Origin: Marine group II euryarchaeote REDSEA-S11_B3N4
Lineage (GTDB): Archaea > Thermoplasmatota > Poseidoniia > Poseidoniales > Thalassarchaeaceae
Length of the DNA stretch: 64,000 bases
Direction of reading: 5' to 3'
NCBI GenBank assembly: GCA_001628485.1
Contig: LURR01000006.1
Location: 26,879-90,878, forward strand
In this document: positions 1 through 64,000 of the stretch, one piece after another
Layout of the letters: each line of letters begins with the position of its first letter
How positions within the stretch are numbered: the stretch's first letter is position 1
The notes under the pieces: generated by a model
Database searches by the model: none
What the model saw: the letters and a program-made list of their open reading frames with translations, nothing else
Told to the model about the DNA's origin: nothing
Translations under genes and position numbers: made by a program

Positions 1-115
1 GAACATCTTCTTTGTGAGCAGGTTTCGTTTTATCGGCGAGATTAGGATGCTCTTGATCATGTGACCCTCATCTCCGTCATTGTCAAGCCATGGCGCCTAC
101 CGGCCCATCAACGTG

Positions 116-1294
116 ATGCGTCACCTGAGGGTCCCAAATCGAGATGTGGAGAGCATCCTGAGTCTACTCAGAGAGAGGGAATGGCTAGCTTCTGACATGA
201 GGGTTTTCTCGAAGGACGATGCAGAATTCCGCTTGGTCCCCATTGATCCTGGATCTCCAATCGCACTCCCAGCACCCTTTGACAAATACGAGACAGAAGT
301 CCATGAGGGTCAGCCCGACAATAGAATAGATTCCGATTGGTGGAATCATCTCACGAATCTTTTGGGACCAGAGGTGATTGCGACTCATGGCGAAGCATGG
401 CCTTCTTCACATGAGTTCATTTCGGATATGATGATAGTAAGAATCGAGGACAAATTGGATAGGTTCTCTGCCCAAATCGCTGAGGCCAAACTCCTTTCCC
501 ATCCTCACATCAGACTAGTCCTAAACGACGAAGGCGTCCAGGGCGAGCTAAGGATACGCAATCTAACCCCGATTGGTGCCAGAGTCGATGGCGCGATAGT
601 TACCGAAGCAATTCCAGACTCCGTGAGCAGTACCCGGGTCCTGGTCCGAGAGTCTGGGAAATCCATCGCTTGCGATCCAAGAAAGGCGTACTTCTCGACC
701 AAACTCCAGTCCGAGAGACTCGAGACTCTTGCTCTGGCCAGAGAACTTAGAGAACTACTAGGAAGACCGTTAAGGGTCTGCGATCCATTTTGTGGAGTAG
801 GCCCTTCGCTAGCAATTCTGCTTTCGGAACCGGGCCTAGTCAGCGAGGTGCTGGCATCCGATCTGAATCCCCATGCAGTGGAGCTCCTGATGGATAACCT
901 CCGCAGATGGGACGGTAGGAGTTATCCGATGGAACCCGCTCCGATATCAAGGATTTTCGAAGACCGCATAATCGGGGTCGCTGATGCCATGCAACTACAA
1001 ACAAATCCGGAGTTTACTGGTAGGTGGGACCTGCTCATAGTAAACCTCCCACATAGAACACTCGATATTCTACACTCTCTTGTGCCCCTGCTTGACCGAG
1101 AGACTCCATCTATGGTTAGGGGCAGGGTTATTGTTCCGGAGAACGAAATTGAGCAGGCCAACCGATCCATTAGTCGAGATCTCCCTGACTCGCTGGCAGG
1201 GTCCCCAGCTCCAAATCTGAGAATAAAGAGAGATTACAGTACCAAACTAAGATTATGCTCTTTCCAGGCTTGGATTGCACCTCGGGAGGACTAG
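116..1294 (+). CDS. tRNA methyltransferase, Trm5/Tyw2 (Met-10+) family, class I SAM-dependent
   Basis: ORF 80..1294; the first in-frame ATG is at 116. SAM motif I 'VCDPFCGVGPS' and catalytic 'LLIVNLPH' (NLP motif) are typical of archaeal Trm5/Taw2-type enzymes. Confidence 0.6.
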   Translation: MRHLRVPNRDVESILSLLREREWLASDMRVFSKDDAEFRLVPIDPGSPIALPAPFDKYETEVHEGQPDNRIDSDWWNHLTNLLGPEVIATHGEAWPSSHEFISDMMIVRIEDKLDRFSAQIAEAKLLSHPHIRLVLNDEGVQGELRIRNLTPIGARVDGAIVTEAIPDSVSSTRVLVRESGKSIACDPRKAYFSTKLQSERLETLALARELRELLGRPLRVCDPFCGVGPSLAILLSEPGLVSEVLASDLNPHAVELLMDNLRRWDGRSYPMEPAPISRIFEDRIIGVADAMQLQTNPEFTGRWDLLIVNLPHRTLDILHSLVPLLDRETPSMVRGRVIVPENEIEQANRSISRDLPDSLAGSPAPNLRIKRDYSTKLRLCSFQAWIAPRED

Positions 1295-1325
1295 TTTGAA
1301 CAACATCCTAGACAAACTTTCTAGC

Positions 1326-2978
1326 ATGTCAGAAGCATTTCCTGATAAGATAGCATTTGCATTCATAAGGAAAGGAAAGAAGAACAAAACAGACAGTATC
1401 TCTTTCAGAGAACTCGATCAGAAGAGCGATAGAGCAGCCCGCTATCTATCGATTAGGGGTTTCAAGGACGGCCTAGTAACACTCGTACTAGCGCGTCCTA
1501 GTACCGATTTCGTCGTACTGATGTATGCAATGCTCAAGACGGGGGCAGTCCCTCTCCTGTTACCTCCCATCGAAATCAGGAAGCGGAAAGGAAGAGCGCA
1601 GCTAAGAAAAATTCTGAACAGAGCCAGACCGGAGGGGGTAATCGGAAGCGGGATTCTGCTCGCGATTCGCAGGATTCTCCGCCTCGGACCCAGAAAGTTG
1701 AGGACAATAAACATCCGAAATCTAAGGAAATCCTCCCTCGATTTTAGCAACGAGTCAGATTTTATCTCGAAAAAGGAAATTGACTGGACCGACATCCCGG
1801 CCCTTGTTAGGTACACAACAGGAAGCACCGGGCCACCGAAGGGAGTGATATACTCTCACGGGATGCTACATTCTCTCCTCCACACTCTCGAATCGGAGGG
1901 AATTACGTCTGATGACGTCTTCTTCGGAAGATCTGGTACGCTAATCATCCATCCTCTGATTGGAATTTCATCCGTGTCAATAATTGCTAAACCTAGAAAT
2001 GTCACAGGGCAGGAAATAGTCGAAACCATCTCTAATTGGGGGGCGACGGCAGCATTCCTGTCCCCTCCCTCGGCAATCCATCTGGCAAACTACTTGGAAA
2101 GCCACGCGGAATCACATCATCAATTACGGGCAATGCTGAAATCCCTAACACGGATTTACGTAGGAGGGGAAACGATTTCTGCTGGTTTCGTCAGTACGAT
2201 TGAAAGCCACCTATCAGAAGAGAGGCCAACCCGTGGAGGATTCCATCTTGTTTACGGGGCTACTGAGGGATTTCCCCTCTGCCATGCCAAGGCTAGCACC
2301 ATCATAGAAACTTACCCAAAAACCAAGTCTGGAATGGGTTTCTGTCTGGGAGAACCAGTGGAGGGCATTAGGATCAGGGTGCTTTCTTTCGAGGACAACA
2401 ACGAACAGTTTGACCCTTCCATTGCGTCAGAAGTCCCGGGTTCTGGACCTGGTTCCATAGGAGAAATCTCGGTCATGGGCCCAGCAGTATATTCTTCTCT
2501 TATTGGGCAGGATGAGATAGAGTTTGGAGGCCGAAAGACCACCGCTCACGACTCTCTCGACGGAACTAATTGGCATCGAACCGGGGATTTGGGATACTTA
2601 GACGAGCATGGTAGAGTTTGGATAGTCGGTAGGAAGGCTCACAGAGTTAGATCGAAAGACGGCTCCACTCTACACACCAAGCAGATAGAGGAGATCTTCA
2701 ATCATAGTCTCGGGATTAGAACTGCTTTGGTGGAGGGTCCGGATAACCATTGGCCTGTGATTCTGGTCGAAAAGGACAACGCTCCCTGGAACGAAATGGA
2801 AAAAAGGCTGAAAGAAGAGACGAAACGGGCCTGTCGTTTACTGGGCTATGATGGTGAACTCACTTTCCTCCAGTATGGAGGGGAGTTTCCGGTAGATGCA
2901 GGTCATGAAGCTAAAATAGAGAGAGAGAAATTGAGCGATTGGGCCAAGCAGAGACTGCACGGAAACCAGCCTAACTGA
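1326..2978 (+). CDS. AMP-dependent acyl-CoA/acyl-AMP ligase (adenylate-forming enzyme)
   Basis: ORF 1275..2978; the ATG at 1326 avoids overlap with the upstream stop. AMP-binding signature 'YTTGSTGPPKGVIYSH', 'YGATE', and hinge region 'TGDLGYLDEHGRVWIVGRKAHRV'. Confidence 0.75.
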   Translation: MSEAFPDKIAFAFIRKGKKNKTDSISFRELDQKSDRAARYLSIRGFKDGLVTLVLARPSTDFVVLMYAMLKTGAVPLLLPPIEIRKRKGRAQLRKILNRARPEGVIGSGILLAIRRILRLGPRKLRTINIRNLRKSSLDFSNESDFISKKEIDWTDIPALVRYTTGSTGPPKGVIYSHGMLHSLLHTLESEGITSDDVFFGRSGTLIIHPLIGISSVSIIAKPRNVTGQEIVETISNWGATAAFLSPPSAIHLANYLESHAESHHQLRAMLKSLTRIYVGGETISAGFVSTIESHLSEERPTRGGFHLVYGATEGFPLCHAKASTIIETYPKTKSGMGFCLGEPVEGIRIRVLSFEDNNEQFDPSIASEVPGSGPGSIGEISVMGPAVYSSLIGQDEIEFGGRKTTAHDSLDGTNWHRTGDLGYLDEHGRVWIVGRKAHRVRSKDGSTLHTKQIEEIFNHSLGIRTALVEGPDNHWPVILVEKDNAPWNEMEKRLKEETKRACRLLGYDGELTFLQYGGEFPVDAGHEAKIEREKLSDWAKQRLHGNQPN

Positions 2979-2986
2979 CGATTCAT

Positions 2987-3062
2987 TGGCGCCCCGACCG
3001 GGATTTGAACCCGGGTCGCAGCCTCGACAGGGCTGCATGATAGGCCACTACACCATCGGGGC
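2987..3062 (-). tRNA. tRNA-Asp (anticodon GUC), CCA encoded
   Basis: The reverse complement folds as a cloverleaf: acceptor GCCCCGA/TCGGGGC, anticodon stem CAGCC/GGCTG with loop CTGTCGA, T-arm CCGGG-TTCAAAT-CCCGG, discriminator G, then CCA. Confidence 0.85.
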
Positions 3063-3141
3063 CGGCTCTCCATCGAGATAGCCTTCCTTTTTCAAGGTTT
3101 GAGGGGGCATCATTGATGGCCTAACCGTGCACAGGCTATGC

Positions 3142-3732
3142 ATGGAAGGAGCCCCTGTGGTCATCGACGTCATAGATAATGGCGGCCAGTGGACCCACAG
3201 AGAGTGGCGCATGCTTCGATATCTGGGCGTGGATACACAAATACTCCCAAACGATGTTCCGCTATCAGAAATACGTGAATTAGACGGCTTAATTCTATCA
3301 GGAGGAGCGGCCAGAGTAGGCCTAACCGGAAAGTTAGGAAACTGTGCAGAATACCTCTCTCTAGAAGTTCCGATCCTAGGGATATGCGCTGGCCACCAAT
3401 TCATGGCTAGACACTATGGAGGGAATGCAGGTGAGGCTCCTAAGCCAGAGTTCGGTGCAGCAACCATTTCCCTAGTAGGGGATGGCGGCCCCCTGTTCCA
3501 AGGCACACCATCCCACCAAACGGTTTGGGAGAGCCATAATGATGAGGTAACCACGACTCCACCGGGTTTTACTGTGATCGCCGAAAGCGAGTCCTGCAGA
3601 GTGCAGGCCATGCAGAACGAAGAATTAGACAGATTCGGTCTCCAGTTCCATCCCGAAGTAAATGATACTGAGTTCGGGTCGAATATCTTCGAAAACTTCG
3701 TCGAGATTTGCAAATCTGCGAAATCTGCATAG
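3142..3732 (+). CDS. guaA: GMP synthase (glutamine-hydrolysing) subunit A, class I glutamine amidotransferase
   Basis: 'VVIDVIDNGGQWTHREWRMLRYLGV' N-terminus, nucleophile elbow 'ILGICAGHQFM', 'LQFHPEV'. About 195 aa, as for the split archaeal GuaAa. Confidence 0.75.
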   Translation: MEGAPVVIDVIDNGGQWTHREWRMLRYLGVDTQILPNDVPLSEIRELDGLILSGGAARVGLTGKLGNCAEYLSLEVPILGICAGHQFMARHYGGNAGEAPKPEFGAATISLVGDGGPLFQGTPSHQTVWESHNDEVTTTPPGFTVIAESESCRVQAMQNEELDRFGLQFHPEVNDTEFGSNIFENFVEICKSAKSA

Positions 3733-3774
3733 GACAGATTGAAGAAGGCCCGGCAGGTCGCCGGCTTGGTAGCA

Positions 3775-4038
3775 ATGAAGGGCGGCAAGGAGATCCTACA
3801 CAAATGCAGAAACTGCAACAGGACCGACAAGAGGCAGTATAACCCCACGGCCGAGGAGCACTGCAACCACTGCAACGCCCCCATGGACCCCCTAGAGATT
3901 CGATACAAGTGCGTTAACTGCGGACACATGTACTGGGCCGAGGCAGACTCCACTGGTAGATCCTGTCACAAGTGTGGATACCGAATCTTCGTCAAGCCAC
4001 GAAAAGATGGCATGGCCAAGGTTCTGAAAGCCGAGTGA
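3775..4038 (+). CDS. rpoP: DNA-directed RNA polymerase subunit P (Rpo12/RpoP) with an extra N-terminal zinc ribbon
   Basis: The C-terminal 45 aa 'YKCVNCGHMYWAEADSTGRSCHKCGYRIFVKPRKDGMAKVLKAE' match the RpoP pattern Y-x-C-x2-C...C-x2-C-G-Y-[RK]-I...K-x-R. The N-terminal part has a second CxxC...CxxC ('CRNCNR...CNHCNA'). Confidence 0.7.
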   Translation: MKGGKEILHKCRNCNRTDKRQYNPTAEEHCNHCNAPMDPLEIRYKCVNCGHMYWAEADSTGRSCHKCGYRIFVKPRKDGMAKVLKAE

Positions 4039-4078
4039 CAATCGCGGAGTTCAAGACCCGCCTCTCTCCCATTAGTAC

Positions 4079-5212
4079 GTGGCAAGCTGGCTTGAGACAG
4101 AGGCTCCGACTAGTTTCGATGAACTAGCAGTCCCGGCGACCGTTCGTCAGACACTCGCTTCCAGTAGCATCTCAATGGATCCGCCCCACTTACTAATCAC
4201 CGGACCAGCGGGTGTAGGTAAGACCGCATCTTGGCGTCTATTCGCCAGACAGCTTTTGGGACCCGGATGGAAATCCACGACGCACATCCTTCAAGCACGA
4301 GATTTAGTGAGGCAGAGAGGAGCAATGTCCTCTTTCGAAGAGTTTCTGCGACCCAGCGGGTCAGAGAAGGACACCTTGGCAGGAAGGACCAGTCTGGATG
4401 CTTTCGATAGAGGAATCTCTCTTTACCCAGATGAAAACATTGCTCCAGCAGGTTCGGAGACCGAAGTGCACGATGGAATGATGCCTGTCAGCCGTCTGAT
4501 AGTGATTGAAGACGCCGATTACTTGGGACATATTCGCCAAGCATATCTCAGGAGGATGATGGAGACCGTAGGTGTTGCCTCCAGATTCGTTCTCATAGCC
4601 CGTGCCCCATCCAGAATCATAGACGCACTACGATCACGTAGTCAGATGATTAGGATCCCATCTACCGACAGAGAAACAATCACCACTACTCTATTACAAA
4701 TAGCTGAGAAAAACGGATGCATACCGGCAGAAGGAGTAATAGAGGACATATCTTACATTTCCGAAGGCAATCTCAAGAAGGCTGTCTTCACACTGGAGAT
4801 GCTAGATTCGAGGGGGCTTGCTTCAGATCGCTCGGCAGTTCACAAGATGGTTCAGGCATCAACTCTTCAAGCAGGAAGGAGACTAGTAGAACTAGCTATT
4901 CGAGGCAAGGTAGTTGAGTGGAAGTGGGAAAATCAACGAGGAAGGAATAAGAAAGTCCTATCAGGAGCAATGGCAGAAGTTGACAACCTGATGAATAATC
5001 ACGGTCTAGATTCTACCGACCTCGTCTCCCAGATTCATTCAGTAATAATCGGAAGGAGACTCAGCGTCCCCCAGTCACTAAGGTATGAGATCCTGGATGC
5101 ATTGTCGGAATGCGATGTAGGACTACAGAGATCCACTTATCCTAGGATTCACTTCGAGAGATTCCTGCATCGAACTGCCATCGCGGGGAAGAAGCACGGA
5201 CTCTCGATGTAA
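4079..5212 (+). CDS. rfcS: Replication factor C small-subunit-like AAA+ clamp loader (divergent)
   Basis: GTG start. 'WLETEAPTSFDEL' (W-x-EKYRP-like), Walker A 'GPAGVGKTA', Walker B 'LIVIEDADYL', and 'RSRSQMIRIP' in place of the SRC motif. Confidence 0.65.
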   Translation: MASWLETEAPTSFDELAVPATVRQTLASSSISMDPPHLLITGPAGVGKTASWRLFARQLLGPGWKSTTHILQARDLVRQRGAMSSFEEFLRPSGSEKDTLAGRTSLDAFDRGISLYPDENIAPAGSETEVHDGMMPVSRLIVIEDADYLGHIRQAYLRRMMETVGVASRFVLIARAPSRIIDALRSRSQMIRIPSTDRETITTTLLQIAEKNGCIPAEGVIEDISYISEGNLKKAVFTLEMLDSRGLASDRSAVHKMVQASTLQAGRRLVELAIRGKVVEWKWENQRGRNKKVLSGAMAEVDNLMNNHGLDSTDLVSQIHSVIIGRRLSVPQSLRYEILDALSECDVGLQRSTYPRIHFERFLHRTAIAGKKHGLSM

Positions 5213-5215
5213 TCG

Positions 5216-5293
5216 TGGCGGGCGCGGCAGGATTCGAACCCGCGGTCCCCGGCTTAGGAGGCCGGTGCATTATCCAGGCTATGCTACACGCCC
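5216..5293 (-). tRNA. tRNA-Arg (anticodon CCU), CCA encoded
   Basis: The reverse complement is GGGCGTG..CCGGC-CTCCTAA-GCCGG..GCGGG-TTCGAAT-CCTGC-CGCGCCC-G-CCA, a canonical cloverleaf. Confidence 0.85.
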
Positions 5294-5334
5294 GTTCTTG
5301 CGAGCACGCACTCCTGAAGAAATCTGCCCCAAAA

Positions 5335-6858
5335 ATGAGCACTCTTCGTAGAGCCATCCGATGCCATGAAGCAGGGGAGGCTTCTGGGGAACACATGGCG
5401 AGCAATATGTCTGACCTGCCAAACCCCTACGGCGAAGACGACTTACCCGGCTCCTCTGAGTCCGCTCTGGAACGAAGAGTTCGAATCAGGGACTCCCAGA
5501 GAGTATTCTGGACCAAAATTGCCACTATACGGTGGAGCGGCCTCGCCAGAATATCCGTATCCTTCGCTGCTGTATTGGCTACACTAGTCCTAGCATCTGG
5601 CCGGGGAGGGGAACTAGTGTACATCGGTGTTGCACTTTTCGCATTTCAGGCCGTTCTTTTCTTCCCTGCTATGCTGGCCTCTTCCTTCGCCCAGATGTCC
5701 GCTAGAGACCGACTACAGCTGAAAATTGGACGTACTAGATCCATGGAAGCCTATCCCGGTGTTGAGAGAATCCTAAACACGCTCCAAGAGAGAACACTTA
5801 GAGAGAGAACCAGGCTGATATGTGCGTTACTTGCTGCAGGAGCGCTGAATTCTGAGGATAACTTCGAGACAGGAACAATTCTGGCGTCGATACTCTTCGG
5901 ATTGGCTGTATTCCTAGGATCTATCTCGATTATCAACACACTTCAGTTGGAACGTCGAATTCCAATGATAGACTCAGACTTCCCGTTGCTATCCATGCAC
6001 GCCCCGACTCTCCATCAAAGCACTCTAAAGAGAGCCCTTACTGATTTGGTGGTCGCACATTTAGATCCGGAAACAGCGGGGGCATGGGACGATTGGGTCC
6101 TTGGCCTAGAAAATAAGGTCAGATCAAACCAAACTCCTGAGTCTGCGGTAGAGCACCTACTCAGGGTACTACATCTGAACCACCTAGGTCTCCTTGATGA
6201 CAGCAGACTGATATCCGAGTCCAAGAGGGTCTTCAGGGTCGCCGCAATTGATGATCTAAACAATAACGAGTCAAAGTTCTGCTACAGGACACTCAGAAGA
6301 CTAATGGCACACACTAGGGCATGGCAACCAGGACTCTTCAGACTGATAGATAGGCTCGAGGATGCTGCATTGAGGGGGCACGCCTCACTTATCGAGAGCC
6401 CATGGCGACTCGATCTGGACATTCCCCCGAGATGCTCCCAGGGCCAAGGGGATCTGTTCGTGATGATTCATAACCACTCTGGGCGTGAATCTCAGATAGA
6501 GGTAGACATCATTGCTGCTGACGGAGAACCCCACCAGCAGACACTGAGATTGAATCCTCCGGTATCCAGGCAGCCTAAGAAACCTGCAAAAATAGGAGAA
6601 GAAGGAAACGATATAGTAGACGTGCTAGCAAGGCTGATTGACAACAGCCTGGTCCTATGGATAGGTCTAGCATGGCCCACCGGGTCAACAGGCTCTAAGC
6701 CAGTTCAGGTTAACATGAGGGGGCCCACAGGTGAGACCCTCTCGGCGTTCGTGGTCCAAACAACCCTATCCTCCGGATTCAATCCAGAGGGAGCCACAGA
6801 GAAGATGCTCGATGCAGCAGTTGCGGTACGCAGAATCGCTATTTCCGTTGCCGATTGA
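5335..6858 (+). CDS. Hypothetical membrane protein (about 4 predicted TM helices plus a roughly 300-aa soluble C-terminal region)
   Basis: The ORF is listed as 5215..6858, but its first 26 codons are antisense to the tRNA-Arg gene; an in-frame ATG is at 5335. Hydrophobic stretches include 'ISVSFAAVLATLVLA', 'VYIGVALFAFQAVLFFPAMLA', 'LICALLAAGAL' and 'ILASILFGLAVFLGSISII'. I recognise no family motif. Confidence 0.5.
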   Translation: MSTLRRAIRCHEAGEASGEHMASNMSDLPNPYGEDDLPGSSESALERRVRIRDSQRVFWTKIATIRWSGLARISVSFAAVLATLVLASGRGGELVYIGVALFAFQAVLFFPAMLASSFAQMSARDRLQLKIGRTRSMEAYPGVERILNTLQERTLRERTRLICALLAAGALNSEDNFETGTILASILFGLAVFLGSISIINTLQLERRIPMIDSDFPLLSMHAPTLHQSTLKRALTDLVVAHLDPETAGAWDDWVLGLENKVRSNQTPESAVEHLLRVLHLNHLGLLDDSRLISESKRVFRVAAIDDLNNNESKFCYRTLRRLMAHTRAWQPGLFRLIDRLEDAALRGHASLIESPWRLDLDIPPRCSQGQGDLFVMIHNHSGRESQIEVDIIAADGEPHQQTLRLNPPVSRQPKKPAKIGEEGNDIVDVLARLIDNSLVLWIGLAWPTGSTGSKPVQVNMRGPTGETLSAFVVQTTLSSGFNPEGATEKMLDAAVAVRRIAISVAD

Positions 6859-6924
6859 TATTGCCTCGGGAATCTCTCACAGCGTCACGTTCTTGTGACC
6901 GAGACCCCTGCGTCAGAGAGAAAG

Positions 6925-8361
6925 ATGGAGTCCAGGGAAGTTGTCATCATAGGTTCGGGCCCAGCAGCCCTGCGCGCAGCGATAGCCTGCGCTGATGGAG
7001 GAACGGTACCGCTCATGGTTGATGAGTTTGGAGTCGGCTCTGCCTCGGGCTCTCACCCAGTAGCCGGATTAGCAGCCTCAATAGATGAAATGGACTCAAA
7101 ATCCCATGAAGAGGACACTCTAACACTAGGCGGCGAAACATGCGACGAGGAGGTTGTATCCAGGACATGTAAACAGGGAGTGGAGACTTTAGCTGAACTA
7201 GAGAGATGGGGATTGGCCCTAAGGCGTAGAGAAGGAGGGCTTCCACATGCATCCGCAGCACCAGGGCACAAAACACCCAGGCTAACGGGATGCGGGGACT
7301 CAACTGTTAGGGAGGTGACGAGGGTACTCGAGGAACAGGCTATCAAGAGAGGAATCCAGAGAAACGCTGACTCGATTCCTCTTAACATAGTCTCGGACAA
7401 CTCACAGATTCGGGGGGTTGTGACTCTAGATGTCCCCACCGGAAGAATAGACGCTATTCAGACCAAGGCAGTTATCCTGGCAACGGAAGGCCACCAGGGA
7501 CTTTGGTCAAAACCCAGCGATGGACCGGGAACCGGCTCGGCACTCGCTATTTCCGCTGGAATCGATCTGAAGGGGATGGAAATCACCTCGAGGCACCCTC
7601 TAACGATTAGGGATTGTGGGATTCACATCCCTCTAGATGTTCTAGGATCTGGTGGCAGAATAAGAAGAGAGAACGGAGACGATGTAGGCCCAGAGGAAGC
7701 CCTGGAAGGAGAACCCTGTGTTCTCGATCTTAGACAGATGGACGCAGATGCAAAGGTTTGGTTCTCACAGACATCTAAGCGGATAATGGATAGGCTAGGG
7801 ATTGACATTTCAAAGGACGTGATACCTCTTTCTCCAGGAGTAGCATACACAACCGGTGGTGCACCATCCGACGCACAAGGAAGAGTTGTTTTCCAAGGTC
7901 ACACAACAGAGGGCCTTCCTGCCGAACTGTGGCACACAGGCCTGTACGCTGCTGGACGGAGTGCTCATACTGGAATGCACGGATCGAACGCGCTACCCGG
8001 GAATCTTCTACTTGACGACCTAGTATCCGGAAAAGCAGCAGGTGAACACGCATCGGAATGGGCAACAGAAATAAAATTTGGAGGAGATACTCAGATTGAA
8101 GAGGCCGTAAAGGAAGAATCAGCTAGGATCTCTTCCATAATGAGGGGAGATGGAATGGAAGTTGCCAAGTTTCACTCGAAGTTGACATCTGCAATCTCTT
8201 CCGGATCTTCTGATGACGCATCACTAGCCGAAGTAAGGGCGATAAAAGATACAGGAATCAGCCTTACTGATACCTCGTCAGTAATGAACACCGAAATGGT
8301 GGAGGCTCTGCGGTTGGTCGGCCTTGCATCAATCGCTGAAGCGATTCTTACTTCTGGGTGA
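6925..8361 (+). CDS. FAD-dependent oxidoreductase, divergent succinate dehydrogenase/fumarate reductase flavoprotein or L-aspartate oxidase family
   Basis: N-terminal dinucleotide fold 'VVIIGSGPAALRAAIA'. The C-terminal 'GLYAAGRSAHTGMHGSNALPGNLLLDDLVSGKAAG' resembles the 'HGANRLG.NSLL.LVVFG' block of SdhA/FrdA/NadB. Confidence 0.55.
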   Translation: MESREVVIIGSGPAALRAAIACADGGTVPLMVDEFGVGSASGSHPVAGLAASIDEMDSKSHEEDTLTLGGETCDEEVVSRTCKQGVETLAELERWGLALRRREGGLPHASAAPGHKTPRLTGCGDSTVREVTRVLEEQAIKRGIQRNADSIPLNIVSDNSQIRGVVTLDVPTGRIDAIQTKAVILATEGHQGLWSKPSDGPGTGSALAISAGIDLKGMEITSRHPLTIRDCGIHIPLDVLGSGGRIRRENGDDVGPEEALEGEPCVLDLRQMDADAKVWFSQTSKRIMDRLGIDISKDVIPLSPGVAYTTGGAPSDAQGRVVFQGHTTEGLPAELWHTGLYAAGRSAHTGMHGSNALPGNLLLDDLVSGKAAGEHASEWATEIKFGGDTQIEEAVKEESARISSIMRGDGMEVAKFHSKLTSAISSGSSDDASLAEVRAIKDTGISLTDTSSVMNTEMVEALRLVGLASIAEAILTSG

Positions 8362-8366
8362 GGAAT

Positions 8367-8804
8367 ATGGAAGATGATTCAAGCATCTTCACAATGATCA
8401 TCCAAGGTGAGATTCCATGCCACAAGGTATACGAGGACGACTTGATATTCGCATTTCTGGATATCAATCCCTCTAGTCCTGGCCATACGCTGGTGGTACC
8501 CAAAGAGCCAGCCCGGACTCTTGATGAACTGAGTGATGACTCTGCGCAGGCCATCGGTAGGGCCCTGCCTAGGATATCAAAGGCGATTCTGAAGGCCACT
8601 GGGGCATCTGAGTTCAACGTAATTCAGAACAATGGCCCGAATGCATTCCAGAGCGTATTCCACGTTCATTTCCACATCATCCCAAAGATGGATGATGGCA
8701 GAGGACTTTCATTCCCATTCAACCCCTCTTCGATAGATCATGAAGACGGAGCACGACTATCATCTTCGATCAGAGATTTGCTCAGTCGTCCGACCTCTCA
8801 ATAA
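8367..8804 (+). CDS. HIT (histidine triad) family nucleotide hydrolase/transferase
   Basis: Histidine triad 'HVHFHIIP', and a 'IFTMIIQGEIPCHKVYEDDLIFAFLDINPSSPGHTLVVPK' HIT fold. Confidence 0.85.
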   Translation: MEDDSSIFTMIIQGEIPCHKVYEDDLIFAFLDINPSSPGHTLVVPKEPARTLDELSDDSAQAIGRALPRISKAILKATGASEFNVIQNNGPNAFQSVFHVHFHIIPKMDDGRGLSFPFNPSSIDHEDGARLSSSIRDLLSRPTSQ

Positions 8805-8841
8805 TCAAGACCTCTCACCCCATCCGAAACCCGTGTCGGAT

Positions 8842-10308
8842 ATGCAGGATGCGCCCGATATCGAACCTGAGTTGTCTAGCGGAGCAATGAAGCTTAGAAG
8901 GAAAAAACTAGACAATCTCCCCTGGGACCATACAGGAAGACACCCAGGAAATCCATACTTCTGGAAGATTATCCTCATACTGATGGGCGTAGGGCTTAGG
9001 TATATTTTCAGAAGGAGTCACTATGAGAAGATACCAGATTTCGAAGGAGGCAGAGTGATATCTTCGATGCACATTAACGGATTGGTAGATCCTGCCACTT
9101 TGGTACATTCCCAAGATAGAAGAATAATATCTATGGGTAGACACGATCTTATGACAATGCCACTAATTGGCTGGTTCTCACGAAGGATGGGATCACAACC
9201 AGTAATCAGGAAGTCGGAGATTGAAAACGGGGTTTCCGATGAAGAATACGCTAGAAAAATCAACGACAGGACCCTCCTGACGATGACGAATTGTATTGCT
9301 TCGGGATACAATGCTATGGTAATGCCCGAAGGCAAGTCTCACCAAGATCCACATCTCCACCGTTTCAAGACTGGTCCGATGAGATTTGCTCTAAATGCAG
9401 CCTCAATAGCGAAACACAGAGGCCTCCCCAATCCTGCCCTTCAGCCTGTGGGATTGCATTTCAGGTGTTACCACTGGTTTAGAACAGATGTCTTTGTCGA
9501 ATTCCAAGAACCAATCCCCGTCCTAGCTCCAGAAGTCTCAGGAGCCCCTGAGAGATTGTCATCAGGGAAATGGGAAGAACCACCATCGGATCAAGTTCAT
9601 TATTTGAGGGACACTCTTTTTTCATCTCTTTCAGAAGTAACTCCAGATGCTCCGGATTGGGGAACGTACCGTGCTTGGCATCTGATAGGACACATCAAGG
9701 CGAATACTTCCAATTCCCAGCTGAAATCATTCAGAGACGAGGTTCTCGCTGCCAGAGAAGTTAGAGCCGCATTATCTGAAGGGCAGACTAAGGAGGACCT
9801 GATGGCACCCGCTATCGAGGCTGCCAAAATTCTGAATGATGATCAGCTGGATGGCCGAGCATTGACTGGAATCAAGTTAGACTCCAGAATAGCATGGACA
9901 AAATCTGCAATTGGAATTTTTCTGATGATTCTAATGTCTCCAGTCACAATCCCCTCCACTGGTATTCAGGCATTTTTCGCTTGGTATCTTGGAGATAGAA
10001 CCGACGAGGGAATAGATGCAAGGACAACTTACCACTTTCTAGCTGCGATGTTCTCACCAATACTGTTCTGGCTCCCGTTGTCAATATTCACAGCATTCCT
10101 GGTGCATCCACCTTCTTTGTTGAGCATCGCCATAGCTATGTCGATCATGTTGGTAATACATATCTCAAACCTAGTTTTCTTGTTTGGCTATGATTGTTGG
10201 TCAGACTTCTCAACTTCCAGAAGGAGAGCAAAACTCGCTTCTTCAGACAGAGGAAAGAGACTCGAAGAATTGATTTTAGATGTGAAAACCAATCTCAACT
10301 TGCTCTAA
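8842..10308 (+). CDS. Glycerolipid acyltransferase (GPAT/LPLAT superfamily, Gpt2/Sct1- or AAK14816-like) with a C-terminal multi-TM domain
   Basis: ORF 8740..10308; the ATG at 8842 follows the HIT stop. Acyltransferase motif I 'SMHINGLVDP' (compare 'PHANQFVDP') and motif III 'MPEGKSHQD' (compare 'FPEGGSHDR'). C-terminal hydrophobic helices include 'IGIFLMILMSPVTIP', 'FLAAMFSPILFWLPLSIFTAFLV' and 'IAIAMSIMLVIHISNLVFLFGY'. Confidence 0.65.
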   Translation: MQDAPDIEPELSSGAMKLRRKKLDNLPWDHTGRHPGNPYFWKIILILMGVGLRYIFRRSHYEKIPDFEGGRVISSMHINGLVDPATLVHSQDRRIISMGRHDLMTMPLIGWFSRRMGSQPVIRKSEIENGVSDEEYARKINDRTLLTMTNCIASGYNAMVMPEGKSHQDPHLHRFKTGPMRFALNAASIAKHRGLPNPALQPVGLHFRCYHWFRTDVFVEFQEPIPVLAPEVSGAPERLSSGKWEEPPSDQVHYLRDTLFSSLSEVTPDAPDWGTYRAWHLIGHIKANTSNSQLKSFRDEVLAAREVRAALSEGQTKEDLMAPAIEAAKILNDDQLDGRALTGIKLDSRIAWTKSAIGIFLMILMSPVTIPSTGIQAFFAWYLGDRTDEGIDARTTYHFLAAMFSPILFWLPLSIFTAFLVHPPSLLSIAIAMSIMLVIHISNLVFLFGYDCWSDFSTSRRRAKLASSDRGKRLEELILDVKTNLNLL

Positions 10309-10332
10309 ATAGGACGACCTTCTGGAGCTATT

Positions 10333-10956
10333 GTGAACCACAACGAGGCTGCAGACAGTATTCGGTCATGGTTGGACAGTGAGAGGCTGGAGGCAAGAGA
10401 GGTGAAAGACCCTCAGGCCATAATCCACCTTCATGTTAGATACCCCCCAACTAAGCAAGGCCATCTGTTCAATATTGTAATTCCCAAGAAGAGAAATTTG
10501 GTATTGTTATATTCCATTACAAGAGTAGATGAGGGACAGCAGGAGTCAATGCGTGAAATGGCTAAAGAAGACTCAGAGTCATGGGAGGAATGGCTACACG
10601 ATACTAGAATCAGAATGACATCTTCTGACTTAGATTGGGTCCTCCATGTTGGGAGAAACAAGCAAGGAGTCGCAGGCCCACTCCAGGCCTTCAATCTCTC
10701 TAGGCCAGTTTGGCTGGATGGACTTACTCAGAATGAATTTATGCAGAGTATGAGAAGAGTTTGGCTAACCAAGCTATCACTGATTCACCAAATAAAGTAC
10801 GGCTTTGGAAACGGGAAGGGGAAACCAGGCCCAGTGGATGATTGGGAAGGGAAGACAGACAGAAAATCTCCTCAATCTCCTACTAGACATTCAGAGATTG
10901 ATACTGACGAGACAGGCGGGTTTGGGAAGGATTTTGACCCACTGGAATGGGCCTAG
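10333..10956 (+). CDS. Hypothetical cytoplasmic protein (possibly YbjN/DUF2299-like)
   Basis: A 207-aa ORF with a GTG start. It has no TM segment and an acidic/Gly-rich tail. The family assignment is only a weak impression. Confidence 0.4.
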   Translation: MNHNEAADSIRSWLDSERLEAREVKDPQAIIHLHVRYPPTKQGHLFNIVIPKKRNLVLLYSITRVDEGQQESMREMAKEDSESWEEWLHDTRIRMTSSDLDWVLHVGRNKQGVAGPLQAFNLSRPVWLDGLTQNEFMQSMRRVWLTKLSLIHQIKYGFGNGKGKPGPVDDWEGKTDRKSPQSPTRHSEIDTDETGGFGKDFDPLEWA

Positions 10957-11023
10957 TTCGTCATCTCGGTTAAGTGACCATAATGGGTATAGGTTAAGTA
11001 TTCGAGAAAGTCGAATAAAGGCG

Positions 11024-14000
11024 ATGCATACCTCTCGACATCTCACTAACGATCGTATATCTACCAAGAAGAGCGGTTTAGCGATTGTCGTGCTAATGCT
11101 CGTAAGCCTTCTTGCCACATTCTCACCGCAGGCTAGCGCGAGCGAAATTGTTCTGACCGACCCGATAGAAGTCGTCCAGAGCGGTGTTCACAATGATAGA
11201 ATGATGTCCATGGATGCAGACTCATCTGGAAACGTCCACGTAGTTTGGAGCCGCAATACGAACCACCTCTACTACAAGATGCTAGATCCAAGGGGAGAGA
11301 CGCTGATTGCCGAGACTCAAATCTCTGATCCAGGAGCCCATCGAGCCTGGCACCCAGACATTAGAGTGGACAATGATGACATGGTCCACGTTGTCTGGAC
11401 GGATAAGGCAAGTCAGTACAAGATAATGTACACTCTATTGGATCCTTCATTGGACGATCAGAGCGGCGATGCGTCTCTGGACTCGGTACTTTCCGTGATT
11501 CCAGACGATTACGAGGTTGCAAACAATCCTCAGAACAGAGACTGGCCTGCAATAGACGTTGATTCTGAAAATAATCCACATATTGTGTGGGAAGACTCGT
11601 TCGAACCATTGGAACTATACTATCAACAATCTCAGATTTACTACAAGATGATGTCAATTGATCACGTCGCTAGAATGGTAATAGTGGAGATTGACAGCAC
11701 ACTGCTGACCCCTATCCTTGGACAGAAGGGTCACCCAGATATCGCTGTTGACGTAAATGACTTCGTTCAGATAGTGTGGGACGATACTAGGGGCGGCCAA
11801 GTAGAGATGGTTGTTCCTATCGATACATCCGGCTCTATGAATGCAGAATGGGCTGACATGTGTGCTGTATTCTATGGAGGGAACTTTGCGAGCGGTGGGT
11901 ATTTCGTGGGCCTAAAGCCCATGCTCGTCAGCGCCAATATGAGTGTATACGAAACCCTCTATGCACTAAGCGGCAATTGGCCAGCAGCAGCGACCAGTGG
12001 AAACTGTGCCGATGCGTACCAGACCGGAGGATCCGGGAGTCAGGGCCCGAGAAACACTCCTCTAGGTCCAGGAGACTCCTCGGGAGGGATCAGAGAACTC
12101 ACTGAGGTGGTTTACAACAACCAGGCGACCAACCTACCCGCTGATGGAGGTTACTACAGCGAGTTCTGGGGGCCTGCAGCAACTTGGGCCTGCCTATCCT
12201 ACAGAGATGTCCAAGGAAGGCAGGGACTTTCTGCAAACCCACCAACAGCACTGGACCACCGATGGAATGACAATGCCACGAGGGTCGTAATTCCAATTTC
12301 TGACGAAGGACCATATGGAGGGACACCAATGGACAACGACGATACGCAGAGCATCAATCAGGCCCACGACGCCTGTGTTTTGGCTCAGACAAAGCCATAT
12401 CCTCTCTGGGCAGGCTCCGACACTTCTGTGGGAAGTTACATGCTCGATCTTGCCCAGTGCCCCGTGGGGTCAGGACTGAACACTAGGTCATGCAGCGGGG
12501 CTACGACTCGAACAACTTCCGCAGAGGGCCAAATGTATCAGTTCCCAACAACCGCAGGCTCCTCATCGGAGCTCGAGATAATGGTAGAGGCAATGGTCTA
12601 CTTAGCCACGAATAACTCTCGAGAGATCTACATGACTGTTCTAGACCCTCACTCGCTTCTGGAGAATCCATGGCCTGGTTGGACTAGAGGCGATCCAGGC
12701 ACAGAATCTAATCAGCAAGGAGGTTACTATACTGAGGATTTGGGCCCTTCAGAGGATGAACAGGGCTATGGACATCTGGTTGTTGTGAATGATACCCAAA
12801 TTACAAACAACCCTGCTTACAGCCTACACCCTTCAATAGCAATAGACACATCAGGAAATACGCATCTCGCATGGCAAGATGGCCGTCTGTATCCAGGCTG
12901 TTCAGGACCAACAGGTGGTATCGATATCGAAGGCGCCTACGAAATATACTATACCAGACTCAGACTAAGAGGTGCTGCAGAATGGGACGGAGTCCCCGAG
13001 GGCCTACCAGCATACGGGATTAAGCAAATCGCGTCAAGCGCTATTTCGAACTCCGAGCAATGCGAGGGTGCTAGTGACGAATTCCCGTTTGCGCCAAGCT
13101 CGGTAGCCCCTTCTATCTTGACCGACTCCTTTGACAATGTCCACCTGGCTTGGATAGACTACAGCAATACTGAATGGCAGGAGACAATTATGTATGCCAG
13201 ACTGAACAACACCAACGAGGAGTACCCGCAGGGATTCCCATTGAATTCTGCAGCCTCCTCGATACTGGACCCATGGGAGATACAAGAAGTCACCAACTGG
13301 TCTTCTGACAAGCTAGGCCCAGCACCCTGCCAGCCAGAGTGCAATACCGCCGACGGACACCATCTATTCCCTGACTTCAATCTCGATCGCGGGATGCCTC
13401 CTGCATTCGCCAACGATCTCGGTAGTGGTGCACATATCGGATGGTCAGACAAGAGGTGCGACTGGGACGGTCAGAATGCCAACAAGTGGACTCTTTGCTA
13501 CGTACACGTACTGACTGGCCTAGTGGACCTCTCACTGGCCTGTGACCAAAAGATACAGGCAAATCCGAATATTGAGGGATACCCGTATGACTGCCCTTCA
13601 GACGCTGAGACATTCTACCATACCATTCAGCCAGGAGAACTTACAACGTTCAACATCACAATTGCCAATCCCACCCCAGGGCCCGCGGAATTAGTCCAGG
13701 ATACGTTCACCATAACAATGGAGGGCGTTCCAAACAACTGGACTGCAACACTATTCTACACGACCAACAATACCCCGATTTTTGACTCAACTAAGATTTT
13801 CCTCGAGGGTGGAGCCATAGATCCCCTTTACCTAAGAGTCAGAACACCCACAATCTATCAGGCTAAGAGCGACGAACTTGCACAGATAAGCATCATCGCA
13901 ACTTCCCAAAAGGACCCCGCTATCCGCAACAAGCTAACATTGCTAACTCTGATGGACGTTGTCCATGGAATAGAACTCGATACCAGCCATTTCCAAGTAG

Positions 14001-16273
14001 ATGTTGAGCAGGGCAAATCGGCAGTCTTCTCAATTTCGATCAAGAACACTGGAAACGTTTTCGATACGTTCGCATTCTACGACCCGGCTACACTGGACGG
14101 ACAAAACGAGTGGTCACTTCCGTTTGGATGGGGGATAGACTTCCCACTATCACTATCCTTGGATCCCGGTCAATCCGTAACTAGGAATCTAAAGGTCAGT
14201 GTCCCTGAATCCCAGGACCCCGGCACCTTTGCCATATACCTGAAGGGATGGTCAACCGGCGAGCCTGTCTTGTCTGTCGATAGAGGGACATTCGATGTAC
14301 TAGAGTTATGGATAAACGTCTCCATAAGGACAACTGGGAACATTGTATTCGATATCGGGGATACAAAACTGTACGTTCTTCCCGGGGAGTGTGCCAGATT
14401 CCCTGTTCAGGTGAACAAGTACTTCACTCCAGGGAGTCTAGTTTTCACAACTCCCGGCGCACCGATGGAGAGACCAGAAGAGGCAGATATCAACTCATGG
14501 AGGTTCGATCACTGGACAGTAGACTTGGACTTCTCAGAATGGCCGGGGGGATCTTCATCTGCTGACCAGGACATCTACTGGGCAAACGTAGGTAACACAT
14601 ACACAGTCACGGCCGAGATGTGCTCTCCGTTCAATGCAACCGCTGGAATTGGGGAATCTGTCACAGTCCGCGCGCATCTGGATGGCTCCCCTAAGGTTCG
14701 TGACTCCGTGCTAATTTTGACTAATGTTGTTCAGAGATACGAACTAGAATCCTCCGTACCTGAGACTATACTAGACCTATACCCCGGGCAGTCCTACCAA
14801 ATGAACACCACAATCTCCAACCTAGGAAACGGCCAAGACAGGTTCGACGTCACAATCGAGTCCATAATTGACGATAAAGGAGCGGCTCACGTTTGGGACA
14901 TGTACATCCCGAGGATACTGTTTGAGGAATTGAACAGAGACGAGTCACAGACCATCCCAATCTACATCAACGTCCCAGTTCAGACCCTTGCTGGTGATTA
15001 CACAATCACATTCAACGTCCTGAGTGAGGAGCCCTATGAGGGAACTAGGGTTCAGGATCAGGTGGTACTCAGAGCTACCATAATCGAGTTCCACGATATG
15101 CAAATTTCTCTAGATCCATTGGTGGAGAGCAAAATCAAGACCACGGCTCCAAGTAGAATCGTGAGATACACTCTCAACGTCTCAAATTATGGAAACGTGG
15201 CTGATCAGCCTACGATCCACAACCACACATACGATGACGTGAACAAAATCTGGTCCGTGAGTCCGGGCCTGGGTTCTCTAAGCACATGGCAAATAGACTA
15301 CGCTCTCTTGGAAGGGTTCGGCAGCGAGTTCCCGCTTGAGAAGCCATGCGTAGAACTCAAAGTCGAAGAGGAGAACCAAATCAACCAGCAAATCTCCCAG
15401 GGAGAAGGGCCCGACTATTGCTATGTAACCGCAGGAAACACGATCACACTTCCCGTGATGGAGCCCTACACTACTCTGCAACTAGTTGTCATTGTCACAG
15501 TGGCTCCCGATGCATCGCTGGTCGACAGAAATCTCGGAATCAAGGTCCTATCCATGCACGGCTCTTCTGACGAGGGCGGTGATTTCGACGAGACTGAAGT
15601 TTGGACCGACTCGTGCTCATTGGACAGCAACTCTGACGGAATCCCCGACAATCCCGCCCCTGATTGCGATACGAATGAGCAGGTCCTCGAGATGCGCCTC
15701 AGAGCTCCCGATCTAGTTCTAGAGAGCGTAGTGGCTCCAGATAGAGAAGCCGAGATTGGAGAGATGCTCTCTGTCAACGTATACATTACGAATAGAGGAA
15801 ACGCACACGCTGCTGACGTCAACATCATCCTTTGCAAGGATCAGTCAGAATCTGACATCAAGAGGAACGGATGCAAGGAGGAGAACATCGTCTACAGACA
15901 GATTGTAAATGCTATTATGCCAATAGGGCAGTCCGAATCAGATCTGTCTGACCCGATTACCCTGCTATACATGGTCGAAGCCGGCAACCACGATGTCGTA
16001 GTCGTAGTAGATCCTGACAATAATATCGTTGAAACCGACGAGAGTAACAACATCGAGAAGATAGGAACCATGAAATCTCCACTCGGAGCAATCGATGTAG
16101 GCAGAGAGATTGTCGTTAGATACTCTGTTCCGGTTATTATCATCGGCGCAACCTTCTCCCTATTCGGAGTCGCAGGCTTCGTAATCTGGGGAAGGAGGGT
16201 CGAGGCACTCGCCAGATTCTCAGAACTGAGCAGTCTATTGCCAGGTTCAGATGATGATGACCTAGTGTTCTGA
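11024..16273 (+). CDS. Large cell-surface protein (1,749 aa): signal peptide, repeat array with inserted vWA/MIDAS domain, several CARDB/NEW3-like beta-sandwich domains, C-terminal TM anchor
   Basis: The ATG at 11024 gives 'MHTSRHLTNDRISTKKSGLAIVVLMLVSLLATFSPQASA'. Seven '[SD]xN/xH[VIL][VA]W.D' repeats. MIDAS 'VVPIDTSGSMN' plus 'VVIPISDEGPYGG'. Beta-sandwich signatures 'ISIKNTGNVFDTF', 'TISNLGNGQDRFD', 'LNVSNYGNVADQP' and 'YITNRGNAHAADVNI'. C-terminal TM 'VPVIIIGATFSLFGVAGFVIWG'. Confidence 0.8.
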   Translation: MHTSRHLTNDRISTKKSGLAIVVLMLVSLLATFSPQASASEIVLTDPIEVVQSGVHNDRMMSMDADSSGNVHVVWSRNTNHLYYKMLDPRGETLIAETQISDPGAHRAWHPDIRVDNDDMVHVVWTDKASQYKIMYTLLDPSLDDQSGDASLDSVLSVIPDDYEVANNPQNRDWPAIDVDSENNPHIVWEDSFEPLELYYQQSQIYYKMMSIDHVARMVIVEIDSTLLTPILGQKGHPDIAVDVNDFVQIVWDDTRGGQVEMVVPIDTSGSMNAEWADMCAVFYGGNFASGGYFVGLKPMLVSANMSVYETLYALSGNWPAAATSGNCADAYQTGGSGSQGPRNTPLGPGDSSGGIRELTEVVYNNQATNLPADGGYYSEFWGPAATWACLSYRDVQGRQGLSANPPTALDHRWNDNATRVVIPISDEGPYGGTPMDNDDTQSINQAHDACVLAQTKPYPLWAGSDTSVGSYMLDLAQCPVGSGLNTRSCSGATTRTTSAEGQMYQFPTTAGSSSELEIMVEAMVYLATNNSREIYMTVLDPHSLLENPWPGWTRGDPGTESNQQGGYYTEDLGPSEDEQGYGHLVVVNDTQITNNPAYSLHPSIAIDTSGNTHLAWQDGRLYPGCSGPTGGIDIEGAYEIYYTRLRLRGAAEWDGVPEGLPAYGIKQIASSAISNSEQCEGASDEFPFAPSSVAPSILTDSFDNVHLAWIDYSNTEWQETIMYARLNNTNEEYPQGFPLNSAASSILDPWEIQEVTNWSSDKLGPAPCQPECNTADGHHLFPDFNLDRGMPPAFANDLGSGAHIGWSDKRCDWDGQNANKWTLCYVHVLTGLVDLSLACDQKIQANPNIEGYPYDCPSDAETFYHTIQPGELTTFNITIANPTPGPAELVQDTFTITMEGVPNNWTATLFYTTNNTPIFDSTKIFLEGGAIDPLYLRVRTPTIYQAKSDELAQISIIATSQKDPAIRNKLTLLTLMDVVHGIELDTSHFQVDVEQGKSAVFSISIKNTGNVFDTFAFYDPATLDGQNEWSLPFGWGIDFPLSLSLDPGQSVTRNLKVSVPESQDPGTFAIYLKGWSTGEPVLSVDRGTFDVLELWINVSIRTTGNIVFDIGDTKLYVLPGECARFPVQVNKYFTPGSLVFTTPGAPMERPEEADINSWRFDHWTVDLDFSEWPGGSSSADQDIYWANVGNTYTVTAEMCSPFNATAGIGESVTVRAHLDGSPKVRDSVLILTNVVQRYELESSVPETILDLYPGQSYQMNTTISNLGNGQDRFDVTIESIIDDKGAAHVWDMYIPRILFEELNRDESQTIPIYINVPVQTLAGDYTITFNVLSEEPYEGTRVQDQVVLRATIIEFHDMQISLDPLVESKIKTTAPSRIVRYTLNVSNYGNVADQPTIHNHTYDDVNKIWSVSPGLGSLSTWQIDYALLEGFGSEFPLEKPCVELKVEEENQINQQISQGEGPDYCYVTAGNTITLPVMEPYTTLQLVVIVTVAPDASLVDRNLGIKVLSMHGSSDEGGDFDETEVWTDSCSLDSNSDGIPDNPAPDCDTNEQVLEMRLRAPDLVLESVVAPDREAEIGEMLSVNVYITNRGNAHAADVNIILCKDQSESDIKRNGCKEENIVYRQIVNAIMPIGQSESDLSDPITLLYMVEAGNHDVVVVVDPDNNIVETDESNNIEKIGTMKSPLGAIDVGREIVVRYSVPVIIIGATFSLFGVAGFVIWGRRVEALARFSELSSLLPGSDDDDLVF

Positions 16274-16276
16274 GGT

Positions 16277-17008
16277 CTACTTCGCCATCCACCATGGAAG
16301 CGGCGTTGACTCTCTACCAGAGACAAAGGAACCAGAACTTGTCGCGAAATCCCTCATTAGTTTCTCTCTCAAAGCATCCATCATCTTCTCAGCATGCATT
16401 GATTGTATCCTCATACCTTGGGAGAATGCATCCAAGTCCAATGGCCTCCTTGGGTTCCTCATCATGGCGTGTGCAAGTTGCCTCTCTTCGTAAGACTCGA
16501 AGCCCCTTTCCAGACTCGGAGAGACCTTGTGCATGACTTTCTGATGAAGCGCGATTATCGAATCCCTCTGCCTGTCAACACTCTCCAATGCCGCATCCAA
16601 CTCTGACAAGATCCCCATCGCATCTACTATCGGCAGGCTCTTCCTGGAACTAATCCTGCCCAAAACACTCTCCAGATTTTCAGGAAGACCTCCGGCAAAA
16701 CTCACCCCTCGAGGCATCTTCCTATGCTCAGCCCTGAAAAGGTCAGGCCCCAAATCCAGACGAATCGAGAACGACTGATTGACTCTGTACACTTTCTTGG
16801 GGGGGCCGCCTTTGTCCGACTTCTTCATTTCCGAATCTACGAATCCAGCTTCCTCCAGAACCTTGAGGTGTTTTACAACCGCCTGTTGGCTTACATCAAG
16901 CAACTCAGAGAGTTGCAATGGGTAGTGAGGCTCCTTTACGAGATGTCTGAGAATAGATCTCCTAGTAGGATTCTCCAGAATACTCAGAGACTCATCGAAG
17001 CCCACCAC
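16277..17008 (-). CDS. ArsR-family winged-helix transcriptional regulator with a roughly 150-aa C-terminal extension
   Basis: 'ILENPTRRSILRHLVKEPHYPLQLSELLDVSQQAVVKHLKVLEEAGFV' is a canonical ArsR/SmtB HTH. Confidence 0.8.
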   Translation of the reverse strand: MVGFDESLSILENPTRRSILRHLVKEPHYPLQLSELLDVSQQAVVKHLKVLEEAGFVDSEMKKSDKGGPPKKVYRVNQSFSIRLDLGPDLFRAEHRKMPRGVSFAGGLPENLESVLGRISSRKSLPIVDAMGILSELDAALESVDRQRDSIIALHQKVMHKVSPSLERGFESYEERQLAHAMMRNPRRPLDLDAFSQGMRIQSMHAEKMMDALREKLMRDFATSSGSFVSGRESTPLPWWMAK

Positions 17009-17088
17009 TACTTACCAACTCAAGGTTGGGTAGTCAACGTCCTCTAAAAACCCAATCTAGGATTTATTTTGACCATGTGCGGTTCAGT

Positions 17089-17847
17089 TCATCCCTCGTC
17101 CCACGACTTCCACGACTCGCCATCCTTCTCCTTTGAAGCATCAGTAGAGATAGTAGACGGGGGTTGTCGATTGGTATCTGAGAAGGGATTCGGCGCCTTT
17201 GGCGGATTCTGATCGTTTTCCATATCACTTTGGGCATTTCCTATTATCACGCGACCGTCATCAATTATTACGAATTGGTCCGGCATCTTCCTTTTGTCAG
17301 TCCATACCATGATTGCTAGTACAAATCCAACCAGGCCAATCGGGGAGCCCAAGCAACAGCCTATGTAGAACAAGTAAGTCCAGACTATTCCGCTTAATTT
17401 GTTCGCAGAGTCCTCATCGTCAACAAGCCAGAGTGTGGTCGTACCAAGATTCTCTAGTGTGTACTCCCCTCCAATATTCTCGAAGACTCTTACAACAGAA
17501 AATGAAGTCCCATTTCGCTCATCATAACGATCAAACTCTAGCGCTCTAGCCCCTCTACCCGGCAATTCGTTACCCTGACTGTCTGTCAATATCAGATCTG
17601 CATCGGGTGAGCCGCCATCGGACACCCTAAGTGCCGAGACTAAGATAGAGCTCTCTATCTCGAACGTAATCGAATCACCTGGTTCCAGTTTCACTAGAGA
17701 GTTGCTCTCCGGATTGTACAGCTCGTTGTAGTCATCGAATACCTGCCACAAAGAAATCACGGCCATCAGTAGTAGGGCCGCGGAGGAAGCGGTGGTGATT
17801 CTGGCCCAAGCCCTCTTCCTGTCGGTCACAACCCTCCCTCTGGGCAC
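17089..17847 (-). CDS. Hypothetical membrane protein
   Basis: N-terminal anchor 'ITTASSAALLLMAVISLW', a roughly 130-aa extracytoplasmic beta-rich segment, a second hydrophobic region 'IVWTYLFYIGCCLGSPIGLVGFVLAIMVW', and a polar tail. It lies 18 nt downstream of top6A on the same strand. Confidence 0.5.
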   Translation of the reverse strand: MPRGRVVTDRKRAWARITTASSAALLLMAVISLWQVFDDYNELYNPESNSLVKLEPGDSITFEIESSILVSALRVSDGGSPDADLILTDSQGNELPGRGARALEFDRYDERNGTSFSVVRVFENIGGEYTLENLGTTTLWLVDDEDSANKLSGIVWTYLFYIGCCLGSPIGLVGFVLAIMVWTDKRKMPDQFVIIDDGRVIIGNAQSDMENDQNPPKAPNPFSDTNRQPPSTISTDASKEKDGESWKSWDEG

Positions 17848-17865
17848 TCATCTATCAGGCTTTTT

Positions 17866-18972
17866 TCAGTAAGTTATGCCCATTGTGGCGAGCTTCTCTG
17901 GCAGGTAAGTATCAGTGACGAAGTCTAGACCGTACTTTGCCAGAGACTGCTGCTCCGCTTTTTTCCCTATTTCTTGCATTAGTTGGATCTGCTCTTGCCA
18001 CCAACCAGTAGCGAATCTTGGATCACTCAGTTCTGCCTCCAGTGCATTCAAGTCCTGTTTCGTCAAATCGTCACTTGGAAGGTCGTAGGCTAGTATATCA
18101 TCGGCTGTTATCCCTAGATATGTTGCCTCCTTAGTAGCCAAGTATTCTGAGATATGAGCAGTTTTGATTGCTCCATAGGCTATGCTAGCATAGATCCTGA
18201 ATGACCATGGATCGCAGTCTGCGAAGACCAATATCGGCTTGTTCCATTCATCGCTCATTCTTCTCATAATCCTCCTAGTGGACCTTGCCGGTTGACCCTT
18301 TAGATGGACTAGAGCGCACCTCGCCTCCTCATCGAAACCATTCTCTACTAGCCTGTCGAACATTCCCCCAGTCTCTATTGCCATCACGAAGTCGACATCC
18401 TCTTCCACCATCCTAAGCTTCTCTGACTCTACATTATACGGAACCCCGTATCCAGAATCACCTACGTCGTCTCTACAGTTAATCCTCATCCAGTCTCCTC
18501 TACGATTCCTCTCCTCAAAGGTGACGTTGCCGATGATTCTCGCACCGTCCTCCTCAGGCCTCAGACCGAAGTCCTCTCTCAGACACTTCGTTACTATCTC
18601 CAAGTCCTCAGATACCCCATTGCTTTCGTTCTGACTAGAGAATTTTCCATGCCCCCATCCTTCAGAAATGTAGTACATTTCCCTAAGAGTGGAGGTTTTT
18701 CCATCAGAGATCATTCCTTCAACGAACTCTGAAATGTGTAGTGCTCTCAGAAGTTGTCTGGCAGAACCAAGAGATGTCGCGTCTCTAACCGTCTTCTTCT
18801 TCCCGTACTTGTAAACTCCAAGCTTCTTGTCGAATCCTATGTTTGATTTCGATCTCACTGGCAGGGTCATAGTAGGGGGGTTACCTTTCATCATCTTATC
18901 ATGCATTTCCGAAGCAACCCCATGCAAAGCATCGATCACCTCTTCCTTCGTTTTTTGTCTGTCCATTGTCAC
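17866..18972 (-). CDS. top6A: DNA topoisomerase VI subunit A (Spo11 homologue)
   Basis: '[11 protein letters not shown]', Toprim '[14 protein letters not shown]', '[12 protein letters not shown]' and '[13 protein letters not shown]'. The GTG at 18972 overlaps the top6B stop; an alternative ATG is at 18966. Confidence 0.9.
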
Positions 18973-21056
18973 TCGTCCACCTCCATTCCATCTTTAGTTG
19001 TGAAATCACCAAACAGGCTTGTCTGCCCCTCAACTAGGGGCCGAGCCTGGGAGGCTTCACTATCCTCTGCTCTCTCTTTCAGTTGAGAGATGGTCTCTTT
19101 GGGTTGTTCCAACTCCGCCTCGGCCGCTTCCAGGGCTTCTGATTTCCTCAATTCATCCAGCAGCTTCTCATCGATCTTAGACGCACCTATGACTTCTCCA
19201 TTACCTCTGTAGAATATCTCTGCATCGCTCCATTCTCCCTTTCTCAAACCAGAGACTCCGAAGTGTATTGTCGTGGCAGTTCCCGGATTCAGTGTATCCA
19301 GCCTCCATGCCCATAGTCCCTTGGCCTGCTTGGCTCCACCTAGGGGGTTATCGGAAATTGCTGTTCCATCTCCTTCCGGCCATTTTGCTAGAATGGTGTA
19401 CGCTCTTGCTCTAGCAGTGTAGTTGTATATGGTTATGGAGCACGTGGCTAGGCCCTTCTCGTCATCCCAACCCATCTCCTCTTCGCAGAAAACTGCATCC
19501 ATTATTCTGGTAATTATAGGTGCTAGGTCAGGCTCATCCCTGGATAGGATTTCTGAGGATTTCTTCGAGATTTCTGGCAGAATTATGTTAATGAGCTCAA
19601 ATTTTTCTCTTGCTTTCTTCCTCTGAGAACTCTTTTTCAGATGGCCCTTCAGGCCTCTTCCAACCTCGAGCATGGCTAGCCTAATCTCTTCGAACACCTC
19701 TTCGTTGTCGGAAACAGCCTCCTTGGCTTCGCTGGTGAACTGGACATTAGTAGATGCTAGATGGATTAGCACTGCTGCAGGGCCCTTTGGAATACCCTTT
19801 CCTCCGGGATGGTCTAAACCATATCTCTTCCAGTCAACCGCCTCAAGAGCCTTCGTTAGGAGGCAACCTCCTTGTTGATACATCAGGGGGACCCTATTTG
19901 CAAATCTTAGGACCTCGATGGGTCCATCAGCACTAAGATCTCCACCAAAGACCAAACCAACCTCAATCTGAAACGGGTTTCCTTGAGTTACCTTCGGGTT
20001 TCTGGTAATTGTCGATGCAAATCTGGAGTCGATTGCCTTCGAGAGACCCTTTTTGATCAGGAGGTCCTCTATAGGAGAAAGACAATCGGTGGGCGGTGAT
20101 AGGAGTTTCACCCTCCTAAATGCGTTGATCATTCCTTGTGCATCATCTCCGGATATCCTCTTGGGGCTCCTCCCCTCATCTAAGCCGGCTTCAGCTAAGA
20201 TTTCCCGTGCCGCCCTCATGCTGACCCCCGAGAAGTTGTGCCGCAGGAAGGATGTCATTTTCCTCTCCTCGGCTTCTCTCAGCATCCTCTGTAGAGAACC
20301 TAGTTGAATTCCATGGGGATGAGGCTTGATCTCGCTAACCACCCTTGGAAGCCTATCAGTGGTTCTCTGCCATTCGTCCTCCTCAATTGTGCTCCCATCC
20401 CTGTCTCGAACAATCAGTGAGATACTTGCATGAGGGTTGACGATAGAGGTCATCCTTAGGTACTGATGGACGGATTGTCTACCTCTCTGGTACTTTGCCC
20501 TCATCTCTGTCTCTATCTTTAATCCATGAGGAACCGGCTCACTGGTCTTTTCATCTAACCATATATCTCTACTTTCTCCGGATTTGGTTGCTTTGTTTCT
20601 GCGAGTGTCTATTCCAAGCTCCACGAAAACTGCAGAGGAATCTCTGGAAATTTTGGAAATAACCTTGGTCTTTGATCCAGCCGTCAACTGGCCGTACATC
20701 ACCACTCCCGTGATTCCTATTCCTTGCTGACCCCTTGTCTGCCTAATTGCATGGAATCTTGATCCGAGAAGGAATTTCCCGAAAACGTTCTCGATGTCTT
20801 CTCGTGGAATCCCTGGTCCGTTATCTTGGGTAATCAGCCTCAGCCTATCCCCCTTCAATCTCTGAATTTCTACTCTAATCTCTGGAAGTATCCTCGACTC
20901 CTCGCAAGCATCTAGCGAATTGTCCACAGCCTCCTTCACAGCGGTGATTATTGATCTTTGAAGAGTATCGAACCCAAGGAAGTGTTTGTTCTTCTCGAAG
21001 AATTCACTTATCGAGATCTGTTTTTGTTTGCTAGCGAGTCTTTCTGCTGGGTCCAT
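18969..21056 (-). CDS. top6B: DNA topoisomerase VI subunit B (GHKL ATPase), long form with a C-terminal extension
   Basis: Bergerat fold 'KEAVDNSLDACEE', 'DNGPGI' and 'GQQGIGITG'. ATG at 21056 ('MDPAERLASKQKQISISEFF'). The listed ORF extends to 21143 from a non-ATG start. Confidence 0.9.
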   Translation of the reverse strand: MDPAERLASKQKQISISEFFEKNKHFLGFDTLQRSIITAVKEAVDNSLDACEESRILPEIRVEIQRLKGDRLRLITQDNGPGIPREDIENVFGKFLLGSRFHAIRQTRGQQGIGITGVVMYGQLTAGSKTKVISKISRDSSAVFVELGIDTRRNKATKSGESRDIWLDEKTSEPVPHGLKIETEMRAKYQRGRQSVHQYLRMTSIVNPHASISLIVRDRDGSTIEEDEWQRTTDRLPRVVSEIKPHPHGIQLGSLQRMLREAEERKMTSFLRHNFSGVSMRAAREILAEAGLDEGRSPKRISGDDAQGMINAFRRVKLLSPPTDCLSPIEDLLIKKGLSKAIDSRFASTITRNPKVTQGNPFQIEVGLVFGGDLSADGPIEVLRFANRVPLMYQQGGCLLTKALEAVDWKRYGLDHPGGKGIPKGPAAVLIHLASTNVQFTSEAKEAVSDNEEVFEEIRLAMLEVGRGLKGHLKKSSQRKKAREKFELINIILPEISKKSSEILSRDEPDLAPIITRIMDAVFCEEEMGWDDEKGLATCSITIYNYTARARAYTILAKWPEGDGTAISDNPLGGAKQAKGLWAWRLDTLNPGTATTIHFGVSGLRKGEWSDAEIFYRGNGEVIGASKIDEKLLDELRKSEALEAAEAELEQPKETISQLKERAEDSEASQARPLVEGQTSLFGDFTTKDGMEVDE

Positions 21057-21169
21057 CGTATACCACCACCAAGTCCTCCCTTGTCCGACTGACGAGGGGC
21101 TTGCAAGGTAGCCTATGCCCGAAACGAGAACGCTATTGAACAATGCCCCATTCCTGAGGAGAACTTGTA

Positions 21170-23206
21170 CTATTGTGAGAATATTTTTGGATGCCAGGAT
21201 GTTATTTTGCCTGTGAATGCGCTGGTCATTACTGTCAGAGGACTCGCAAGATACAGCTTCCCTGGCCCAGAGCGACCCTGGAAGTTCCTATTTATCGCAG
21301 ATACAGTGACTTGGTCTGGATTGTCGCTTACCCCGGGGCCTGCACCGATGCAAGCACCACAACCAGGATCGATGAGCTTGACACCAACCTTCTCGAATAT
21401 CGACGTCCAACCCATCTCCAATGAGAGATCCTTCACTGACTTTGAGCCGAATTGGATGTAGCAGTCAACTCCATCTGCAATTACAAGGCCTTCTCTAAGT
21501 GCTGCTTCGCAAACCATGGCATAGTACGAGAAGTCATCATCCTTGCCCGCAGTGCATGAACCCGCATAGGCGATGTCTATCGGAACCACTCCTAATTCGT
21601 CAATGTAGGCCCCGTTTGTAGGATCCGAAGGAACTCCTTCGTCAGGATTTCCAGGATGCGCTACCATTGGCCGAATTTCTGATAGGTCGATCTCATGAAT
21701 TCCTCCATCGTAGACCGCGCCTTCATCAGGCAGGACAAATCTACTCCTGATATTCTCTTCTTCCATGTTCTCCCGTCTGGATAGAAGCCAATCGACTGTG
21801 ACATCGTCTGCCTCACATATGCCGGTCTTCGCACTACACTCTGTAGCCATATTACACAATGTTGCTCTTTCATCCATAGATAGGCTTGCAAGTCCCGGAC
21901 CACCGAATTCCATGCTTCTATCCAGAGTATCAGACTCCGCGGCAAAACGCCAGAGAATATGGAGAATCACGTCTTTAGCTGTACAGCCTGGATCCAACTC
22001 GCCCATTAATTCGAAACGAATACTTTCTGGGACCTTGACGAACGCGAATTGATTGTGAATAAGGTTAGCATATTCGGTGGAACCCACTCCATATGCCAAT
22101 GCGTTGGAAGCGCCTCCCATGCAAGTGTGCGAATCAGTCGCCTGGATAAAGTCGCCAACGTCGATGAACTCTTCTCTCGCAACTTGGTGGCATATTCCTG
22201 GGCTCACCCCATCCTTAGCCGAGTAGTCCCTCACTCCAGTGTATTCCTGGAACAAATTCTGCATATCCCTTAGGGTCTGTATCTTGTCAGTGAATTTCCC
22301 AAATCTTGGAACGCCAGTAGCGTAAAGCAGATGATCCTCAAAAACAGCGAATTTGGAGGGATTTGGAATCTTGTAGTCGTCTCCGTATTCCTCTTCGAGG
22401 AATGTGTGCACCTGAGCAGTAGTGAACTCGTGAGAATAGCCTCCATCGACCTGTGCTAGAACAGCATCTCCGGGTTTCACGAATTTTCTCGTTTTATCGT
22501 CCCCCAGTAGTTTGTTTGACACTAATTTCTCTATCATCGTCATTGGGCGCTCTCTAGTGTCAAATTCTGGGAGAGAAACTTCTCCCTCCTTCATCCTCTT
22601 AGCGAATGGCAATATCCCTCCGTTCTCCAGAATCAATCTACTCACCGGGTCGTACTTCTCCGTAAACTCAGTCAGAGGTATACTTTCGCCGTCCTGAAGC
22701 CTGCTTAGTATCGCGTGATCCCCCATAAGCTGCCCAAGATTCAGGTTGTTTCGTTCATGTATTGGTGCAAATGAGGCCGCAATCACGATTCTGATTCCCG
22801 ACCACCTCTCACACTGGGGCGCCGTCTCTCTGCTTGATCCAGTACCCTTTCTATGTCCGGAGACGATTACTTCGAAGCCACCGTCAATCAAAGCTCTGGG
22901 CTCGAACACCCTTCGACCATCGTGTAGTAGACCAGCATACGCATTTTCAGCTATAGTTGCTGGATCGTAATCGAAGCACACCCAAGCCGGAGTCATCACA
23001 TCTGTGTTGATGTCATCAAGAAGATCACCGACCGATAAATCTTCCATTCGCAGGTCCAATCCTTCGTACAGTTGCTTTCGAATCAACTCCAAATCCTTTG
23101 TTAGGAACAGAACTCTCTTTCCTGGAGTGAGGCCTATCCTCTCTGGCGGCCACATTCCTTCAGACATTGTTCCCCTCACACATGCCAGTGAACTTTCGTA
23201 TTTCAC
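21170..23206 (-). CDS. Aconitase-superfamily hydro-lyase with the swivel (LeuD-like) domain N-terminal to the catalytic domains; probable aconitate hydratase
   Basis: N-terminal 'DDINTDVMTPA', 'VIVSGHRKGTGSSRETAPQ' and 'IVIAASFAPIHERNNLNLGQL' form the swivel domain. These are followed by 'ATDSHTCMGGASNALAYGVGSTE', 'AGSCTAGKDDDF', 'PGCGACIGAGPG' and 'AINRNFQGRSG', which provide the Fe-S ligands and active site. An alternative start is at 23167. Confidence 0.75.
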   Translation of the reverse strand: MKYESSLACVRGTMSEGMWPPERIGLTPGKRVLFLTKDLELIRKQLYEGLDLRMEDLSVGDLLDDINTDVMTPAWVCFDYDPATIAENAYAGLLHDGRRVFEPRALIDGGFEVIVSGHRKGTGSSRETAPQCERWSGIRIVIAASFAPIHERNNLNLGQLMGDHAILSRLQDGESIPLTEFTEKYDPVSRLILENGGILPFAKRMKEGEVSLPEFDTRERPMTMIEKLVSNKLLGDDKTRKFVKPGDAVLAQVDGGYSHEFTTAQVHTFLEEEYGDDYKIPNPSKFAVFEDHLLYATGVPRFGKFTDKIQTLRDMQNLFQEYTGVRDYSAKDGVSPGICHQVAREEFIDVGDFIQATDSHTCMGGASNALAYGVGSTEYANLIHNQFAFVKVPESIRFELMGELDPGCTAKDVILHILWRFAAESDTLDRSMEFGGPGLASLSMDERATLCNMATECSAKTGICEADDVTVDWLLSRRENMEEENIRSRFVLPDEGAVYDGGIHEIDLSEIRPMVAHPGNPDEGVPSDPTNGAYIDELGVVPIDIAYAGSCTAGKDDDFSYYAMVCEAALREGLVIADGVDCYIQFGSKSVKDLSLEMGWTSIFEKVGVKLIDPGCGACIGAGPGVSDNPDQVTVSAINRNFQGRSGPGKLYLASPLTVMTSAFTGKITSWHPKIFSQ

Positions 23207-23261
23207 GATTCTCGATGATTAGTTATGTCTAAACTTGCTCCAGAAGAGAACACATTAGAAA

Positions 23262-23279
23262 TATTATAACCTTAAATAA
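23262..23279 (+). promoter_or_regulatory. Candidate archaeal TATA box for tfb in an AT-rich divergent intergenic region
   Basis: 'atattataaccttaaata' lies 52-69 nt upstream of the tfb ATG. An SD-like 'GGTGAGG' at 23319..23325 lies 5 nt before the ATG. The whole spacer 23207..23330 is AT-rich and separates divergent genes. Confidence 0.35.
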
Positions 23280-23330
23280 GATGTCTTTTGCGAATTTAAT
23301 ACCTTTTGTTGAAAAGGGGGTGAGGATGTA

Positions 23331-24254
23331 ATGTCATACCTTGTTGAAGACACCGTGAAATGCGATGAATGTGGAAGCCGAAATCTGAGTAAAGACGAAT
23401 CCAGAGGAGAAGTGGTCTGCGATGACTGTGGACTGGTGCTGGAGGACAAGGTAATTGACCAGGGCGCTGAGTGGCGTGTGTTCAGTCCCGAACAGGGAGA
23501 TCAACGAGCAAGAACTGGTGCCCCTATGACAGTCATGCTACATGACAAGGGACTTTCCACGGACATCGATTGGCAGAACAAGGACTACTCAGGTAAGTCG
23601 ATTTCTAGTAGGTACCGAAGCCAATTCTACAGAATGAGGAAATGGCAGAAGCGCTCTCGAGTTAGCAATGCCACGGAGCGAAACAAGGCCATGGCACTGG
23701 CAGAGCTGGACAGGATGGCAAGCAGGCTCGATCTTCCTAAGACCATAAGAGAGACCGCTGCAGTGACTTACGGAAAAGCGGTCGATGCAAGGCTTATCCG
23801 CGGTAGGTCGATTGAGGGAGTCGCAGCCGCGAGCCTATATGCCGCATGCAGGATTTGTGAGAATCCGCGCACTCTGGATGAGATTGGGGAGGCTAGCAGA
23901 ACCGGTAGAAAGGAGATAGGTCGTACCTATCGATTCATGGTCAGGGAACTTAGGATGAAGATACCGCCAACCAAGCCTGAGGACTATATCCCTAGATTCT
24001 GTTCGGGGCTTGACCTGGATGCAGAAGTGCAGGCCAAGGCCTACGAGTTGATTGCAGCTGCACAGGAAAAGGAATTGACTAGTGGCAGGGGGCCAACCGG
24101 TATCGCTGCATCAATAATCTACATCGCTAGCGTTCTTTGTGGGAAGAGAAGGACTCAGAGAGAGGTTGCTGAGGTGGCCGGAGTAACGGAAGTCACAATC
24201 AGAAATAGGTACAAGGAACTAATTCAGAATCTGAACATAGAACTTGAGATTTGA
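23331..24254 (+). CDS. tfb: Transcription initiation factor IIB (TFB)
   Basis: N-terminal zinc ribbon '[29 protein letters not shown]', B-reader/linker, and two cyclin repeats ('[19 protein letters not shown]', '[16 protein letters not shown]', '[23 protein letters not shown]'). Confidence 0.95.
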
Positions 24255-24262
24255 TTTCTCAA

Positions 24263-27200
24263 TCATGAGCAACCGGTTGTAGAACCACACTCATTGCATT
24301 TCAGACAGGTGCCGTTTCTGACCATCTGGCTGCCTCCGCAGTCTTCACAGATGTCGCCAGTGAAACCTCTCTCCCTCGCAGCCTGCCTGGTCCTCGTATC
24401 CACATCTCCCACTGCTGCTTCTAGGGTCATCTGAACCTCTCTCCTCTCGCCCTGGCTCCGAGACAGTCCCTGTTCAGTCACCTCTGGTCTGCTGATGGAG
24501 AATGGGCTCAGGTCCTCCTCATTCAGAGGAACATGAGCTAGGTCGTCCCTGCCGGCATACTCGATCGCGAGCTCGCGGAAGACCCAGTCGATGATGCTGG
24601 ATGACATCTTCACACGTCCACTGCCCCCCTCTATCATTCCGCTTGGCTCAAACTTGGTGAAAGTGAATGACTTCACGAATGCATCAATGGGTACTCCGTG
24701 CTGTAAACCGATAGACACCGCGATAGCGAATTGGGATAGAAGGGCTCTCCAAGCGGCGCCTTCCTTGGAGGTTAGCAGGAAGATCTCGCCGAGCTTGCCG
24801 TCTTCGTATTCTCCTGTGATGAGGCGTACGCTGTGACCGCCCACTCTGGCCTTGAAGTTCGCCCCCCTCTTTCTGTGGGGGAGCGGCCTCTTTGCTGCGA
24901 TGTAATTATCAACAAGCGCCTTTGCAACAGGCATCGCCACCGGCTCTGGAAGTGGTAGGGCGCTCGCGGCCTCCTCCACCATCTTCTCGACAACACTCCC
25001 CTCATCATCCTCCTCTTCTAGGTCCATGGAGTCCACTAGCTGACTCATCAAGGGTTGTGAAAGCTTGCTCCCATCTCTGTAAACGGCGCAGGCTTTGTTC
25101 ATTGTGGCGTAGCTAAGGTTGTATGCTTCTCTAACGTCCTCTATTGAGCAGTCGGATGGCATATTGATCGTCTTTGAAATCGCTCCCGAAATGAAGGGTT
25201 GCGCGGCAGCCATCATTTTTACGTGACCCGAAGGAGCAATGGAACGGACTCCGGCTCCCGATGGCTGGGCACAGTCAAAAATCGGTAGATGCTCGTCTTT
25301 CAGACCTGGAGCTCCTTCAATGGTGTTCCGACCAATAATCTCCGTGTTTGCAACCTCAATTTCTTCGTTTGTCATGCCAATATGAGAGAGAGTGTCGAAC
25401 CATGGGTTGCTGCACTTTTCCTTGCCGTCCTCGTCCAAGTAAAAATCGTCCTCTGTCAATCCGAGATTTTCTACACAGAATTCTTTTCCAAGAATGTCGG
25501 GTGAGAATGCATTCCTAATATGGAATACTTTTGGCAGCTCAGATTCAATTTCAGACAATTTTTCGGAGGTCATTCCGGCGTTGCTTAGTAGTTCATGTGG
25601 TATTGATGGACTCAGTCTGCCGGTTCCCACGACATACTCCTCTATCCCCTTCGCTTCTGACTTTGAGTAACCAAGTCTGGACAAAGCGCTTGGCAATCCT
25701 TGGTTGATAATTCTCAGAGAGCCACCTCCTGCAAGTTGCTTGTACTGTACCATAGAGAATTGGGGCTCGATTCCTGTGGTATCCGCGCCCATTACGAGAC
25801 CGATTGTTCCCGTTGGAGCAATTACCGTCGTCTGGGCATTCCTGAAACCATGTTCTTCACCCTCCATTACTGCCCGATCCCAACAGCTTCTAGCAGCTTC
25901 TAGCAGATCCTTGGGACACTTCTTGGAGTCTATTCCCATTGGTAATACTGTTATCCCTTCGTATTCTTCAGCAGGAGCGTTGTATGCGGCTCTTCGATGA
26001 TTCCTCATGACGCGCAGCATATCATCAGAATTACGTTCATAATCCGGAAAGGGGCCCAGGTATGAGGCCATTTCTGCACTGGTGGCATATGATTCCCCGC
26101 ACATTATGGCAGTTATAGCCCCACATATTGAGAAGGCCCTCTCGTCATCATACGGGATTCCCATGTGAGTTAGAAGAGATCCGATATTGCAGTAACCAAG
26201 TCCAAGAGTTCTGTAATCATAGGAGCCCTTTGCTATTGACTCAGAAGGGAACTGAGCCATTAGGACACTGATTTCCAATGTAGCAGTCCATACTCTGACA
26301 CTGTGTTTGAAGTCTTCAATCTGGAAGGTATGACTATCTAGATCGTAATAATGTAGCAGGTTAATACTCGCTAGATTACAAGCAGTGTCATCTAGGAACA
26401 TGTACTCAGAACACGGGTTTGATCCATTGATTCTACCTGCTTGGGGGCAAGTGTGCCATTCGTTTATTGTGGTGTCGAACTGTACTCCAGGGTCTGCACA
26501 AGCCCAAGCTGTGTAGGCAATTTTGTCCCACAGCGCCTTGGCATCCACAGTTCTACAAGGAACAGCATCCCTTCCTTCGTCCGCAGCAGCGTCCCTTTCC
26601 GTTCTAAAGTAGAGGTTCCATTCATCCCCAGATTTCACAGCATCCATGAATGAGTTAGGGACTCTGACAGAATTGTTGCTGTTTTGACCGGATACCGTCG
26701 TGTAGGCCTCGCCTTGCCAATCAGTGTCTAGGACCTCAAATTCCATACCTTTCCAACCTTGTTCGGCCAGATCGACAATCCTCTTGATGTGAGCTTGCGG
26801 AACGCTGTCATGGATGGCCTTGACCATAGCTTTCCTGAGTCCAAGGTTCGTTTTCTGATCGAACCTACCCTCATCGCTATCAAATGACCAAATAGACTCC
26901 ATAATGGAGTCAGCGTGCTTCTGTAGGATTGTACTTCCGATTACCAGTGCCGAGACTTTCTCTTCTTCGGAGGGCTTCCAGTCTATGTATTCTTCAATGT
27001 CTGGGTGGTCCATGTCGAGAGTGACCATTTTTGCCGCTCTCCTGGTAGTTCCTCCAGATTTTATTGCTCCAGCAGCCCTATCACCAATCTTCAGGAAAGA
27101 CAGGAGTCCACTGGATGTCCCTCCTCCTGAAAGTGGCTCCCCCTTCCCTCTTATGTTAGAAAAGTTGGATCCGGTACCAGATCCATACTTGAACAGAAGC

Positions 27201-27919
27201 GCCTCTCTGTTCCAGAGGCCCATGATTGAGTCTGTACCCCCCACTAGTGAATCAGATACTGACTGAATGAAACAAGCATGAGGCTGAGGGTGTTCATATG
27301 CATTGGTAGATCTTCCTAGCTCACCTGTATCTGGGTCTACGTAGCTATGGCCTTGAGCCGGGCCTTCGATTCCATATGCCCAATGCAACCCTGTGTTGAA
27401 CCACTGGGGGCTGTTAGGTGCAGATCTCTGACTTGCAATCAGGTAGCACATCTCATCGAAGTACGCGCGGGCATCAGCCTCGCTTGCGAAGTATCCGTAC
27501 TTCCAGCCCCAGTAGGTCCAGGTCCCTGCGAGCCGACGGAAGAGCTGTCTTCCGTCAATCTCACCACCCATTCTTTCAGCGGCATCCACAGTCTGAAGCC
27601 GCTCGTGATCTGGCTCACTTCGCTGTAGCCAGACTGGAACGTCGTCCTCGGGAACGTTCCGAAGATACTTCGGAACTCCCGCCTTGCGGAGATACTTCTG
27701 AGCACAGACCGTTCCCGGTACACCAGAGAACCCCGAAGGCAATTTCACGCCTTCTAATGAATCGGCCATAGACCCGTCTGGGTTCCTGATCTGCACGTCC
27801 ATCTCAATCCATTCGAACGACTCGAACGGATCCTGTCCTGCAGATGTGAACCGCCTCTCGACGACCATACCGCTCTCAGACTCTATATTGCTCTCAGAGG
27901 ACTTAATTTTCGTCTGCAT
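24263..27919 (-). CDS. nrdJ: Adenosylcobalamin-dependent ribonucleotide reductase (class II, NrdJ), long form with a C-terminal Cys-rich zinc ribbon
   Basis: 'CFIQSV', 'GSGTGSNFSNIRGKGE', active-site 'NPCSEYMFLDDTACNLASINL', 'TVIAPTGTIGL' and 'SKTINMP'. The C-terminus is 'CEDCGGSQMVRNGTCLKCNECGSTTGCS'. Confidence 0.9.
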   Translation of the reverse strand: MQTKIKSSESNIESESGMVVERRFTSAGQDPFESFEWIEMDVQIRNPDGSMADSLEGVKLPSGFSGVPGTVCAQKYLRKAGVPKYLRNVPEDDVPVWLQRSEPDHERLQTVDAAERMGGEIDGRQLFRRLAGTWTYWGWKYGYFASEADARAYFDEMCYLIASQRSAPNSPQWFNTGLHWAYGIEGPAQGHSYVDPDTGELGRSTNAYEHPQPHACFIQSVSDSLVGGTDSIMGLWNREALLFKYGSGTGSNFSNIRGKGEPLSGGGTSSGLLSFLKIGDRAAGAIKSGGTTRRAAKMVTLDMDHPDIEEYIDWKPSEEEKVSALVIGSTILQKHADSIMESIWSFDSDEGRFDQKTNLGLRKAMVKAIHDSVPQAHIKRIVDLAEQGWKGMEFEVLDTDWQGEAYTTVSGQNSNNSVRVPNSFMDAVKSGDEWNLYFRTERDAAADEGRDAVPCRTVDAKALWDKIAYTAWACADPGVQFDTTINEWHTCPQAGRINGSNPCSEYMFLDDTACNLASINLLHYYDLDSHTFQIEDFKHSVRVWTATLEISVLMAQFPSESIAKGSYDYRTLGLGYCNIGSLLTHMGIPYDDERAFSICGAITAIMCGESYATSAEMASYLGPFPDYERNSDDMLRVMRNHRRAAYNAPAEEYEGITVLPMGIDSKKCPKDLLEAARSCWDRAVMEGEEHGFRNAQTTVIAPTGTIGLVMGADTTGIEPQFSMVQYKQLAGGGSLRIINQGLPSALSRLGYSKSEAKGIEEYVVGTGRLSPSIPHELLSNAGMTSEKLSEIESELPKVFHIRNAFSPDILGKEFCVENLGLTEDDFYLDEDGKEKCSNPWFDTLSHIGMTNEEIEVANTEIIGRNTIEGAPGLKDEHLPIFDCAQPSGAGVRSIAPSGHVKMMAAAQPFISGAISKTINMPSDCSIEDVREAYNLSYATMNKACAVYRDGSKLSQPLMSQLVDSMDLEEEDDEGSVVEKMVEEAASALPLPEPVAMPVAKALVDNYIAAKRPLPHRKRGANFKARVGGHSVRLITGEYEDGKLGEIFLLTSKEGAAWRALLSQFAIAVSIGLQHGVPIDAFVKSFTFTKFEPSGMIEGGSGRVKMSSSIIDWVFRELAIEYAGRDDLAHVPLNEEDLSPFSISRPEVTEQGLSRSQGERREVQMTLEAAVGDVDTRTRQAARERGFTGDICEDCGGSQMVRNGTCLKCNECGSTTGCS

Positions 27920-28081
27920 TGTATCTTCCTCCCATATTGCTAGGCCGAGAATGCTCCCGGCCGCGCAAGGGATTTGCTCTTCCGGATGGGGGGTGTTTAA
28001 TGATTAGGTTAGAACCTCACACAAGGCGGTCCGTTTTCACGAAAATATTGACGATACCATTTTTCTCGAGTGGATAGAATC

Positions 28082-28516
28082 TCAGGAATTCATCTCAAGA
28101 GACCACACCAATTCAGCACCAGAGCGCGTGATCATTATTCCGACACTACAGTGCTTTTCGTGGCTACTTTCAATCAGCCTCCTCACCAATTCCTCCGGTA
28201 CATCGCCTTTCACAATGTACCTCATTCTTACGGAGGTGAATACCTTAGGTGACTCATCTGCTCTATCTGCTTCGATTTCAACCTTGATGAATTCGAGGTT
28301 TTCCTTCCTATGTTTCAGGCCGTCGATAACGTCAATCAGAGAACAGGCAGCATGACCGTGAAGTACCATTTCCATTGGACTGGGTGATTCTGAATCGTAA
28401 ATACCGAATGTTTTCCCCCCGCCGGTAGTTCCGGTATAGCCAGTAGTTTCGGTCCACACTACTTCTCCATTCATGCACCTTCGAAACAATGCACCCCCTT
28501 GAAGGGTTGGCTTCAT
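28082..28516 (-). CDS. OsmC/Ohr-family peroxiredoxin-like protein
   Basis: 144 aa, with the two conserved Cys contexts '[11 protein letters not shown]' and '[11 protein letters not shown]'. Confidence 0.75.
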
Positions 28517-28549
28517 CTATCACTTTCTAGTCCGAGTAGATTGGTAGAC

Positions 28550-29779
28550 ATGTCAGAGGGAGAACAAATATCAATTTCTAATGGGGAATTAGAAGTCCCC
28601 AACAACCCCGTGATTCATTTTATTGAAGGGGATGGAATCGGCGTAGATATTACCCCGGTGATGATCGATGTCGTTGATACTTCAGTTGAATTGGCATATT
28701 CTGGAGACAGGAAGATACACTGGAGAGAAGTACTAGCCGGACAGAAAGCATTCGATTCCACTGGGGAATGGCTTCCCGAGGAAACCAAGAAGTCAATGAG
28801 AGAGAACCTTATCTCTATCAAAGGCCCATTAACCACTCCAGTTGGAGGTGGGATTAGGAGTTTAAACGTGGCACTTAGACAGCAATTGGATCTATTCGCA
28901 TGTGTTAGACCAGTAAGGTGGTTTGACGGAACCCCCAGTCCGGTTAAGGACCCAGGCTCGGTTGACATGGTTATATTCAGGGAAAATAGCGAAGATGTCT
29001 ACGCTGGGATAGAGTGGGAGGCAGGCAGTCCAGAGGTTAAAAAGGTCATAGATTTCCTTCAGAACGACATGGGTGTTGACAAAATTCGATTTCCAGATAC
29101 ATCTGGTTTGGGAATCAAGCCCATTAGTCAACAAGGAACTTCTAGGATAGTCAGAGCCGCGATTAAGTATGCAATAGAAAACGACAGGGGCAGCGTCACA
29201 CTGGTGCACAAAGGCAACATCATGAAGTTCACCGAGGGAGGTTTCAGAGATTGGGGATATGATATCGCGAAGACGGAGTTTGGTGCATCCGAGATCGATG
29301 GAGGGCCATGGTGCTCATTTCCAAATCCGAATACAGGTACTGAGATAATTGTAAAGGACGTTATTGCGGATGCGATGCTTCAACAGATTTTGACTAGGCC
29401 TAGAGAATATGAGGTACTGGCTACTATGAATCTGAATGGTGACTACATCTCAGATGCACTAGCTGCACAGGTGGGAGGAATCGGCATTGCTCCCGGTGCG
29501 AACATCAACTATGACACGGGTGTAGCAATTTTCGAGGCCACTCACGGCACGGCTCCTAAGTATGCGGGACAGAACAAGGTTAACCCTGGAAGCCTGATTC
29601 TGTCTGCAGAGATGATGCTCAGACACATCGGTTGGACAGAATCAGCAGATTTGATTGTAAAGGGCATGGAGGGCGCGATCTCCTCTAAGAAAGTGACATA
29701 TGATTTTGAGAGACTAATGGAAGACGCTACCCTCCTTTCCTGTTCAGATTTCGGTCGAGCAATCGTGTCTAACATGTAG
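28550..29779 (+). CDS. icd: Isocitrate dehydrogenase (NADP-type, homodimeric prokaryotic Icd)
   Basis: '[36 protein letters not shown]', '[26 protein letters not shown]' and '[19 protein letters not shown]'. The ATG at 28550 avoids overlap with the divergent OsmC gene. Confidence 0.9.
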
Positions 29780-29789
29780 GTCTTAAAAA

Positions 29790-30440
29790 ATGGATGAAGC
29801 AAGAGAGAGGATGCTTGAGATTTATTCTACTTCAGAGAATTCTAATGACCCGCTATCCTGGTTCGAGGAGCTCTACTGCAGCTCTCAAAGAGACAGAAGA
29901 ATGATTCCTTGGGATTGGATGGAACCTCACCCTTTCTTAGTAGAGTGGATAGAAGAAAATAAGCACACTGGGCGCGCTCTCGTTGTTGGCTCTGGTCTGG
30001 GGGAGGACGCAGCATTCCTGTACGAGAAAGGATGGAAAGTTACAGCATTCGACGTATCCGAGTCAGCAGTGGAATGGGCAAGTCAATTGCACAAGGGGAA
30101 AGAGATTGATTGGTTGGTTGGAGACCTTGTTCAACCAGAAGAGAGGTGGAAGGGGGCCTTCGATCTGGTCCTTGAGGTACATATTCTACAAGCAATCCCC
30201 GAGGAAATCAGAAAGAGCGCCTACAGGAACCTATCTCCTCTTCTAGATAGGCACGGCCTACTGATGTGCATAGGCAGGTTGGCAAACGGCCTAGAAGAGG
30301 AGAATGATGCTCCGCCCTGGCCGCTTTCTAGAGACTTCATACACCAAATCGGAGAGGGCCTATCGGAAGTAGAGTTCCATACTGCCGTGGTTCCAGACAA
30401 GGAGGAAATCAGATACAGAGCAGTCTGGAAAAGGGACTGA
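29790..30440 (+). CDS. Class I SAM-dependent methyltransferase (TPMT-like)
   Basis: Motif I 'ALVVGSGLGEDAAFL' followed by the acidic 'VTAFDVSESAV'. 216 aa. Confidence 0.6.
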   Translation: MDEARERMLEIYSTSENSNDPLSWFEELYCSSQRDRRMIPWDWMEPHPFLVEWIEENKHTGRALVVGSGLGEDAAFLYEKGWKVTAFDVSESAVEWASQLHKGKEIDWLVGDLVQPEERWKGAFDLVLEVHILQAIPEEIRKSAYRNLSPLLDRHGLLMCIGRLANGLEEENDAPPWPLSRDFIHQIGEGLSEVEFHTAVVPDKEEIRYRAVWKRD

Positions 30441-31469
30441 CTATCGCTTGGACCACATCTTTAGCCATTCTGATATATTCCTCTCAATGTCGTCTTCTGA
30501 TACTTCTCTGTCTACGACATCCCCATCTTCAATAGGCTTAATTCTACATCCACATGCATTGGCATGCCCCCCGCCATCGGAATCGAAAAGGGTTGCTAGG
30601 GCAGTCAAGTCGTAGATTCCACCCCTCCGATGTAGGAATGAGTTGGTATAGAAAGAAGCGGAGACCGGGTATCTTCCAGAGTCTCCGAAATCAGCACCCA
30701 ATTCACCGTGAATGATTATACACGCATCGCATTCTTCTCCAGCCATTGCAGTGACATGGTAGCCATTAGAGCGGATTCCCAAACCGTCCATTCGAACTAT
30801 TGCTATTCGGTCCTCTATGCGCATGCTAGAGAGTATAACCTCGTTCAGATTCACCAACTCCTCCTCCTTCTCAGCAACTAACTTGGAAATTTTTGAATCT
30901 GCCAGAATCTCTTCGGTTGTCGCCCCAGTTCTCAATTTCTCAAGAATCCAGGCCGCTGTATCCTCTCCCGAATCAACTATCCTGCTTAGCCAGATAGCAG
31001 GGGCGTGAGAAAGAAACTCTTCATGAGATACCGAACCACTGTCAAGCTTGTCAACCCAATCTAGTAAATCCTCAAGGTCAGAAAGATCGATAACCTCGCG
31101 GAACAATTCATAGGCGATTCGAGCTGCTGATGGGCTATCTTTCCATACTACCATTGCCTTGCTCTCATCGCCCCCTGGTCTGTTTGATTGATGATGATCA
31201 ATGCTCAGTCCACAGTTGGGGTGCATTGGTAAATCACAAACAGCAGTCCACTCATCAATCAAATCATCGAAAAGACCAGCTCGCAGTTCTCCTGGATGAC
31301 CGAAGACCACTTCAGCATCCGTCCACCAACGCCTCAGTATCGCTGCAGTCACCACTCCATCCAGATCACTATCGGTGACGATACGCCTGATATCCAAGTC
31401 TGATGGATGCATCGTCATAATCTCTGGGCGCGCCATCTCGTCAATGGTGATTTCTGTGATAAAACACAA
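30441..31469 (-). CDS. DHH/DHHA1-family phosphoesterase (NrnA-like nanoRNase/pAp phosphatase)
   Basis: Motif I 'VTDSDLDGV', DHH motif 'LSIDHHQSN' and DHHA1 'GGGHANACG'. The start is uncertain, with several in-frame Met in the first 20 codons. Confidence 0.75.
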   Translation of the reverse strand: MCFITEITIDEMARPEIMTMHPSDLDIRRIVTDSDLDGVVTAAILRRWWTDAEVVFGHPGELRAGLFDDLIDEWTAVCDLPMHPNCGLSIDHHQSNRPGGDESKAMVVWKDSPSAARIAYELFREVIDLSDLEDLLDWVDKLDSGSVSHEEFLSHAPAIWLSRIVDSGEDTAAWILEKLRTGATTEEILADSKISKLVAEKEEELVNLNEVILSSMRIEDRIAIVRMDGLGIRSNGYHVTAMAGEECDACIIIHGELGADFGDSGRYPVSASFYTNSFLHRRGGIYDLTALATLFDSDGGGHANACGCRIKPIEDGDVVDREVSEDDIERNISEWLKMWSKR

Positions 31470-31495
31470 TCACGGAAGGTTTTCATCTCGAATAG

Positions 31496-31945
31496 ATGCA
31501 TGGCCAAGATATGCAGGGCAAACCAGGACCCCTCGAGACCTCATGCGGCTTCATACTACTGAATTTCGATAGCATTCTTCTTCTCCAGTACCCACAGGGA
31601 CACTGGAGCTTCCCTAAGGGGCACGTGGAGAAGGGCGACGCTGACCACCACTCTACCGCCTTAAGAGAACTTACAGAGGAGACAGGAATATCCGATATCA
31701 CCATCGATGGTGAATGGACCCAGAAGACTGAGTATACCTTTTTTAGAAAGGGAAGGGAGACCCCAAAAGAGGTCTTCTGGTATTTGGCAGAGACAGATGA
31801 GTTGGAGGTAAGCCTCTCGCATGAGCACAACAACTACCTCTGGTTGCAGTTTGACGAGGCAGAGGAACAGATCACATTCGAGCAAGAGAAGGAGCTACTC
31901 CGCTCTGCCCGGCATCACCTAAGGTCCAGTGGACGAAGTCTATGA
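31496..31945 (+). CDS. NUDIX hydrolase (Ap4A-hydrolase-like)
   Basis: Nudix box 'GHWSFPKGHVEKGDADHHSTALRELTEETGI' (G-x5-E-x7-REUxEExGU). Confidence 0.85.
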   Translation: MHGQDMQGKPGPLETSCGFILLNFDSILLLQYPQGHWSFPKGHVEKGDADHHSTALRELTEETGISDITIDGEWTQKTEYTFFRKGRETPKEVFWYLAETDELEVSLSHEHNNYLWLQFDEAEEQITFEQEKELLRSARHHLRSSGRSL

Positions 31946-32557
31946 CTCTGCATCTCTCTTACCTAGCGGAGTCCAAAGGACCTCTTCCTCGCCGGTGTTT
32001 TTTGCAATCCACCTTCCCATTACAAACAACCAGTCTGAGATTCTGTTAAGATAGCAAATAATTTCGTCCCTAACTGAACCATCGCCCTCGACGCTTCTCA
32101 AATGACAAGCCTCCCTCTCTGCCCTTCTGGCAACGGTTCTTGCTACATGTAGGAATGCAACCGGCGCAGATCCCATGGGCAAGATGAAAGATTTTAGAGG
32201 CTGTAATTCCTTAATCCAATTATCCATTTCTTCAATCAGCCTGTCACACTCATTCATCCCTACCAGCACCATTTGCTCTGGCAACTTCCCGGGACTACAG
32301 GCGCATTCCCCCCCTATGTCGAATAACTCCTGCTGAACTCTGTACAACGCTTCATCAGCCTCCCCTGGGCGATGGAATCTTGTCACTCCGGGCATCCTTT
32401 CAAACTCCATCCGGACTACGCCAATTTGCGAATTTAACTCGTCAATAGTGCCATAAAGTCCAACCCTGGGACTCTCTTTTCCGACCTTCTTTCCATCAAG
32501 TAGGGATGTCTCTCCACCATCCCCCGTTCCAGTATGGACTCTAGTTATCCTGACCAT
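31940..32557 (-). CDS. ATP:cob(I)alamin adenosyltransferase, PduO type
   Basis: N-terminal 'ITRVHTGTGDGGETSL' (T-G-D-x-G-x-T motif), 'IDELNSQIG' and 'AFLHVARTVARRAER', which are typical of PduO/MMAB. Confidence 0.8.
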   Translation of the reverse strand: MVRITRVHTGTGDGGETSLLDGKKVGKESPRVGLYGTIDELNSQIGVVRMEFERMPGVTRFHRPGEADEALYRVQQELFDIGGECACSPGKLPEQMVLVGMNECDRLIEEMDNWIKELQPLKSFILPMGSAPVAFLHVARTVARRAEREACHLRSVEGDGSVRDEIICYLNRISDWLFVMGRWIAKNTGEEEVLWTPLGKRDAES

Positions 32558-32591
32558 GTTGTTCCCAGGAGGTTCATGTTTTCAACCGTAC

Positions 32592-33302
32592 TCAGATTGG
32601 CTCTGAGTCTGACAGGCCTCTCTCAATTGCCTCAATCCAAGAACTATCAACGGATTCCCAGCCGCCCAATTTTTCTAGTTCCACTAGGCATTCCTTTTCC
32701 TTCTCATGGTTGTTACTATGCCTATGAATAAGAACCAGAGCTGCGTAACTCATCGAGTTTATCCATTGATCTTCCATATCCCAAGATCTCTCAAAGTGCG
32801 CTACAGCACCGTTGGGACCCTGAATCAAGCCCCTATGTATCTGTCTAAGCCCCGATTTAGACCACGCTATTCCCGGGACCCCGATTACCAGTCCTCTGAA
32901 TGCGAGATACAACTCCAGTGTTACCATTGTGCTGGCAAGAAGAAAAGAACCAATCTGCTCTGCTTGATCTGCAACCTCCCATCTAGAGGAAAGAAGACTA
33001 ATACCTCCAATGCAAAACAGGACTCCCGCAAGAGGAGCGACAATCACATCGGTCTTCGTCAGACTCATATCTCTAATGCCAAAAACAATGAACACCCCAC
33101 CCAGAAATACCGAAATCGAAGCTGGGAGATCTTCTCCGGATCCCTCTGGACTTGTGCTAGCAATCCACAGTATCAGAGCCCCTGTAAATAGGAACACAGA
33201 GAATCTAGACCCCTTTTCAGGGAAGGGCTGAAGCCTACTGAGATAGTAGCAATAGGACCCTAAAACCAGTAGAAGAGCTATCCAAAGAAACATCTCAATC
33301 AT
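32592..33302 (-). CDS. Hypothetical polytopic membrane protein with a soluble C-terminal domain
   Basis: About 6 hydrophobic helices in the first 150 aa. No recognisable motif. It overlaps the upstream ORF by 8 nt, suggesting an operon. Confidence 0.45.
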   Translation of the reverse strand: MIEMFLWIALLLVLGSYCYYLSRLQPFPEKGSRFSVFLFTGALILWIASTSPEGSGEDLPASISVFLGGVFIVFGIRDMSLTKTDVIVAPLAGVLFCIGGISLLSSRWEVADQAEQIGSFLLASTMVTLELYLAFRGLVIGVPGIAWSKSGLRQIHRGLIQGPNGAVAHFERSWDMEDQWINSMSYAALVLIHRHSNNHEKEKECLVELEKLGGWESVDSSWIEAIERGLSDSEPI

Positions 33303-33624
33303 CTACCTTGCTGCCCCATCCTGCTTTCCAGAAGTCCTCATTGTCAAGTAAATCTGACCATTCTGAGTCCCCTGCCTCTAAGAGCATCATAGCTCTCCTT
33401 TCGAGTCCCTCTAGAAGTGCTCCATCCACCTCTTTCTCAGAAAATGCCTTGTGCCATTCTACTCTTAGAGACTCGACTTCTAATTGACCGGTCTCTCTGT
33501 TATCGAAACTCTTCTCGCAGATCTCCCTAAGATCTTGAATCCACATCTTTGAAGTCCTCACATGGGGCTCGCTGTGAAGAATCCTCTTTTTTCGGAAGGG
33601 CCACCATCCCATGATAACGGCCAT
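33295..33624 (-). CDS. Hypothetical protein (109 aa)
   Basis: An ORF translationally coupled to 32592..33302. No motif recognised. Confidence 0.35.
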   Translation of the reverse strand: MAVIMGWWPFRKKRILHSEPHVRTSKMWIQDLREICEKSFDNRETGQLEVESLRVEWHKAFSEKEVDGALLEGLERRAMMLLEAGDSEWSDLLDNEDFWKAGWGSKVDD

Positions 33625-33688
33625 ACGTCGAAGCCAGACGTCTTGATGCTTTGTGAACCCCTAAGTGCCATAGCCTGCACGAGAGAAT

Positions 33689-34123
33689 GTGGGACGTGTT
33701 GTCGTGTACCTAGATAGCAATCCGAAGGATAGCGACATTGCATCCATTATCAGTAGATATGAGGAGAGAGTCAAATCAAGAGGCGTATCTATCGAGATAT
33801 TCGGGTCCAAACGCGGAACCAAGAACTACGAATCTGAGCTTTCCAGATTGCCGGGAAGACTAGTCCTTCTAGATGAGGCGGGACCTTCAATATCAAGTCA
33901 GGGATTCGCCGAATGGCTAAATTCCGCTCATCTAGATAGCAATCCAACCAATCTAGCGGTGGGGCCCCCAGATGGATTCAGCGATGAACTCAAGCAATCC
34001 GCCGACCAACTGATCTCTCTGTCAGACCTAACTCTTACCCATGAGATGGCTGCTGCCCTCCTGATGGAGCAACTTTACAGAGCGTCCGAAATCATCCGCG
34101 GTTCGGCTTATCACAGGAATTGA
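33689..34123 (+). CDS. rlmH: rRNA large-subunit pseudouridine-N3 methyltransferase RlmH-like (SPOUT, DUF163)
   Basis: 'LVLLDEAGPSISSQGFAEWL', 'AVGPPDGFSDEL' and 'ISLSDLTLTHEMAAALLMEQLYRASEIIRGSAYHR' match the RlmH C-terminal knot region. Confidence 0.75.
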   Translation: MGRVVVYLDSNPKDSDIASIISRYEERVKSRGVSIEIFGSKRGTKNYESELSRLPGRLVLLDEAGPSISSQGFAEWLNSAHLDSNPTNLAVGPPDGFSDELKQSADQLISLSDLTLTHEMAAALLMEQLYRASEIIRGSAYHRN

Positions 34124-34238
34124 AAATCCCAGATGATACATCGGGGCTGCTGTGATACCCAAACCACCGTACCGTGCCATCCATTGATAAGCATACAGAA
34201 TCGGGCCGTCACTTGCCCGAGGGTAAGCAGTGATTTTC

Positions 34239-37200
34239 ATGAACGTCCAACTAAAGAGAAAGACACAGAAGAAAATAATTCCAGCATTTTCAATGATAGC
34301 GATAATGCTACTAAGTCCTCAGATATCGCTGCTACTGAATACTGACGATTCTCCAGAGCAAGACAGCCGCGTCGAACCGCCCAAAAGAACGGCATACCAA
34401 CAATTGGAGCAATTTGGGGGATCAGTCCAAGATGGGAATCAAAATCCTCCATCCATGATGAGCCAATTCCAGACCGCGGCATATCAAGACCCATTCTACA
34501 ACGACCCCGCCGCGCTCTATGGAAAGGTATCCGATCCATCCGCCCTGGCGCTCGACCCGATGTACGGATTCTTTCTCGAAGAAACGAACACAGACGATCA
34601 CGATAACGATGGTATTGACGATCTGAATGATCTAGATGATGATAATGATGGAATCAACGATCTTATCGAGCGATTCGATGGTTGCTTCGGAACAGATCCC
34701 CTTGACCACGATAATGATGGGGTTAGGGACGAGTTCGACTGGGATGACGACAATGACGGGATACTGGAGGGCCCAATCGACTACTCGCAAGGGAACGATC
34801 CATGGAATGTAACTTCAGATAGGCACGTAGAGCCCACGACCATCCACCCTTGGACAGGGCAGGCAGTTGGCTTCAACTACTTAGTAGACCAGAACCCAAT
34901 GGATCACGATAATGATGGAATCACCGATGAGGACATAGATGGATCCGGGCGCGGATCATACGATGAGGATGACGATAATGACGGCAGAATCGATCAGTTC
35001 GTGTGGCCCTGCGATTTCGATTCGGACGGAATGCAGGATTACTTCGACGATGACGATGACAACGATGGTGTAGCAGACATCTCAGACATACACCCATGGG
35101 ACCCCCTGCAGAATTCGTCTATCGAAACCGCACCTGGAATACTATGGGACTCTTGGGTCAGGTGGGATCCTGAGGATTACGGAGAGTACGTCGACGGACT
35201 GGACTACGTCGCCCTTCACGCCCTGGAGCACCCTAGAGAACAGGCTTTCACGGAGATAGTGGACGGCGACCTCGATGGAGACGGAATTCCAAACTTCCTA
35301 GATCCGGATAACGACAACGACGGTGCACCCGACTCCTCAGACACCGATGACGACAACGATGGTCTGGCGGACATGTACGATGTAGACGACGACAATGACG
35401 GTATACCCGACTCATGCAGGCAGTTGGATACGAATGGAGATGGCCAAGGAGACTACCCTTCACAGGCATTCAACGGCGCTGTAGTGGCCATCCAAGTACC
35501 CGGAACCGACTGTGAGATAGACTATGACGGGGATCTGGATGATGATAGATTCAGAGCCATCGATGCAGATTACGACATGGTCTGGGACTGGATCGATCCC
35601 GATATGGGCGGTACGACAAATCCAGACAACCTGCAGGGAGGGTCCCAACCTTGGGACTTGGATGATGACGGAATCCCCAATGAGGAGGACCCATACCCGA
35701 TGAACTCAACAGCCGAGGTAGCAACATGGGACTGTGCCAGCGTTGCGAACCCGAACCCCCAGGACCCTAGCGACAATTGTGTACTTTGGCGAACGTCCTA
35801 CACCGGATTCAACGACTGGGATGGCGATGGCCTGAACAACTGGGTCGACATGGACGATGACAACGACGGAATCCTGGATTGGCTGGACATAGACCCGGAC
35901 TGCGACCTAGATAACGACGCAGATCTCCATGAGCTAAACGGCTCGATGTTCAGGGACGACGGAGCGAACGACATAGACACCGACGTGGATGGAGACGGCC
36001 TCCAGAACGACGAGGACTGGGATGACGACAACGATGGGATCAATGATTTCTTCGACCCTGATGACGGAAACTGCGGTGTAGTGGACATAGACAACACGGA
36101 CAACTTCTGGGGCAATAGCTGGCCCCAGGGAGACGGCGATGCCATCGATGGATCAGAGGACGGAGACGCATATGTTGCAGTCCCAAACTACTACTGGAAC
36201 CTCACTTGGGGGTTCAACCCCTTCAATACAAACAACAGCTTCATGCTCGACTACAACGGGTACGATCCAAACAACTTCGACAATCCAAGTGGCATCATTC
36301 CTGAGATGTACTGGACTCTAATGATGAAGTGGAGCCCCTACAACGGTGACAACTTCTTCGATATCGACAGCGACGGAGACTCCCTGGTAAACGGAATAGA
36401 CGTGGATCAGGACGGAGATGGGATGCCCGATTGGTGGGATCAAGACGAGGGCAACGACGGAGTTCTAGATGTCGACGACGTCAAGATGGGAGGCACCTTG
36501 GATGGCAACTCATGCGGCACGGTCATCCTATCCGCAACAACCGAGAGATTCTGCGGCCACATCTACGCCTTCCTCTACAAGGCGCCTCTACTTACTCCGA
36601 CCCAATCAGGTGGCCAATCTTTCACTGTTCCATACAGCAGCAGGCCCGACTCTGAATGGGACGATGGTGCATATGATGGGACAAACCACCCCACTGGAAT
36701 GGGTAGTTGTGACAGCAACTGCTTCTGGTTCACATTCGATCCAACTAGCAACCCAACCCCTTCTGTTGCGTACACATACAATGACATCAAGAATAACAGG
36801 GATCTGTGGATAGCTTACCTCGGAGTCACCGTCTTCGGATTCTTCCAGTGGACTTCGGATGCGAATAACAACTTCTTCCCCGATGAGATTGCTGACGATC
36901 TCGACGATGACGTAGATCCAGACGTGGACTGCGGGCAGCCTATGCCGGAGGTATCGTGGACCCCAAGTTGCATGTACAACAATACGAACGACTTGGACGA
37001 CGACTGGGACATAGTCTACGATCACTTCGATGTGGACGATGACAATGACGGAATCTGGGATTATTTCGAGATCGACTCGAATGATGATCTAGATGATGAC
37101 TCAGGGATAGAGGAGCCATACTACTTCACAGGAAGCAATTGCGAGGACAATGACGACGACGGTCTGGATACAGACCCCGACGATGATGGAATATACCAGG

Positions 37201-40200
37201 CAGTATGGGACAGAGGAGTACTAGGTCAGGCCTTGCTATTCCCAGAGTACTACGATGTGGATAACGATAACGACGGAGTTCCGGACGGAGAAGACCCAGA
37301 CGACGATAATAACGGCCTGCTAGACGAGGCTCAGGAGGCATTCGAAGGATGCTTCACAGGGGAGGAACAGAGCCCATGGGACCACGACAACGATGGGATA
37401 GTTAACTGGGCAGATGACGACTGGGACGGCGACGGAATTCCAAATTCCCTAGAGCTCCAGAACCTCAACGATACCAACGGGACAGCAGACCCTATTGACG
37501 ACACCTGCTGCCTCAACTTCCCCATAGCCCCATGGGACCACGACAACGACGGGATAAGGGACGATATAGACGAGGACGATGATTACGACGGCATGAAGGA
37601 CGAGGACGAAGTGATGCTATGGCCTTCGCGATACGGTACCGAATCAACGAATCCATGGGACCACGACGACTTCGGAGGGGGGGTCGGCCTGGCCAACCCC
37701 AACAACAACTCCACAGGCCCGGATTACTTCGATGTAGACGACGACAACGATGGAAGGGCGGACTTGGACTGGAACAGCCCCTCTTCGGGGGATTGGGCCA
37801 CACCATCAAACAAGATTGAGGAATCTTCAGGATGGAGCTCTGACTGGGACTCTGACAACGACGGGATTCTAGACGACGACGATAAGATACCGACTAGGAT
37901 CACTCTGACCGCTCCATCCGTATTGTGGCTAGACGAAAATCGGCCAGCGATATTCAATGGCTCCGTATTTTGGCTGGACGACACAGGTTTCGTACCGGCA
38001 CCAGACCTCCCTGTCCAGGTCCACATTAGGTACTCTGCGAACGGCACATCCGTCATAGAGACAATCGACGTCCTCACTGATGACAACGGGGAGTATATCG
38101 TCGGCCAGTTCTTGTTCCCGGAAGACATCGATGTAGGGCCTAACTCAACCTATGAGGTCTACTCAGAGGTCACCGAGATGTTCGTTCACGATTACAGCTC
38201 GACGCTCTCTGACACTGACGGAGACGGCATCGGAGACTCGGGGATGCCTGTCGAGGTAAGGGCGAACACCACGATTGGATTCGTATCCGGGGAGAGGTTC
38301 AGATCGGACGAGCAACCCCTCAAGCTGGACTTCAAGGTCCACTACTCGGCAGACTACAACAGAGGGATTTTCGACAACAGACTGCCCTATGCGCCAGTTT
38401 CCTTCACGATTAGCGACCCAGGCCCCCAGTTCGGGAACATCACCCATCCGACTGTCTACGATGGATACGGGAACGGATACAGGGCTGACGCAGGAGGCTG
38501 GGTTTCACTGGCTTACAACCAATCCCTGGATGTGTGGGAACAGGTCCAGTGGAACTCACTGCTGGATAATGGCCCGGGCGTCCCGACAGGCGGATATGAG
38601 GAGATAGTGTGGAATCCGTGCGGACCGCTCAATCCAGTGGGTTCCCATTCTGTCATAGCGCCCTATGAGTACAAGAATACCTCGCTCCCTGTTGGGGATT
38701 ATACCTTCATCGGATTCTCACGTCCTGATCTGGGAGGATGCACTGACGACTCCTACGAATGGCCTTGGTCCCACCTCGAGGGTTCGGAGACGGACGCCTT
38801 CTACATCCGTTCCATGCACAGGATGTTCATCGAGGCCGAGATGTCAGCAGCCTCCTTCAGACCAGTCTACTTCTGGGACTCTACCCAGTTCACAGGCTCG
38901 TCCTTCGGTGCATGGAGGGCTCTCTTCCATGCTCCATCCCTTGCAAATGCGAACATGACGTATCAGGAGGCAAGTCTTGGCAAGCCATACCCGCTTCTAT
39001 GGGACGGGACTCCCACCGGGCTCTCTGGAATAGCAGCCGGCGCCCTCGTCCCGTTCCTGTCCTCTGATGGGATAAACTGGACCATAACGATGCAGAATGC
39101 GGCTGACTTCGACTCGCCTCCATGCGGACCGGTCGACCCACTCGATCCCAGCAGCCAGATTCGCTGCGAGATAGTACCGGAGATATTCGCAGGTGAGTCC
39201 GTCAGGGTAAGGGGGCACGTCTGGAACAAGACAATGGTGCCCGTCACTGACTTCGACGGCGATGGAACGAAGGACCCCATAGCCGTACAGATAGACTTGG
39301 ACTACAATGGGATCTTCGCTGGATCCATAGAGACTCGAGTGAACCAGCGACTGGACATCGATACAGAGGGCCTGGCAACATTCGACCACGACATAATCTG
39401 GGACCCATATTGGCCAGCATCGACATACGGCTTCAGAGCCGACTTCGGCCAGGCCGACTACTTCTTCACCGGAGAGCAAGCAGGAGTCCTAGCGGCCACC
39501 GGCGCGTACGGAAATGTATCGGTCATAGGTTCAACTGACTTCCTACTAACATCTCTGACGCGCCTCTACAGGGGCCAGAACGCGACGGTCGAGGCCCGTC
39601 TGATTGACAACGCCGGGCTTCCTGTACGTGAAGCCCCAGTGAACTGGTCATGGGCCGAAGACCAATCGAGCGGCGTGGTTTTCACCGACAACAACGGGAT
39701 ATTCAGGGTCAATCTGACAGACATTGACACCTTGGGGAACTTCTCGCTCAGTTTCACCTACCTCGGAGACAAGTTCAGGCTGGGAAGCACGGACTCAGTA
39801 GACATGTGGGTCGTTTCACGGACGTTCATCAACGTCCAGAGCACGAGTCCAAACATCAGATCCAACGGAGATCTGTGGGAATTCACTGCTGTTGTCACCG
39901 ATGATAATAGAACTCCATTCGATAAGGATGGAGGCCAGGTTCTGAATAGCTGCGAGGGAGAGATGCAGGATCCTGAGGGATACGACCTGGGAGGCAACGT
40001 TACAGTAATCTTCGAGGGAATAGACTTCGAGGACAGGACCCACCGACAGATAGTCTCCGTCGAGTGCCCGGCATCCGGCTCCATCGGCTATGGACAATAC
40101 CTGGACCCACAGCTGCTGAAGGACGACCCATTCTCCTTCCTTCCCGATGGTTTCGGACCTGTGAACGTGATCCTACGGTTCGAGGAGAACCTGCCTCACG

Positions 40201-42149
40201 AGGGTTGCGAACCCATAGACGCAGGGATGCTGTCCACATCCGGAGCATGGGACCCCTGTGTGACCATCCTCAACAGTGATCACTTCAGGAAGGTACTGCA
40301 GTTCCAAGTAGATGGGTTCAGCCTCATCGGGAACACGGATCTGCAAGTTGACCAGCAGATAGTCTACACCTCTGAGATAGACCTGGATACGGGAGAGATA
40401 CTTGAGAAGCCAATGATAGTGACCGGACAGTTAACCGATGAGCTCGGAGGAAACCTGTCAAACAGACAAATCCGAGTCACATTCGAGATGGGATCTATGG
40501 TATTCGACCCTGTCGAGAATCGGATGAAATTCCGTGCAGGAGATGACGGCATAGAGGCCTGTATCCCGGGTGCGACCGATGAAAACGGATTCTTCGACAT
40601 CAACTGCCCTATGACCGGCGTCGACGCAGGAATGGCCAAGGTGAAGATAGAGTACAATGCCTGGGACCCGCTAAACAATGACAGATACAGATACAAGAAC
40701 AAGACACAAGCAATGTTCTTCCCCGTCTTCTCCAACTCTACGATCGACGTATCGGAAGTAGGTCCGTTCAGGTCAGATTACCTGACATACACCTTCCCGA
40801 ACGGCTCAACCTTCGAAGTTCTGTACCTGAAGGAGGCATTCCACATCAATGCCAAGCTCTCCCAGTCAAACGGAAAGCCAGTCGGTGGGAAGTGCGTCAA
40901 CATTTACCTAGATCCAGAAGTAAACACCAGGCCAATAGCCACAGCATTCACGGCTGGTGGAACCGGTGAGTTCGTTTGGTACTCGGCAGATCCAGATGAC
41001 AACCCTAGTAGGAGGGGAGTTGAGCCTAGCGGAAACAACCTCGAAGGGTTCCGTACTGTCAGAGTTGCTTACGAGCCAGAACGGTACGTACCAGGGGGCT
41101 GCGACTACGAAGTACTGGAACCAAACCCAGTTCTGAATAGCTCCGTAGTAGACGTCGAAGTCCTAGTGAGAAGCAAGGTTGACATTCTGCTGAAGCAGCA
41201 CTGGTCAAGCCCAGCTGGATACCAAGAGGGAGATATTATCGCTGGGGAGGTTGCAATCCTCAGAGACAGGCTGGATCTCACCGTTGAGGGACAGAGAGTA
41301 GAATTCCACCGACAGTTCTGGAATGAATCCGGTGAGTGGCAGACAGAGCGCGTGGAGATACTTATCACCAATGAGAGGGGCTCTGCGAACTTCTCCTTCC
41401 CATACACCGGTGAAACCATTCCCGGACACCCGGAGTGGAGCGCCCCAGGGGGCAAATGGAGGGTCCTGGTTCACTTCGAATCAGTAGACGCGAACAAACC
41501 CTACTTCGTAGAGAAGTGGCTCAATAGCACCCCGGAGATAAAACTTGGAGAGGGCACCTCTTCGACTTCGGGCGGCCTCTGGACTACCCAGGTACTAATC
41601 CTCGCCGGAATATCACTCTCAACAGTGGCGCTGGTGGGTGCGATGATGTACAACAACTACAGGGAGAGACGAAAGGTCGAGGTCCTCCGAGGCATACTGA
41701 CCGACGCGCTAATGTCCCTCAAAGCCTCGAACAATTACATCGAGGCAATCTTCTCCTGCTACAAGGACCTCATCAAGTACTTCAGGATGAGAGGCGCCAT
41801 GAAGAAGGTCTTCGAGACCACCAGAGAGTTCGAAGACGTCATCAACAAAATGCTCGGAGGAATAGTACCCCCAGAGGAGATCGACTCCTTCTTCTCGATA
41901 TTCGAGGAGGCTCGCTATTCTGATCACGAAATAGGATCGGAGGAGAGAGACAGGGCGATACAGATATTCCAGTCGATGATTGGTAGGATGAACAGATCTC
42001 TCGGAGATAGCTTGCTTACAAGGGAAGCAGTCGGCGAGTCCTCGTTGTACGGTCCCTCAGTGAAGGCAGGGCAGTTCGTCGATGCAGATGGAAACATTAG
42101 GTTCGCCGGAGTAGATGATGCAGAGGAAAACGACGGCTTCAAAATCTGA
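34239..42149 (+). CDS. Giant (2,636 aa) acidic membrane-anchored surface protein: N-terminal signal/anchor, about 1,100 aa of thrombospondin-type-3-like Ca-binding repeats, a beta-rich region, a single C-terminal TM helix and a cytoplasmic DUF4129-like tail
   Basis: N-terminus 'KKIIPAFSMIAIMLLSPQISLLL'. Dozens of 'D-x-D-[ND]-DG-[IV]-x-D' loops, for example 'DDDNDGINDL' and 'PWDHDNDGIRDD'. TM 'VLILAGISLSTVALVGAMMY'. The tail is '...TTREFEDVINKML...FFSIFEEARYSDHEIGSEERDRAI'. Confidence 0.85.
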   Translation: MNVQLKRKTQKKIIPAFSMIAIMLLSPQISLLLNTDDSPEQDSRVEPPKRTAYQQLEQFGGSVQDGNQNPPSMMSQFQTAAYQDPFYNDPAALYGKVSDPSALALDPMYGFFLEETNTDDHDNDGIDDLNDLDDDNDGINDLIERFDGCFGTDPLDHDNDGVRDEFDWDDDNDGILEGPIDYSQGNDPWNVTSDRHVEPTTIHPWTGQAVGFNYLVDQNPMDHDNDGITDEDIDGSGRGSYDEDDDNDGRIDQFVWPCDFDSDGMQDYFDDDDDNDGVADISDIHPWDPLQNSSIETAPGILWDSWVRWDPEDYGEYVDGLDYVALHALEHPREQAFTEIVDGDLDGDGIPNFLDPDNDNDGAPDSSDTDDDNDGLADMYDVDDDNDGIPDSCRQLDTNGDGQGDYPSQAFNGAVVAIQVPGTDCEIDYDGDLDDDRFRAIDADYDMVWDWIDPDMGGTTNPDNLQGGSQPWDLDDDGIPNEEDPYPMNSTAEVATWDCASVANPNPQDPSDNCVLWRTSYTGFNDWDGDGLNNWVDMDDDNDGILDWLDIDPDCDLDNDADLHELNGSMFRDDGANDIDTDVDGDGLQNDEDWDDDNDGINDFFDPDDGNCGVVDIDNTDNFWGNSWPQGDGDAIDGSEDGDAYVAVPNYYWNLTWGFNPFNTNNSFMLDYNGYDPNNFDNPSGIIPEMYWTLMMKWSPYNGDNFFDIDSDGDSLVNGIDVDQDGDGMPDWWDQDEGNDGVLDVDDVKMGGTLDGNSCGTVILSATTERFCGHIYAFLYKAPLLTPTQSGGQSFTVPYSSRPDSEWDDGAYDGTNHPTGMGSCDSNCFWFTFDPTSNPTPSVAYTYNDIKNNRDLWIAYLGVTVFGFFQWTSDANNNFFPDEIADDLDDDVDPDVDCGQPMPEVSWTPSCMYNNTNDLDDDWDIVYDHFDVDDDNDGIWDYFEIDSNDDLDDDSGIEEPYYFTGSNCEDNDDDGLDTDPDDDGIYQAVWDRGVLGQALLFPEYYDVDNDNDGVPDGEDPDDDNNGLLDEAQEAFEGCFTGEEQSPWDHDNDGIVNWADDDWDGDGIPNSLELQNLNDTNGTADPIDDTCCLNFPIAPWDHDNDGIRDDIDEDDDYDGMKDEDEVMLWPSRYGTESTNPWDHDDFGGGVGLANPNNNSTGPDYFDVDDDNDGRADLDWNSPSSGDWATPSNKIEESSGWSSDWDSDNDGILDDDDKIPTRITLTAPSVLWLDENRPAIFNGSVFWLDDTGFVPAPDLPVQVHIRYSANGTSVIETIDVLTDDNGEYIVGQFLFPEDIDVGPNSTYEVYSEVTEMFVHDYSSTLSDTDGDGIGDSGMPVEVRANTTIGFVSGERFRSDEQPLKLDFKVHYSADYNRGIFDNRLPYAPVSFTISDPGPQFGNITHPTVYDGYGNGYRADAGGWVSLAYNQSLDVWEQVQWNSLLDNGPGVPTGGYEEIVWNPCGPLNPVGSHSVIAPYEYKNTSLPVGDYTFIGFSRPDLGGCTDDSYEWPWSHLEGSETDAFYIRSMHRMFIEAEMSAASFRPVYFWDSTQFTGSSFGAWRALFHAPSLANANMTYQEASLGKPYPLLWDGTPTGLSGIAAGALVPFLSSDGINWTITMQNAADFDSPPCGPVDPLDPSSQIRCEIVPEIFAGESVRVRGHVWNKTMVPVTDFDGDGTKDPIAVQIDLDYNGIFAGSIETRVNQRLDIDTEGLATFDHDIIWDPYWPASTYGFRADFGQADYFFTGEQAGVLAATGAYGNVSVIGSTDFLLTSLTRLYRGQNATVEARLIDNAGLPVREAPVNWSWAEDQSSGVVFTDNNGIFRVNLTDIDTLGNFSLSFTYLGDKFRLGSTDSVDMWVVSRTFINVQSTSPNIRSNGDLWEFTAVVTDDNRTPFDKDGGQVLNSCEGEMQDPEGYDLGGNVTVIFEGIDFEDRTHRQIVSVECPASGSIGYGQYLDPQLLKDDPFSFLPDGFGPVNVILRFEENLPHEGCEPIDAGMLSTSGAWDPCVTILNSDHFRKVLQFQVDGFSLIGNTDLQVDQQIVYTSEIDLDTGEILEKPMIVTGQLTDELGGNLSNRQIRVTFEMGSMVFDPVENRMKFRAGDDGIEACIPGATDENGFFDINCPMTGVDAGMAKVKIEYNAWDPLNNDRYRYKNKTQAMFFPVFSNSTIDVSEVGPFRSDYLTYTFPNGSTFEVLYLKEAFHINAKLSQSNGKPVGGKCVNIYLDPEVNTRPIATAFTAGGTGEFVWYSADPDDNPSRRGVEPSGNNLEGFRTVRVAYEPERYVPGGCDYEVLEPNPVLNSSVVDVEVLVRSKVDILLKQHWSSPAGYQEGDIIAGEVAILRDRLDLTVEGQRVEFHRQFWNESGEWQTERVEILITNERGSANFSFPYTGETIPGHPEWSAPGGKWRVLVHFESVDANKPYFVEKWLNSTPEIKLGEGTSSTSGGLWTTQVLILAGISLSTVALVGAMMYNNYRERRKVEVLRGILTDALMSLKASNNYIEAIFSCYKDLIKYFRMRGAMKKVFETTREFEDVINKMLGGIVPPEEIDSFFSIFEEARYSDHEIGSEERDRAIQIFQSMIGRMNRSLGDSLLTREAVGESSLYGPSVKAGQFVDADGNIRFAGVDDAEENDGFKI
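34590..37890 (+). repeat. In-frame array of short degenerate acidic repeats (coding for DxDxDG calcium-binding loops)
   Basis: Recurrent nucleotide words such as gatgacgacaa[ct]ga[ct]gg encode DDDNDG. The spacing is irregular (about 10-40 codons), so this is not a perfect tandem repeat. Confidence 0.8.
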
Positions 42150-42249
42150 GACACTGAGTAAATCCACTGTCCTGACGCCCCTATGGGGCGCCCGCAGGAT
42201 TCATAACACCGACTTTGGTGGCCGCGCTACCTGATTAGGGGGGGATACT

Positions 42250-42615
42250 ATGAGTAAGCAAGAGAGGAAGACCAACTCAGCGCTAGTTTCGCTCATAGGG
42301 GACCTGAAGGACCACAGCAGAACAACGGGCTCTCCAATATGGAGGGACACTGCCTCTAGGTTAGAGACCAGTAGGAAAAACTGGGCAGAGCCCAATCTTA
42401 GCCATATCTCCAGGCACTCTGCAAAGAAGGAGACAGTACTGGTGCCCGGCAAGGTACTTGGCAGCGGAAGCCTCAGCGGAGGGCAGACGATCGCCGCCTT
42501 CAGCTTCAGCGATGGAGCCAAGAGCAAGATAGAGGCCTCCGGGGGGAGGACTCTTAGCATTCGCGAACTCATGGACGAGAATCCCAACGGCAAGGGGGTG
42601 AGGATCCTTGTCTGA
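42250..42615 (+). CDS. rpl18e: 50S ribosomal protein L18e
   Basis: 'SPIWRDTASRLETSRKNWAEPNLSHISRH', 'VLVPGKVLGSGSL', 'IAAFSFSDGAKSKIEASGG' and '[11 protein letters not shown]'. A G-rich SD lies before the ATG. Confidence 0.9.
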   Translation: MSKQERKTNSALVSLIGDLKDHSRTTGSPIWRDTASRLETSRKNWAEPNLSHISRHSAKKETVLVPGKVLGSGSLSGGQTIAAFSFSDGAKSKIEASGGRTLSIRELMDENPNGKGVRILV

Positions 42616-43090
42616 GAAAACTATGGTATACGACGCCACGGACAAGATACTTGGCAGGCTAGCCAGTCAAGTTGCTAAAGAGATGATTTCTGCCAGGAAG
42701 TCAGGCAGGCAGCAGAGGGTCATCATAATCAACGCAGAGGACGCCATCGTCTCGGGACCCAGGACCAAGGTGCTAAGCGACTACAGGGCAAAATACAATC
42801 TCAACCACGCCAGAAAAGGGCCATTCTTCCCAAGGATGCCTGACAAGATAATCAAGAGAACAGTCAGGGGAATGCTCCCGTATCAGAAGAACAGCAGCGG
42901 AAGGGGGGCCCTGAGGGACCTCAGAGTCATGATAGGGACCCCGCAAAACCTCTCTCTGGAAGAACTCCCAGATGGACACGAGTGGGGGCCGACAGAGAAC
43001 ATTGTTCGCGATACCCCCAATAAGTACGTCAGACTGGGCGAGATCAGCTCCCACCTTGGAGTGGATGCAAATAGATGGGCAGGTGAGTGA
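42608..43090 (+). CDS. rpl13: 50S ribosomal protein L13
   Basis: '[20 protein letters not shown]', '[14 protein letters not shown]' and '[19 protein letters not shown]'. It overlaps the L18e stop by 8 nt. Confidence 0.9.
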
Positions 43091-43529
43091 ATTGGCAAGG
43101 AAGAAGCGCACCAAGGTGGTCAACACTAGTGGAAAGAGAAAGACCGCGATAGCCAGAGCCACACTAAAACCCGGCAAGGGGAGGGTCAGGATCAACGGAC
43201 ACCCAATCCACATCCTCGAGCCCGAACTCGCTCGGAGGAAGGCACTAGAACCAATCAGAATCGCCGAGGCAATGAACAGAATAGACAGAGTAGACATCTC
43301 CGTCGATGTGAAGGGCGGAGGACAGATGGGGCAAGTCGACGCCATCAGGACCGCCATAGCCCGCGGCCTGGTGAAGTACAACGATGGAGCCGAGGGCGAT
43401 GACGAGGAGCTGAGGGACGAGTTCGTACGATTCGAGAGGAAGATTCTGGTGAACGACCCCAGGAGAAAGGAACCCAAGCATCAAATGGGTAGAGGCGCTC
43501 GTAAGAAGTGGCAGAAGTCGTACAGGTAG
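43065..43529 (+). CDS. rps9: 30S ribosomal protein S9
   Basis: '[26 protein letters not shown]', '[19 protein letters not shown]', '[24 protein letters not shown]'. Start is at ATG 43065 or GTG 43083, which overlaps the L13 stop. Confidence 0.9.
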
Positions 43530-43537
43530 GTGGAAAG

Positions 43538-43744
43538 ATGCTGATACCGGTCAGATGTTGGAGTTGCGGGAAGGTCATAGCCCACAAGTACGAGGAGTAT
43601 CGGAATGCTCTCGCGGAGGGCAAGGATGCCGGAGAAGTCCTCGATGACCTTGGTTTCAACTTGTACTGCTGCAGAAGAATGTTCGTGGGGCACATCGACC
43701 TTATCGACGAGGTCGCCCCCTTCAGCATCGACAGACAGCAGTAA
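43538..43744 (+). CDS. rpoN: DNA-directed RNA polymerase subunit N (Rpo10/RpoN)
   Basis: 'MLIPVRCWSCGKVIAHKYEEY...LYCCRRMFVGHIDLI' has the canonical CxxC...CC zinc bundle. An SD-like 'GGTGGA' precedes the ATG. Confidence 0.9.
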   Translation: MLIPVRCWSCGKVIAHKYEEYRNALAEGKDAGEVLDDLGFNLYCCRRMFVGHIDLIDEVAPFSIDRQQ

Positions 43745-43794
43745 GCCCTCCGTCAGGGCTTTGACTGAACGCTCACTCGCAGGGAGCCCAATTG

Positions 43795-43872
43795 GGGCCT
43801 GTAGGTTAGTTTGGCCTATACTTCGCGGCTGGGGGTCGCGCGACCCAGGTTCAAATCCTGGCAGGCCCACCA
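43795..43872 (+). tRNA. tRNA-Pro (anticodon GGG), CCA encoded
   Basis: Acceptor GGGCCTG/CAGGCCC, anticodon stem CGCGG/TCGCG with loop CTGGGGG, T-arm CCAGG-TTCAAAT-CCTGG, discriminator A, then CCA. Confidence 0.8.
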
Positions 43873-43929
43873 TCGGGAGAGTACTGCGAAAATGGTCAGT
43901 TTGAAGGCCATCCCCCTCTTTGCATCGTC

Positions 43930-46041
43930 ATGGGTTCTACGCATTCGGACGAGGGAACCTCCGAGGCCCGGGTTGACTGGCTAGCAGAGCAGTTAGAGAG
44001 GCACTCAGACCTCTACTACAACAAAGCGGAACCTGAGATATCAGATGCAGATTTCGATGCATTGAGAGACGAGCTGCAGCTCCTGTCCCCCAATCACCCC
44101 CAACTGAGCAGGGTGGGCTCAGATCCACCTCCAGGCTCTGAAAAGGTCGACCACCTATTCAGGATGATGAGCCTGGACAAGGCCAATTCGGACGAAGAGG
44201 TATCTCACTTCGTTTCCGAGACCACCGCCAATGGCCGGCGGTTCGTTTGCCAACCGAAGCTCGATGGCTCAGCCCTCTCATTGGAATATCGTCGAGGCCG
44301 ACTAATCAGAGCCGCCACCAGGGGCAATGGCAGGAGGGGCGAGGACGTGACGGCGAACGCGAGAAGGATGATGAACGTCCCGGAGAAACTCGGATGGGAC
44401 GGAGACTGTCACGTGAGGGGGGAGGTCGTAATGCCTCTGCAAGTATTCAGAGAGAAGTACTCAGAGGTTGCGCCCAATCCAAGGAATCTAGCCGCAGGAG
44501 CACTTAGGCAGAAGTATGCCGATGCAGGCAAGGGAAGCCCGAGAGACTTGCAGTTCCTTGCCTACGGTGTCGAGTTCCCAAGCGATAAGGACCGCCACCC
44601 AGACAGTCCTGAGCCCCCAGAATTCAAGCTCGACTCGGAGATAATCTCCTGGATAGGCGAGATGGGGATTCAGGTGGCAGGAAACCACGTGGTTTCAGGT
44701 GACGACGACACCACCACCACAGAATCCATACTGGCAGTGACGAGGGAGTGGCTCGAGTCGAGAGACTCTGCAGACTGGGAAATAGATGGAGTCGTGATCA
44801 AACTAGACCGGCTGGATAAGCGCGGCCTCCTGGGCGAGACCGCACATCACCCTCGGTGGGCACTGGCATGGAAATTCCCTGCCGAGGAGGCGGTAACGGT
44901 GCTGATGGACGTCTTCTGGCAGACCGGGAGGACGGGCAACGTCACCCCGGTTTCGCGTGTAGCACCAGTGGTAGTTTCAGGGGTTACCGTTGAGAATACG
45001 ACACTCCACAACAAGGGCGAGGTTGAGCGACTCGGGATAATGATCGGAGACAAGGTGAGAGTAGTCAGAAGAGGGGACGTAATACCAAAAATCACTGAGG
45101 TAATTGGACCGGCCCATGATAGCGACCTCATTGGCAGGTCCCATTCAGATGGGACCCCTTTCTCAGAACCACTACCTTCCAGGCGCGAGATACCAGTTCC
45201 CGAGGGATGCCCAAGGTGTTCCACTGACCTAATTATCGATGGGGCATTCATCAGATGTACCAACATAGACTGCCCATCAAGACTGGAGAGAGCAATACTG
45301 TACTGGTGCAGGAAGCTGGGTATGGATGGGATAGGCGAGAAGCTCGCAGAGCAGCTTTGCTCATCGGGGCTGGTCACGAGTTTGGGGGACCTATATCGGT
45401 TGGAGGACAGGGAGCAGGAGCTAATCTCACTAGAGAGAATGGCCGAGAAGTCAGCCAGCAACGTCCTAGAGGAATTGAACTCCACCAGGGCCATGACCTT
45501 CAGCACCTTCATCTCAGCACTTGGACTGCCTAGGATCGGTCCCGAGATAGCAACTCTCGTCTGTGCGGAGGTGAAGACTCTCGAAGAGCTGATACAAATG
45601 ACCGAAGAAAGGCAGACGGCCATCCAGAGACTTGTTTCCATAGACAGGGTAGGAGAGACCGTGGCCAACCTTCTGCTGGACGGTATATCCGATAGGAAGG
45701 AGTCGATTATCGACCTCTATGGGCAGGTGGAAATCGTCGAAGGAGAGCAGGTATCCGTCGATGGCCCCCTTTCCGGCTCTTCCTTCTGCATTACAGGCAC
45801 TCTGAGCAGACCAAGGAAGGAGATCGCTCTTTCGATAAAGTCAGAGGGAGGCAAAGTCGTCTCGTCCGTCTCGGGGAACCTGAACTTCCTAGTCGCAGGA
45901 GAGTCATCTGGATCAAAGTTCGACAAGGCCAACAGGCTTGGCGTCCGGATCATATCGGAATCAGAGTTGGACGAGATGCTAGGGGGGTCAATACTAGAGG
46001 AGCTGCCCGAAGAGAGGCAGTCTACGCTCGGCGAGTTCTGA
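43930..46041 (+). CDS. ligA: NAD+-dependent DNA ligase (LigA type)
   Basis: Adenylation motif 'CQPKLDGSALSLEYRRGRLIRAATRGNGRRGEDVT', OB fold, zinc finger 'CPRCSTDLIIDGAFIRCTNIDCPSR', HhH repeats, and a BRCT-like 'FCITGTLSRPRKEI...GGKV..SVSGNLNFLVAGE'. Confidence 0.9.
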   Translation: MGSTHSDEGTSEARVDWLAEQLERHSDLYYNKAEPEISDADFDALRDELQLLSPNHPQLSRVGSDPPPGSEKVDHLFRMMSLDKANSDEEVSHFVSETTANGRRFVCQPKLDGSALSLEYRRGRLIRAATRGNGRRGEDVTANARRMMNVPEKLGWDGDCHVRGEVVMPLQVFREKYSEVAPNPRNLAAGALRQKYADAGKGSPRDLQFLAYGVEFPSDKDRHPDSPEPPEFKLDSEIISWIGEMGIQVAGNHVVSGDDDTTTTESILAVTREWLESRDSADWEIDGVVIKLDRLDKRGLLGETAHHPRWALAWKFPAEEAVTVLMDVFWQTGRTGNVTPVSRVAPVVVSGVTVENTTLHNKGEVERLGIMIGDKVRVVRRGDVIPKITEVIGPAHDSDLIGRSHSDGTPFSEPLPSRREIPVPEGCPRCSTDLIIDGAFIRCTNIDCPSRLERAILYWCRKLGMDGIGEKLAEQLCSSGLVTSLGDLYRLEDREQELISLERMAEKSASNVLEELNSTRAMTFSTFISALGLPRIGPEIATLVCAEVKTLEELIQMTEERQTAIQRLVSIDRVGETVANLLLDGISDRKESIIDLYGQVEIVEGEQVSVDGPLSGSSFCITGTLSRPRKEIALSIKSEGGKVVSSVSGNLNFLVAGESSGSKFDKANRLGVRIISESELDEMLGGSILEELPEERQSTLGEF

Positions 46042-46860
46042 TCATCCGTACATCCCACTAGAAGCACCGCTACTCTCCTGAGGGGGATTCAGGTGCACAG
46101 CCATCATCTCACGTATCTGCCCCTCTATTCTCTGAGCCTCCTCCATGAGGGGTTCCGGATCCAGATGGACTGCAGGCAGAAGTCCGTCTAAGCATGCGAT
46201 TATCCCCGCTGCTGCACGGGCATCGGGAATCGTCCCCTGGCCTATCTCTCCATCCGACTCTGCAAGTATCGCCAGCGCGTCAATCCCTCTTCTCCTACAC
46301 TCTCCCATCATCACTCCAGTCATGCCCCCAACTACTCCTTGTTTCAGAAGAGGGACACCGATTCCCTTGAGCAAGTCGTGGGTAGAGTCCGTGGATCCTA
46401 GCCCCAGAATCGAATCCGTCCCCGGATCTTCGTCGAAAATGCTGTGCAGACTCTCTATTCCGTGTGCGAATGAATCGACCATTATCGTAGAACTCACTCC
46501 CGAGTCCTCTATCCAGTCGATTATTCCAGATGATAATGGAAGATTGAGCTCAGATGGGATATGTATCTCCGATGCGATAAGTACCACCTTGTCGCACTTC
46601 TCCATGTTGCATATCGGCTCTCCAGCATAGAATCTCAGAGGAGGCAGGGGCTTGCCATCTTGGACCAAGCACATCGGGGGGAGGTTTGGATGCCTGACGC
46701 CCCCGACGAGCTCCAAATCCAGCTTTTCCACCATGAAGTGTGCAACTATGCTACTAACGAATCCGACTGACGGGAAACAACTAACCAGAAGAGCGCCAGA
46801 AGCGTTCACGTCATCGCCAACCTCGACCAGAGGGGCCCCTTGCATGAACCCAGAAACCAC
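46042..46860 (-). CDS. PAC2-family proteasome assembly chaperone (PbaA/PbaB-like) with a C-terminal HbYX motif
   Basis: 'ALLVSCFPSVGFVSSIVAHFMVEKLDLELVG', 'IPDARAAAGIIACLDGLL'. The C-terminus '...SGMYG' is hydrophobic-Tyr-X. Confidence 0.75.
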   Translation of the reverse strand: MVSGFMQGAPLVEVGDDVNASGALLVSCFPSVGFVSSIVAHFMVEKLDLELVGGVRHPNLPPMCLVQDGKPLPPLRFYAGEPICNMEKCDKVVLIASEIHIPSELNLPLSSGIIDWIEDSGVSSTIMVDSFAHGIESLHSIFDEDPGTDSILGLGSTDSTHDLLKGIGVPLLKQGVVGGMTGVMMGECRRRGIDALAILAESDGEIGQGTIPDARAAAGIIACLDGLLPAVHLDPEPLMEEAQRIEGQIREMMAVHLNPPQESSGASSGMYG

Positions 46861-46876
46861 TCAATGGTGTTAATCG

Positions 46877-48067
46877 TTGTTACCGACCCGACTCGATTCC
46901 GAGGACAGTGGCGAGATGGGAGGAACAACGTACGACTTCCAGATTTCTCCGTCCTCGTGGAACAGGTTTGAGGAATGTCCTAGGAAATACTGGCTTTCCA
47001 GGCAGAGGCTTCCTCGAAAGGCGAGCATGGCTGCCTCAATGGGTACCGCCATACATAACTCAGTAGAGGATCTGTGCAACTTGGATTTTTCTGGTAGGGG
47101 GGATGAAGAAATTGGTTGGCTCCATTCTTCCTGTAGAGAAACTCTGCAGAAGAGGTGGGAGGAAGAAAGGAAATTGTTCTCGGAAACTCCTAGGCATCCT
47201 CGATGGAAGGATGAGTCATTCTCAATAGCTCTCGACGGACTGATCGGGGCTATCTCCATACTTTTCGACAAGGCGATGCTTCCATTGGAGGAACTATCCT
47301 CGGTCACCGTGAAGACATGGAAGCAGGTTCAGGATATTGTCGTCGCAACCGAAGCAAACCTTGAGTCCAAATGCGGACGATTGACAGGGCGACTGGATCT
47401 TCTTATCAAGGATCTTGAGGGTGGGGATAATGGTGGATTAATCGTTGCCGATTTGAAGACAGGAAAGCCACCGGAAGACGAACTTAGCGAGAAGGTAAGC
47501 AGGCAATTGCTATTCTACAGAGATATAATGAAGGAGAATGTAACTGAGAATCAGGACCTTAGGGCAGAGGGGTGGTACTCTTCCAACAATACAGTTTACC
47601 GAGCTGAAGGACCGCCAATCCTGGAAGAAGCCATTGGGGCATGGGAGATGATGAAACTGACTGAAACCCCATTCCAGGCCACTCCTAGCGAAGATGCCTG
47701 CTCATTCTGCGAGTGGAAGGCATGGTGTCCCGGGTGGTGGGAAGCGAAGTACGAGGGAGAGCTCAGCCACGAAGGGATGTTCAGAGACGAGGTAGTGAGG
47801 CTGGTCAGGCTAGATCAGGAATCGGGCGCGGCTCTTTTCGAGCGAACGACTCCTGTAGGGGGCGATGGGGAACTGAGGGGGTCTGATCACCGCTTCGGAG
47901 CGCTGCTTAAGGGGAGATGTCTGGAAAAGATACGACAAATGGATCAATCAGAACTAGACGGATACCTATTCCTGGGCAGTATCATGTTCGGTGGTAAGAC
48001 CGCACGAATGGGGGATTGGTCGGAGATTCTCCCTTGGTCCCCTCTACTCCGGTCTGTGAGAAATTGA
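46877..48067 (+). CDS. PD-(D/E)XK nuclease with a Cas4/AddB-type 4Fe-4S cluster (RecB-family exonuclease)
   Basis: N-terminal Cys 'FEECPRKYW'. Nuclease core 'GRLDLLIKD...LIVADLKTGKPP' and 'RQLLFY'. C-terminal 'CSFCEWKAWC' is C-x2-C-x5-C. Confidence 0.75.
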   Translation: MLPTRLDSEDSGEMGGTTYDFQISPSSWNRFEECPRKYWLSRQRLPRKASMAASMGTAIHNSVEDLCNLDFSGRGDEEIGWLHSSCRETLQKRWEEERKLFSETPRHPRWKDESFSIALDGLIGAISILFDKAMLPLEELSSVTVKTWKQVQDIVVATEANLESKCGRLTGRLDLLIKDLEGGDNGGLIVADLKTGKPPEDELSEKVSRQLLFYRDIMKENVTENQDLRAEGWYSSNNTVYRAEGPPILEEAIGAWEMMKLTETPFQATPSEDACSFCEWKAWCPGWWEAKYEGELSHEGMFRDEVVRLVRLDQESGAALFERTTPVGGDGELRGSDHRFGALLKGRCLEKIRQMDQSELDGYLFLGSIMFGGKTARMGDWSEILPWSPLLRSVRN

Positions 48068-48631
48068 GTCCAAAACGCCTCGAGGGTCTCCTTCGAACCT
48101 TTCAGGAAAGTTGACCATGAACTTCCAAAGAAGGAGTAGGGTAGCCCCAGCATCCGCATCCGCGCTGTGGGATCTCTCAAGTGATATCCCGAAGCGTTCG
48201 CAAAGAACGCCTAACCTGTGTCCTCCCGGGATACCAAGAGTCCTTGCTAACTCAAGAGTGTCCACCAACGCTAGCGGAGAGGGCGCCTCTCTCCCAATTC
48301 GTATGCACTCCATTTCTAGGAACCTCCAGTCGAATGCTACGACATTATGGCCTACAATTACCGAACCTTCAATCATCTCGCAGATTGAGTCCAGGTGCTC
48401 ACCGAAACTCTCCGCATCTATCACATCCTCGTCGAATATGCCATGTACGTTACTAGACTCGACGGGAATCCTAAACCCTGGGTTAACTAGCGATTGCATA
48501 CTAAGTTTCGAGCCATCAGAATCACTGCCAACCAGTGCGAACTGCACCACTCTATCCTGCCGAGGATTGAATCCAGTGGTTTCCAAATCGAATCCAAGGA
48601 CCCTGAACCCCTCAAGAAAATTAGAGACCAC
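48044..48631 (-). CDS. DEDDh 3'-5' exonuclease (DnaQ/epsilon-like)
   Basis: ExoI 'VLGFDLETTGF', ExoII 'VIVGHNVVAFDWRFL' and ExoIII 'HSADADA'. It converges on and overlaps the nuclease gene by 24 nt. Confidence 0.85.
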   Translation of the reverse strand: MVSNFLEGFRVLGFDLETTGFNPRQDRVVQFALVGSDSDGSKLSMQSLVNPGFRIPVESSNVHGIFDEDVIDAESFGEHLDSICEMIEGSVIVGHNVVAFDWRFLEMECIRIGREAPSPLALVDTLELARTLGIPGGHRLGVLCERFGISLERSHSADADAGATLLLLWKFMVNFPERFEGDPRGVLDSISHRPE

Positions 48632-48729
48632 GAGTCCTCGCTGCCGGCACCATCCATGAACCCTACCAAAGCCATTCTAGGTGGACTGCCGTCCAACACG
48701 CATATGAGTGACCTTCCATTTCTGGTAGT

Positions 48730-49899
48730 ATGACGGGACACAGGCAAAGAATCACCGTGCTTCTTGGGATCCTGATGATTTCCCATTCTCTGGCCGGATG
48801 CGGAGGCATAGGTCCAGGCAGCCCAAATGCGGCTCTCACATCAGACAGAGTCACCGTAAACACGGGAGAGACGATAAATTTCGATGCACGCACCTCGACC
48901 ACTCCTAATCCGACGATTATCGACGAATTCAGATGGAATTTCGGTGATGGCGAGAAGAAGACAACAAAGCAGGGCGTAATCAGTCATGCGTTCACTGAGG
49001 CTGGGAACTTCGAAGTTACAGTTGAGGTTTTCAATGACAATGGAGACTCAGACTCAGCCAGCATCCTAGTTTTCGTAAATGCGATACCAGAAATCATCCT
49101 CAACATCCCAGACTTCGTCAAGACCGGACAAGAGGCTAGACTCGACGCCAGTGACTCCTTCGATCCCGAGGGAGGAGGGGTGGAGATTGTTTGGGACTTC
49201 GATGCGAACACCGATTCCGATGGAGACAGCGACCCTCTAAATGACGTCGATGGAAGCGGCCCAGTGACTAGGATTACGGTTACCGAAGCCGGGAATATCA
49301 CTGGGGCCGTAACGATCTCAGACGATAGCGGAGGGAAGAATACCACACTTTGGACCCTCAGAGTCGTCTCTCGTACGTTCAGGATTGTTTGGGAAGAAGT
49401 ATTCGTCGACTACGACTGGTCGGGCTACCTAGAACAGGGCGAGACTCATGAGATTCAGTTCCAACCGGGGGAAGGAGCCAGGCTAATCGATGTGTCCGCG
49501 ACCCTCTCTCTAACTCGAGATATCCTCCCAATTACTTGGCCGGAGGATAATTTCACCCTAGAGGTAGACATCCCTTCCTCCGGATGGTCCTACACCGTTA
49601 TTACAACTCAGAATAATATCACAGAGAACTCATCCGCGACGATCGAGAGGACTGAAATGAATCCTTCTCCAGAATCAGATTACACAGTTTTCGCAGACTC
49701 CAAGGAAGAACTGGAGCAGTCGCTTCTCGGAGATCCCGATGGAAGATTTGGACAGGGAGACTGGTTCTGGAGGATTACCGCACTGGAATGCGATCCCGAT
49801 ACTCCTGTAGATGGAGTGGATCCCGACCAAGGTAACGATTGGACTCTTGAGGCTCAATTCGTAGTATTGGTCCTTAGGTTAAGTGAAGTAAGCGTCTGA
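48730..49899 (+). CDS. Secreted lipoprotein with PKD domains
   Basis: Lipobox 'LLGILMISHSLAGCGG'. PKD signatures 'FRWNFGDGEKKT...HAFTEAGNFEVTVEVFNDNGDSDSA' and 'IVWDFDANTDSDGD...ITGAVTISDDSGG'. Confidence 0.75.
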   Translation: MTGHRQRITVLLGILMISHSLAGCGGIGPGSPNAALTSDRVTVNTGETINFDARTSTTPNPTIIDEFRWNFGDGEKKTTKQGVISHAFTEAGNFEVTVEVFNDNGDSDSASILVFVNAIPEIILNIPDFVKTGQEARLDASDSFDPEGGGVEIVWDFDANTDSDGDSDPLNDVDGSGPVTRITVTEAGNITGAVTISDDSGGKNTTLWTLRVVSRTFRIVWEEVFVDYDWSGYLEQGETHEIQFQPGEGARLIDVSATLSLTRDILPITWPEDNFTLEVDIPSSGWSYTVITTQNNITENSSATIERTEMNPSPESDYTVFADSKEELEQSLLGDPDGRFGQGDWFWRITALECDPDTPVDGVDPDQGNDWTLEAQFVVLVLRLSEVSV

Positions 49900-49944
49900 T
49901 GACATCGAGCGAAGACCTTTCAACCCCCAGTCATTGGGATTACC

Positions 49945-50295
49945 ATGGCAAAGTCGTTTGAGATCACGAAGGTGTCCATTCGAGAACGCCTAGTAGTAGA
50001 TGCGAAGGTGGGCATGAAGGACCCCCAGGACTATGACTTCTCCCCCAGAGCAAACCTCTCAGGCACCACTCTGAGCATAGTCAACGAGTCAGGGGAGCCG
50101 TCTTCCACTTTTGAGCTGGACGAGGAGCAGGTCATAACTGCCGAGAGGGACAGGATGCTAGAACTGAGAGTCAAGTTCAACGTAGAGGGCATGCATGGTG
50201 TTCTTACCCACAGAACACCACAACCGATGACAGGACCGAAGTCGAAGAAGCTAGCCGAGCCAAGTTGGAAGACCATCCTGCCTCTGTCAATGTGA
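49945..50295 (+). CDS. Hypothetical protein (116 aa)
   Basis: An ATG-initiated ORF with no competing ORF. No motif recognised. Confidence 0.35.
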   Translation: MAKSFEITKVSIRERLVVDAKVGMKDPQDYDFSPRANLSGTTLSIVNESGEPSSTFELDEEQVITAERDRMLELRVKFNVEGMHGVLTHRTPQPMTGPKSKKLAEPSWKTILPLSM

Positions 50296-50342
50296 CTTTG
50301 CACCGTCGGGATTAAGCCGGGTCCTACGGTCCAACACACACT

Positions 50343-50419
50343 GGACCCATAGTGTAGCCTGGATATCACATGAGCTTGCGGAGCTTGTAACCCGTGTTCG
50401 AATCGCGGTGGGTCCGCCA
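50343..50419 (+). tRNA. tRNA-Arg (anticodon GCG), CCA encoded
   Basis: GGACCCA-TA-GTGTAGCCTGGATATCAC-A-TGAGC-TTGCGGA-GCTTG-TAAC-CCGTG-TTCGAAT-CGCGG-TGGGTCC-G-CCA. The anticodon stem has two G-U pairs. Confidence 0.75.
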
Positions 50420-50479
50420 CCTAGTAGACGAGGAAGAAGGGCGACCGGTTCAATAGTGAGCGTACTGGGGACGGATTCA

Positions 50480-50556
50480 GGACCCATAGTGTAGCCTGGA
50501 TATCACTCTAGCCTCCGGAGCTGGAAACCCGTGTTCGAATCGCGGTGGGTCCGCCA
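50480..50556 (+). tRNA. tRNA-Arg (anticodon CCG), CCA encoded
   Basis: The acceptor, D and T arms are the same as in the upstream tRNA. The anticodon arm is CTAGC-CTCCGGA-GCTGG. Confidence 0.85.
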
Positions 50557-50612
50557 TCTGTACACTTTCCAATTACAAACCATACTAAATACCCGACCAA
50601 CAAATCAATGTC

Positions 50613-51755
50613 GTGAGATTGATTGTATTAGTAACCCTAGTCCTCTTTTTGTCGACTCTGACTGGTTGTACGGGCGATACAACTTCTGAGAACATAGAGG
50701 ATACCAATTCTGAGATTGAATCAGACAACGAGAGAGTCGTAGTTACGACCCTGATTGGGAAAGAAGAATGCGAGGGACGGGGGGGCACATGGTTCGAGGA
50801 ATCAAACGGGGGCGGAGAATCGTATTGCTCTCTAGATGAGGAACCAACATACGACCCAGATTCTCCCAAAATATACTGCGAACAGAGAGGTGGAACATGG
50901 GACGAGGAGATACGCGATTGTTCATTCCCAGAACAGAACTCAGAAGGAGAGGAGCTACAGGAAGGACCAACATATGTGCCCCCATGTAATGTCACAGCGT
51001 CTATGGGGCTGAATTCAACCAACAACCCGATCGAATGGTCTGAATTTCAGAGTGGTACATGGTTATCCGTCGATGGCTTGACCACTGTCTCCTACACCTC
51101 TGATGATTATGATAACGAGTCCGACATAGTGGTTGATCAACGACTTGACTGGATGTGCGGATACACGTATTCGGTCAAGATTCCACCCGCATACAACTCC
51201 AGTTACTCCTACCCAGTCTTCGCCTTCCTTCATGGAGATATATACGATTTAAATTTCTACAACAACTTCCTGACAAATAACTTCCATATGCCCGAGGATG
51301 ACAAATACATAATCGTTCGACCCTCAAAGTTGGAATTGGATTGGGACCCCAAGAAGGTACTCGATGTTATTGAGGATGTCAAATCAAATCTCAATGTAGA
51401 CGATGACAGGGTCTACCTAACAGGCTATAGTATGGGCGGAAGGGGGACTTTCATTGTCGCCGCAGCACTGCCTGAGTACTTTGCCGCCATAATGCCGCTC
51501 CAGCCTCATCACGAGCCATACTCATATCTCACGCTAGCGGAAGATGTCGCACACCTGCCTGTTTGGATGAGCCATGGAACAAATGACAGCACATCCTCGT
51601 ATGATATGGCGGCCCAGATGGCAGAAAATCTCTCAAACTTGGGCTCGGAAATAGAATTCCAGACAGTTGTGGGCGGCGAGCATGGGGGCTATCTCGTTAT
51701 TTACAATAATCCAGAAATAATGCAATGGATTCTATCCCATGTTCGAGGCCAGTAG
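50613..51755 (+). CDS. Secreted lipoprotein, alpha/beta-hydrolase esterase (PHB-depolymerase/feruloyl-esterase-like) with an N-terminal Cys-rich duplicated motif
   Basis: Lipobox 'LFLSTLTGCTG', nucleophile elbow 'LTGYSMGGRGT', and 'WMSHGTNDSTS' (Asp/His region). A repeated 'CE.RGGTW.EE...C' motif lies near the N-terminus. Confidence 0.65.
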   Translation: MRLIVLVTLVLFLSTLTGCTGDTTSENIEDTNSEIESDNERVVVTTLIGKEECEGRGGTWFEESNGGGESYCSLDEEPTYDPDSPKIYCEQRGGTWDEEIRDCSFPEQNSEGEELQEGPTYVPPCNVTASMGLNSTNNPIEWSEFQSGTWLSVDGLTTVSYTSDDYDNESDIVVDQRLDWMCGYTYSVKIPPAYNSSYSYPVFAFLHGDIYDLNFYNNFLTNNFHMPEDDKYIIVRPSKLELDWDPKKVLDVIEDVKSNLNVDDDRVYLTGYSMGGRGTFIVAAALPEYFAAIMPLQPHHEPYSYLTLAEDVAHLPVWMSHGTNDSTSSYDMAAQMAENLSNLGSEIEFQTVVGGEHGGYLVIYNNPEIMQWILSHVRGQ

Positions 51756-51796
51756 ATTTCCATAACAGCCTTCAAGCATGGCTTCATGTCAGCCCC

Positions 51797-52213
51797 ATGG
51801 CTTTCATCTCACAGAGGCGTATCGACTTCCCAATGGTAGACCTGGCCAAGATAGTTTACTACCCTCGTTTCTGGGATTTGGCGCATAGGTTCTACGAGGA
51901 GTCCTGGGAATTCACCTGCGGCATGCACTACAACGAAATCCTCTCCGAAAAGAAGATTGCATTCCCACTAGTCCACAGCGAGGCGAAGTTCCTCCATCCT
52001 ATTTCCTACGGTGATACCGTGGAGTGTACTATAACGGTGCCCAAAATCGGGAAAACCTCCATCACGTGGCACTACGAGTTCAGGAACCAGCACGGCACAC
52101 TCTGCTGGACGGCAGACCAAGTCACTGTCTGCACAGACATGAACGAGGTCAAGAGTAAGATGGCTGTCCCTGATTGGATGAGAGAATGCCTAGCAAAAAT
52201 CGAATCATCATGA
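51797..52213 (+). CDS. Hotdog-fold acyl-CoA thioesterase (4HBT/YbgC-like)
   Basis: 'RIDFPMVDLAKIVYYPRFWDLAHRFYEESW' (catalytic Asp context) and 'VHSEAKFLHPISYGDTVE'. The ATG at 51797 lies after the upstream stop. Confidence 0.7.
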   Translation: MAFISQRRIDFPMVDLAKIVYYPRFWDLAHRFYEESWEFTCGMHYNEILSEKKIAFPLVHSEAKFLHPISYGDTVECTITVPKIGKTSITWHYEFRNQHGTLCWTADQVTVCTDMNEVKSKMAVPDWMRECLAKIESS

Positions 52214-52603
52214 CTACTCTCTAGGCCACTTCTTCGACAGTGCCTTAGTCAGCGACTCGTCCATCGTCGCATCCCACCAGTTAGCCCCTCTCCAGACAGC
52301 ATACTTTCCCCTTATTCCTCTCATGTCCGCTCCGTCCAGCCTCGCTCCCTGGAGGTTGGATAGGCCAAGTCTGGCCTTAACCATCCTAGCCCCTCTAAGA
52401 TCGGCACCATCCAGTGCCGCCTTCATCAGGTTAGCGCCCTTCAGTGACGCATTCCTTAGATCAGCACCCGAAAGGTCCGCACCCTCCAGGTCGGCCCTAT
52501 CTAGAATCGCCCTCCTTAGATTAGCACCGGATAAGTCAGCACCTCGCAAGTCCTCTCCAACATGCGATGTGAATGACCAGTCTTTGCTATCTCCTTCCGC
52601 CAC
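52214..52603 (-). CDS. Pentapeptide-repeat protein
   Basis: About 16 consecutive A(D/N)LXX pentapeptides ('GADLSGANLRRAILDRADLEGADLSGADLRNASLKGANLMKAALDGADLRGARM...'). Confidence 0.9.
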   Translation of the reverse strand: MAEGDSKDWSFTSHVGEDLRGADLSGANLRRAILDRADLEGADLSGADLRNASLKGANLMKAALDGADLRGARMVKARLGLSNLQGARLDGADMRGIRGKYAVWRGANWWDATMDESLTKALSKKWPRE

Positions 52604-52607
52604 ATTC

Positions 52608-53159
52608 TCACCTCTTTAGAGACAACTGGTCAAGGTGGTCCCTTCCCGCTTCAGTAAGAACCACGAACGCATTCTTCCTTGGTCTTCTTCGCGGATACTC
52701 CAAGAAAGATCCAGATCCGCCAGGACCACCCTCAAGCATTCTCCCTATGTACAGTGATACGTTCCACTTCTTCACCGATCTCTTAGTCCACTTGCCGGTC
52801 TCTACAACTAGCCTCCTTATCTCCCTGGGGGGGGTGTCTCCCTCTTTCTCAACAGACCTCATGTACTGTATCGCGGCCAGAATAACATCAGACTTATTCT
52901 CGATTCCGCACGAGTCCAGTAGTCTGGCAAAAGAAGTCCCTCTATCCGGAAAGCCACTGGACCTGATTGCCTCAAGAGTCATCTCCATGGCCTCCTGCCT
53001 GGCGATTCTCACACGCGAGAGAGTTGATGACCATGTATCCTGACTGGTAACCTTCAGCCATCTATCGCTTGCCTCTTTGGTGTAGTCAGCCAGATTGATG
53101 TCTTGTGAACCTAGTCTCAGGAAGAGTCCTCCTAGCTCCTTGGAGTCCTTTGCAGGCAT
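52608..53159 (-). CDS. Hypothetical protein, possibly with a C-terminal winged-helix
   Basis: A 183-aa ORF lying 4 nt upstream of the pentapeptide gene on the same strand. No firm motif. Confidence 0.4.
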   Translation of the reverse strand: MPAKDSKELGGLFLRLGSQDINLADYTKEASDRWLKVTSQDTWSSTLSRVRIARQEAMEMTLEAIRSSGFPDRGTSFARLLDSCGIENKSDVILAAIQYMRSVEKEGDTPPREIRRLVVETGKWTKRSVKKWNVSLYIGRMLEGGPGGSGSFLEYPRRRPRKNAFVVLTEAGRDHLDQLSLKR

Positions 53160-53272
53160 GATTAGCCCTGCGCGATGTCACTTATCAGGTTATTTTTTTC
53201 TATATTTCTTTAACATCCCAGGGACTGTTAAGTAGCCGTGAAATTCAAAGAGCGTCAGCATAACGAAACCCC

Positions 53273-54040
53273 ATGAGCGCGGAATCTGGCGATGGCTATC
53301 CACTGGTTTTGCACTCAGAGGCTGACCCCTCGAGATTGGGTGGTACCGCAGTATGCGGCTTCTCAACCGTGGGCTCTGTTGGAGTCATTGCGACATCTCA
53401 TCTCATCAGCTCACTGCAGCTTAGCCCGATGGGCACTGTCCTCCATCCTCAATTTCCTGCAGTAGCCCTGATTCACGATTCTGTGCCTAAGCACCCTGTG
53501 AGAGTATACCAGGGAGATGGAATTGGCGTTTTCACATCAGAAATCCAATTCACCAGTGAACACGATGTCTACTTTGCCAATACTGTTCTCGAGTGGTTCA
53601 CCAAAGGCGGCTTTGACAGACTGATTGTAATCGATGGGGTCGTTAGCAATGAATTGGGGATTAAGGAGGACAGCGAACTTTGGGGGGTATCCTCTACCTC
53701 GGTAGGTCGTGACCAACTTGACAATTCGAGCATCCAGAGGATTCAGCAAGGAGTAGTTACTGGAATAGCCGGATATCTCATCGCTGAGGGAGAAAGGAGA
53801 GGCTTAGACGTCACGGCACTACTGGCTGAGTGCAATCCCATGTACCCCGATGCAAGAGCCGCCATCATTGCAGTCGAGGGTCTCAGTGAGTTGGTAGGGT
53901 TAGAGGTCCCCGTCGAGGGTCTTCTAGAGGATGCGAGGAATATCGAAGAAAAAGTTAGGGAAGCGTTCGAGAAAGCTCAGTCGAACGCTCTTCCTGCTCC
54001 CAACTCAGATGACGACGAAGACGACATACCAATGTACTGA
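53273..54040 (+). CDS. PAC2-family proteasome assembly chaperone (second paralogue)
   Basis: 'GGTAVCGFSTVGSVGVIATSHLISSLQLSPMG', 'YPDARAAIIAVEGLSELVGLEV', and an acidic tail ending '...DDEDDIPMY'. Confidence 0.75.
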   Translation: MSAESGDGYPLVLHSEADPSRLGGTAVCGFSTVGSVGVIATSHLISSLQLSPMGTVLHPQFPAVALIHDSVPKHPVRVYQGDGIGVFTSEIQFTSEHDVYFANTVLEWFTKGGFDRLIVIDGVVSNELGIKEDSELWGVSSTSVGRDQLDNSSIQRIQQGVVTGIAGYLIAEGERRGLDVTALLAECNPMYPDARAAIIAVEGLSELVGLEVPVEGLLEDARNIEEKVREAFEKAQSNALPAPNSDDDEDDIPMY

Positions 54041-54631
54041 TCAATAGAATGGATTGGTACCGGCATCGTGATCTGTCATATCGACAACTGCCGTTATTTC
54101 CGGAACCCCCTCAGTGATCATGACCTCTATCCCCTCCTTCAGAGTCACATCCACCATGCCGCAGCCCTGGCAACCACCTCCAAAGGAGATCATTGCCTTC
54201 CCATCATCCACACCTACGAGATCAACGTGACCACCGTGAGCCGCGACAAGCGGATTCACCTTGCTTTCTATTACCTCTGCAACGGACTTGGAGACTTCAT
54301 CTATCCAGAGAGGATTTGGATTTTCGAAACTGAATCCCCCGCCCATTAGCGTCTCCTTGTAGTCCAGAATTGTTCCGTCCAGGTAGGGAGCGCTCCTAGA
54401 ACCAACGAAGACTACGAGACCGTCAACTTCTGTTTCGATGTCATCTTCCGATGCATCATCACTTCCTATGAGTTGCAAGTCATACTGGAAGCCCTTCGGG
54501 CCTCTTCCAAGTATCACGATCTTGAGTGCTACATCGTCGTCATCCGCCTGTTCGGCGAACTTGTCCAGCATCTCCCTGGCCTTCTCGGTAATCTGTAGCA
54601 TAGTTTGCTGCAGGAAACCCTCATTCTTCAA
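54041..54631 (-). CDS. nfuA: NfuA-like Fe-S cluster carrier (Cys-less A-type N-domain plus Nfu C-domain)
   Basis: The N-terminal HesB/IscA-like fold lacks the Cys triad ('ALKIVILGRGPKGFQYDLQL'). The C-terminal part is 'AAHGGHVDLVGVDDGKAMISFGGGCQGCGMVDVTLKEGIE', with a CxxC. Confidence 0.75.
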   Translation of the reverse strand: MKNEGFLQQTMLQITEKAREMLDKFAEQADDDDVALKIVILGRGPKGFQYDLQLIGSDDASEDDIETEVDGLVVFVGSRSAPYLDGTILDYKETLMGGGFSFENPNPLWIDEVSKSVAEVIESKVNPLVAAHGGHVDLVGVDDGKAMISFGGGCQGCGMVDVTLKEGIEVMITEGVPEITAVVDMTDHDAGTNPFY

Positions 54632-54675
54632 CCTGTTCTTCTTTCAGACAAACTATTCACCTGACACCCGACCCA

Positions 54676-55680
54676 ATGGACGTGGCGCTAGACAGACTGG
54701 GCAGGCCTCTGAGAGATCTCAGGATCTCTGTTACGGATAGGTGCAACTTCAGATGTAGGTACTGCATGCCTAGGGAGGAATTCGGAAAGGGCCACGACTT
54801 CCTCCCAAAGAATGAGATCCTGACATACGAAGAGATACGCAATTTCGTCAAAGCATGCAAACCCCTAGGGCTAAGAAAGGTAAGAATTACCGGCGGGGAA
54901 CCTCTTCTTAGGCAGGACATCCACCATCTAGTCAGACAACTATCTTCCATGGAAATGGAAGTCGCACTCACAACAAACGGATCACTTCTGGAAAATAACG
55001 CAGCAAACCTAGCCCAATCAGGACTCTCAAGAGTCACAATCAGCCTAGATGCAATTGACCAAGAGGTACATTCCAAAATAACGGACTCTAAAGTCCCAGT
55101 TACAGATATCCTAGACGGAATCTCAGCAGCAACCAGATACGAACTGGGGCCCGTGAAGGTAAACTGCGTGGTGCAACGCGGGGTGAACGAGCATCAGATC
55201 CCCAAGCTAGTCAGAAAATTCAGAGGCACTGGCGTTATTGTGCGATTCATCGAGTTCATGGACGTCGGTAGCACGAATGGGTGGACACAGGGCCAAGTCG
55301 TGCCGACTTCAGAGATTATCGACTTCCTTTCCAGTGAATTCGATCTCACTCCTTTAGCAAGGAAATCTGCCAGCGATGTGGCCTCTAGATGGGCTCATTC
55401 GGACGGTTCGGGTGAGATCGGATTCATATCTTCCGTTTCACAACCATTCTGTGGAGATTGCGTGAGAGCCAGGCTTTCATCCGATGGCAAGTTTTTCACC
55501 TGCCTTTTCACAACCATGGGGCATGACATGTCCGCCTTGATTAGGTCTGGCGGGGGGACGGAGGGTCTCACTCAATCAATAGAAGAAGTATGGTCCGCTC
55601 GAAAAGACAGATACAGCGAGGAACGCTCTTCGGATGCAATCTCCCTTCCTAGGGTGGAGATGTCCTACATCGGCGGATGA
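54676..55680 (+). CDS. moaA: GTP 3',8-cyclase MoaA (radical SAM, molybdenum cofactor biosynthesis)
   Basis: 'LRISVTDRCNFRCRYCMP' (CxxxCxxC), 'ITGGEPLLR', a C-terminal auxiliary cluster 'CGDCVRARLSSDGKFFTCLF', and a terminal Gly-Gly. Confidence 0.9.
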   Translation: MDVALDRLGRPLRDLRISVTDRCNFRCRYCMPREEFGKGHDFLPKNEILTYEEIRNFVKACKPLGLRKVRITGGEPLLRQDIHHLVRQLSSMEMEVALTTNGSLLENNAANLAQSGLSRVTISLDAIDQEVHSKITDSKVPVTDILDGISAATRYELGPVKVNCVVQRGVNEHQIPKLVRKFRGTGVIVRFIEFMDVGSTNGWTQGQVVPTSEIIDFLSSEFDLTPLARKSASDVASRWAHSDGSGEIGFISSVSQPFCGDCVRARLSSDGKFFTCLFTTMGHDMSALIRSGGGTEGLTQSIEEVWSARKDRYSEERSSDAISLPRVEMSYIGG

Positions 55681-57005
55681 ATGGACATAGCGGCCTCAAC
55701 CACTGCCTCCCAAGGGGCAGCGGTCCTGAAGGAAGGCTTTCCATAACCGGAAATCGCGGCCACATGTCCGTTCTGCCTAAGAGACTCAACAATCTTTCGT
55801 GGACTGGGGGGAGCCCCGGTTCCAAGCCATGCGGCCAGGTCGTCCACAACAATCAGGTTGCAGGAATCAATCACCTGCGACTCCTCCGCGAGGTGTCTGA
55901 CGCTCTTGACGACCCTCCTCCTCTCGATTTCGAAGCTCTTCTGGCTCCAACCTACTGGGTCATCGGGGATGAAGATGGGTCCACAGCTCTCCAATGCTCG
56001 TTCTTCAGACATTGAAGACATAGCCTTCCTATCGCCGGTAGGTCCTATCCATAGGGGACCAGATACACGGGGGTCTTTCCTATCCACTGGAAAGTTAAGT
56101 GGGAGCATGCAGTGCATCGGAAGAATATCTACTCCACTTTCTATCTGTGACCCAGAATCGATTGAAGCGGCAACCTCCTCCTTACACGGGGCGAAAACCC
56201 TCCAACCAATTCTTTCTTCCAATTCATTGGCCGAAGACACACTCTTCATGACCCTGAATGATACCCTAAGGTGATGGGAGTCCCAAACCGAAAGTAGTGG
56301 CTCAATCGCCCTATCGTGTCTGGCAGCGATTCTGGAAATATTAGCCAGCATCACCCTCATTCCAGAATCATGGGCCAGGCAATCAGTCCTAACTCTGGCA
56401 CCATACCTCCTCATCAGAGCGGTTTTCGAGGATCCAGTCAAAGCAGCCGTATCCGTCGCGCTGACCTCCATCACTCCACTCCTGGCCATGGATTGCATGG
56501 CTGAATCAATGAATGGGGCGGGTGAACCATATGGGTCGATGTCAATCCAGTGTCTTCCACTACTGAGAACTGCTGCCCTAAGGTCTCCCTGGAAGGTTTG
56601 CAAGTCACCAACCCCATCAGACGGCGGGAACTCCTTGTGAGAGGACCTAGCCCAGTAGAGAGATTCTTTCTCCAAATCAACTATTGTGGCTGAGATCCTA
56701 GACGATATCTCAAATGGTAACTCATTCAGCCACCTCCTTGCTCTGAGACCCGAGGCGGTAAGCCCATCGAGAGCGTAAACTGTACCATCACCGAGCATGC
56801 CCTCTTCCATCGCATGCCTAAACAATAGAACGCTCCGAGTCCTGCTTCCAGCCATTGCCGGATTGTAGAAAACCACTCCAGAAGACTTTACAGAAGGGCC
56901 CTGCGCATTCTCGGGAAGTTGGGGCAGGAGCATCAGAGTCCTACCTTCGCGATGAGGAAAGGCCCCGTTGTCGAATGACATGGCCCCCGCAGGGCAACCC
57001 GACAA
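55665..57005 (-). CDS. trm1: tRNA (guanine26-N2)-dimethyltransferase Trm1
   Basis: 'VFYNPAMAGSRTRSV' (FYNP...NRDLSV-like), 'ALDGLTASGLRARRW', 'IDIDPYGSPAPFIDSA' and 'LMRRYGA'. An alternative ATG is at 56981. Confidence 0.7.
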   Translation of the reverse strand: MSGCPAGAMSFDNGAFPHREGRTLMLLPQLPENAQGPSVKSSGVVFYNPAMAGSRTRSVLLFRHAMEEGMLGDGTVYALDGLTASGLRARRWLNELPFEISSRISATIVDLEKESLYWARSSHKEFPPSDGVGDLQTFQGDLRAAVLSSGRHWIDIDPYGSPAPFIDSAMQSMARSGVMEVSATDTAALTGSSKTALMRRYGARVRTDCLAHDSGMRVMLANISRIAARHDRAIEPLLSVWDSHHLRVSFRVMKSVSSANELEERIGWRVFAPCKEEVAASIDSGSQIESGVDILPMHCMLPLNFPVDRKDPRVSGPLWIGPTGDRKAMSSMSEERALESCGPIFIPDDPVGWSQKSFEIERRRVVKSVRHLAEESQVIDSCNLIVVDDLAAWLGTGAPPSPRKIVESLRQNGHVAAISGYGKPSFRTAAPWEAVVEAAMSIHPPM

Positions 57006-57021
57006 AAGGAATTACCAACAA

Positions 57022-58143
57022 TTAGTAGTGAGAGAATACAACTTCTGGGTCAGAATGCGTAACTCTTCTACCATTCGTAACTACTCGTCCTACAATTCTA
57101 CTTCCTGGAAGCCGTTCACTAAGCCATCTCTCAGCCGAATCTGCACATTCTTCTGATACAGCCACCACCATCCCCATCCCCATATTGAAGGTCCTATGCA
57201 TCTCCAGTGTGCTTACGGATCCGATTTCAGATATCCACTGAAATTCTGGATGGGGGTCTAGCGGCATCTGTATTTCCCAACCCAGAGTGTCATGGAGACG
57301 AAGCAAGTTCGACAAACCGCCTCCCGTGATGTGCGCGATTGCCTTTATGCAATCTCGACCAACCACCCCCCCTTCTCTCCTTGACTCCAGCACCAGCTCG
57401 ACTACCGGATCAACGTAGATCCTTGTAGGGTTCAAGATGACCTCAGCCAAAGTGGCGGCTCCGTCCTTCCCTGAGAACCTCCTGACTTCTCTGTGATCAT
57501 GGCTTGGGTCGAACGGGCAAGAGTCATCTAACGAGCAGCCAGACCTCTCAATCACTGCTCTGACAAGGGTGAATCCATTGGAGTGAATTCCACTGCTGGG
57601 AAGGCCAATCAGCACATCCCCTTCCTCAAGATTCTCTCCTGTGATCCCCCCTCCCTTGGGGAACCACCCTAGTGCGGTTCCAGACAGGTCTAGTTCCTTC
57701 ACGATTCCTGGAAGCGTGGCTGTCTCCCCTCCCGCCAATGTGACCCTTGCTGTATTACATGCTTGAGAAAGAGATTCGCCCAAAGACGAGTGAACCTCTG
57801 GGTCTGCCTCTGGGACTGCGATGTAATCTACGAACGCAAGGGGCTCAGCCCCAACACAGATTAGATCATTCACGTTCATTGCAACGCAGTCAAAGCCAAC
57901 ACCACCCAATTGTCCTACATTGCTCGCGATTTGTAATTTGGAACCAACACCATCGGTCGCTAGTGCAAGACAAGAGTCACCGAATTCGATAATCCCCCCG
58001 AATCCCCCTGGGAGGTGCACCGGAGCGCCAAGCTCACCTGGAGCCCTGCTAGAAGAGGCCAATGAACCGATCAGACTAGCCACTGCCTTGGCTTCTAGAT
58101 CTATATCCACCCCGCTAGACGCGTAGTCCATCGGCTCGCCCAT
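57022..58143 (-). CDS. purM: Phosphoribosylformylglycinamidine cyclo-ligase (AIR synthetase, PurM)
   Basis: 'YASSGVDID', 'LATDGVGSKL', 'GFDCVAMNVNDLICVGAEPL', 'GGETA', 'GLPSSGIHSNGF' and 'AHITGGG'. Starts are at 58143 or 58131; the listed ORF runs to 58215. Confidence 0.9.
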   Translation of the reverse strand: MGEPMDYASSGVDIDLEAKAVASLIGSLASSSRAPGELGAPVHLPGGFGGIIEFGDSCLALATDGVGSKLQIASNVGQLGGVGFDCVAMNVNDLICVGAEPLAFVDYIAVPEADPEVHSSLGESLSQACNTARVTLAGGETATLPGIVKELDLSGTALGWFPKGGGITGENLEEGDVLIGLPSSGIHSNGFTLVRAVIERSGCSLDDSCPFDPSHDHREVRRFSGKDGAATLAEVILNPTRIYVDPVVELVLESRREGGVVGRDCIKAIAHITGGGLSNLLRLHDTLGWEIQMPLDPHPEFQWISEIGSVSTLEMHRTFNMGMGMVVAVSEECADSAERWLSERLPGSRIVGRVVTNGRRVTHSDPEVVFSHY

Positions 58144-58331
58144 AACCAGCCGCACAGAGACAGCAACTTCATTGTCTCGGAAGGACAATCTCAAAACCAA
58201 GAAATCTATTGGCAAAAAAACCTCGTTTTTCAGCCACTAGGGGTGTTTTTTTGGGCTTACTTATAAAGATAATAATCAACAATCTCTATATGTAAAAGGT
58301 ATTTCGCGGGGGCACGGATAGTGTGAACACT

Positions 58332-61300
58332 ATGTACAACAAGAAAATGATAGCAATGATGCTTACCCTGAGCATGCTAGCGGCTAGTCTCGCTGGATGC
58401 GCAGGGGGGGACGACGACGATACGTCAGACTGGGCCATTTCGATGGCCAGCGACGTTGAGGTAGTCTGGGTGGAGTCCGGATGGGACCCCATTATCCCCA
58501 ACCTGAATGCCGGCGAGATGTGCGACGTAATCATCTCGGCGATGACCAAGACGGATGAGCGCGACCAGGTAGTCGACTTCACCAGGGCTTACTACACCAG
58601 TAGCCAGGGTGTGATCGGCGGATCCGGTGCAGCGTCCATCACAGCGGTGGCTGACCTCAACGCAGCAGGTACGACCATCGGTGTCCAGTCGGGGACAACT
58701 TCGGACCTGTACGCCAACGAGAACCTCGGTATGGCGACAATCAGTGCCTTCGAGGACTTCCCATCGGTCATCACCGCTCTGAACAACGGAGACGTCATGT
58801 ACGCAATGGGCGATGCACCCGTTCTGTCCCTAGAAGGAACCCTGATGGTGACCTTCTCAGACGAGAACTTCGGGTTCGCAGTCCGCGAGGACTCTGGGGA
58901 ACTCCTAGACGCCCTCAACATGGCCATCGGCGCTGTAGTCGACTCAGGCGAGTACGACACAATCTACGGGGCCTCCTTCGACGGAGCAGTCACACTGGCA
59001 GACGATACCACCGCTGACACGGCAACCGCTTACCCGGCCTCGCCCAGCGAGGGTTCCACTCTGACCGGAGTTCTGGAGTCCGGGCAGCTGAAGGTCTGCA
59101 CAGACCCGTTCTACCCTCCATTCGAGAGCTACGACGCTGACAACAACGTCGTCGGCTTCGATGCAGACATGGCACACGCGGTAGTCGACGAGATTGCAGC
59201 TCACTACATGGGAACCGCGAACCCTGTGTTCGTGGCTCCAGTTGAGGCAACTACAATCAAGATCGGGTTCCTGAACGACGCTACAGGACCAATATCACAG
59301 TTTGCAGGCGCATTCACTTTTGCTTGGAATGCTGCTAAGGATGACTTGAATGCTATGGGAGACGACTACGTCTTCGAGGTAGTAGAGGCAGACTCTGGAT
59401 GCGATGGACAAATGGCCGCGACTGCGGCACAATCGTTAGTTGACGCTGGAGTGGTTGGTGTAGCCGGAGCAGCATGCTCTGGAGCATCAATAGGCGCCAA
59501 TGCAGTCCTATCTGCAGCAGGCATACCAATGATCTCGTATGCGAGTACATCGCCTTCGCTATCTAGCGACGAAAACTACCCTCACTTCTACAGGATAGTA
59601 CCAAGCGATGCATACCAGGCAGGAGTAATGTCCGAAATGGTCTCAGCAGACGGTCACACAAATCCAGCGATAATCCACATGGTTAACGCTTATGGAGCAG
59701 GTCTAGCCGATGCTTTCATCGCTAACTGGGATGGAGATGTCTGCCTGCAGGCAGGTTATGATGAGCAAGTCCAAGTGGACTTCCAAGCACAGGTTCAATC
59801 TGTAATCGATGCAGGATGTGACTCAGTTGTTCTGGGATCATACTCGGCAGACGGCGCTCTAATCGTCGAGACCATGGCAGGAATGGGAGCCGTGCTCCCT
59901 ACCTACAGTGCCGACGGAATGGCAGGCGAGAACGCGCTGGCCGATTACACCGCACCAGCAGCTGCAAACGGACTCCAGGTCACCAGACCTGCATCTGATC
60001 CCGCAAGCGCTGCTCCTGGTGGAGAATTCGCCGCCGCTTGTGCAGCCGCCGAAGCCTGCTCTGGCGGAATTTACCAGAACGAGGCGTACGATACGGTCAT
60101 GATGCTGGGTCACGCTGCAATGATGGAAGATGGAGCGAACATGGCCAACCATATCGAAATGGTTGGCAACGGCTATCAGGGAGAGAGTGGTACTCACACT
60201 TTCGAGGCTAACGGAGAAGTGCCGGGTCTGTACTACGATGTGTGTACCTTCCACCACGTCCCAACATACGGTGAGTACTTCAACTGCGACAGAGGCTGGA
60301 ACGCTGAACAAGGCATCCACGATGTTACGTGGGCCGGTGCTACAGTCAAGATTGGCTTCTTGAATGACGCTACAGGACCGATTGCGGTTTACGCTGGCGG
60401 ATTCGTAGCAGCTTCACAGATAGCTCTGGGACTAGCAAACACAATCGGATACAGCAATGGTGTACAGTTCGAAATCGTATATGCTGACTCCGGTTGCGAC
60501 GGTACAATGGGCGCAACGGCGGCCCAGACACTAGTCGATGCTGGAGCTTGGGGAGTAGTAGGAGCCGCATGCTCTGGGGCTTCTCAGGGTGCAAACGCCA
60601 TCTTGGCAGCCGCAAATATCCCTCAGGTTTCCTATGCTAGCACAAGCCCGACGCTTGAGAGTGACGAGAACTACCCTGGGTTCTTCAGAGTGGTACCCAG
60701 TGACGCTTACCAAGGATCAGTTATGGCAGAGGTAGTCGCCGGTGACGGTTACACGAATGTTGCTGTATTCCACATGGTTAATGCGTACGGGGCAGGACTA
60801 GCAGATACTTTTGTGCAGACAATCGGATCAGAGAATGTTTGCACACAGGTGGGCTATGACGAGCAGACCCAGGTTGACCACAGCGCCATGGTACAGTCAG
60901 CAATAGACAACAACTGTGACTCTGTGTTCATGGTTTCCTACGCTGCTGATGGAGCAGCTATTATCGAGGAACTAGAAACTCAGGGATTCTCAGGCCAGAT
61001 TTATGGTGGAGACGGAATAGCCGAAGAGGGACTTGGTTCTGGAATGGCAGACAACAGTACACTGTCTGGAATCATTGCCTCGAAACCCCACAACCCCAAC
61101 CCAATGGGCACCGTCGGAATGCTGTTCGCCTCTCTGTGCAATGCTAATCCAGCTTGCGCTGACGGAATCTACACTGCAGAAGCCTTTGATGCGGTTACAA
61201 TCGTAGCTTTCGCTGCGTTCACCGCATTGGCTACTCCTAACCTAACAGCCGAACTCGCTGTCATGGGGACTGGACAGGGATGGAACGGAGCAAGTGGGAC

Positions 61301-61457
61301 AATCTCATTCCTGACGAATGGAGATATTATCCCTGCAGGATTCTGCATCGGAGAGTTCTCGGTGACAACCGACGCAACGGATGGAGTCAATACTGTCTCC
61401 TACGATTGCGCTAGGTACTGGGACCCAGAAAACGGTATCACCACCGCTACCGCTTGA
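58332..61457 (+). CDS. Lipoprotein fusing three solute-binding modules: one polar-amino-acid (SBP family 3) domain and two tandem Leu/Ile/Val-binding-protein (type 1 PBP) domains
   Basis: Lipobox 'LSMLAASLAGCAGG'. The SBP_3 body is 'DVIISAMTKTDERDQVVDFTRAYY', with 'LKVCTDPFYPPFESYDADNNVVGFDADMA' downstream. There are two LIVBP copies, beginning 'IKIGFLNDATGPI' and 'VKIGFLNDATGPI', each with 'ADSGCDG', 'GAACSGAS', 'SYASTSP' and 'FRVVPSDAYQ'. Confidence 0.8.
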   Translation: MYNKKMIAMMLTLSMLAASLAGCAGGDDDDTSDWAISMASDVEVVWVESGWDPIIPNLNAGEMCDVIISAMTKTDERDQVVDFTRAYYTSSQGVIGGSGAASITAVADLNAAGTTIGVQSGTTSDLYANENLGMATISAFEDFPSVITALNNGDVMYAMGDAPVLSLEGTLMVTFSDENFGFAVREDSGELLDALNMAIGAVVDSGEYDTIYGASFDGAVTLADDTTADTATAYPASPSEGSTLTGVLESGQLKVCTDPFYPPFESYDADNNVVGFDADMAHAVVDEIAAHYMGTANPVFVAPVEATTIKIGFLNDATGPISQFAGAFTFAWNAAKDDLNAMGDDYVFEVVEADSGCDGQMAATAAQSLVDAGVVGVAGAACSGASIGANAVLSAAGIPMISYASTSPSLSSDENYPHFYRIVPSDAYQAGVMSEMVSADGHTNPAIIHMVNAYGAGLADAFIANWDGDVCLQAGYDEQVQVDFQAQVQSVIDAGCDSVVLGSYSADGALIVETMAGMGAVLPTYSADGMAGENALADYTAPAAANGLQVTRPASDPASAAPGGEFAAACAAAEACSGGIYQNEAYDTVMMLGHAAMMEDGANMANHIEMVGNGYQGESGTHTFEANGEVPGLYYDVCTFHHVPTYGEYFNCDRGWNAEQGIHDVTWAGATVKIGFLNDATGPIAVYAGGFVAASQIALGLANTIGYSNGVQFEIVYADSGCDGTMGATAAQTLVDAGAWGVVGAACSGASQGANAILAAANIPQVSYASTSPTLESDENYPGFFRVVPSDAYQGSVMAEVVAGDGYTNVAVFHMVNAYGAGLADTFVQTIGSENVCTQVGYDEQTQVDHSAMVQSAIDNNCDSVFMVSYAADGAAIIEELETQGFSGQIYGGDGIAEEGLGSGMADNSTLSGIIASKPHNPNPMGTVGMLFASLCNANPACADGIYTAEAFDAVTIVAFAAFTALATPNLTAELAVMGTGQGWNGASGTISFLTNGDIIPAGFCIGEFSVTTDATDGVNTVSYDCARYWDPENGITTATA

Positions 61458-61469
61458 TGGAAACGTAAA

Positions 61470-61503
61470 GCAGTACGGCGGGCACTACTGCCCGCCGTAC
61501 TGC
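61470..61503 (+). terminator. Perfect 15-bp stem / 4-nt loop hairpin between the binding-protein and permease genes (attenuator/terminator or RNA-stability element)
   Basis: gcagtacggcgggca-ctac-tgcccgccgtactgc starts 13 nt after the stop codon. It is followed by A/T-rich sequence but not by a clean T-tract. Confidence 0.5.
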
Positions 61504-61546
61504 CCCAACAATTAATTTCAATCGGGCATTAGGGGCTTTGTACCCT

Positions 61547-64000
61547 ATGTTCGACAGAGTGAGAAACCTATATTCTGACCTCTCAAGAGGCAACAGAAGA
61601 CTCTTAATCGCACTTCTCCTGTTTATTGATGCTAATTTTCTTGGCACTCTAAATGGATACGGAACTCTGAATTTACTAGACCGGTTAATCGGAGATGGGT
61701 TGCCAGATGATTTGGTCTGGCTTCTACAAATACTAGAGTCAATATCTGCCGGTTTCATTGTTGTGAAGGTACTATTCGACGATATTCCTAGCGGTGCTTC
61801 AAGAACTCTAGGAATCATCCTATCACCAATTTTCATGGTAATAGTGACGTTCTTTTCTCTGGATCTACTACTGAAGGGGCAGGATTCCAGCGCCTCATTC
61901 ACCCTTGACTTAGTTTCGATTTCCACTGGTACTCTCACGTGGTCATCAACATACTTGGCTATCGCTATTGGATTAACGCTGACCTACAAGGTTCAGAGAT
62001 ACGGTAATTTCGCCCAATCTGAATTATTCATGATTGGGATGTATCTGTCGATGATTATGATTTGGAGTGACTTTCTATTCCCTATGTCAAACCTACAGTC
62101 TTCCAAGGACGGTGTGATTACATGGTCAGTACTAATTTTCACCTTAATAGCAGCATTTGTTCTAACCGGAACTGCTGGGATAATTATAGACAGGTTGGTT
62201 TACAAAGATTTCAGAGAGAAGAAGGCAAGCCCCCAAGTTATGATGATAGCATCTCTGGGAGTTGCTCTAATCCTACGATCTTTGACATTTCTAAGATTCG
62301 GCAACGGGAGGAACCTATTCGAGCCCGAGGGTGACTGGAGAATGCCAACTCAAAGGTGGGAACTTCCAACCACAAAGATGCGCCTGAATCTTGGAGAGAG
62401 AAGTCTAGATGAAGGACGTACATACACTCAATTTAGTTGTGAAGAAACTCTCCATGCCGAAACAGGTGAGCCTACCCTGACCAGGATAATTAGCGAGACC
62501 TCGAAACCGGCAATTGAGATATATGATACAACTGCTGATTGCATAACTCAGGCCACCACGAACTACGCGTATCACAAAGGTGCGGTCCCATTCGTCATTT
62601 TTTCCTCCGTTCTACTACTGATGCTTCTGTTGAACAAAACCAGACTGGGAAGGAGAATGAGAGCAGTCGCTGACAATCCAGATTTGGCCGCAAGTAGTGG
62701 TATCAACGTCGAAGGAGTCCATCTAACTAGTGCCTTCCTATCCGCGGGGATTTCTGGGATGGGCGGTGCAATTTTCGCAATGACTCTTAGATTCAACCCA
62801 GAAACCGCATTTGCTCTTCTACTACCCTCATTCGCAATTATCGTTTTAGGCACGATTGGCTCTATTCCAGGTGCGATCGTTGGCTCTTTGGTGGTAGGTT
62901 TTGTTCGCTCACTCTCCACTCCAGTATTGATTGGCGTAGGCCTTCCTCTCGGTCGCTCAAATTATACAGCTTTGGATGGAGTAATGCCGTACATTTTCTT
63001 AATTGCAATCCTACTGATTATGCCCCAGGGAATCGGTGAAGCATACGAGAAATGGAAAATTGAAAGACTTCGAAAAAGGAGATTAGATCCAACCAATGAT
63101 TCCGATAAAACAACATTAGCTCTCGCTATACTCCCTACAGGTATCCTCGGATTGCATCATTGGAGGGCGAATAGGATGCACAAGGTCCAATCCTTCACAG
63201 CGATAGCCTTCTCAGCATACATATTTTCCAAACTCAGCCATTTTATAGGTAACAATTCTTTTGCAAAAGGGGCTTGTTCAGACGTCTGTGAATCAAACTC
63301 TTTTGCGGAAACAAACCTAGCCACAATAACTGGGAGAAACGATGGAACACTGACACTTCAAGATTCTCCGATTGACGAAACAATTCTACTAAGCCAAATT
63401 GATCCCCCAGAGGGCCTTTCTCCTTTTGAGATTGAACAATGGACAGCCGATGCCCTATCCGCAGCAAACAATTCCTGGCTCAATATGATGAATATAGAGA
63501 TTGAACTGGTAAATCTGATAGTTAATCTCGGAGAATTTGTCTGGCCATTGGTCCCTCTGCTCCTTTGGGTATACGCAATTTCAGAGGTCGTACCCAATAG
63601 GAATCTTGGCTTGAGGTACAGAGCTCCGAAATTTGGAAAGTACAAACATAAAATTTCTGCTTTAGTTTCTACTAGGTCTCACACACTCAAAGAAGAATGG
63701 ACAAAATTCGATGAGTGGCATAAAAATACAATTTCCTCTTTCCAGGGAAAATTATCTGAAACCATTTCAAAAAATAAAGAAACAATTTCTGATATTGTAA
63801 AAGGTATTCTACACAAGATTGTAGCTTTATTCCCAGGAGACCCCGAAAAGCATAGACAGGATATCGATTTGTATGGTAGGGAGAGTAAATCAGGTTCGAT
63901 GCTATTCTTCTTCACTTTGATTATTGTATTAATCCTATTCTTGATATGGCTGCCAATAGCGGAATCCGATAATTATAGATTCAAGAAAGTCCTACAGGTA
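61547..64000 (+). CDS. Branched-chain amino acid ABC permease (LivH family) with an N-terminal extension, a large internal insertion and a long C-terminal continuation (possible LivH-LivM fusion); partial, as it runs off the window
   Basis: My own translation from ATG 61547 gives an open frame of 818 codons to the window end; the ORF track lists only closed ORFs. LivH signatures 'YLAIAIGLTLTYKVQRYGNFAQSELFMIGMY', 'TRLGRRMRAVADNPDLAASSGINV' and 'LGTIGSIPGAIVGSLVVG'. Confidence 0.7.
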   Translation, partial: MFDRVRNLYSDLSRGNRRLLIALLLFIDANFLGTLNGYGTLNLLDRLIGDGLPDDLVWLLQILESISAGFIVVKVLFDDIPSGASRTLGIILSPIFMVIVTFFSLDLLLKGQDSSASFTLDLVSISTGTLTWSSTYLAIAIGLTLTYKVQRYGNFAQSELFMIGMYLSMIMIWSDFLFPMSNLQSSKDGVITWSVLIFTLIAAFVLTGTAGIIIDRLVYKDFREKKASPQVMMIASLGVALILRSLTFLRFGNGRNLFEPEGDWRMPTQRWELPTTKMRLNLGERSLDEGRTYTQFSCEETLHAETGEPTLTRIISETSKPAIEIYDTTADCITQATTNYAYHKGAVPFVIFSSVLLLMLLLNKTRLGRRMRAVADNPDLAASSGINVEGVHLTSAFLSAGISGMGGAIFAMTLRFNPETAFALLLPSFAIIVLGTIGSIPGAIVGSLVVGFVRSLSTPVLIGVGLPLGRSNYTALDGVMPYIFLIAILLIMPQGIGEAYEKWKIERLRKRRLDPTNDSDKTTLALAILPTGILGLHHWRANRMHKVQSFTAIAFSAYIFSKLSHFIGNNSFAKGACSDVCESNSFAETNLATITGRNDGTLTLQDSPIDETILLSQIDPPEGLSPFEIEQWTADALSAANNSWLNMMNIEIELVNLIVNLGEFVWPLVPLLLWVYAISEVVPNRNLGLRYRAPKFGKYKHKISALVSTRSHTLKEEWTKFDEWHKNTISSFQGKLSETISKNKETISDIVKGILHKIVALFPGDPEKHRQDIDLYGRESKSGSMLFFFTLIIVLILFLIWLPIAESDNYRFKKVLQV

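Follow-up and report, generated by a model that had tools for sequence, protein, structure and literature searches.

A giant Asp-rich, DUF4129-tailed protein conserved across Poseidoniales, a candidate surface scaffold

The 64-kb stretch of DNA analysed here, referred to as the window, comes from a member of the Poseidoniales (Marine Group II, MGII), in agreement with the planktonic archaeal host supposed in the original prediction, and it carries a complete gene for a giant surface protein of 2,636 aa (34239..42149, + strand). We tentatively regard the product as a constitutive, N-glycosylated and Ca2+-stiffened scaffold of the Poseidoniales envelope or surface, belonging to a DUF4129-tailed group but lacking the transglutaminase, a reading to which we assign a probability of about 0.45. 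A structural envelope element, such as a surface coat, a spacer or an S-layer-like scaffold, is the best reading and is preferred over a variable adhesin. New relative to the original prediction are the presence of orthologues in both Poseidoniales families, a fixed genomic slot in the loci examined, a conserved length and a selection regime like that of housekeeping genes.

The gene is a single uninterrupted ORF on the + strand, starting at GTG 34230 or ATG 34239 and ending at 42149; the length of 2,636 aa is counted from the ATG, the stop codon is 42147-42149, and full-length orthologues have 2,500-2,714 aa. Existing annotations call it only 'hypothetical' or 'DUF4129 domain-containing'. A scan of the giant protein against NCBIfam gave zero matches, searches of PDB sequences with the protein and with a profile of 38 orthologues gave nothing significant except the Ca repeats, and an Rfam scan of the window found tRNAs only. 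The original prediction had described one intact ORF with five parts, namely a hydrophobic N-terminus, an Asp-rich region, a beta-rich region, a transmembrane (TM) helix and a tail, and this anatomy was borne out by the ORF list, hydropathy, motif counts, AF2 models and Pfam.

We found that the tail of the protein is encoded in 484 species-representative genomes. The best 80 of the 484 tail loci all lay in MAGs and SAGs of Poseidoniales or Thermoplasmatota, and 56 of these 80 held an intact ORF of 2,579-2,701 aa with 22-29 Ca motifs. Full-length orthologues with 47-50% identity were also present in Poseidoniaceae, so that both families of the order are covered. The slot occupied by the gene is bordered on the left by a SPOUT methyltransferase gene (33689..34123, + strand; Pfam and synteny table) and on the right by the genes for ribosomal proteins L18e, L13 and S9 (42250..43529, + strand; Pfam, with the border kept in L001-L003 as well as in the genome loci), a block that starts 100 nt past the stop codon of the giant gene. 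In most of the loci examined, the order cobalamin adenosyltransferase, orf236, orf109, SPOUT, giant gene, L18e, L13 and S9 was kept. In the loci farthest removed, identity of the giant protein was still 58-63%, as compared with 62-71% for L18e, 60-68% for LigA and 35-39% for the adjacent SPOUT methyltransferase; the giant protein has thus evolved about as slowly as the neighbouring L18e and DNA ligase. It is under strong purifying selection, of a strength that housekeeping genes also experience, with dN/dS of 0.02-0.04 outside residues 1-99.

A hydropathy scan of the whole protein revealed only two prominent hydrophobic segments, at residues 12-35 and about 2450-2472. The first follows a Lys/Arg-rich N-region and is about 20 residues long (34239..34343, + strand, residues 1-35 for both parts together); the same pattern of charge followed by hydrophobicity was kept at the N-termini of the orthologues, with poor conservation of the sequence itself. 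These residues are predicted to act as a Sec signal peptide or, if they stay uncleaved, as a signal anchor; depending on whether cleavage takes place, the protein could stand out as a stalk or be looped, with its two ends tethered. The linker that follows (34344..34535, + strand, residues 36-99) is the least conserved stretch of the protein, and residues 1-99 have a dN/dS of 0.16, against 0.02-0.04 in the rest.

Residues 100-1229 (34536..37925, + strand) form a polyanionic head containing 23.5% Asp. Twenty-seven motifs of the form D-x-D-x-[DN]-G-x-x-[DEN] were counted in it, as compared with 0.7 +/- 0.9 expected (maximum 5) from 2,000 composition-preserving shuffles, in keeping with the more than 25 loops originally estimated for an Asp-rich part of about 1,100 aa. 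The whole protein has 29 such motifs, including 10 doublets with an exact 13-residue spacing. Across the 38 orthologues, the Asp and Gly positions of the motifs are invariant, as are 22 Cys residues, 14 of them in the head, which has a dN/dS of 0.016. A profile of the repeat doublets matched PDB sequences of BamM (9n2d, E = 3e-4), COMP (3fby, E = 3.6e-4) and TSP-2 (2rhp/1yo8, E = 7e-4), and more weakly those of TSP-1 (E = 0.05) and an OmpA-family protein (E = 0.06). However, neither the whole protein nor its 300-aa pieces matched Pfam TSP_3 (PF02412), and TSP3_bac (PF18884), for which the cutoff is 25 bits, scored only 8.4 bits (E = 2.6); the composition correction of HMMER may contribute to such low scores. 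Lack of a significant TSP_3 match had been named in the original prediction as an outcome that would speak against it, and formally this outcome was obtained. The thrombospondin type-3 logic of the original prediction therefore stands at the level of motif and profile similarity, to COMP, TSP-2 and BamM, whereas membership of Pfam TSP_3 or TSP3_bac was dropped because no match qualified.

The loops share with those of thrombospondins (TSP-1/2 and COMP) and of bacterial TSP3-like proteins the pattern D-x-D-x-D-G-x-x-D-x-x-D, its DDDNDG variant and the 13-residue spacing, and by this motif similarity the head is predicted to bind Ca2+. Type-3 repeats of animal thrombospondins alternate regularly between 13 and 23 residues; the giant protein, in contrast, has mostly 13-residue doublets with irregular spacers, its context is that of an archaeal membrane protein, and the C-terminal lectin-like domain of thrombospondins was not detected in it. 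RTX repeats are absent from the protein. Within the head, the motif map showed gaps at residues 595-723 and 723-933, corresponding to a stretch rich in aromatic residues and Asn, in which Ca loops are sparse (36036..37028, + strand, residues ~600-930), that contains the invariant C759, C772, C824 and C828 and for which Pfam and PDB sequence searches were empty and an hhalign comparison with transglutaminase cores was negative.

Between the head and the membrane lies an array of about a dozen macroglobulin/Ig-like beta-sandwich domains (37926..41558, + strand, residues 1230-2440), with a dN/dS of 0.038. The AF2 model of residues 1236-2435 (mean pLDDT 78.5) is nearly all beta and almost free of helix, and the region has 25 N-x-S/T sequons as compared with 8.7 +/- 2.7 expected, so the sequon-rich beta part of about 1,200 aa proposed earlier was recovered; in the whole protein, 13 sequons recur in 34 or more of the 38 orthologues. 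Pfam Big_1 matched residues 1781-1829 at E = 1e-6, under its cutoff, and a low-stringency self-BLAST of residues 1230-2440 gave no off-diagonal matches, leaving internal domain duplication unsupported. The best Foldseek matches of the model were bacterial alpha-2-macroglobulin (ECAM 5a42, E = 1.4e-19), CD109, complement C5 and titin, and A2ML1 was matched too. With the alpha-2-macroglobulin, C3-C5 and CD109 proteins (E = 1e-19 to 1e-15) it shares a string of MG/fibronectin-III-like domains; since global TM-scores were only 0.10-0.16, the domain type alone is shared, and not the architecture. Identity as an alpha-2-macroglobulin was rejected because both the CxEQ thioester motif, which is absent from the sequence, and the sizeable helical domain, which is missing from the model, are lacking.

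The single C-terminal TM helix, QVLILAGISLSTVALVGAMMY (41586..41654, + strand, residues 2450-2472), is the highest hydropathy peak of the protein, and the sequence after it, YNNYRERRKVEVLRG, is in line with the positive-inside rule: five Arg/Lys residues occur in the 15 positions after the helix and none in the 15 before. In addition, conserved sequons reach up to 20 residues ahead of the helix and none is conserved after it. From this charge bias and sequon placement, the ectodomain is most likely outside and the tail cytoplasmic, which agrees with the one helix and cytoplasmic tail originally supposed. The AF2 model runs the TM helix on, as helix, into the 164-aa tail (41655..42146, + strand, residues 2473-2636; Pfam, alignment and AF2), a predicted bundle of six helices (mean pLDDT 69.5) for which Foldseek returned only generic helical bundles (best E = 0.3) and no significant PDB neighbour.

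The resemblance of this tail to DUF4129, first suggested by a short sequence pattern, was upheld. PF13559 matched residues 2520-2576 (nt 41796-41966, + strand) at E = 9e-5 and 22.9 bits (22.3-22.9 bits, E about 1e-4, over the scans), just missing the gathering cutoff of 24.8, yet it matched 24 of 25 homologous tails at E <= 0.01 (best E = 1.1e-9); many orthologues have a precomputed PF13559 match and more distant relatives score 26-41 bits. On the matches of the homologous tails, the tail is assigned to the DUF4129 family. Its alignment contains the invariant motifs GAMKKV.ETTREFE, FEEARYS.H.I and RDRA. A conserved extension of about 45 aa forms its end (residues ~2590-2636), in which the motif KAGxFVDxxGxxRxAG occurs together with a terminal GF[KRS]I. 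With a dN/dS of 0.029, the tail has been kept by the orthologues in related genomes, a point that the original prediction had raised as a check.

A TM helix plus DUF4129 tail was found to close many Thermoplasmatota proteins of 1,000-3,000 aa (215 representative clusters at E <= 1e-10). These relatives are large surface proteins in which Ig-like/CarboxypepD_reg domains and TSP3_bac repeats are often joined by a transglutaminase core, and archaeal giants of Thalassarchaeaceae and Thermoplasmata are annotated as 'DUF4129 domain-containing transglutaminase family protein'. The original description of the layout as not standard hence did not hold, given how common this ending is; moreover, archaeal surface proteins usually follow a plan in which a signal or anchor segment precedes a very large, glycosylated ectodomain that is closed by a C-terminal TM helix. 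Bacterial proteins of the TgpA type and archaeal giants such as P0316, P0214, P0299 and P0330 likewise have a large extracytoplasmic part, one TM helix and a terminal DUF4129 module, predicted to be helical, and the archaeal transglutaminase giants also resemble the giant protein in size, TSP3-like Ca motifs and Ig-like/CarboxypepD_reg domains. The tails of the transglutaminase-type relatives are 28-36% identical to that in the window, whereas the ectodomains align only in short Ca-motif and Ig-like patches. Unlike TgpA-like proteins and these archaeal relatives, the giant protein has no transglutaminase core, and its tail carries the C-terminal extension, which four transglutaminase-type relatives that were sampled lack, ending shortly past DUF4129. 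It is thus a transglutaminase-less member of this Thermoplasmatota surface group.

For the preferred scaffold role, we envisage that export would be directed by the N-terminal signal or anchor segment. The head of about 1,130 aa would then take up dozens of Ca2+ ions from seawater through its 27 thrombospondin-type-3-like loops and, with the conserved disulfides, become rigid with little regular secondary structure. The dozen or so beta-sandwich domains, presumably glycosylated, would bridge the head to the membrane, where its one TM helix and the DUF4129 tail, a predicted helical bundle, would anchor the protein and provide a conserved cytoplasmic contact. Archaeal S-layer and surface glycoproteins, such as the Haloferax volcanii S-layer glycoprotein and the Staphylothermus tetrabrachion, share with the giant protein, by its sequence features, the export signal, the acidic, N-glycosylated beta-sandwich ectodomain and the C-terminal anchor; presence throughout a lineage and a likely dependence on divalent cations are also in common. 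However, known S-layer proteins are usually fast-evolving, smaller and without a 164-aa cytoplasmic domain, so that the slow evolution, the much larger size and the conserved cytoplasmic domain of the giant protein are atypical and count against the scaffold reading. Searches of Pfam, NCBIfam and PDB sequences showed no similarity to characterised S-layer families, and a literature search for descriptions of an MGII S-layer or envelope, or for expression of the giant gene, found nothing specific. In a Red Sea metatranscriptome, the top-expressed MGII genes encoded disordered 'collagen-like cell surface proteins' and not the giant protein (PMC5069720), suggesting that the main surface component of MGII may be another protein.

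The main rival to the scaffold reading is a Ca2+-dependent adhesin whose thrombospondin-like head, projecting from the cell on the beta-sandwich stalk, would attach to particles, phytoplankton surfaces or polysaccharides. We consider this possible but on balance rather unlikely. Such a role is what the literature assumes for the 'thrombospondin genes' of Poseidoniales, whose wide distribution was listed by Rinke et al. as evidence of cell adhesion (PMC6461757). Both TSP3-like repeats and a long stalk of Ig-like domains are features typical for adhesins, and the aromatic- and Asn-rich residues ~600-930 might be a binding domain. However, no lectin or carbohydrate-binding domain was recognised by Pfam or PDB sequence searches, and adhesins usually vary in sequence and in repeat number, whereas here the number and positions of the repeats and the total length are essentially fixed and the coding sequence is constrained to the degree given above. 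The gene is also present in both families, in lineages described as free-living and as particle-associated alike, and the report that coastal MGII populations are mostly free-living (PMC6864105) likewise counts against adhesion.

A transmembrane coupling or sensing device, in which an extracellular load, a ligand or a change in Ca2+ would be passed through the single helix and DUF4129 to a cytoplasmic partner, for example a signalling, cytoskeletal or MoxR/vWA-type remodelling protein, seems unlikely. The tail is as constrained as the ectodomain, and this constraint, together with its invariant charged motifs and conserved C-terminal extension, argues for a conserved intracellular interaction. 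A parallel is offered by bacteria, in which genes for transglutaminase-like membrane proteins cluster with MoxR and DUF58 genes (the PFNA cluster, PMC8430577), the likeness being through the transglutaminase-like membrane type. Nevertheless, no signalling domain, be it kinase, cyclase, HAMP, STAS or another, is present in the tail, a predicted helical bundle lacking a significant structural neighbour, and no MoxR, DUF58/vWA or regulator gene was found in the window or beside two of the relatives (P0316 and P0225); the sensing role entertained in the original prediction thus gained no support. The Ca2+ concentration of seawater is high and constant, so that sensing of this ion is unlikely. Poseidoniales may, like several other Thermoplasmatota, be without a conventional cell wall. 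A more specific, integrin-like version, in which mechanical coupling of the Ca2+-loaded array to a partner in the cytoplasm, by way of the TM helix and the DUF4129 tail with its conserved extension, would join the envelope to the interior of the cell or carry information across the membrane, we regard as speculative and unlikely; if true, it would give DUF4129 its first function and represent a new class of connectors between envelope and cytoplasm in archaea.

A degenerate transglutaminase/DUF4129-family enzyme, with a cryptic papain-like domain (transglutaminase or protease) in the head acting on surface or environmental proteins, is a highly improbable reading. Two relatives with the same tail, and alike in size and composition (P0299 and P0330; 2,612-2,653 aa, 31-32 Ca motifs) do have a clear transglutaminase core amid their Ca repeats, and the invariant C772-G773 in 'FCGHIYAF' superficially resembles the catalytic motif GxCxxFA. 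However, the giant protein gave no match to Pfam Transglut_core, its alignment with transglutaminase-bearing relatives is confined to the tail, hhalign of the orthologue profile against the cores of the relatives gave a probability of <1%, and the candidate His and Asp positions vary among orthologues; on these last two grounds a cryptic transglutaminase domain around C772 was rejected.

An assembly or annotation artefact, either a repeat-collapse chimera, as the original prediction had allowed for, or a frameshift fusion of two genes, might be suspected in so long and repeat-rich a gene whose ORF is split in some relatives (2,406 + 301 aa in L001 and L002, with L003, L028 and L057 also interrupted), but it is refuted by an intact ORF of the same length in 56 independent assemblies, single-cell genomes included, by zero DNA repeats of at least 24 nt within the gene, meaning that the repeats are not in flux, and by dN/dS far under 1 over the full length. 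The splits trace to one extra T in a TTT run (L001 and L002), a run of N at the junction (L003) and one frameshift (L028); the idea of a split gene or programmed frameshift, raised by the break at the same place in L001-L003, was rejected on account of the extra T, the N run and the differing frame offsets.

Poseidoniales, reportedly the most abundant archaea of ocean surface waters (PMC6461757), are uncultured to date (PMC6864105), and the giant gene is a candidate for a core surface protein of the order. With 27 predicted Ca2+ loops per copy, its product could make a strongly charged, cation-loaded shell round the cell. The analysis also places DUF4129 as a common cytoplasmic end-piece of many giant surface proteins of Thermoplasmatota, providing a defined system in which this domain can be studied. 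Should the giant protein be a main component of the envelope, antibodies or FISH-type labels could be directed at it, and it would be of use in interpreting cryo-ET data and in work on virus receptors and particle attachment.

The giant gene is one uninterrupted open reading frame on the forward strand, extending from 34230 (GTG) or 34239 (ATG) to 42149 and encoding 2,636 aa counted from the ATG. Each of the five parts of the original prediction, which described a calcium-repeat protein with a transmembrane (TM) helix and a DUF4129-like tail, was found in the translation, hydropathy profile or motif counts. Residues 1-35 comprise a Lys/Arg-rich start and, in the hydropathy scan, a hydrophobic stretch some 20 residues long. 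The head (residues 100-1229) contains 23.5% Asp and almost no Lys, and carries 27 D-x-D-x-[DN]-G-x-x-[DEN] motifs, compared with 0.7 ± 0.9 (maximum 5) expected from 2,000 sequences shuffled without change of composition; ten motif pairs are spaced by exactly 13 residues. Between residues 1230 and 2440 there are 25 N-x-S/T sequons, compared with 8.7 ± 2.7 expected, and to judge from the sequence these are probably glycosylated. The sole strong internal hydrophobic peak in the hydropathy scan, at residues 2450-2472, corresponds to the TM helix. YNNYRERRKVEVLRG comes next, and the 15 residues after the helix contain five Arg/Lys, whereas the 15 before it contain none; the tail that follows has 164 aa. 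The ectodomain contains 496 Asp and Glu as opposed to 110 Lys and Arg. The product is a type-I-like membrane protein with an extracellular, TSP3-like polyanionic head, a sequon-rich array of beta-sandwiches, a single TM helix and a helical tail of the DUF4129 family, the last probably being cytoplasmic. The N-terminal hydrophobic stretch is of sufficient length that it may remain in the membrane uncleaved; the ectodomain would then form a loop tethered at its two ends and not a free stalk.

The head had been predicted to follow the logic of thrombospondin type-3 repeats. Pfam scans of the whole protein and of 300-aa slices gave no match for TSP_3, with TSP3_bac scoring E = 2.6 at best, and an NCBIfam scan of the protein gave no match. 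However, a 34-column profile constructed from the ten 13-residue doublets and searched against all PDB sequences found BamM (9n2d, E 3e-4), COMP (3fby, 3.6e-4) and thrombospondin-2 (2rhp/1yo8, 7e-4) as best matches, followed by thrombospondin-1 (E 0.05) and an OmpA-family protein (E 0.06), with alignments spanning the type-3 pattern D-x-D-x-D-G-x-x-D-x-C-D-x-D-D-D-N-D-G. The repeats are therefore thrombospondin-type-3-like in motif and PDB profile, although the curated Pfam threshold was not reached. Type-3 repeats of thrombospondins bind Ca2+, and by analogy the loops of the window protein would do the same.

For residues 1236-2435, AF2 modelling with 37 orthologues gave a nearly all-beta structure (mean pLDDT 78.5), whose secondary-structure string suggests roughly a dozen sandwich domains. 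In a Foldseek search of PDB, this model matched macroglobulin- and Ig-type domain arrays, the best being the alpha-2-macroglobulins of E. coli and Salmonella (E 1e-19 to 1e-18), with further matches to CD109, A2ML1, complement C5 and C3, a mastigoneme protein and titin. Global TM-scores were low (0.10-0.16), since the domain type alone is common to the beta region and these arrays. Sub-threshold Pfam matches to Big_1 and CarboxypepD_reg near residue 1781 are consistent with an array of macroglobulin/Ig type. Neither a CxEQ thioester motif nor RTX repeats were present in the protein sequence.

The predicted resemblance of the tail to DUF4129 was recovered, but below the family cutoff: PF13559 matched with E = 9e-5 and 22.9 bits (cutoff 24.8). 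The same family matched 24 of 25 aligned homologous tails, with a best E of 1.1e-9. In the AF2 model of the TM helix and tail (pLDDT 69.5), the TM helix extends into a long helix, after which come five more helices and, at the C-terminus, a hairpin that is weakly predicted; Foldseek found no significant neighbour of this model in PDB. A profile of the same segment, searched against 1.84 billion representative proteins, gave 702 matches at E <= 1e-3 and 215 at E <= 1e-10. Outside the Poseidoniales orthologues, the tail forms the extreme C-terminus of many proteins, with lengths clustering at about 1,000-1,400, 1,700-2,300 and 2,600-3,000 aa; those with names are from Thermoplasmata and Thalassarchaeaceae and are labelled 'DUF4129 domain-containing' or 'transglutaminase domain-containing'. 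Pfam scans of five tail-bearing relatives revealed DUF4129 together with Big_3_5, Big_1, CarboxypepD_reg or MG4, as well as TSP3_bac in two and Transglut_core in two, one of the latter also having TgpA_N.

With 2,612-2,653 aa and 31-32 Ca motifs, two transglutaminase-type relatives (P0299 and P0330) closely resemble the window protein in length and composition; around residues 420-550 both clearly contain a transglutaminase core. Between giants of this type and the window protein the tail aligns with 28-36% identity, and elsewhere only a few short Ca-motif or Ig-like patches do. When the orthologue profile was compared with the relatives' cores by hhalign, probabilities were below 1%, indicating that the window protein is a transglutaminase-less member of the architectural group. 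Furthermore, in P0299, P0330 and two other transglutaminase-type relatives (P0309 and P0327) the chain stops soon after DUF4129, whereas the tails of the Poseidoniales orthologues continue into a conserved extra segment, some 45 residues long, which includes KAGxFVDxxGxxRxAG and ends in GF[KRS]I. Transglutaminase-like membrane proteins of bacteria are encoded beside MoxR and DUF58 genes, for example in the PFNA cluster (PMC8430577); genes for MoxR, DUF58 or a regulator were absent both around the giant gene in the 64-kb window and beside two of the relatives.

When one genome per GTDB species was scanned with the two tail peptides of highest conservation, 484 loci were found to encode a relative, and the best 80 were all from MAGs and single-cell genomes of Poseidoniales or Thermoplasmatota. 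Several genomes, including AG-457-A01 and REDSEA-S43_B8, have tails 97-99% identical to that of the window. An intact orthologous frame of 2,579-2,701 aa with 22-29 Ca motifs was present in 56 of these 80 loci; among the other 24, 15 were cut by contig ends, seven had N runs and two were interrupted, L028 (a single-cell genome) by a frameshift at residue ~2216 and L057 at an insertion. A protein search added full-length orthologues of 2,500-2,714 aa with identity down to 47%, including those of Poseidoniaceae (MGIIa). The protein is thus conserved and present in both Poseidoniales families, under no other names in the sources than 'hypothetical protein', 'DUF4129 domain-containing protein' or (JGI) 'plastocyanin'. 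The last name accompanies a cupredoxin-like domain, some 95 aa long, that is inserted in some Thalassarchaeaceae orthologues (P0105, P0108, P0109 and P0111) at the position matching window residues ~310-314 (nt ~35170) and is also seen in locus L057 at 3619-3881. Its sequence, '...DTTDHTVTH...YNYSCMLHPTMTGTVTV', contains candidate type-1 copper ligands H...C-x2-H-x2-M, and precomputed Pfam assignments are PF00127 and PF13473. The window protein lacks this insertion, and Poseidoniaceae orthologues have a different one of about 100 aa near residue 420.

Most loci retain the gene order cobalamin adenosyltransferase, orf236, orf109, SPOUT methyltransferase, giant gene, L18e, L13 and S9. The conserved pair orf236 (about four TM helices) and orf109, at 32592-33624 on the reverse strand, always accompanies the SPOUT and giant genes in this block and has no Pfam match. 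In the most distant loci, identities were 58-63% for the giant protein, 62-71% for L18e, 60-68% for LigA and 35-39% for the adjacent SPOUT methyltransferase. Relative to one 95%-identical orthologue (dS 0.65-0.93), dN/dS was 0.016 in the head, 0.038 in the beta region, 0.029 in the TM helix and tail and 0.16 in residues 1-99. In an alignment of 38 orthologues, the Asp and Gly of the Ca motifs and 22 Cys were invariant, and 13 sequons were conserved in at least 34. No DNA repeats of 24 nt or longer occur inside the gene, which together with the conservation shows that the Ca repeats are fixed structural elements and not a fast-changing tandem array.

An assembly chimera is excluded by the intact orthologues, invariant motifs, low dN/dS and absence of internal DNA repeats. 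The gene reads as 2,406 + 301 aa in L001 and L002, two assemblies from one study, owing to one extra T in a TTT run at ~10000-10026 (~window residue 2336), which reflects either an error in sequencing the homopolymer or a genuine frameshift; in L003 it reads as two overlapping frames with an N run at the junction. The extra T and the N run indicate that the fused gene is the native form. In the L001/L002 lineage, whose giant protein is 47% identical, a separate Asp-rich protein of 578 aa (L001 856-2592) lies immediately upstream and shares 32-35% identity with several parts of the window protein's head; no counterpart exists at the matching window position.

The neighbouring genes are archaeal housekeeping genes, including those for topoisomerase VI, TFB, RFC, class II ribonucleotide reductase, ribosomal proteins L18e, L13 and S9, and PAC2. 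The 100-nt spacer between the giant-gene stop and the L18e start (42150-42249) contains a short GC-rich hairpin, GCCCC-TAT-GGGGC, without an oligo-T tract, so transcription may continue into the downstream ribosomal protein genes. This archaeal genome encodes LigA (43930-46041, +), a DNA ligase of the bacterial, NAD-dependent type with a BRCT domain, at a position conserved across Poseidoniales loci, and two PAC2-family (proteasome assembly chaperone-like) genes, at 46042-46860 (-) and 53273-54040 (+), lie less than 8 kb apart. The ribonucleotide reductase frame (24263-27919, -; 1,218 aa) has a TSCPD domain and a barrel-domain match in two stretches, and an insertion, for instance an intein, might account for its extra length. 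Another large protein predicted to lie at the cell surface (10805-16273, +; 1,822 aa) has an N-terminal hydrophobic segment, a CARDB domain and a C-terminal TM helix with a short acidic tail behind it; lacking Ca motifs and DUF4129, it simply follows the type-I plan that is usual for archaeal surface proteins. A 1,044-aa protein (58323-61457, +) with a lipoprotein-like N-terminus (…LAGCAGG) joins SBP_bac_3 and a Peripla_BP_6/ANF-receptor ligand-binding domain in one chain; such a pairing of two solute-binding domains is unusual.

We favour a structural role for the window protein in the cell envelope, where it could serve as a coat, a spacer or a scaffold resembling an S-layer. Among adhesins, patchy distribution, variation in repeat number and rapid evolution are the usual pattern, whereas this protein has fixed length and motif positions, a single syntenic slot in the loci examined and housekeeping-level constraint. 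These features argue against the main rival reading, that it is an adhesin, as implied by Rinke et al. for the 'thrombospondin genes' of Poseidoniales (PMC6461757). It is possible, but less likely, that the DUF4129 tail takes part in transmembrane coupling or sensing, the one observation in favour being its strong conservation. In a Red Sea metatranscriptome, the top-expressed MGII transcripts included those of disordered 'collagen-like' surface proteins but not that of the giant gene (PMC5069720).

All modules of the protein, namely the TSP3-like loops, MG/Ig-like domains and TM+DUF4129 tail, are of known kinds, and the general plan recurs in Thermoplasmatota; our literature search found no paper describing the family. 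What is new is the transglutaminase-less combination of a TSP3-like head, MG/Ig-like array and TM+DUF4129 tail, the order-wide presence of this giant protein under strong constraint, and the recognition of DUF4129 as a common cytoplasmic end-piece of many giant archaeal surface proteins.

What the first reader, a model, noticed from the sequence alone, without database searches (positions are those of the whole stretch)
58332..61457. Triple solute-binding lipoprotein: SBP family-3 domain plus two tandem LIVBP domains in one 1,041-aa chain
ABC binding proteins are normally single-domain, about 250-400 aa. Here one lipobox-bearing ORF contains a polar-amino-acid-type domain followed by two full LIVBP-type domains. 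The two LIVBP domains are clear paralogues with a period of 1,089 nt: 'atcaagatcgggttcctgaacgacgctacaggacc' at 59257 versus 'gtcaagattggcttcttgaatgacgctacaggacc' at 60346. The protein blocks ADSGCDG, GAACSGAS, SYASTSP, NYP.F[YF]R[IV]VPSDAYQ and HMVNAYGAGLAD are shared. Such a tethered multi-receptor could widen substrate range or raise local receptor concentration for a single transporter at a cell surface that lacks a periplasm.
Basis: seen in the sequence. Interest (0 to 1): 0.65.

Follow-up and report, generated by a model that had tools for sequence, protein, structure and literature searches.

The report
Three-module archaeal amino-acid binding lipoprotein
A marine group II archaeon makes one abundant, membrane-anchored 1,041-residue protein built from three amino-acid-binding modules (a circularly permuted polar-amino-acid binder plus two duplicated LivJ-like binders), encoded just ahead of a Liv-type ABC importer; the fusion is real and conserved across the lineage, but what it binds has not been tested.

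Summary
ORF 58332-61457 (+) encodes a 1,041-aa protein with a signal peptide and lipobox (Cys23), one SBP_bac_3 module and two LIVBP modules that are 48% identical (E 8e-96).

It is not an assembly artefact. Independent DNA assemblies and metatranscriptome contigs cross both junctions without indels. The same full-length architecture occurs in 79 GTDB species representatives. Every record title that names a lineage says MGII/Poseidoniales, often Thalassarchaeaceae.

A fused LivH-LivM permease, LivG and LivF follow the gene, so it is the receptor of a HAAT-type amino-acid importer.

Its canonical N-terminal beta1-alpha1 element now sits at the module's C-terminal end. A Cys64/Cys256 pair, invariant in all 205 sequences of this order, probably forms a disulfide that holds it in place.

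Relatives in marine archaea carry two other rotations of the same fold as single-domain proteins. Both representatives whose contigs I examined lie beside PAAT-type importers.

Ligand-contact residues are invariant in all three modules, and the permuted module is the most conserved. Ligands, and the transporter served by the permuted module, remain unknown.

Verdict: a new variant of a known kind, of moderate to high interest.

The parts
58287..58297 (+). Candidate archaeal TATA-like element (TATATGTAAAA), about 23 nt upstream of where the RNA contigs begin (58314)
   Evidence: Sequence read. RNA contig X18 starts at 58314. The promoter assignment is an inference, not a test.
58332..58400 (+). 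Signal peptide with lipobox LAGC. Cys23 is the predicted lipid-anchored first residue of the mature protein.
   Evidence: A21, G22 and C23 are invariant in 25 homologues, and C23 in 54 orthologues. This is the only strongly hydrophobic 19-residue window in the chain.
58443..58982 (+). Permuted SBP_bac_3 module, segments B-C-D (aa 38-217). They are the rest of lobe 1 up to hinge 1, then lobe 2, then the C-terminal helices. They correspond to residues 62-243 of canonical family-3 binding proteins.
   Evidence: phmmer against PDB, Pfam and NCBIfam, AF2, Foldseek with about 170 columns at RMSD 2.2-2.6 A to closed amino-acid binding proteins.
58983..59048 (+). Thr/Asp/Ala-rich linker (aa 218-239) joining the old C-terminus to the old N-terminus. 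It is conserved in all three permuted forms of this subfamily.
   Evidence: Low pLDDT at 217-230. The same L.DD.TA.TAT.YP motif is seen in P0159, P0173 and P0135.
59049..59219 (+). Segment A (aa 240-296): the canonical N-terminal beta1-alpha1 element of family-3 binding proteins, relocated to the C-terminal end of the module. It contains Cys256.
   Evidence: It aligns to template residues 13-61, which abut the 62-243 match of the core. pLDDT is 83-96 in the module-only AF2 model with pTM 0.77. C64/C256 are invariant in 205 sequences of this order and are replaced by Tyr/Phe plus Gly in the other orders.
59250..60326 (+). LIVBP module 1 (aa 307-665), a type I Leu/Ile/Val-binding-protein fold
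   Evidence: Pfam, PDB phmmer, AF2 plus Foldseek with TM 0.81-0.87 normalised to LivK/LivJ-type targets, ligand-contact residues conserved.
60339..61457 (+). LIVBP module 2 (aa 670-1041) plus stop codon. It is a paralogue of module 1 (48% identity).
61470..61503 (+). Perfect 15-bp stem with a 4-nt loop between the binding-protein gene and the permease gene. It is a candidate 3' mRNA-stabilising or attenuating hairpin.
   Evidence: The 96-nt window that contains it folds at -42 kcal/mol, z -4.45. RNA contigs end at 61435 and 61682, and none covers the permease. The function is inferred.
61547..64000 (+). Start of the fused LivH-LivM permease gene. It runs off the window and is 1,246 aa in the orthologous locus L001, where LivG and LivF follow.
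   Evidence: Translation, Pfam BPD_transp_2, operon in L001, synteny in about 55 loci.

Best explanation
The gene encodes the extracellular receptor of a Liv-type (HAAT family) amino-acid ABC importer of a marine group II (Poseidoniales, MGIIb-like) archaeon. The receptor is a single lipid-anchored chain with three ligand-binding modules.

Shown:
- A lipobox signal peptide, a circularly permuted family-3 (polar amino acid type) module and two paralogous LivJ-like modules.
- The operon order: binding protein, fused LivH-LivM permease, LivG, LivF.
- Lineage-wide conservation of the architecture, and abundant transcripts of the binding-protein gene.

Inferred:
- After lipidation of Cys23 the protein sits on the outer face of the membrane.
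- Each LIVBP module closes on a free L-amino acid through the conserved Ser79/Ala100/Thr102/Tyr150/Tyr202/Asp226 set (E. coli LivJ numbering) and docks on LivHM to trigger ATP-driven uptake. The tandem therefore gives two tethered receptors per anchor.
- The permuted family-3 module folds as a complete two-lobed binder. Its relocated beta1-alpha1 element is inserted into lobe 1 and probably held by a Cys64-Cys256 disulfide.
- That module keeps the Ser/Thr...Arg77 and Asp161 contacts for the alpha-carboxylate and alpha-amino groups, so it probably binds a polar or basic amino acid.

Most speculative step: where the family-3 module delivers its ligand. My preferred reading is a PAAT-type importer encoded elsewhere, as for its single-domain relatives. 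Less likely, it acts only as a capture or retention site next to LivHM.

The permutation most likely arose from a tandem family-3 array by loss of the first beta1-alpha1 element and of everything after the second one.
For: - Domains and their order. Template residues 13-61 map to aa 219-267 of the mature chain and 62-243 map to aa 20-192.
- Paralogy of the two LIVBP modules.
- Folds: the full-length model has mean pLDDT 76 and matches LivK/LivJ-type structures at TM 0.81-0.87, normalised to target length. The family-3 module alone has pLDDT 85 and pTM 0.77, with the relocated element at pLDDT 83-96. It matches closed amino-acid binding proteins.
- Operon. LivHM-LivG-LivF lie downstream in about 55 orthologous loci.
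- Distribution: 79 loci in GTDB species representatives at 49-96% identity with full coverage, including single-cell genomes and long-read MAGs. More than 100 full-length clusters come from ENA, JGI, NCBI and Logan.
- Selection across 54 orthologues: mean pairwise identity is 77% for the family-3 module, 66% for LIVBP1 and 61% for LIVBP2. The ligand-contact residues examined are invariant in all three modules, or nearly so.
- Cys pattern: 19 Cys, which is the lipobox Cys plus 9 possible pairs, including the known LivJ Cys53-Cys78 pair. C64/C256 covary with Tyr/Phe plus Gly in the other permutation classes.
- Expression: metatranscriptome contigs cover 58314-61435/61682 at word depth 200-726 and none covers the permease. 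PMC9723583 reports livK among the most highly transcribed MGIIb genes.
- Single-domain relatives next to PAAT importers.
Against: - No ligand, binding or transport data exist. The organism is uncultured.
- No PAAT-type permease lies in the window or within 6 kb of any of the 79 orthologous loci.
- My search for such a permease did not place one on the same long MGIIb contigs. The partner of the family-3 module is therefore unidentified.
- The relative arrangement of the three modules is not reliably predicted (full-length pTM 0.48).
- Model coordinates could not be inspected. Packing of the relocated element and the disulfide rest on confidence scores and covariation, not on measured distances.
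- RNA evidence comes from assembled contigs, which show presence but not absence.
- Lipid modification at archaeal lipoboxes is assumed from the motif.
Confidence: 0.7

Rival explanations
1. All three modules feed the one co-encoded LivHM-G-F importer. The family-3 module has been recruited as a third receptor, or as a ligand-retention site, for that transporter.
For: The only transporter genes linked to the fusion in about 55 loci are LivHM, LivG and LivF. The fused permease is unusually large, 1,246 aa with long extra regions that could offer extra docking surfaces. No PAAT permease was found nearby or on the same long contigs.
Against: Family-3 binding proteins are known to dock on PAAT-type (BPD_transp_1) permeases, not on BPD_transp_2 permeases (general knowledge of the families). 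Both examined single-domain relatives of this very module lie beside PAAT importers. No precedent was found in the literature searched.
Confidence: 0.2
2. The family-3 module is mainly a structural stalk or spacer that holds the two LIVBP receptors off the membrane. Its ligand binding is vestigial.
For: It is the membrane-proximal module, directly after the lipid anchor. Its sequence order is rearranged. It lacks a cognate permease in the operon.
Against: It is the most conserved of the three modules, at 77% mean pairwise identity. Every canonical ligand-contact residue examined (Ser69, Thr72, Arg77, Thr122, Thr123, Asp161) is invariant in 54 orthologues. AF2 models it as a closed, complete binding fold. 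A spacer would not need these residues.
Confidence: 0.07
3. The protein is a sensor rather than a transport receptor. It would be an archaeal counterpart of the Venus-flytrap modules of glutamate receptors, signalling amino-acid availability.
For: ANF_receptor scores slightly above Peripla_BP_6. The core motif GAACSGAS...SYASTSP...FRVVPSD matches metabotropic glutamate receptor flytrap domains at E about 1e-14. The combination of a LIVBP-like and a family-3-like module recalls ionotropic glutamate receptors (for plant GLR domain lists).
Against: There is no transmembrane, channel, kinase or other output domain. The signal peptide is the only clearly hydrophobic segment. The gene is the first of a complete ABC importer operon in every locus examined. 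Whole-domain matches are best to bacterial LivJ/LivK-type transport proteins.
Confidence: 0.03

Closest known systems
E. coli LivJ/LivK and other HAAT-family (cluster B, Peripla_BP_6) amino-acid binding proteins with LivHMGF
   Same: Both LIVBP modules have the fold, the Cys53-Cys78 disulfide positions and the main-chain ligand contacts (Ser79, Ala100, Thr102, Tyr150, Tyr202, with an acidic residue at 226). The LivH/LivM/LivG/LivF genes follow.
   Different: Here two copies lie in one chain behind a third, unrelated module. The protein is lipid-anchored rather than free. LivH and LivM are fused. The central motif is closer to eukaryotic ANF/mGluR flytraps than to LivJ.
GlnPQ of Lactococcus lactis and other Gram-positive bacteria (tandem SBD1-SBD2, PDB 6h30)
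   Same: More than one substrate-binding domain is tethered at the surface of a cell without a periplasm. The family-3 module here matches SBD1 and SBD2 best by sequence. The literature treats such tandems as a way to combine specificities and affinities (PMC8025302).
   Different: In GlnPQ the domains are of one class, in canonical order, and fused to the permease. Here two different classes are fused to each other, the family-3 one is permuted, and the chain is a separate lipoprotein (stop at 61457, permease start at 61547).
HisJ/LAO/ArtJ-type polar amino-acid binding proteins (cluster F, SBP_bac_3, PAAT family)
   Same: The two-lobed fold and the alpha-carboxylate/alpha-amino contacts (Ser/Thr...Arg77, Asp161, Thr121-like) are the same. 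The best NCBIfam matches are Lys/Arg/Orn and Arg binders.
   Different: The sequence order is B-C-D-A instead of A-B-C-D. There is a Cys64-Cys256 pair. No PAAT permease is in the operon.
Single-domain permuted family-3 proteins of marine archaea (found here: order C-D-A-B such as P0315, and order D-A-B-C such as P0273)
   Same: They belong to the same subfamily (about 47-58% identity) and share the same conserved D-to-A linker. The names given are Poseidoniales/Poseidoniia, and also Heimdallarchaeota and Hodarchaeales.
   Different: They are cut at the hinge strands rather than in lobe 1. They have a cleaved signal peptide plus a C-terminal hydrophobic RRKN-type anchor instead of a lipobox. 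They have Tyr/Phe plus Gly in place of the Cys pair. The two examined (P0315, P0273) lie beside a PAAT importer.
Extracellular modules of ionotropic and metabotropic glutamate receptors
   Same: A LIVBP-type flytrap and a family-3-type clamshell are combined in one chain. The flytrap signature motif is shared.
   Different: The module order is reversed, and there is no channel or 7TM domain. The context is an ABC importer operon. I make no claim of direct ancestry.

Membership tests
HAAT-family (cluster B, LIVBP/Peripla_BP_6) ABC substrate-binding protein | Sequence match above the curated family threshold | tested here: met
   Peripla_BP_6 scores 192.9 bits against a cut-off of 31.7, in two stretches. 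ANF_receptor scores 197 bits.
HAAT-family (cluster B, LIVBP/Peripla_BP_6) ABC substrate-binding protein | Type I periplasmic-binding-protein fold | tested here: met
   The AF2 model matches LivK/LivJ-type structures 3td9, 4gnr and 4n0q at TM 0.85-0.87, normalised to target length.
HAAT-family (cluster B, LIVBP/Peripla_BP_6) ABC substrate-binding protein | Residues that hold the alpha-amino and alpha-carboxylate groups of the ligand (LivJ Ser79, Ala100, Thr102, Tyr202, Glu226) | tested here: met
   By alignment to 1z15, Ser, Ala, Thr and Tyr are invariant and Asp replaces Glu in both modules across 54 orthologues. The residue list itself comes from my own knowledge of LivJ structures.
HAAT-family (cluster B, LIVBP/Peripla_BP_6) ABC substrate-binding protein | Genetic linkage to LivH/LivM permease and LivG/LivF ATPases | tested here: met
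HAAT-family (cluster B, LIVBP/Peripla_BP_6) ABC substrate-binding protein | Ligand binding and stimulation of transport | not testable with these tools
   This needs protein biochemistry.
PAAT-family (cluster F, SBP_bac_3) ABC substrate-binding protein | Sequence match above the curated family threshold | tested here: met
   SBP_bac_3 scores 89.8 bits against a cut-off of 26.4. It falls below the NCBIfam equivalog and subfamily cut-offs.
PAAT-family (cluster F, SBP_bac_3) ABC substrate-binding protein | Canonical N-to-C order of the fold elements (beta1-alpha1 first) | tested here: not met
   The module is circularly permuted. Template residues 62-243 come first and 13-61 come last. The same order is seen in all 205 sequences of this class.
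PAAT-family (cluster F, SBP_bac_3) ABC substrate-binding protein | Amino-acid contact residues (Ser/Thr-x4-Arg, Thr-Thr of lobe 2, Asp161) | tested here: met
   S69, T72, R77, T122, T123 and D161 are invariant in 54 orthologues. The assignment is by alignment to family-3 structures and my own knowledge of HisJ/LAO.
PAAT-family (cluster F, SBP_bac_3) ABC substrate-binding protein | Linkage to a BPD_transp_1 permease and its ATPase | tested here: not met
   tblastn gave no permease hit in the window or in the 79 orthologous loci. The feature is met for the single-domain relatives P0315 and P0273.
Tandem substrate-binding-domain importers of the GlnPQ type | Two or more binding domains in one polypeptide | tested here: met
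   There are three modules.
Tandem substrate-binding-domain importers of the GlnPQ type | Binding domains covalently fused to the transmembrane domain | tested here: not met
   The stop codon is at 61455-61457, followed by an 89-nt spacer with a hairpin. The permease is a separate ORF from 61547.
Tandem substrate-binding-domain importers of the GlnPQ type | Domains of the same structural class as the cognate permease family | tested here: not met
   A cluster F module is fused to two cluster B modules in a HAAT operon.
Glutamate-receptor-type flytrap receptors (ANF_receptor with channel or 7TM) | Membrane-spanning output domain in the same chain | tested here: not met
   The only hydrophobic 19-residue window that clearly stands out is the signal peptide. 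The others reach at most 1.67 and lie in modelled Ala-rich helices. No such Pfam domain was found.

The most novel reading that the evidence does not exclude
Marine archaea hold a natural series of circular permutations of one amino-acid binding fold. All four rotations A-B-C-D, B-C-D-A, C-D-A-B and D-A-B-C occur as complete, anchored proteins. All derive from one tandem ancestor, as the shared D-to-A linker shows. The B-C-D-A form was welded to a duplicated LivJ-like receptor, giving a single surface protein that serves two different families of ABC importer, HAAT and PAAT, at once. That would be an undescribed way of coupling transport systems. It would also be a ready-made natural experiment on how chain connectivity and hinge cuts affect clamshell dynamics.
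Probability: 0.3. Interest if true: 0.75.

Novelty: new variant of a known kind. Interest (0 to 1): 0.6.

Why it matters
Marine group II archaea are among the most abundant heterotrophs of the surface ocean and remain uncultured. Their 'livK' is repeatedly reported among their most highly transcribed genes and their transport proteins as abundant in metaproteomes (PMC9723583). It has been treated as an ordinary branched-chain amino-acid binding protein.

This work shows it is a three-module receptor whose most conserved part is a permuted polar-amino-acid binder. That changes what substrates one should expect these cells to take up. It also gives concrete constructs for ligand screening.

For protein science, the fusion and its single-domain relatives offer natural circular permutants of a fold that is widely engineered for biosensors. 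Two of the cuts lie in the hinge.

For transporter biology, the protein raises a testable question: can one tethered chain feed two ABC importer families?

Tried and rejected
- **Frameshift or assembly join.** Rejected. Contigs from independent DNA runs and two metatranscriptomes cross both junctions with no indels or joints. The architecture recurs in single-cell genomes and long-read MAGs.
- **Partial family-3 domain plus a fragment of a second one.** Rejected in favour of a complete permuted domain. The two matches abut exactly at template residues 61/62. The module folds confidently as one unit. Cys64/Cys256 covary with Tyr/Phe plus Gly across permutation classes.
- **C-D-A-B and D-A-B-C hits as contig-end fragments of tandem arrays.** This was my first reading. 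Rejected after reading the sequences: they have their own signal peptides and C-terminal anchors, and they recur on many contigs.
- **PAAT permease near the fusion.** None was found in the window or in the 79 loci.
- **Co-occurrence of that permease on the 1.5-Mb MGIIb contigs.** The last homologue search was inconclusive, because only close relatives of the query were listed.
- **Literature.** Searches for a prior description of the fusion or of natural permuted binding proteins found only engineered permutants and GlnPQ-type tandems.
- **Inter-module geometry.** It could not be assessed.
Full report
**Observation**

The + strand carries an ORF from 58323 (GTG) or 58332 (ATG) to 61457. From the ATG it encodes 1,041 aa. 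The N-terminus MYNKKMIAMMLTLSMLAASLAGC is a signal peptide ending in a lipobox, with Cys23 at 58398-58400.

- Pfam gives SBP_bac_3 (89.8 bits), Peripla_BP_6 (192.9 bits, two stretches) and ANF_receptor (197 bits, two stretches).
- NCBIfam gives sub-threshold similarity to Lys/Arg/Orn and Arg binders for the first part, and to the high-affinity branched-chain binder for the rest.
- The two LIVBP copies (aa ~307-665 and ~670-1041) are 48% identical over 370 residues, E 8e-96.
- The DNA repeat with a 1,089-nt period is present, with 30 of 35 bases identical. The quoted strings begin one base earlier than stated.

**Not an artefact**

- Contigs assembled independently from several public marine metagenome runs lie on 58200-61600 at 99% identity or more. 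They show no insertions, deletions or joints. At least one contig (run X2) spans 58338-61600 in one piece.
- Metatranscriptome contigs also cross both junctions.
- A protein search returned more than 700 hits. The best 120 are almost all 1,025-1,070 aa with the same three Pfam families, at 67-96% identity, from ENA, JGI, NCBI and Logan assemblies.
- A scan of one genome per GTDB species found 79 loci at 49-96% identity and essentially full coverage. Every title that names a lineage says Marine Group II, Poseidoniales, Thalassarchaeaceae or Thalassarchaeum.
- These loci include single-cell genomes and long-read MAGs. The closest is REDSEA-S42_B7, at 96% amino-acid identity.
- One NCBI record labels a 76%-identical copy as Marinimicrobia. 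This is probably a binning error.

**Context**

Downstream, from 61547 to the window end, lies a BPD_transp_2 permease. In the orthologous locus L001 the order is:

1. triple binding protein;
2. a 1,246-aa permease with two BPD_transp_2 domains, which is a LivH-LivM fusion;
3. LivG;
4. LivF.

The upstream neighbours there match the window: PAC2, NifU, MoaA-like, Trm1 and PurM-like genes. tblastn finds LivHM, LivG and LivF in that order in about 55 loci that extend far enough. The protein is therefore the receptor of a HAAT-family importer.

Against PDB sequences, residues 20-192 of the mature chain align to residues 62-243 of canonical family-3 binding proteins. Residues 219-267 align to residues 13-61. 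The two pieces abut exactly, but in swapped order.

I name the fold elements as follows:

| Segment | Content | Residues |
|---|---|---|
| A | beta1-alpha1 | aa 240-296 |
| B | rest of lobe 1 up to hinge 1 | aa 38-97 |
| C | lobe 2 | aa 98-186 |
| D | C-terminal helices | aa 187-217 |

The canonical order is A-B-C-D. This module is B-C-D-A, with a Thr/Asp/Ala-rich linker joining D to A.

Modelled alone, the module gives mean pLDDT 85 and pTM 0.77, and segment A has pLDDT 83-96. Foldseek aligns about 170 columns of B-C-D to closed, ligand-bound amino-acid binders at RMSD 2.2-2.6 A.

The chain has 19 cysteines: the lipobox Cys plus nine possible pairs. One pair corresponds to the LivJ Cys53-Cys78 positions in each LIVBP module. 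Cys64 (segment B) and Cys256 (segment A) are the only two in the family-3 module. Both are invariant in all 205 sequences of this order. In the other orders they are replaced together by Tyr/Phe plus Gly. I read this as contact between A and B, probably a disulfide.

**Relatives of the permuted module**

Mapping module HMMs on representatives of 50%-identity clusters, and on hits to one relative, shows several architectures:

- canonical A-B-C-D proteins and tandem A-B-C-D arrays;
- the B-C-D-A form alone, with one LIVBP, or with two;
- C-D-A-B (about 70 sequences);
- D-A-B-C (about 22 sequences).

The last two are complete single-domain proteins with their own signal peptide and a C-terminal hydrophobic anchor ending in RRKN-like residues. 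All share the D-to-A linker motif. Names attached to them include Poseidoniales and Poseidoniia, and for D-A-B-C also Heimdallarchaeota and Hodarchaeales.

One representative of each order was examined in its contig. Each lies next to a PAAT-type importer, made of a 589-619-aa permease with a PSII_BNR domain plus BPD_transp_1, and an ATPase.

The simplest origin is a tandem array from which single-domain-length windows were cut at different points. This is the classical duplication-deletion route to circular permutation.

Tandem LIVBP proteins without the family-3 module also exist (for example P0124, 56% identity). So do forms with the permuted module and one LIVBP (P0123, P0125).

**Are the modules functional?**

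Across 54 orthologues the family-3 module is the most conserved. Mean pairwise identity is 77%, against 66% for LIVBP1 and 61% for LIVBP2. Ser69, Thr72, Arg77, Thr122, Thr123 and Asp161 are invariant. These are the canonical contacts for the alpha-carboxylate and alpha-amino groups.

In both LIVBP modules the LivJ-equivalent Ser79, Ala100, Thr102, Tyr150, Tyr202 and Asp226 are invariant apart from one ambiguous (X) residue at Tyr202 of module 1. Position 18 is Phe/Tyr in module 1 and mostly Tyr in module 2. The two pockets therefore look very similar. The central motif also matches metabotropic glutamate receptor flytraps at E about 1e-14.

No transmembrane segment follows the signal peptide. 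The mature chain is very acidic, with D+E at 12.6% and K+R at 1.4%.

**Expression**

Two metatranscriptome runs hold contigs covering 58314 or 58377 to 61435 or 61682, at word depth 200-726. They hold nothing on the permease. A perfect 15-bp hairpin lies at 61470-61503; the 96-nt window containing it folds at -42 kcal/mol, z -4.45.

This fits an abundant binding-protein mRNA and a much rarer permease message. Contigs do not prove absence, however. [quoted passage not shown] It does not discuss the architecture.

**Mechanism**

Shown:
- the architecture;
- the operon;
- conservation of the architecture and of the pocket residues;
- transcription.

Inferred:
- lipid anchoring at Cys23;
- each LIVBP module captures a free L-amino acid and docks on LivHM;
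- the permuted module is a working binder for a polar or basic amino acid.

Unknown: where the permuted module delivers its ligand. Its relatives serve PAAT importers. No PAAT permease is near the fusion, and my last search could not show one on the same long contigs. The paper above states that MGIIb MAGs also carry aapJ with a full transporter. A PAAT partner elsewhere in the genome is therefore plausible but untested.

**Comparison and novelty**

Multiple tethered binding domains are known, with GlnPQ as the reference case (PMC8025302). There the domains are of one class, in canonical order, and fused to the permease. The fold families here are ordinary.

Three things appear undescribed in the literature I could search:

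- the fusion of a cluster F module to two cluster B modules in one lipoprotein;
- the natural circular permutation of the family-3 fold;
- the series of alternative permutations in marine archaea.

The proteins themselves are already in public databases under generic names. I rate this a new variant of a known kind, with interest 0.6.

Noticed in passing
window 61470-61503: A perfect 15-bp stem with a 4-nt loop lies between the binding-protein stop and the permease start. Metatranscriptome contigs end close to it, and none covers the permease. This suggests a separately abundant binding-protein mRNA.
   Followed up: partly
window 61547-64000 (runs off the end); L001 13179-16919: The permease is a LivH-LivM fusion of 1,246 aa. 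It has a loop insert of about 100 aa in the LivH part and a middle region of about 320 aa, far larger than the separate bacterial subunits.
   Followed up: partly
L081 1073-3978; L083 6001-9625: Single-domain permuted family-3 proteins (orders C-D-A-B and D-A-B-C) lie beside a PAAT permease that carries an N-terminal PSII_BNR (propeller-like) domain, plus an ATPase. These SBP proteins have a C-terminal hydrophobic RRKN-type anchor.
   Followed up: partly
proteins P0150 and P0141 (from the search): Two homologous large surface proteins (1,182 and 878 aa) embed the same family-3 subfamily, once in canonical order and once permuted. Both carry the Cys pair.
   Followed up: no
proteins P0152, P0153, P0163 (from the search): Giant proteins of 2,500-3,900 aa hold 7-10 stretches matching only the conserved LIVBP core (model positions ~70-220). 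Their origin is unknown.
   Followed up: no
window 58401-61454 (mature protein): The composition is extreme: D+E is 12.6% but K+R is only 1.4% of residues.
   Followed up: no
window 43930-46041: A bacterial-type NAD-dependent DNA ligase (adenylation, OB, HhH and BRCT domains) is encoded in an archaeal genome window.
   Followed up: no
window 24263-27919 (-): A class II ribonucleotide reductase of 1,218 aa has its barrel-domain match split into two stretches, plus a TSCPD domain. The extra length might be an insertion such as an intein.
   Followed up: no
window 10805-16273 and 34230-42149: Two giant ORFs (1,822 aa with a CARDB domain; 2,639 aa with a weak Big_1 match) are probably large surface proteins.
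   Followed up: no
protein P0007: A 76%-identical full-length copy is labelled 'Candidatus Marinimicrobia bacterium' in NCBI, while every other record that names a specific lineage is MGII archaeal. This is probably a mis-binned contig.
   Followed up: no
window 62001-64000: G+C drops to 42.5% over the permease gene, against 51-55% over the binding-protein gene.
   Followed up: no
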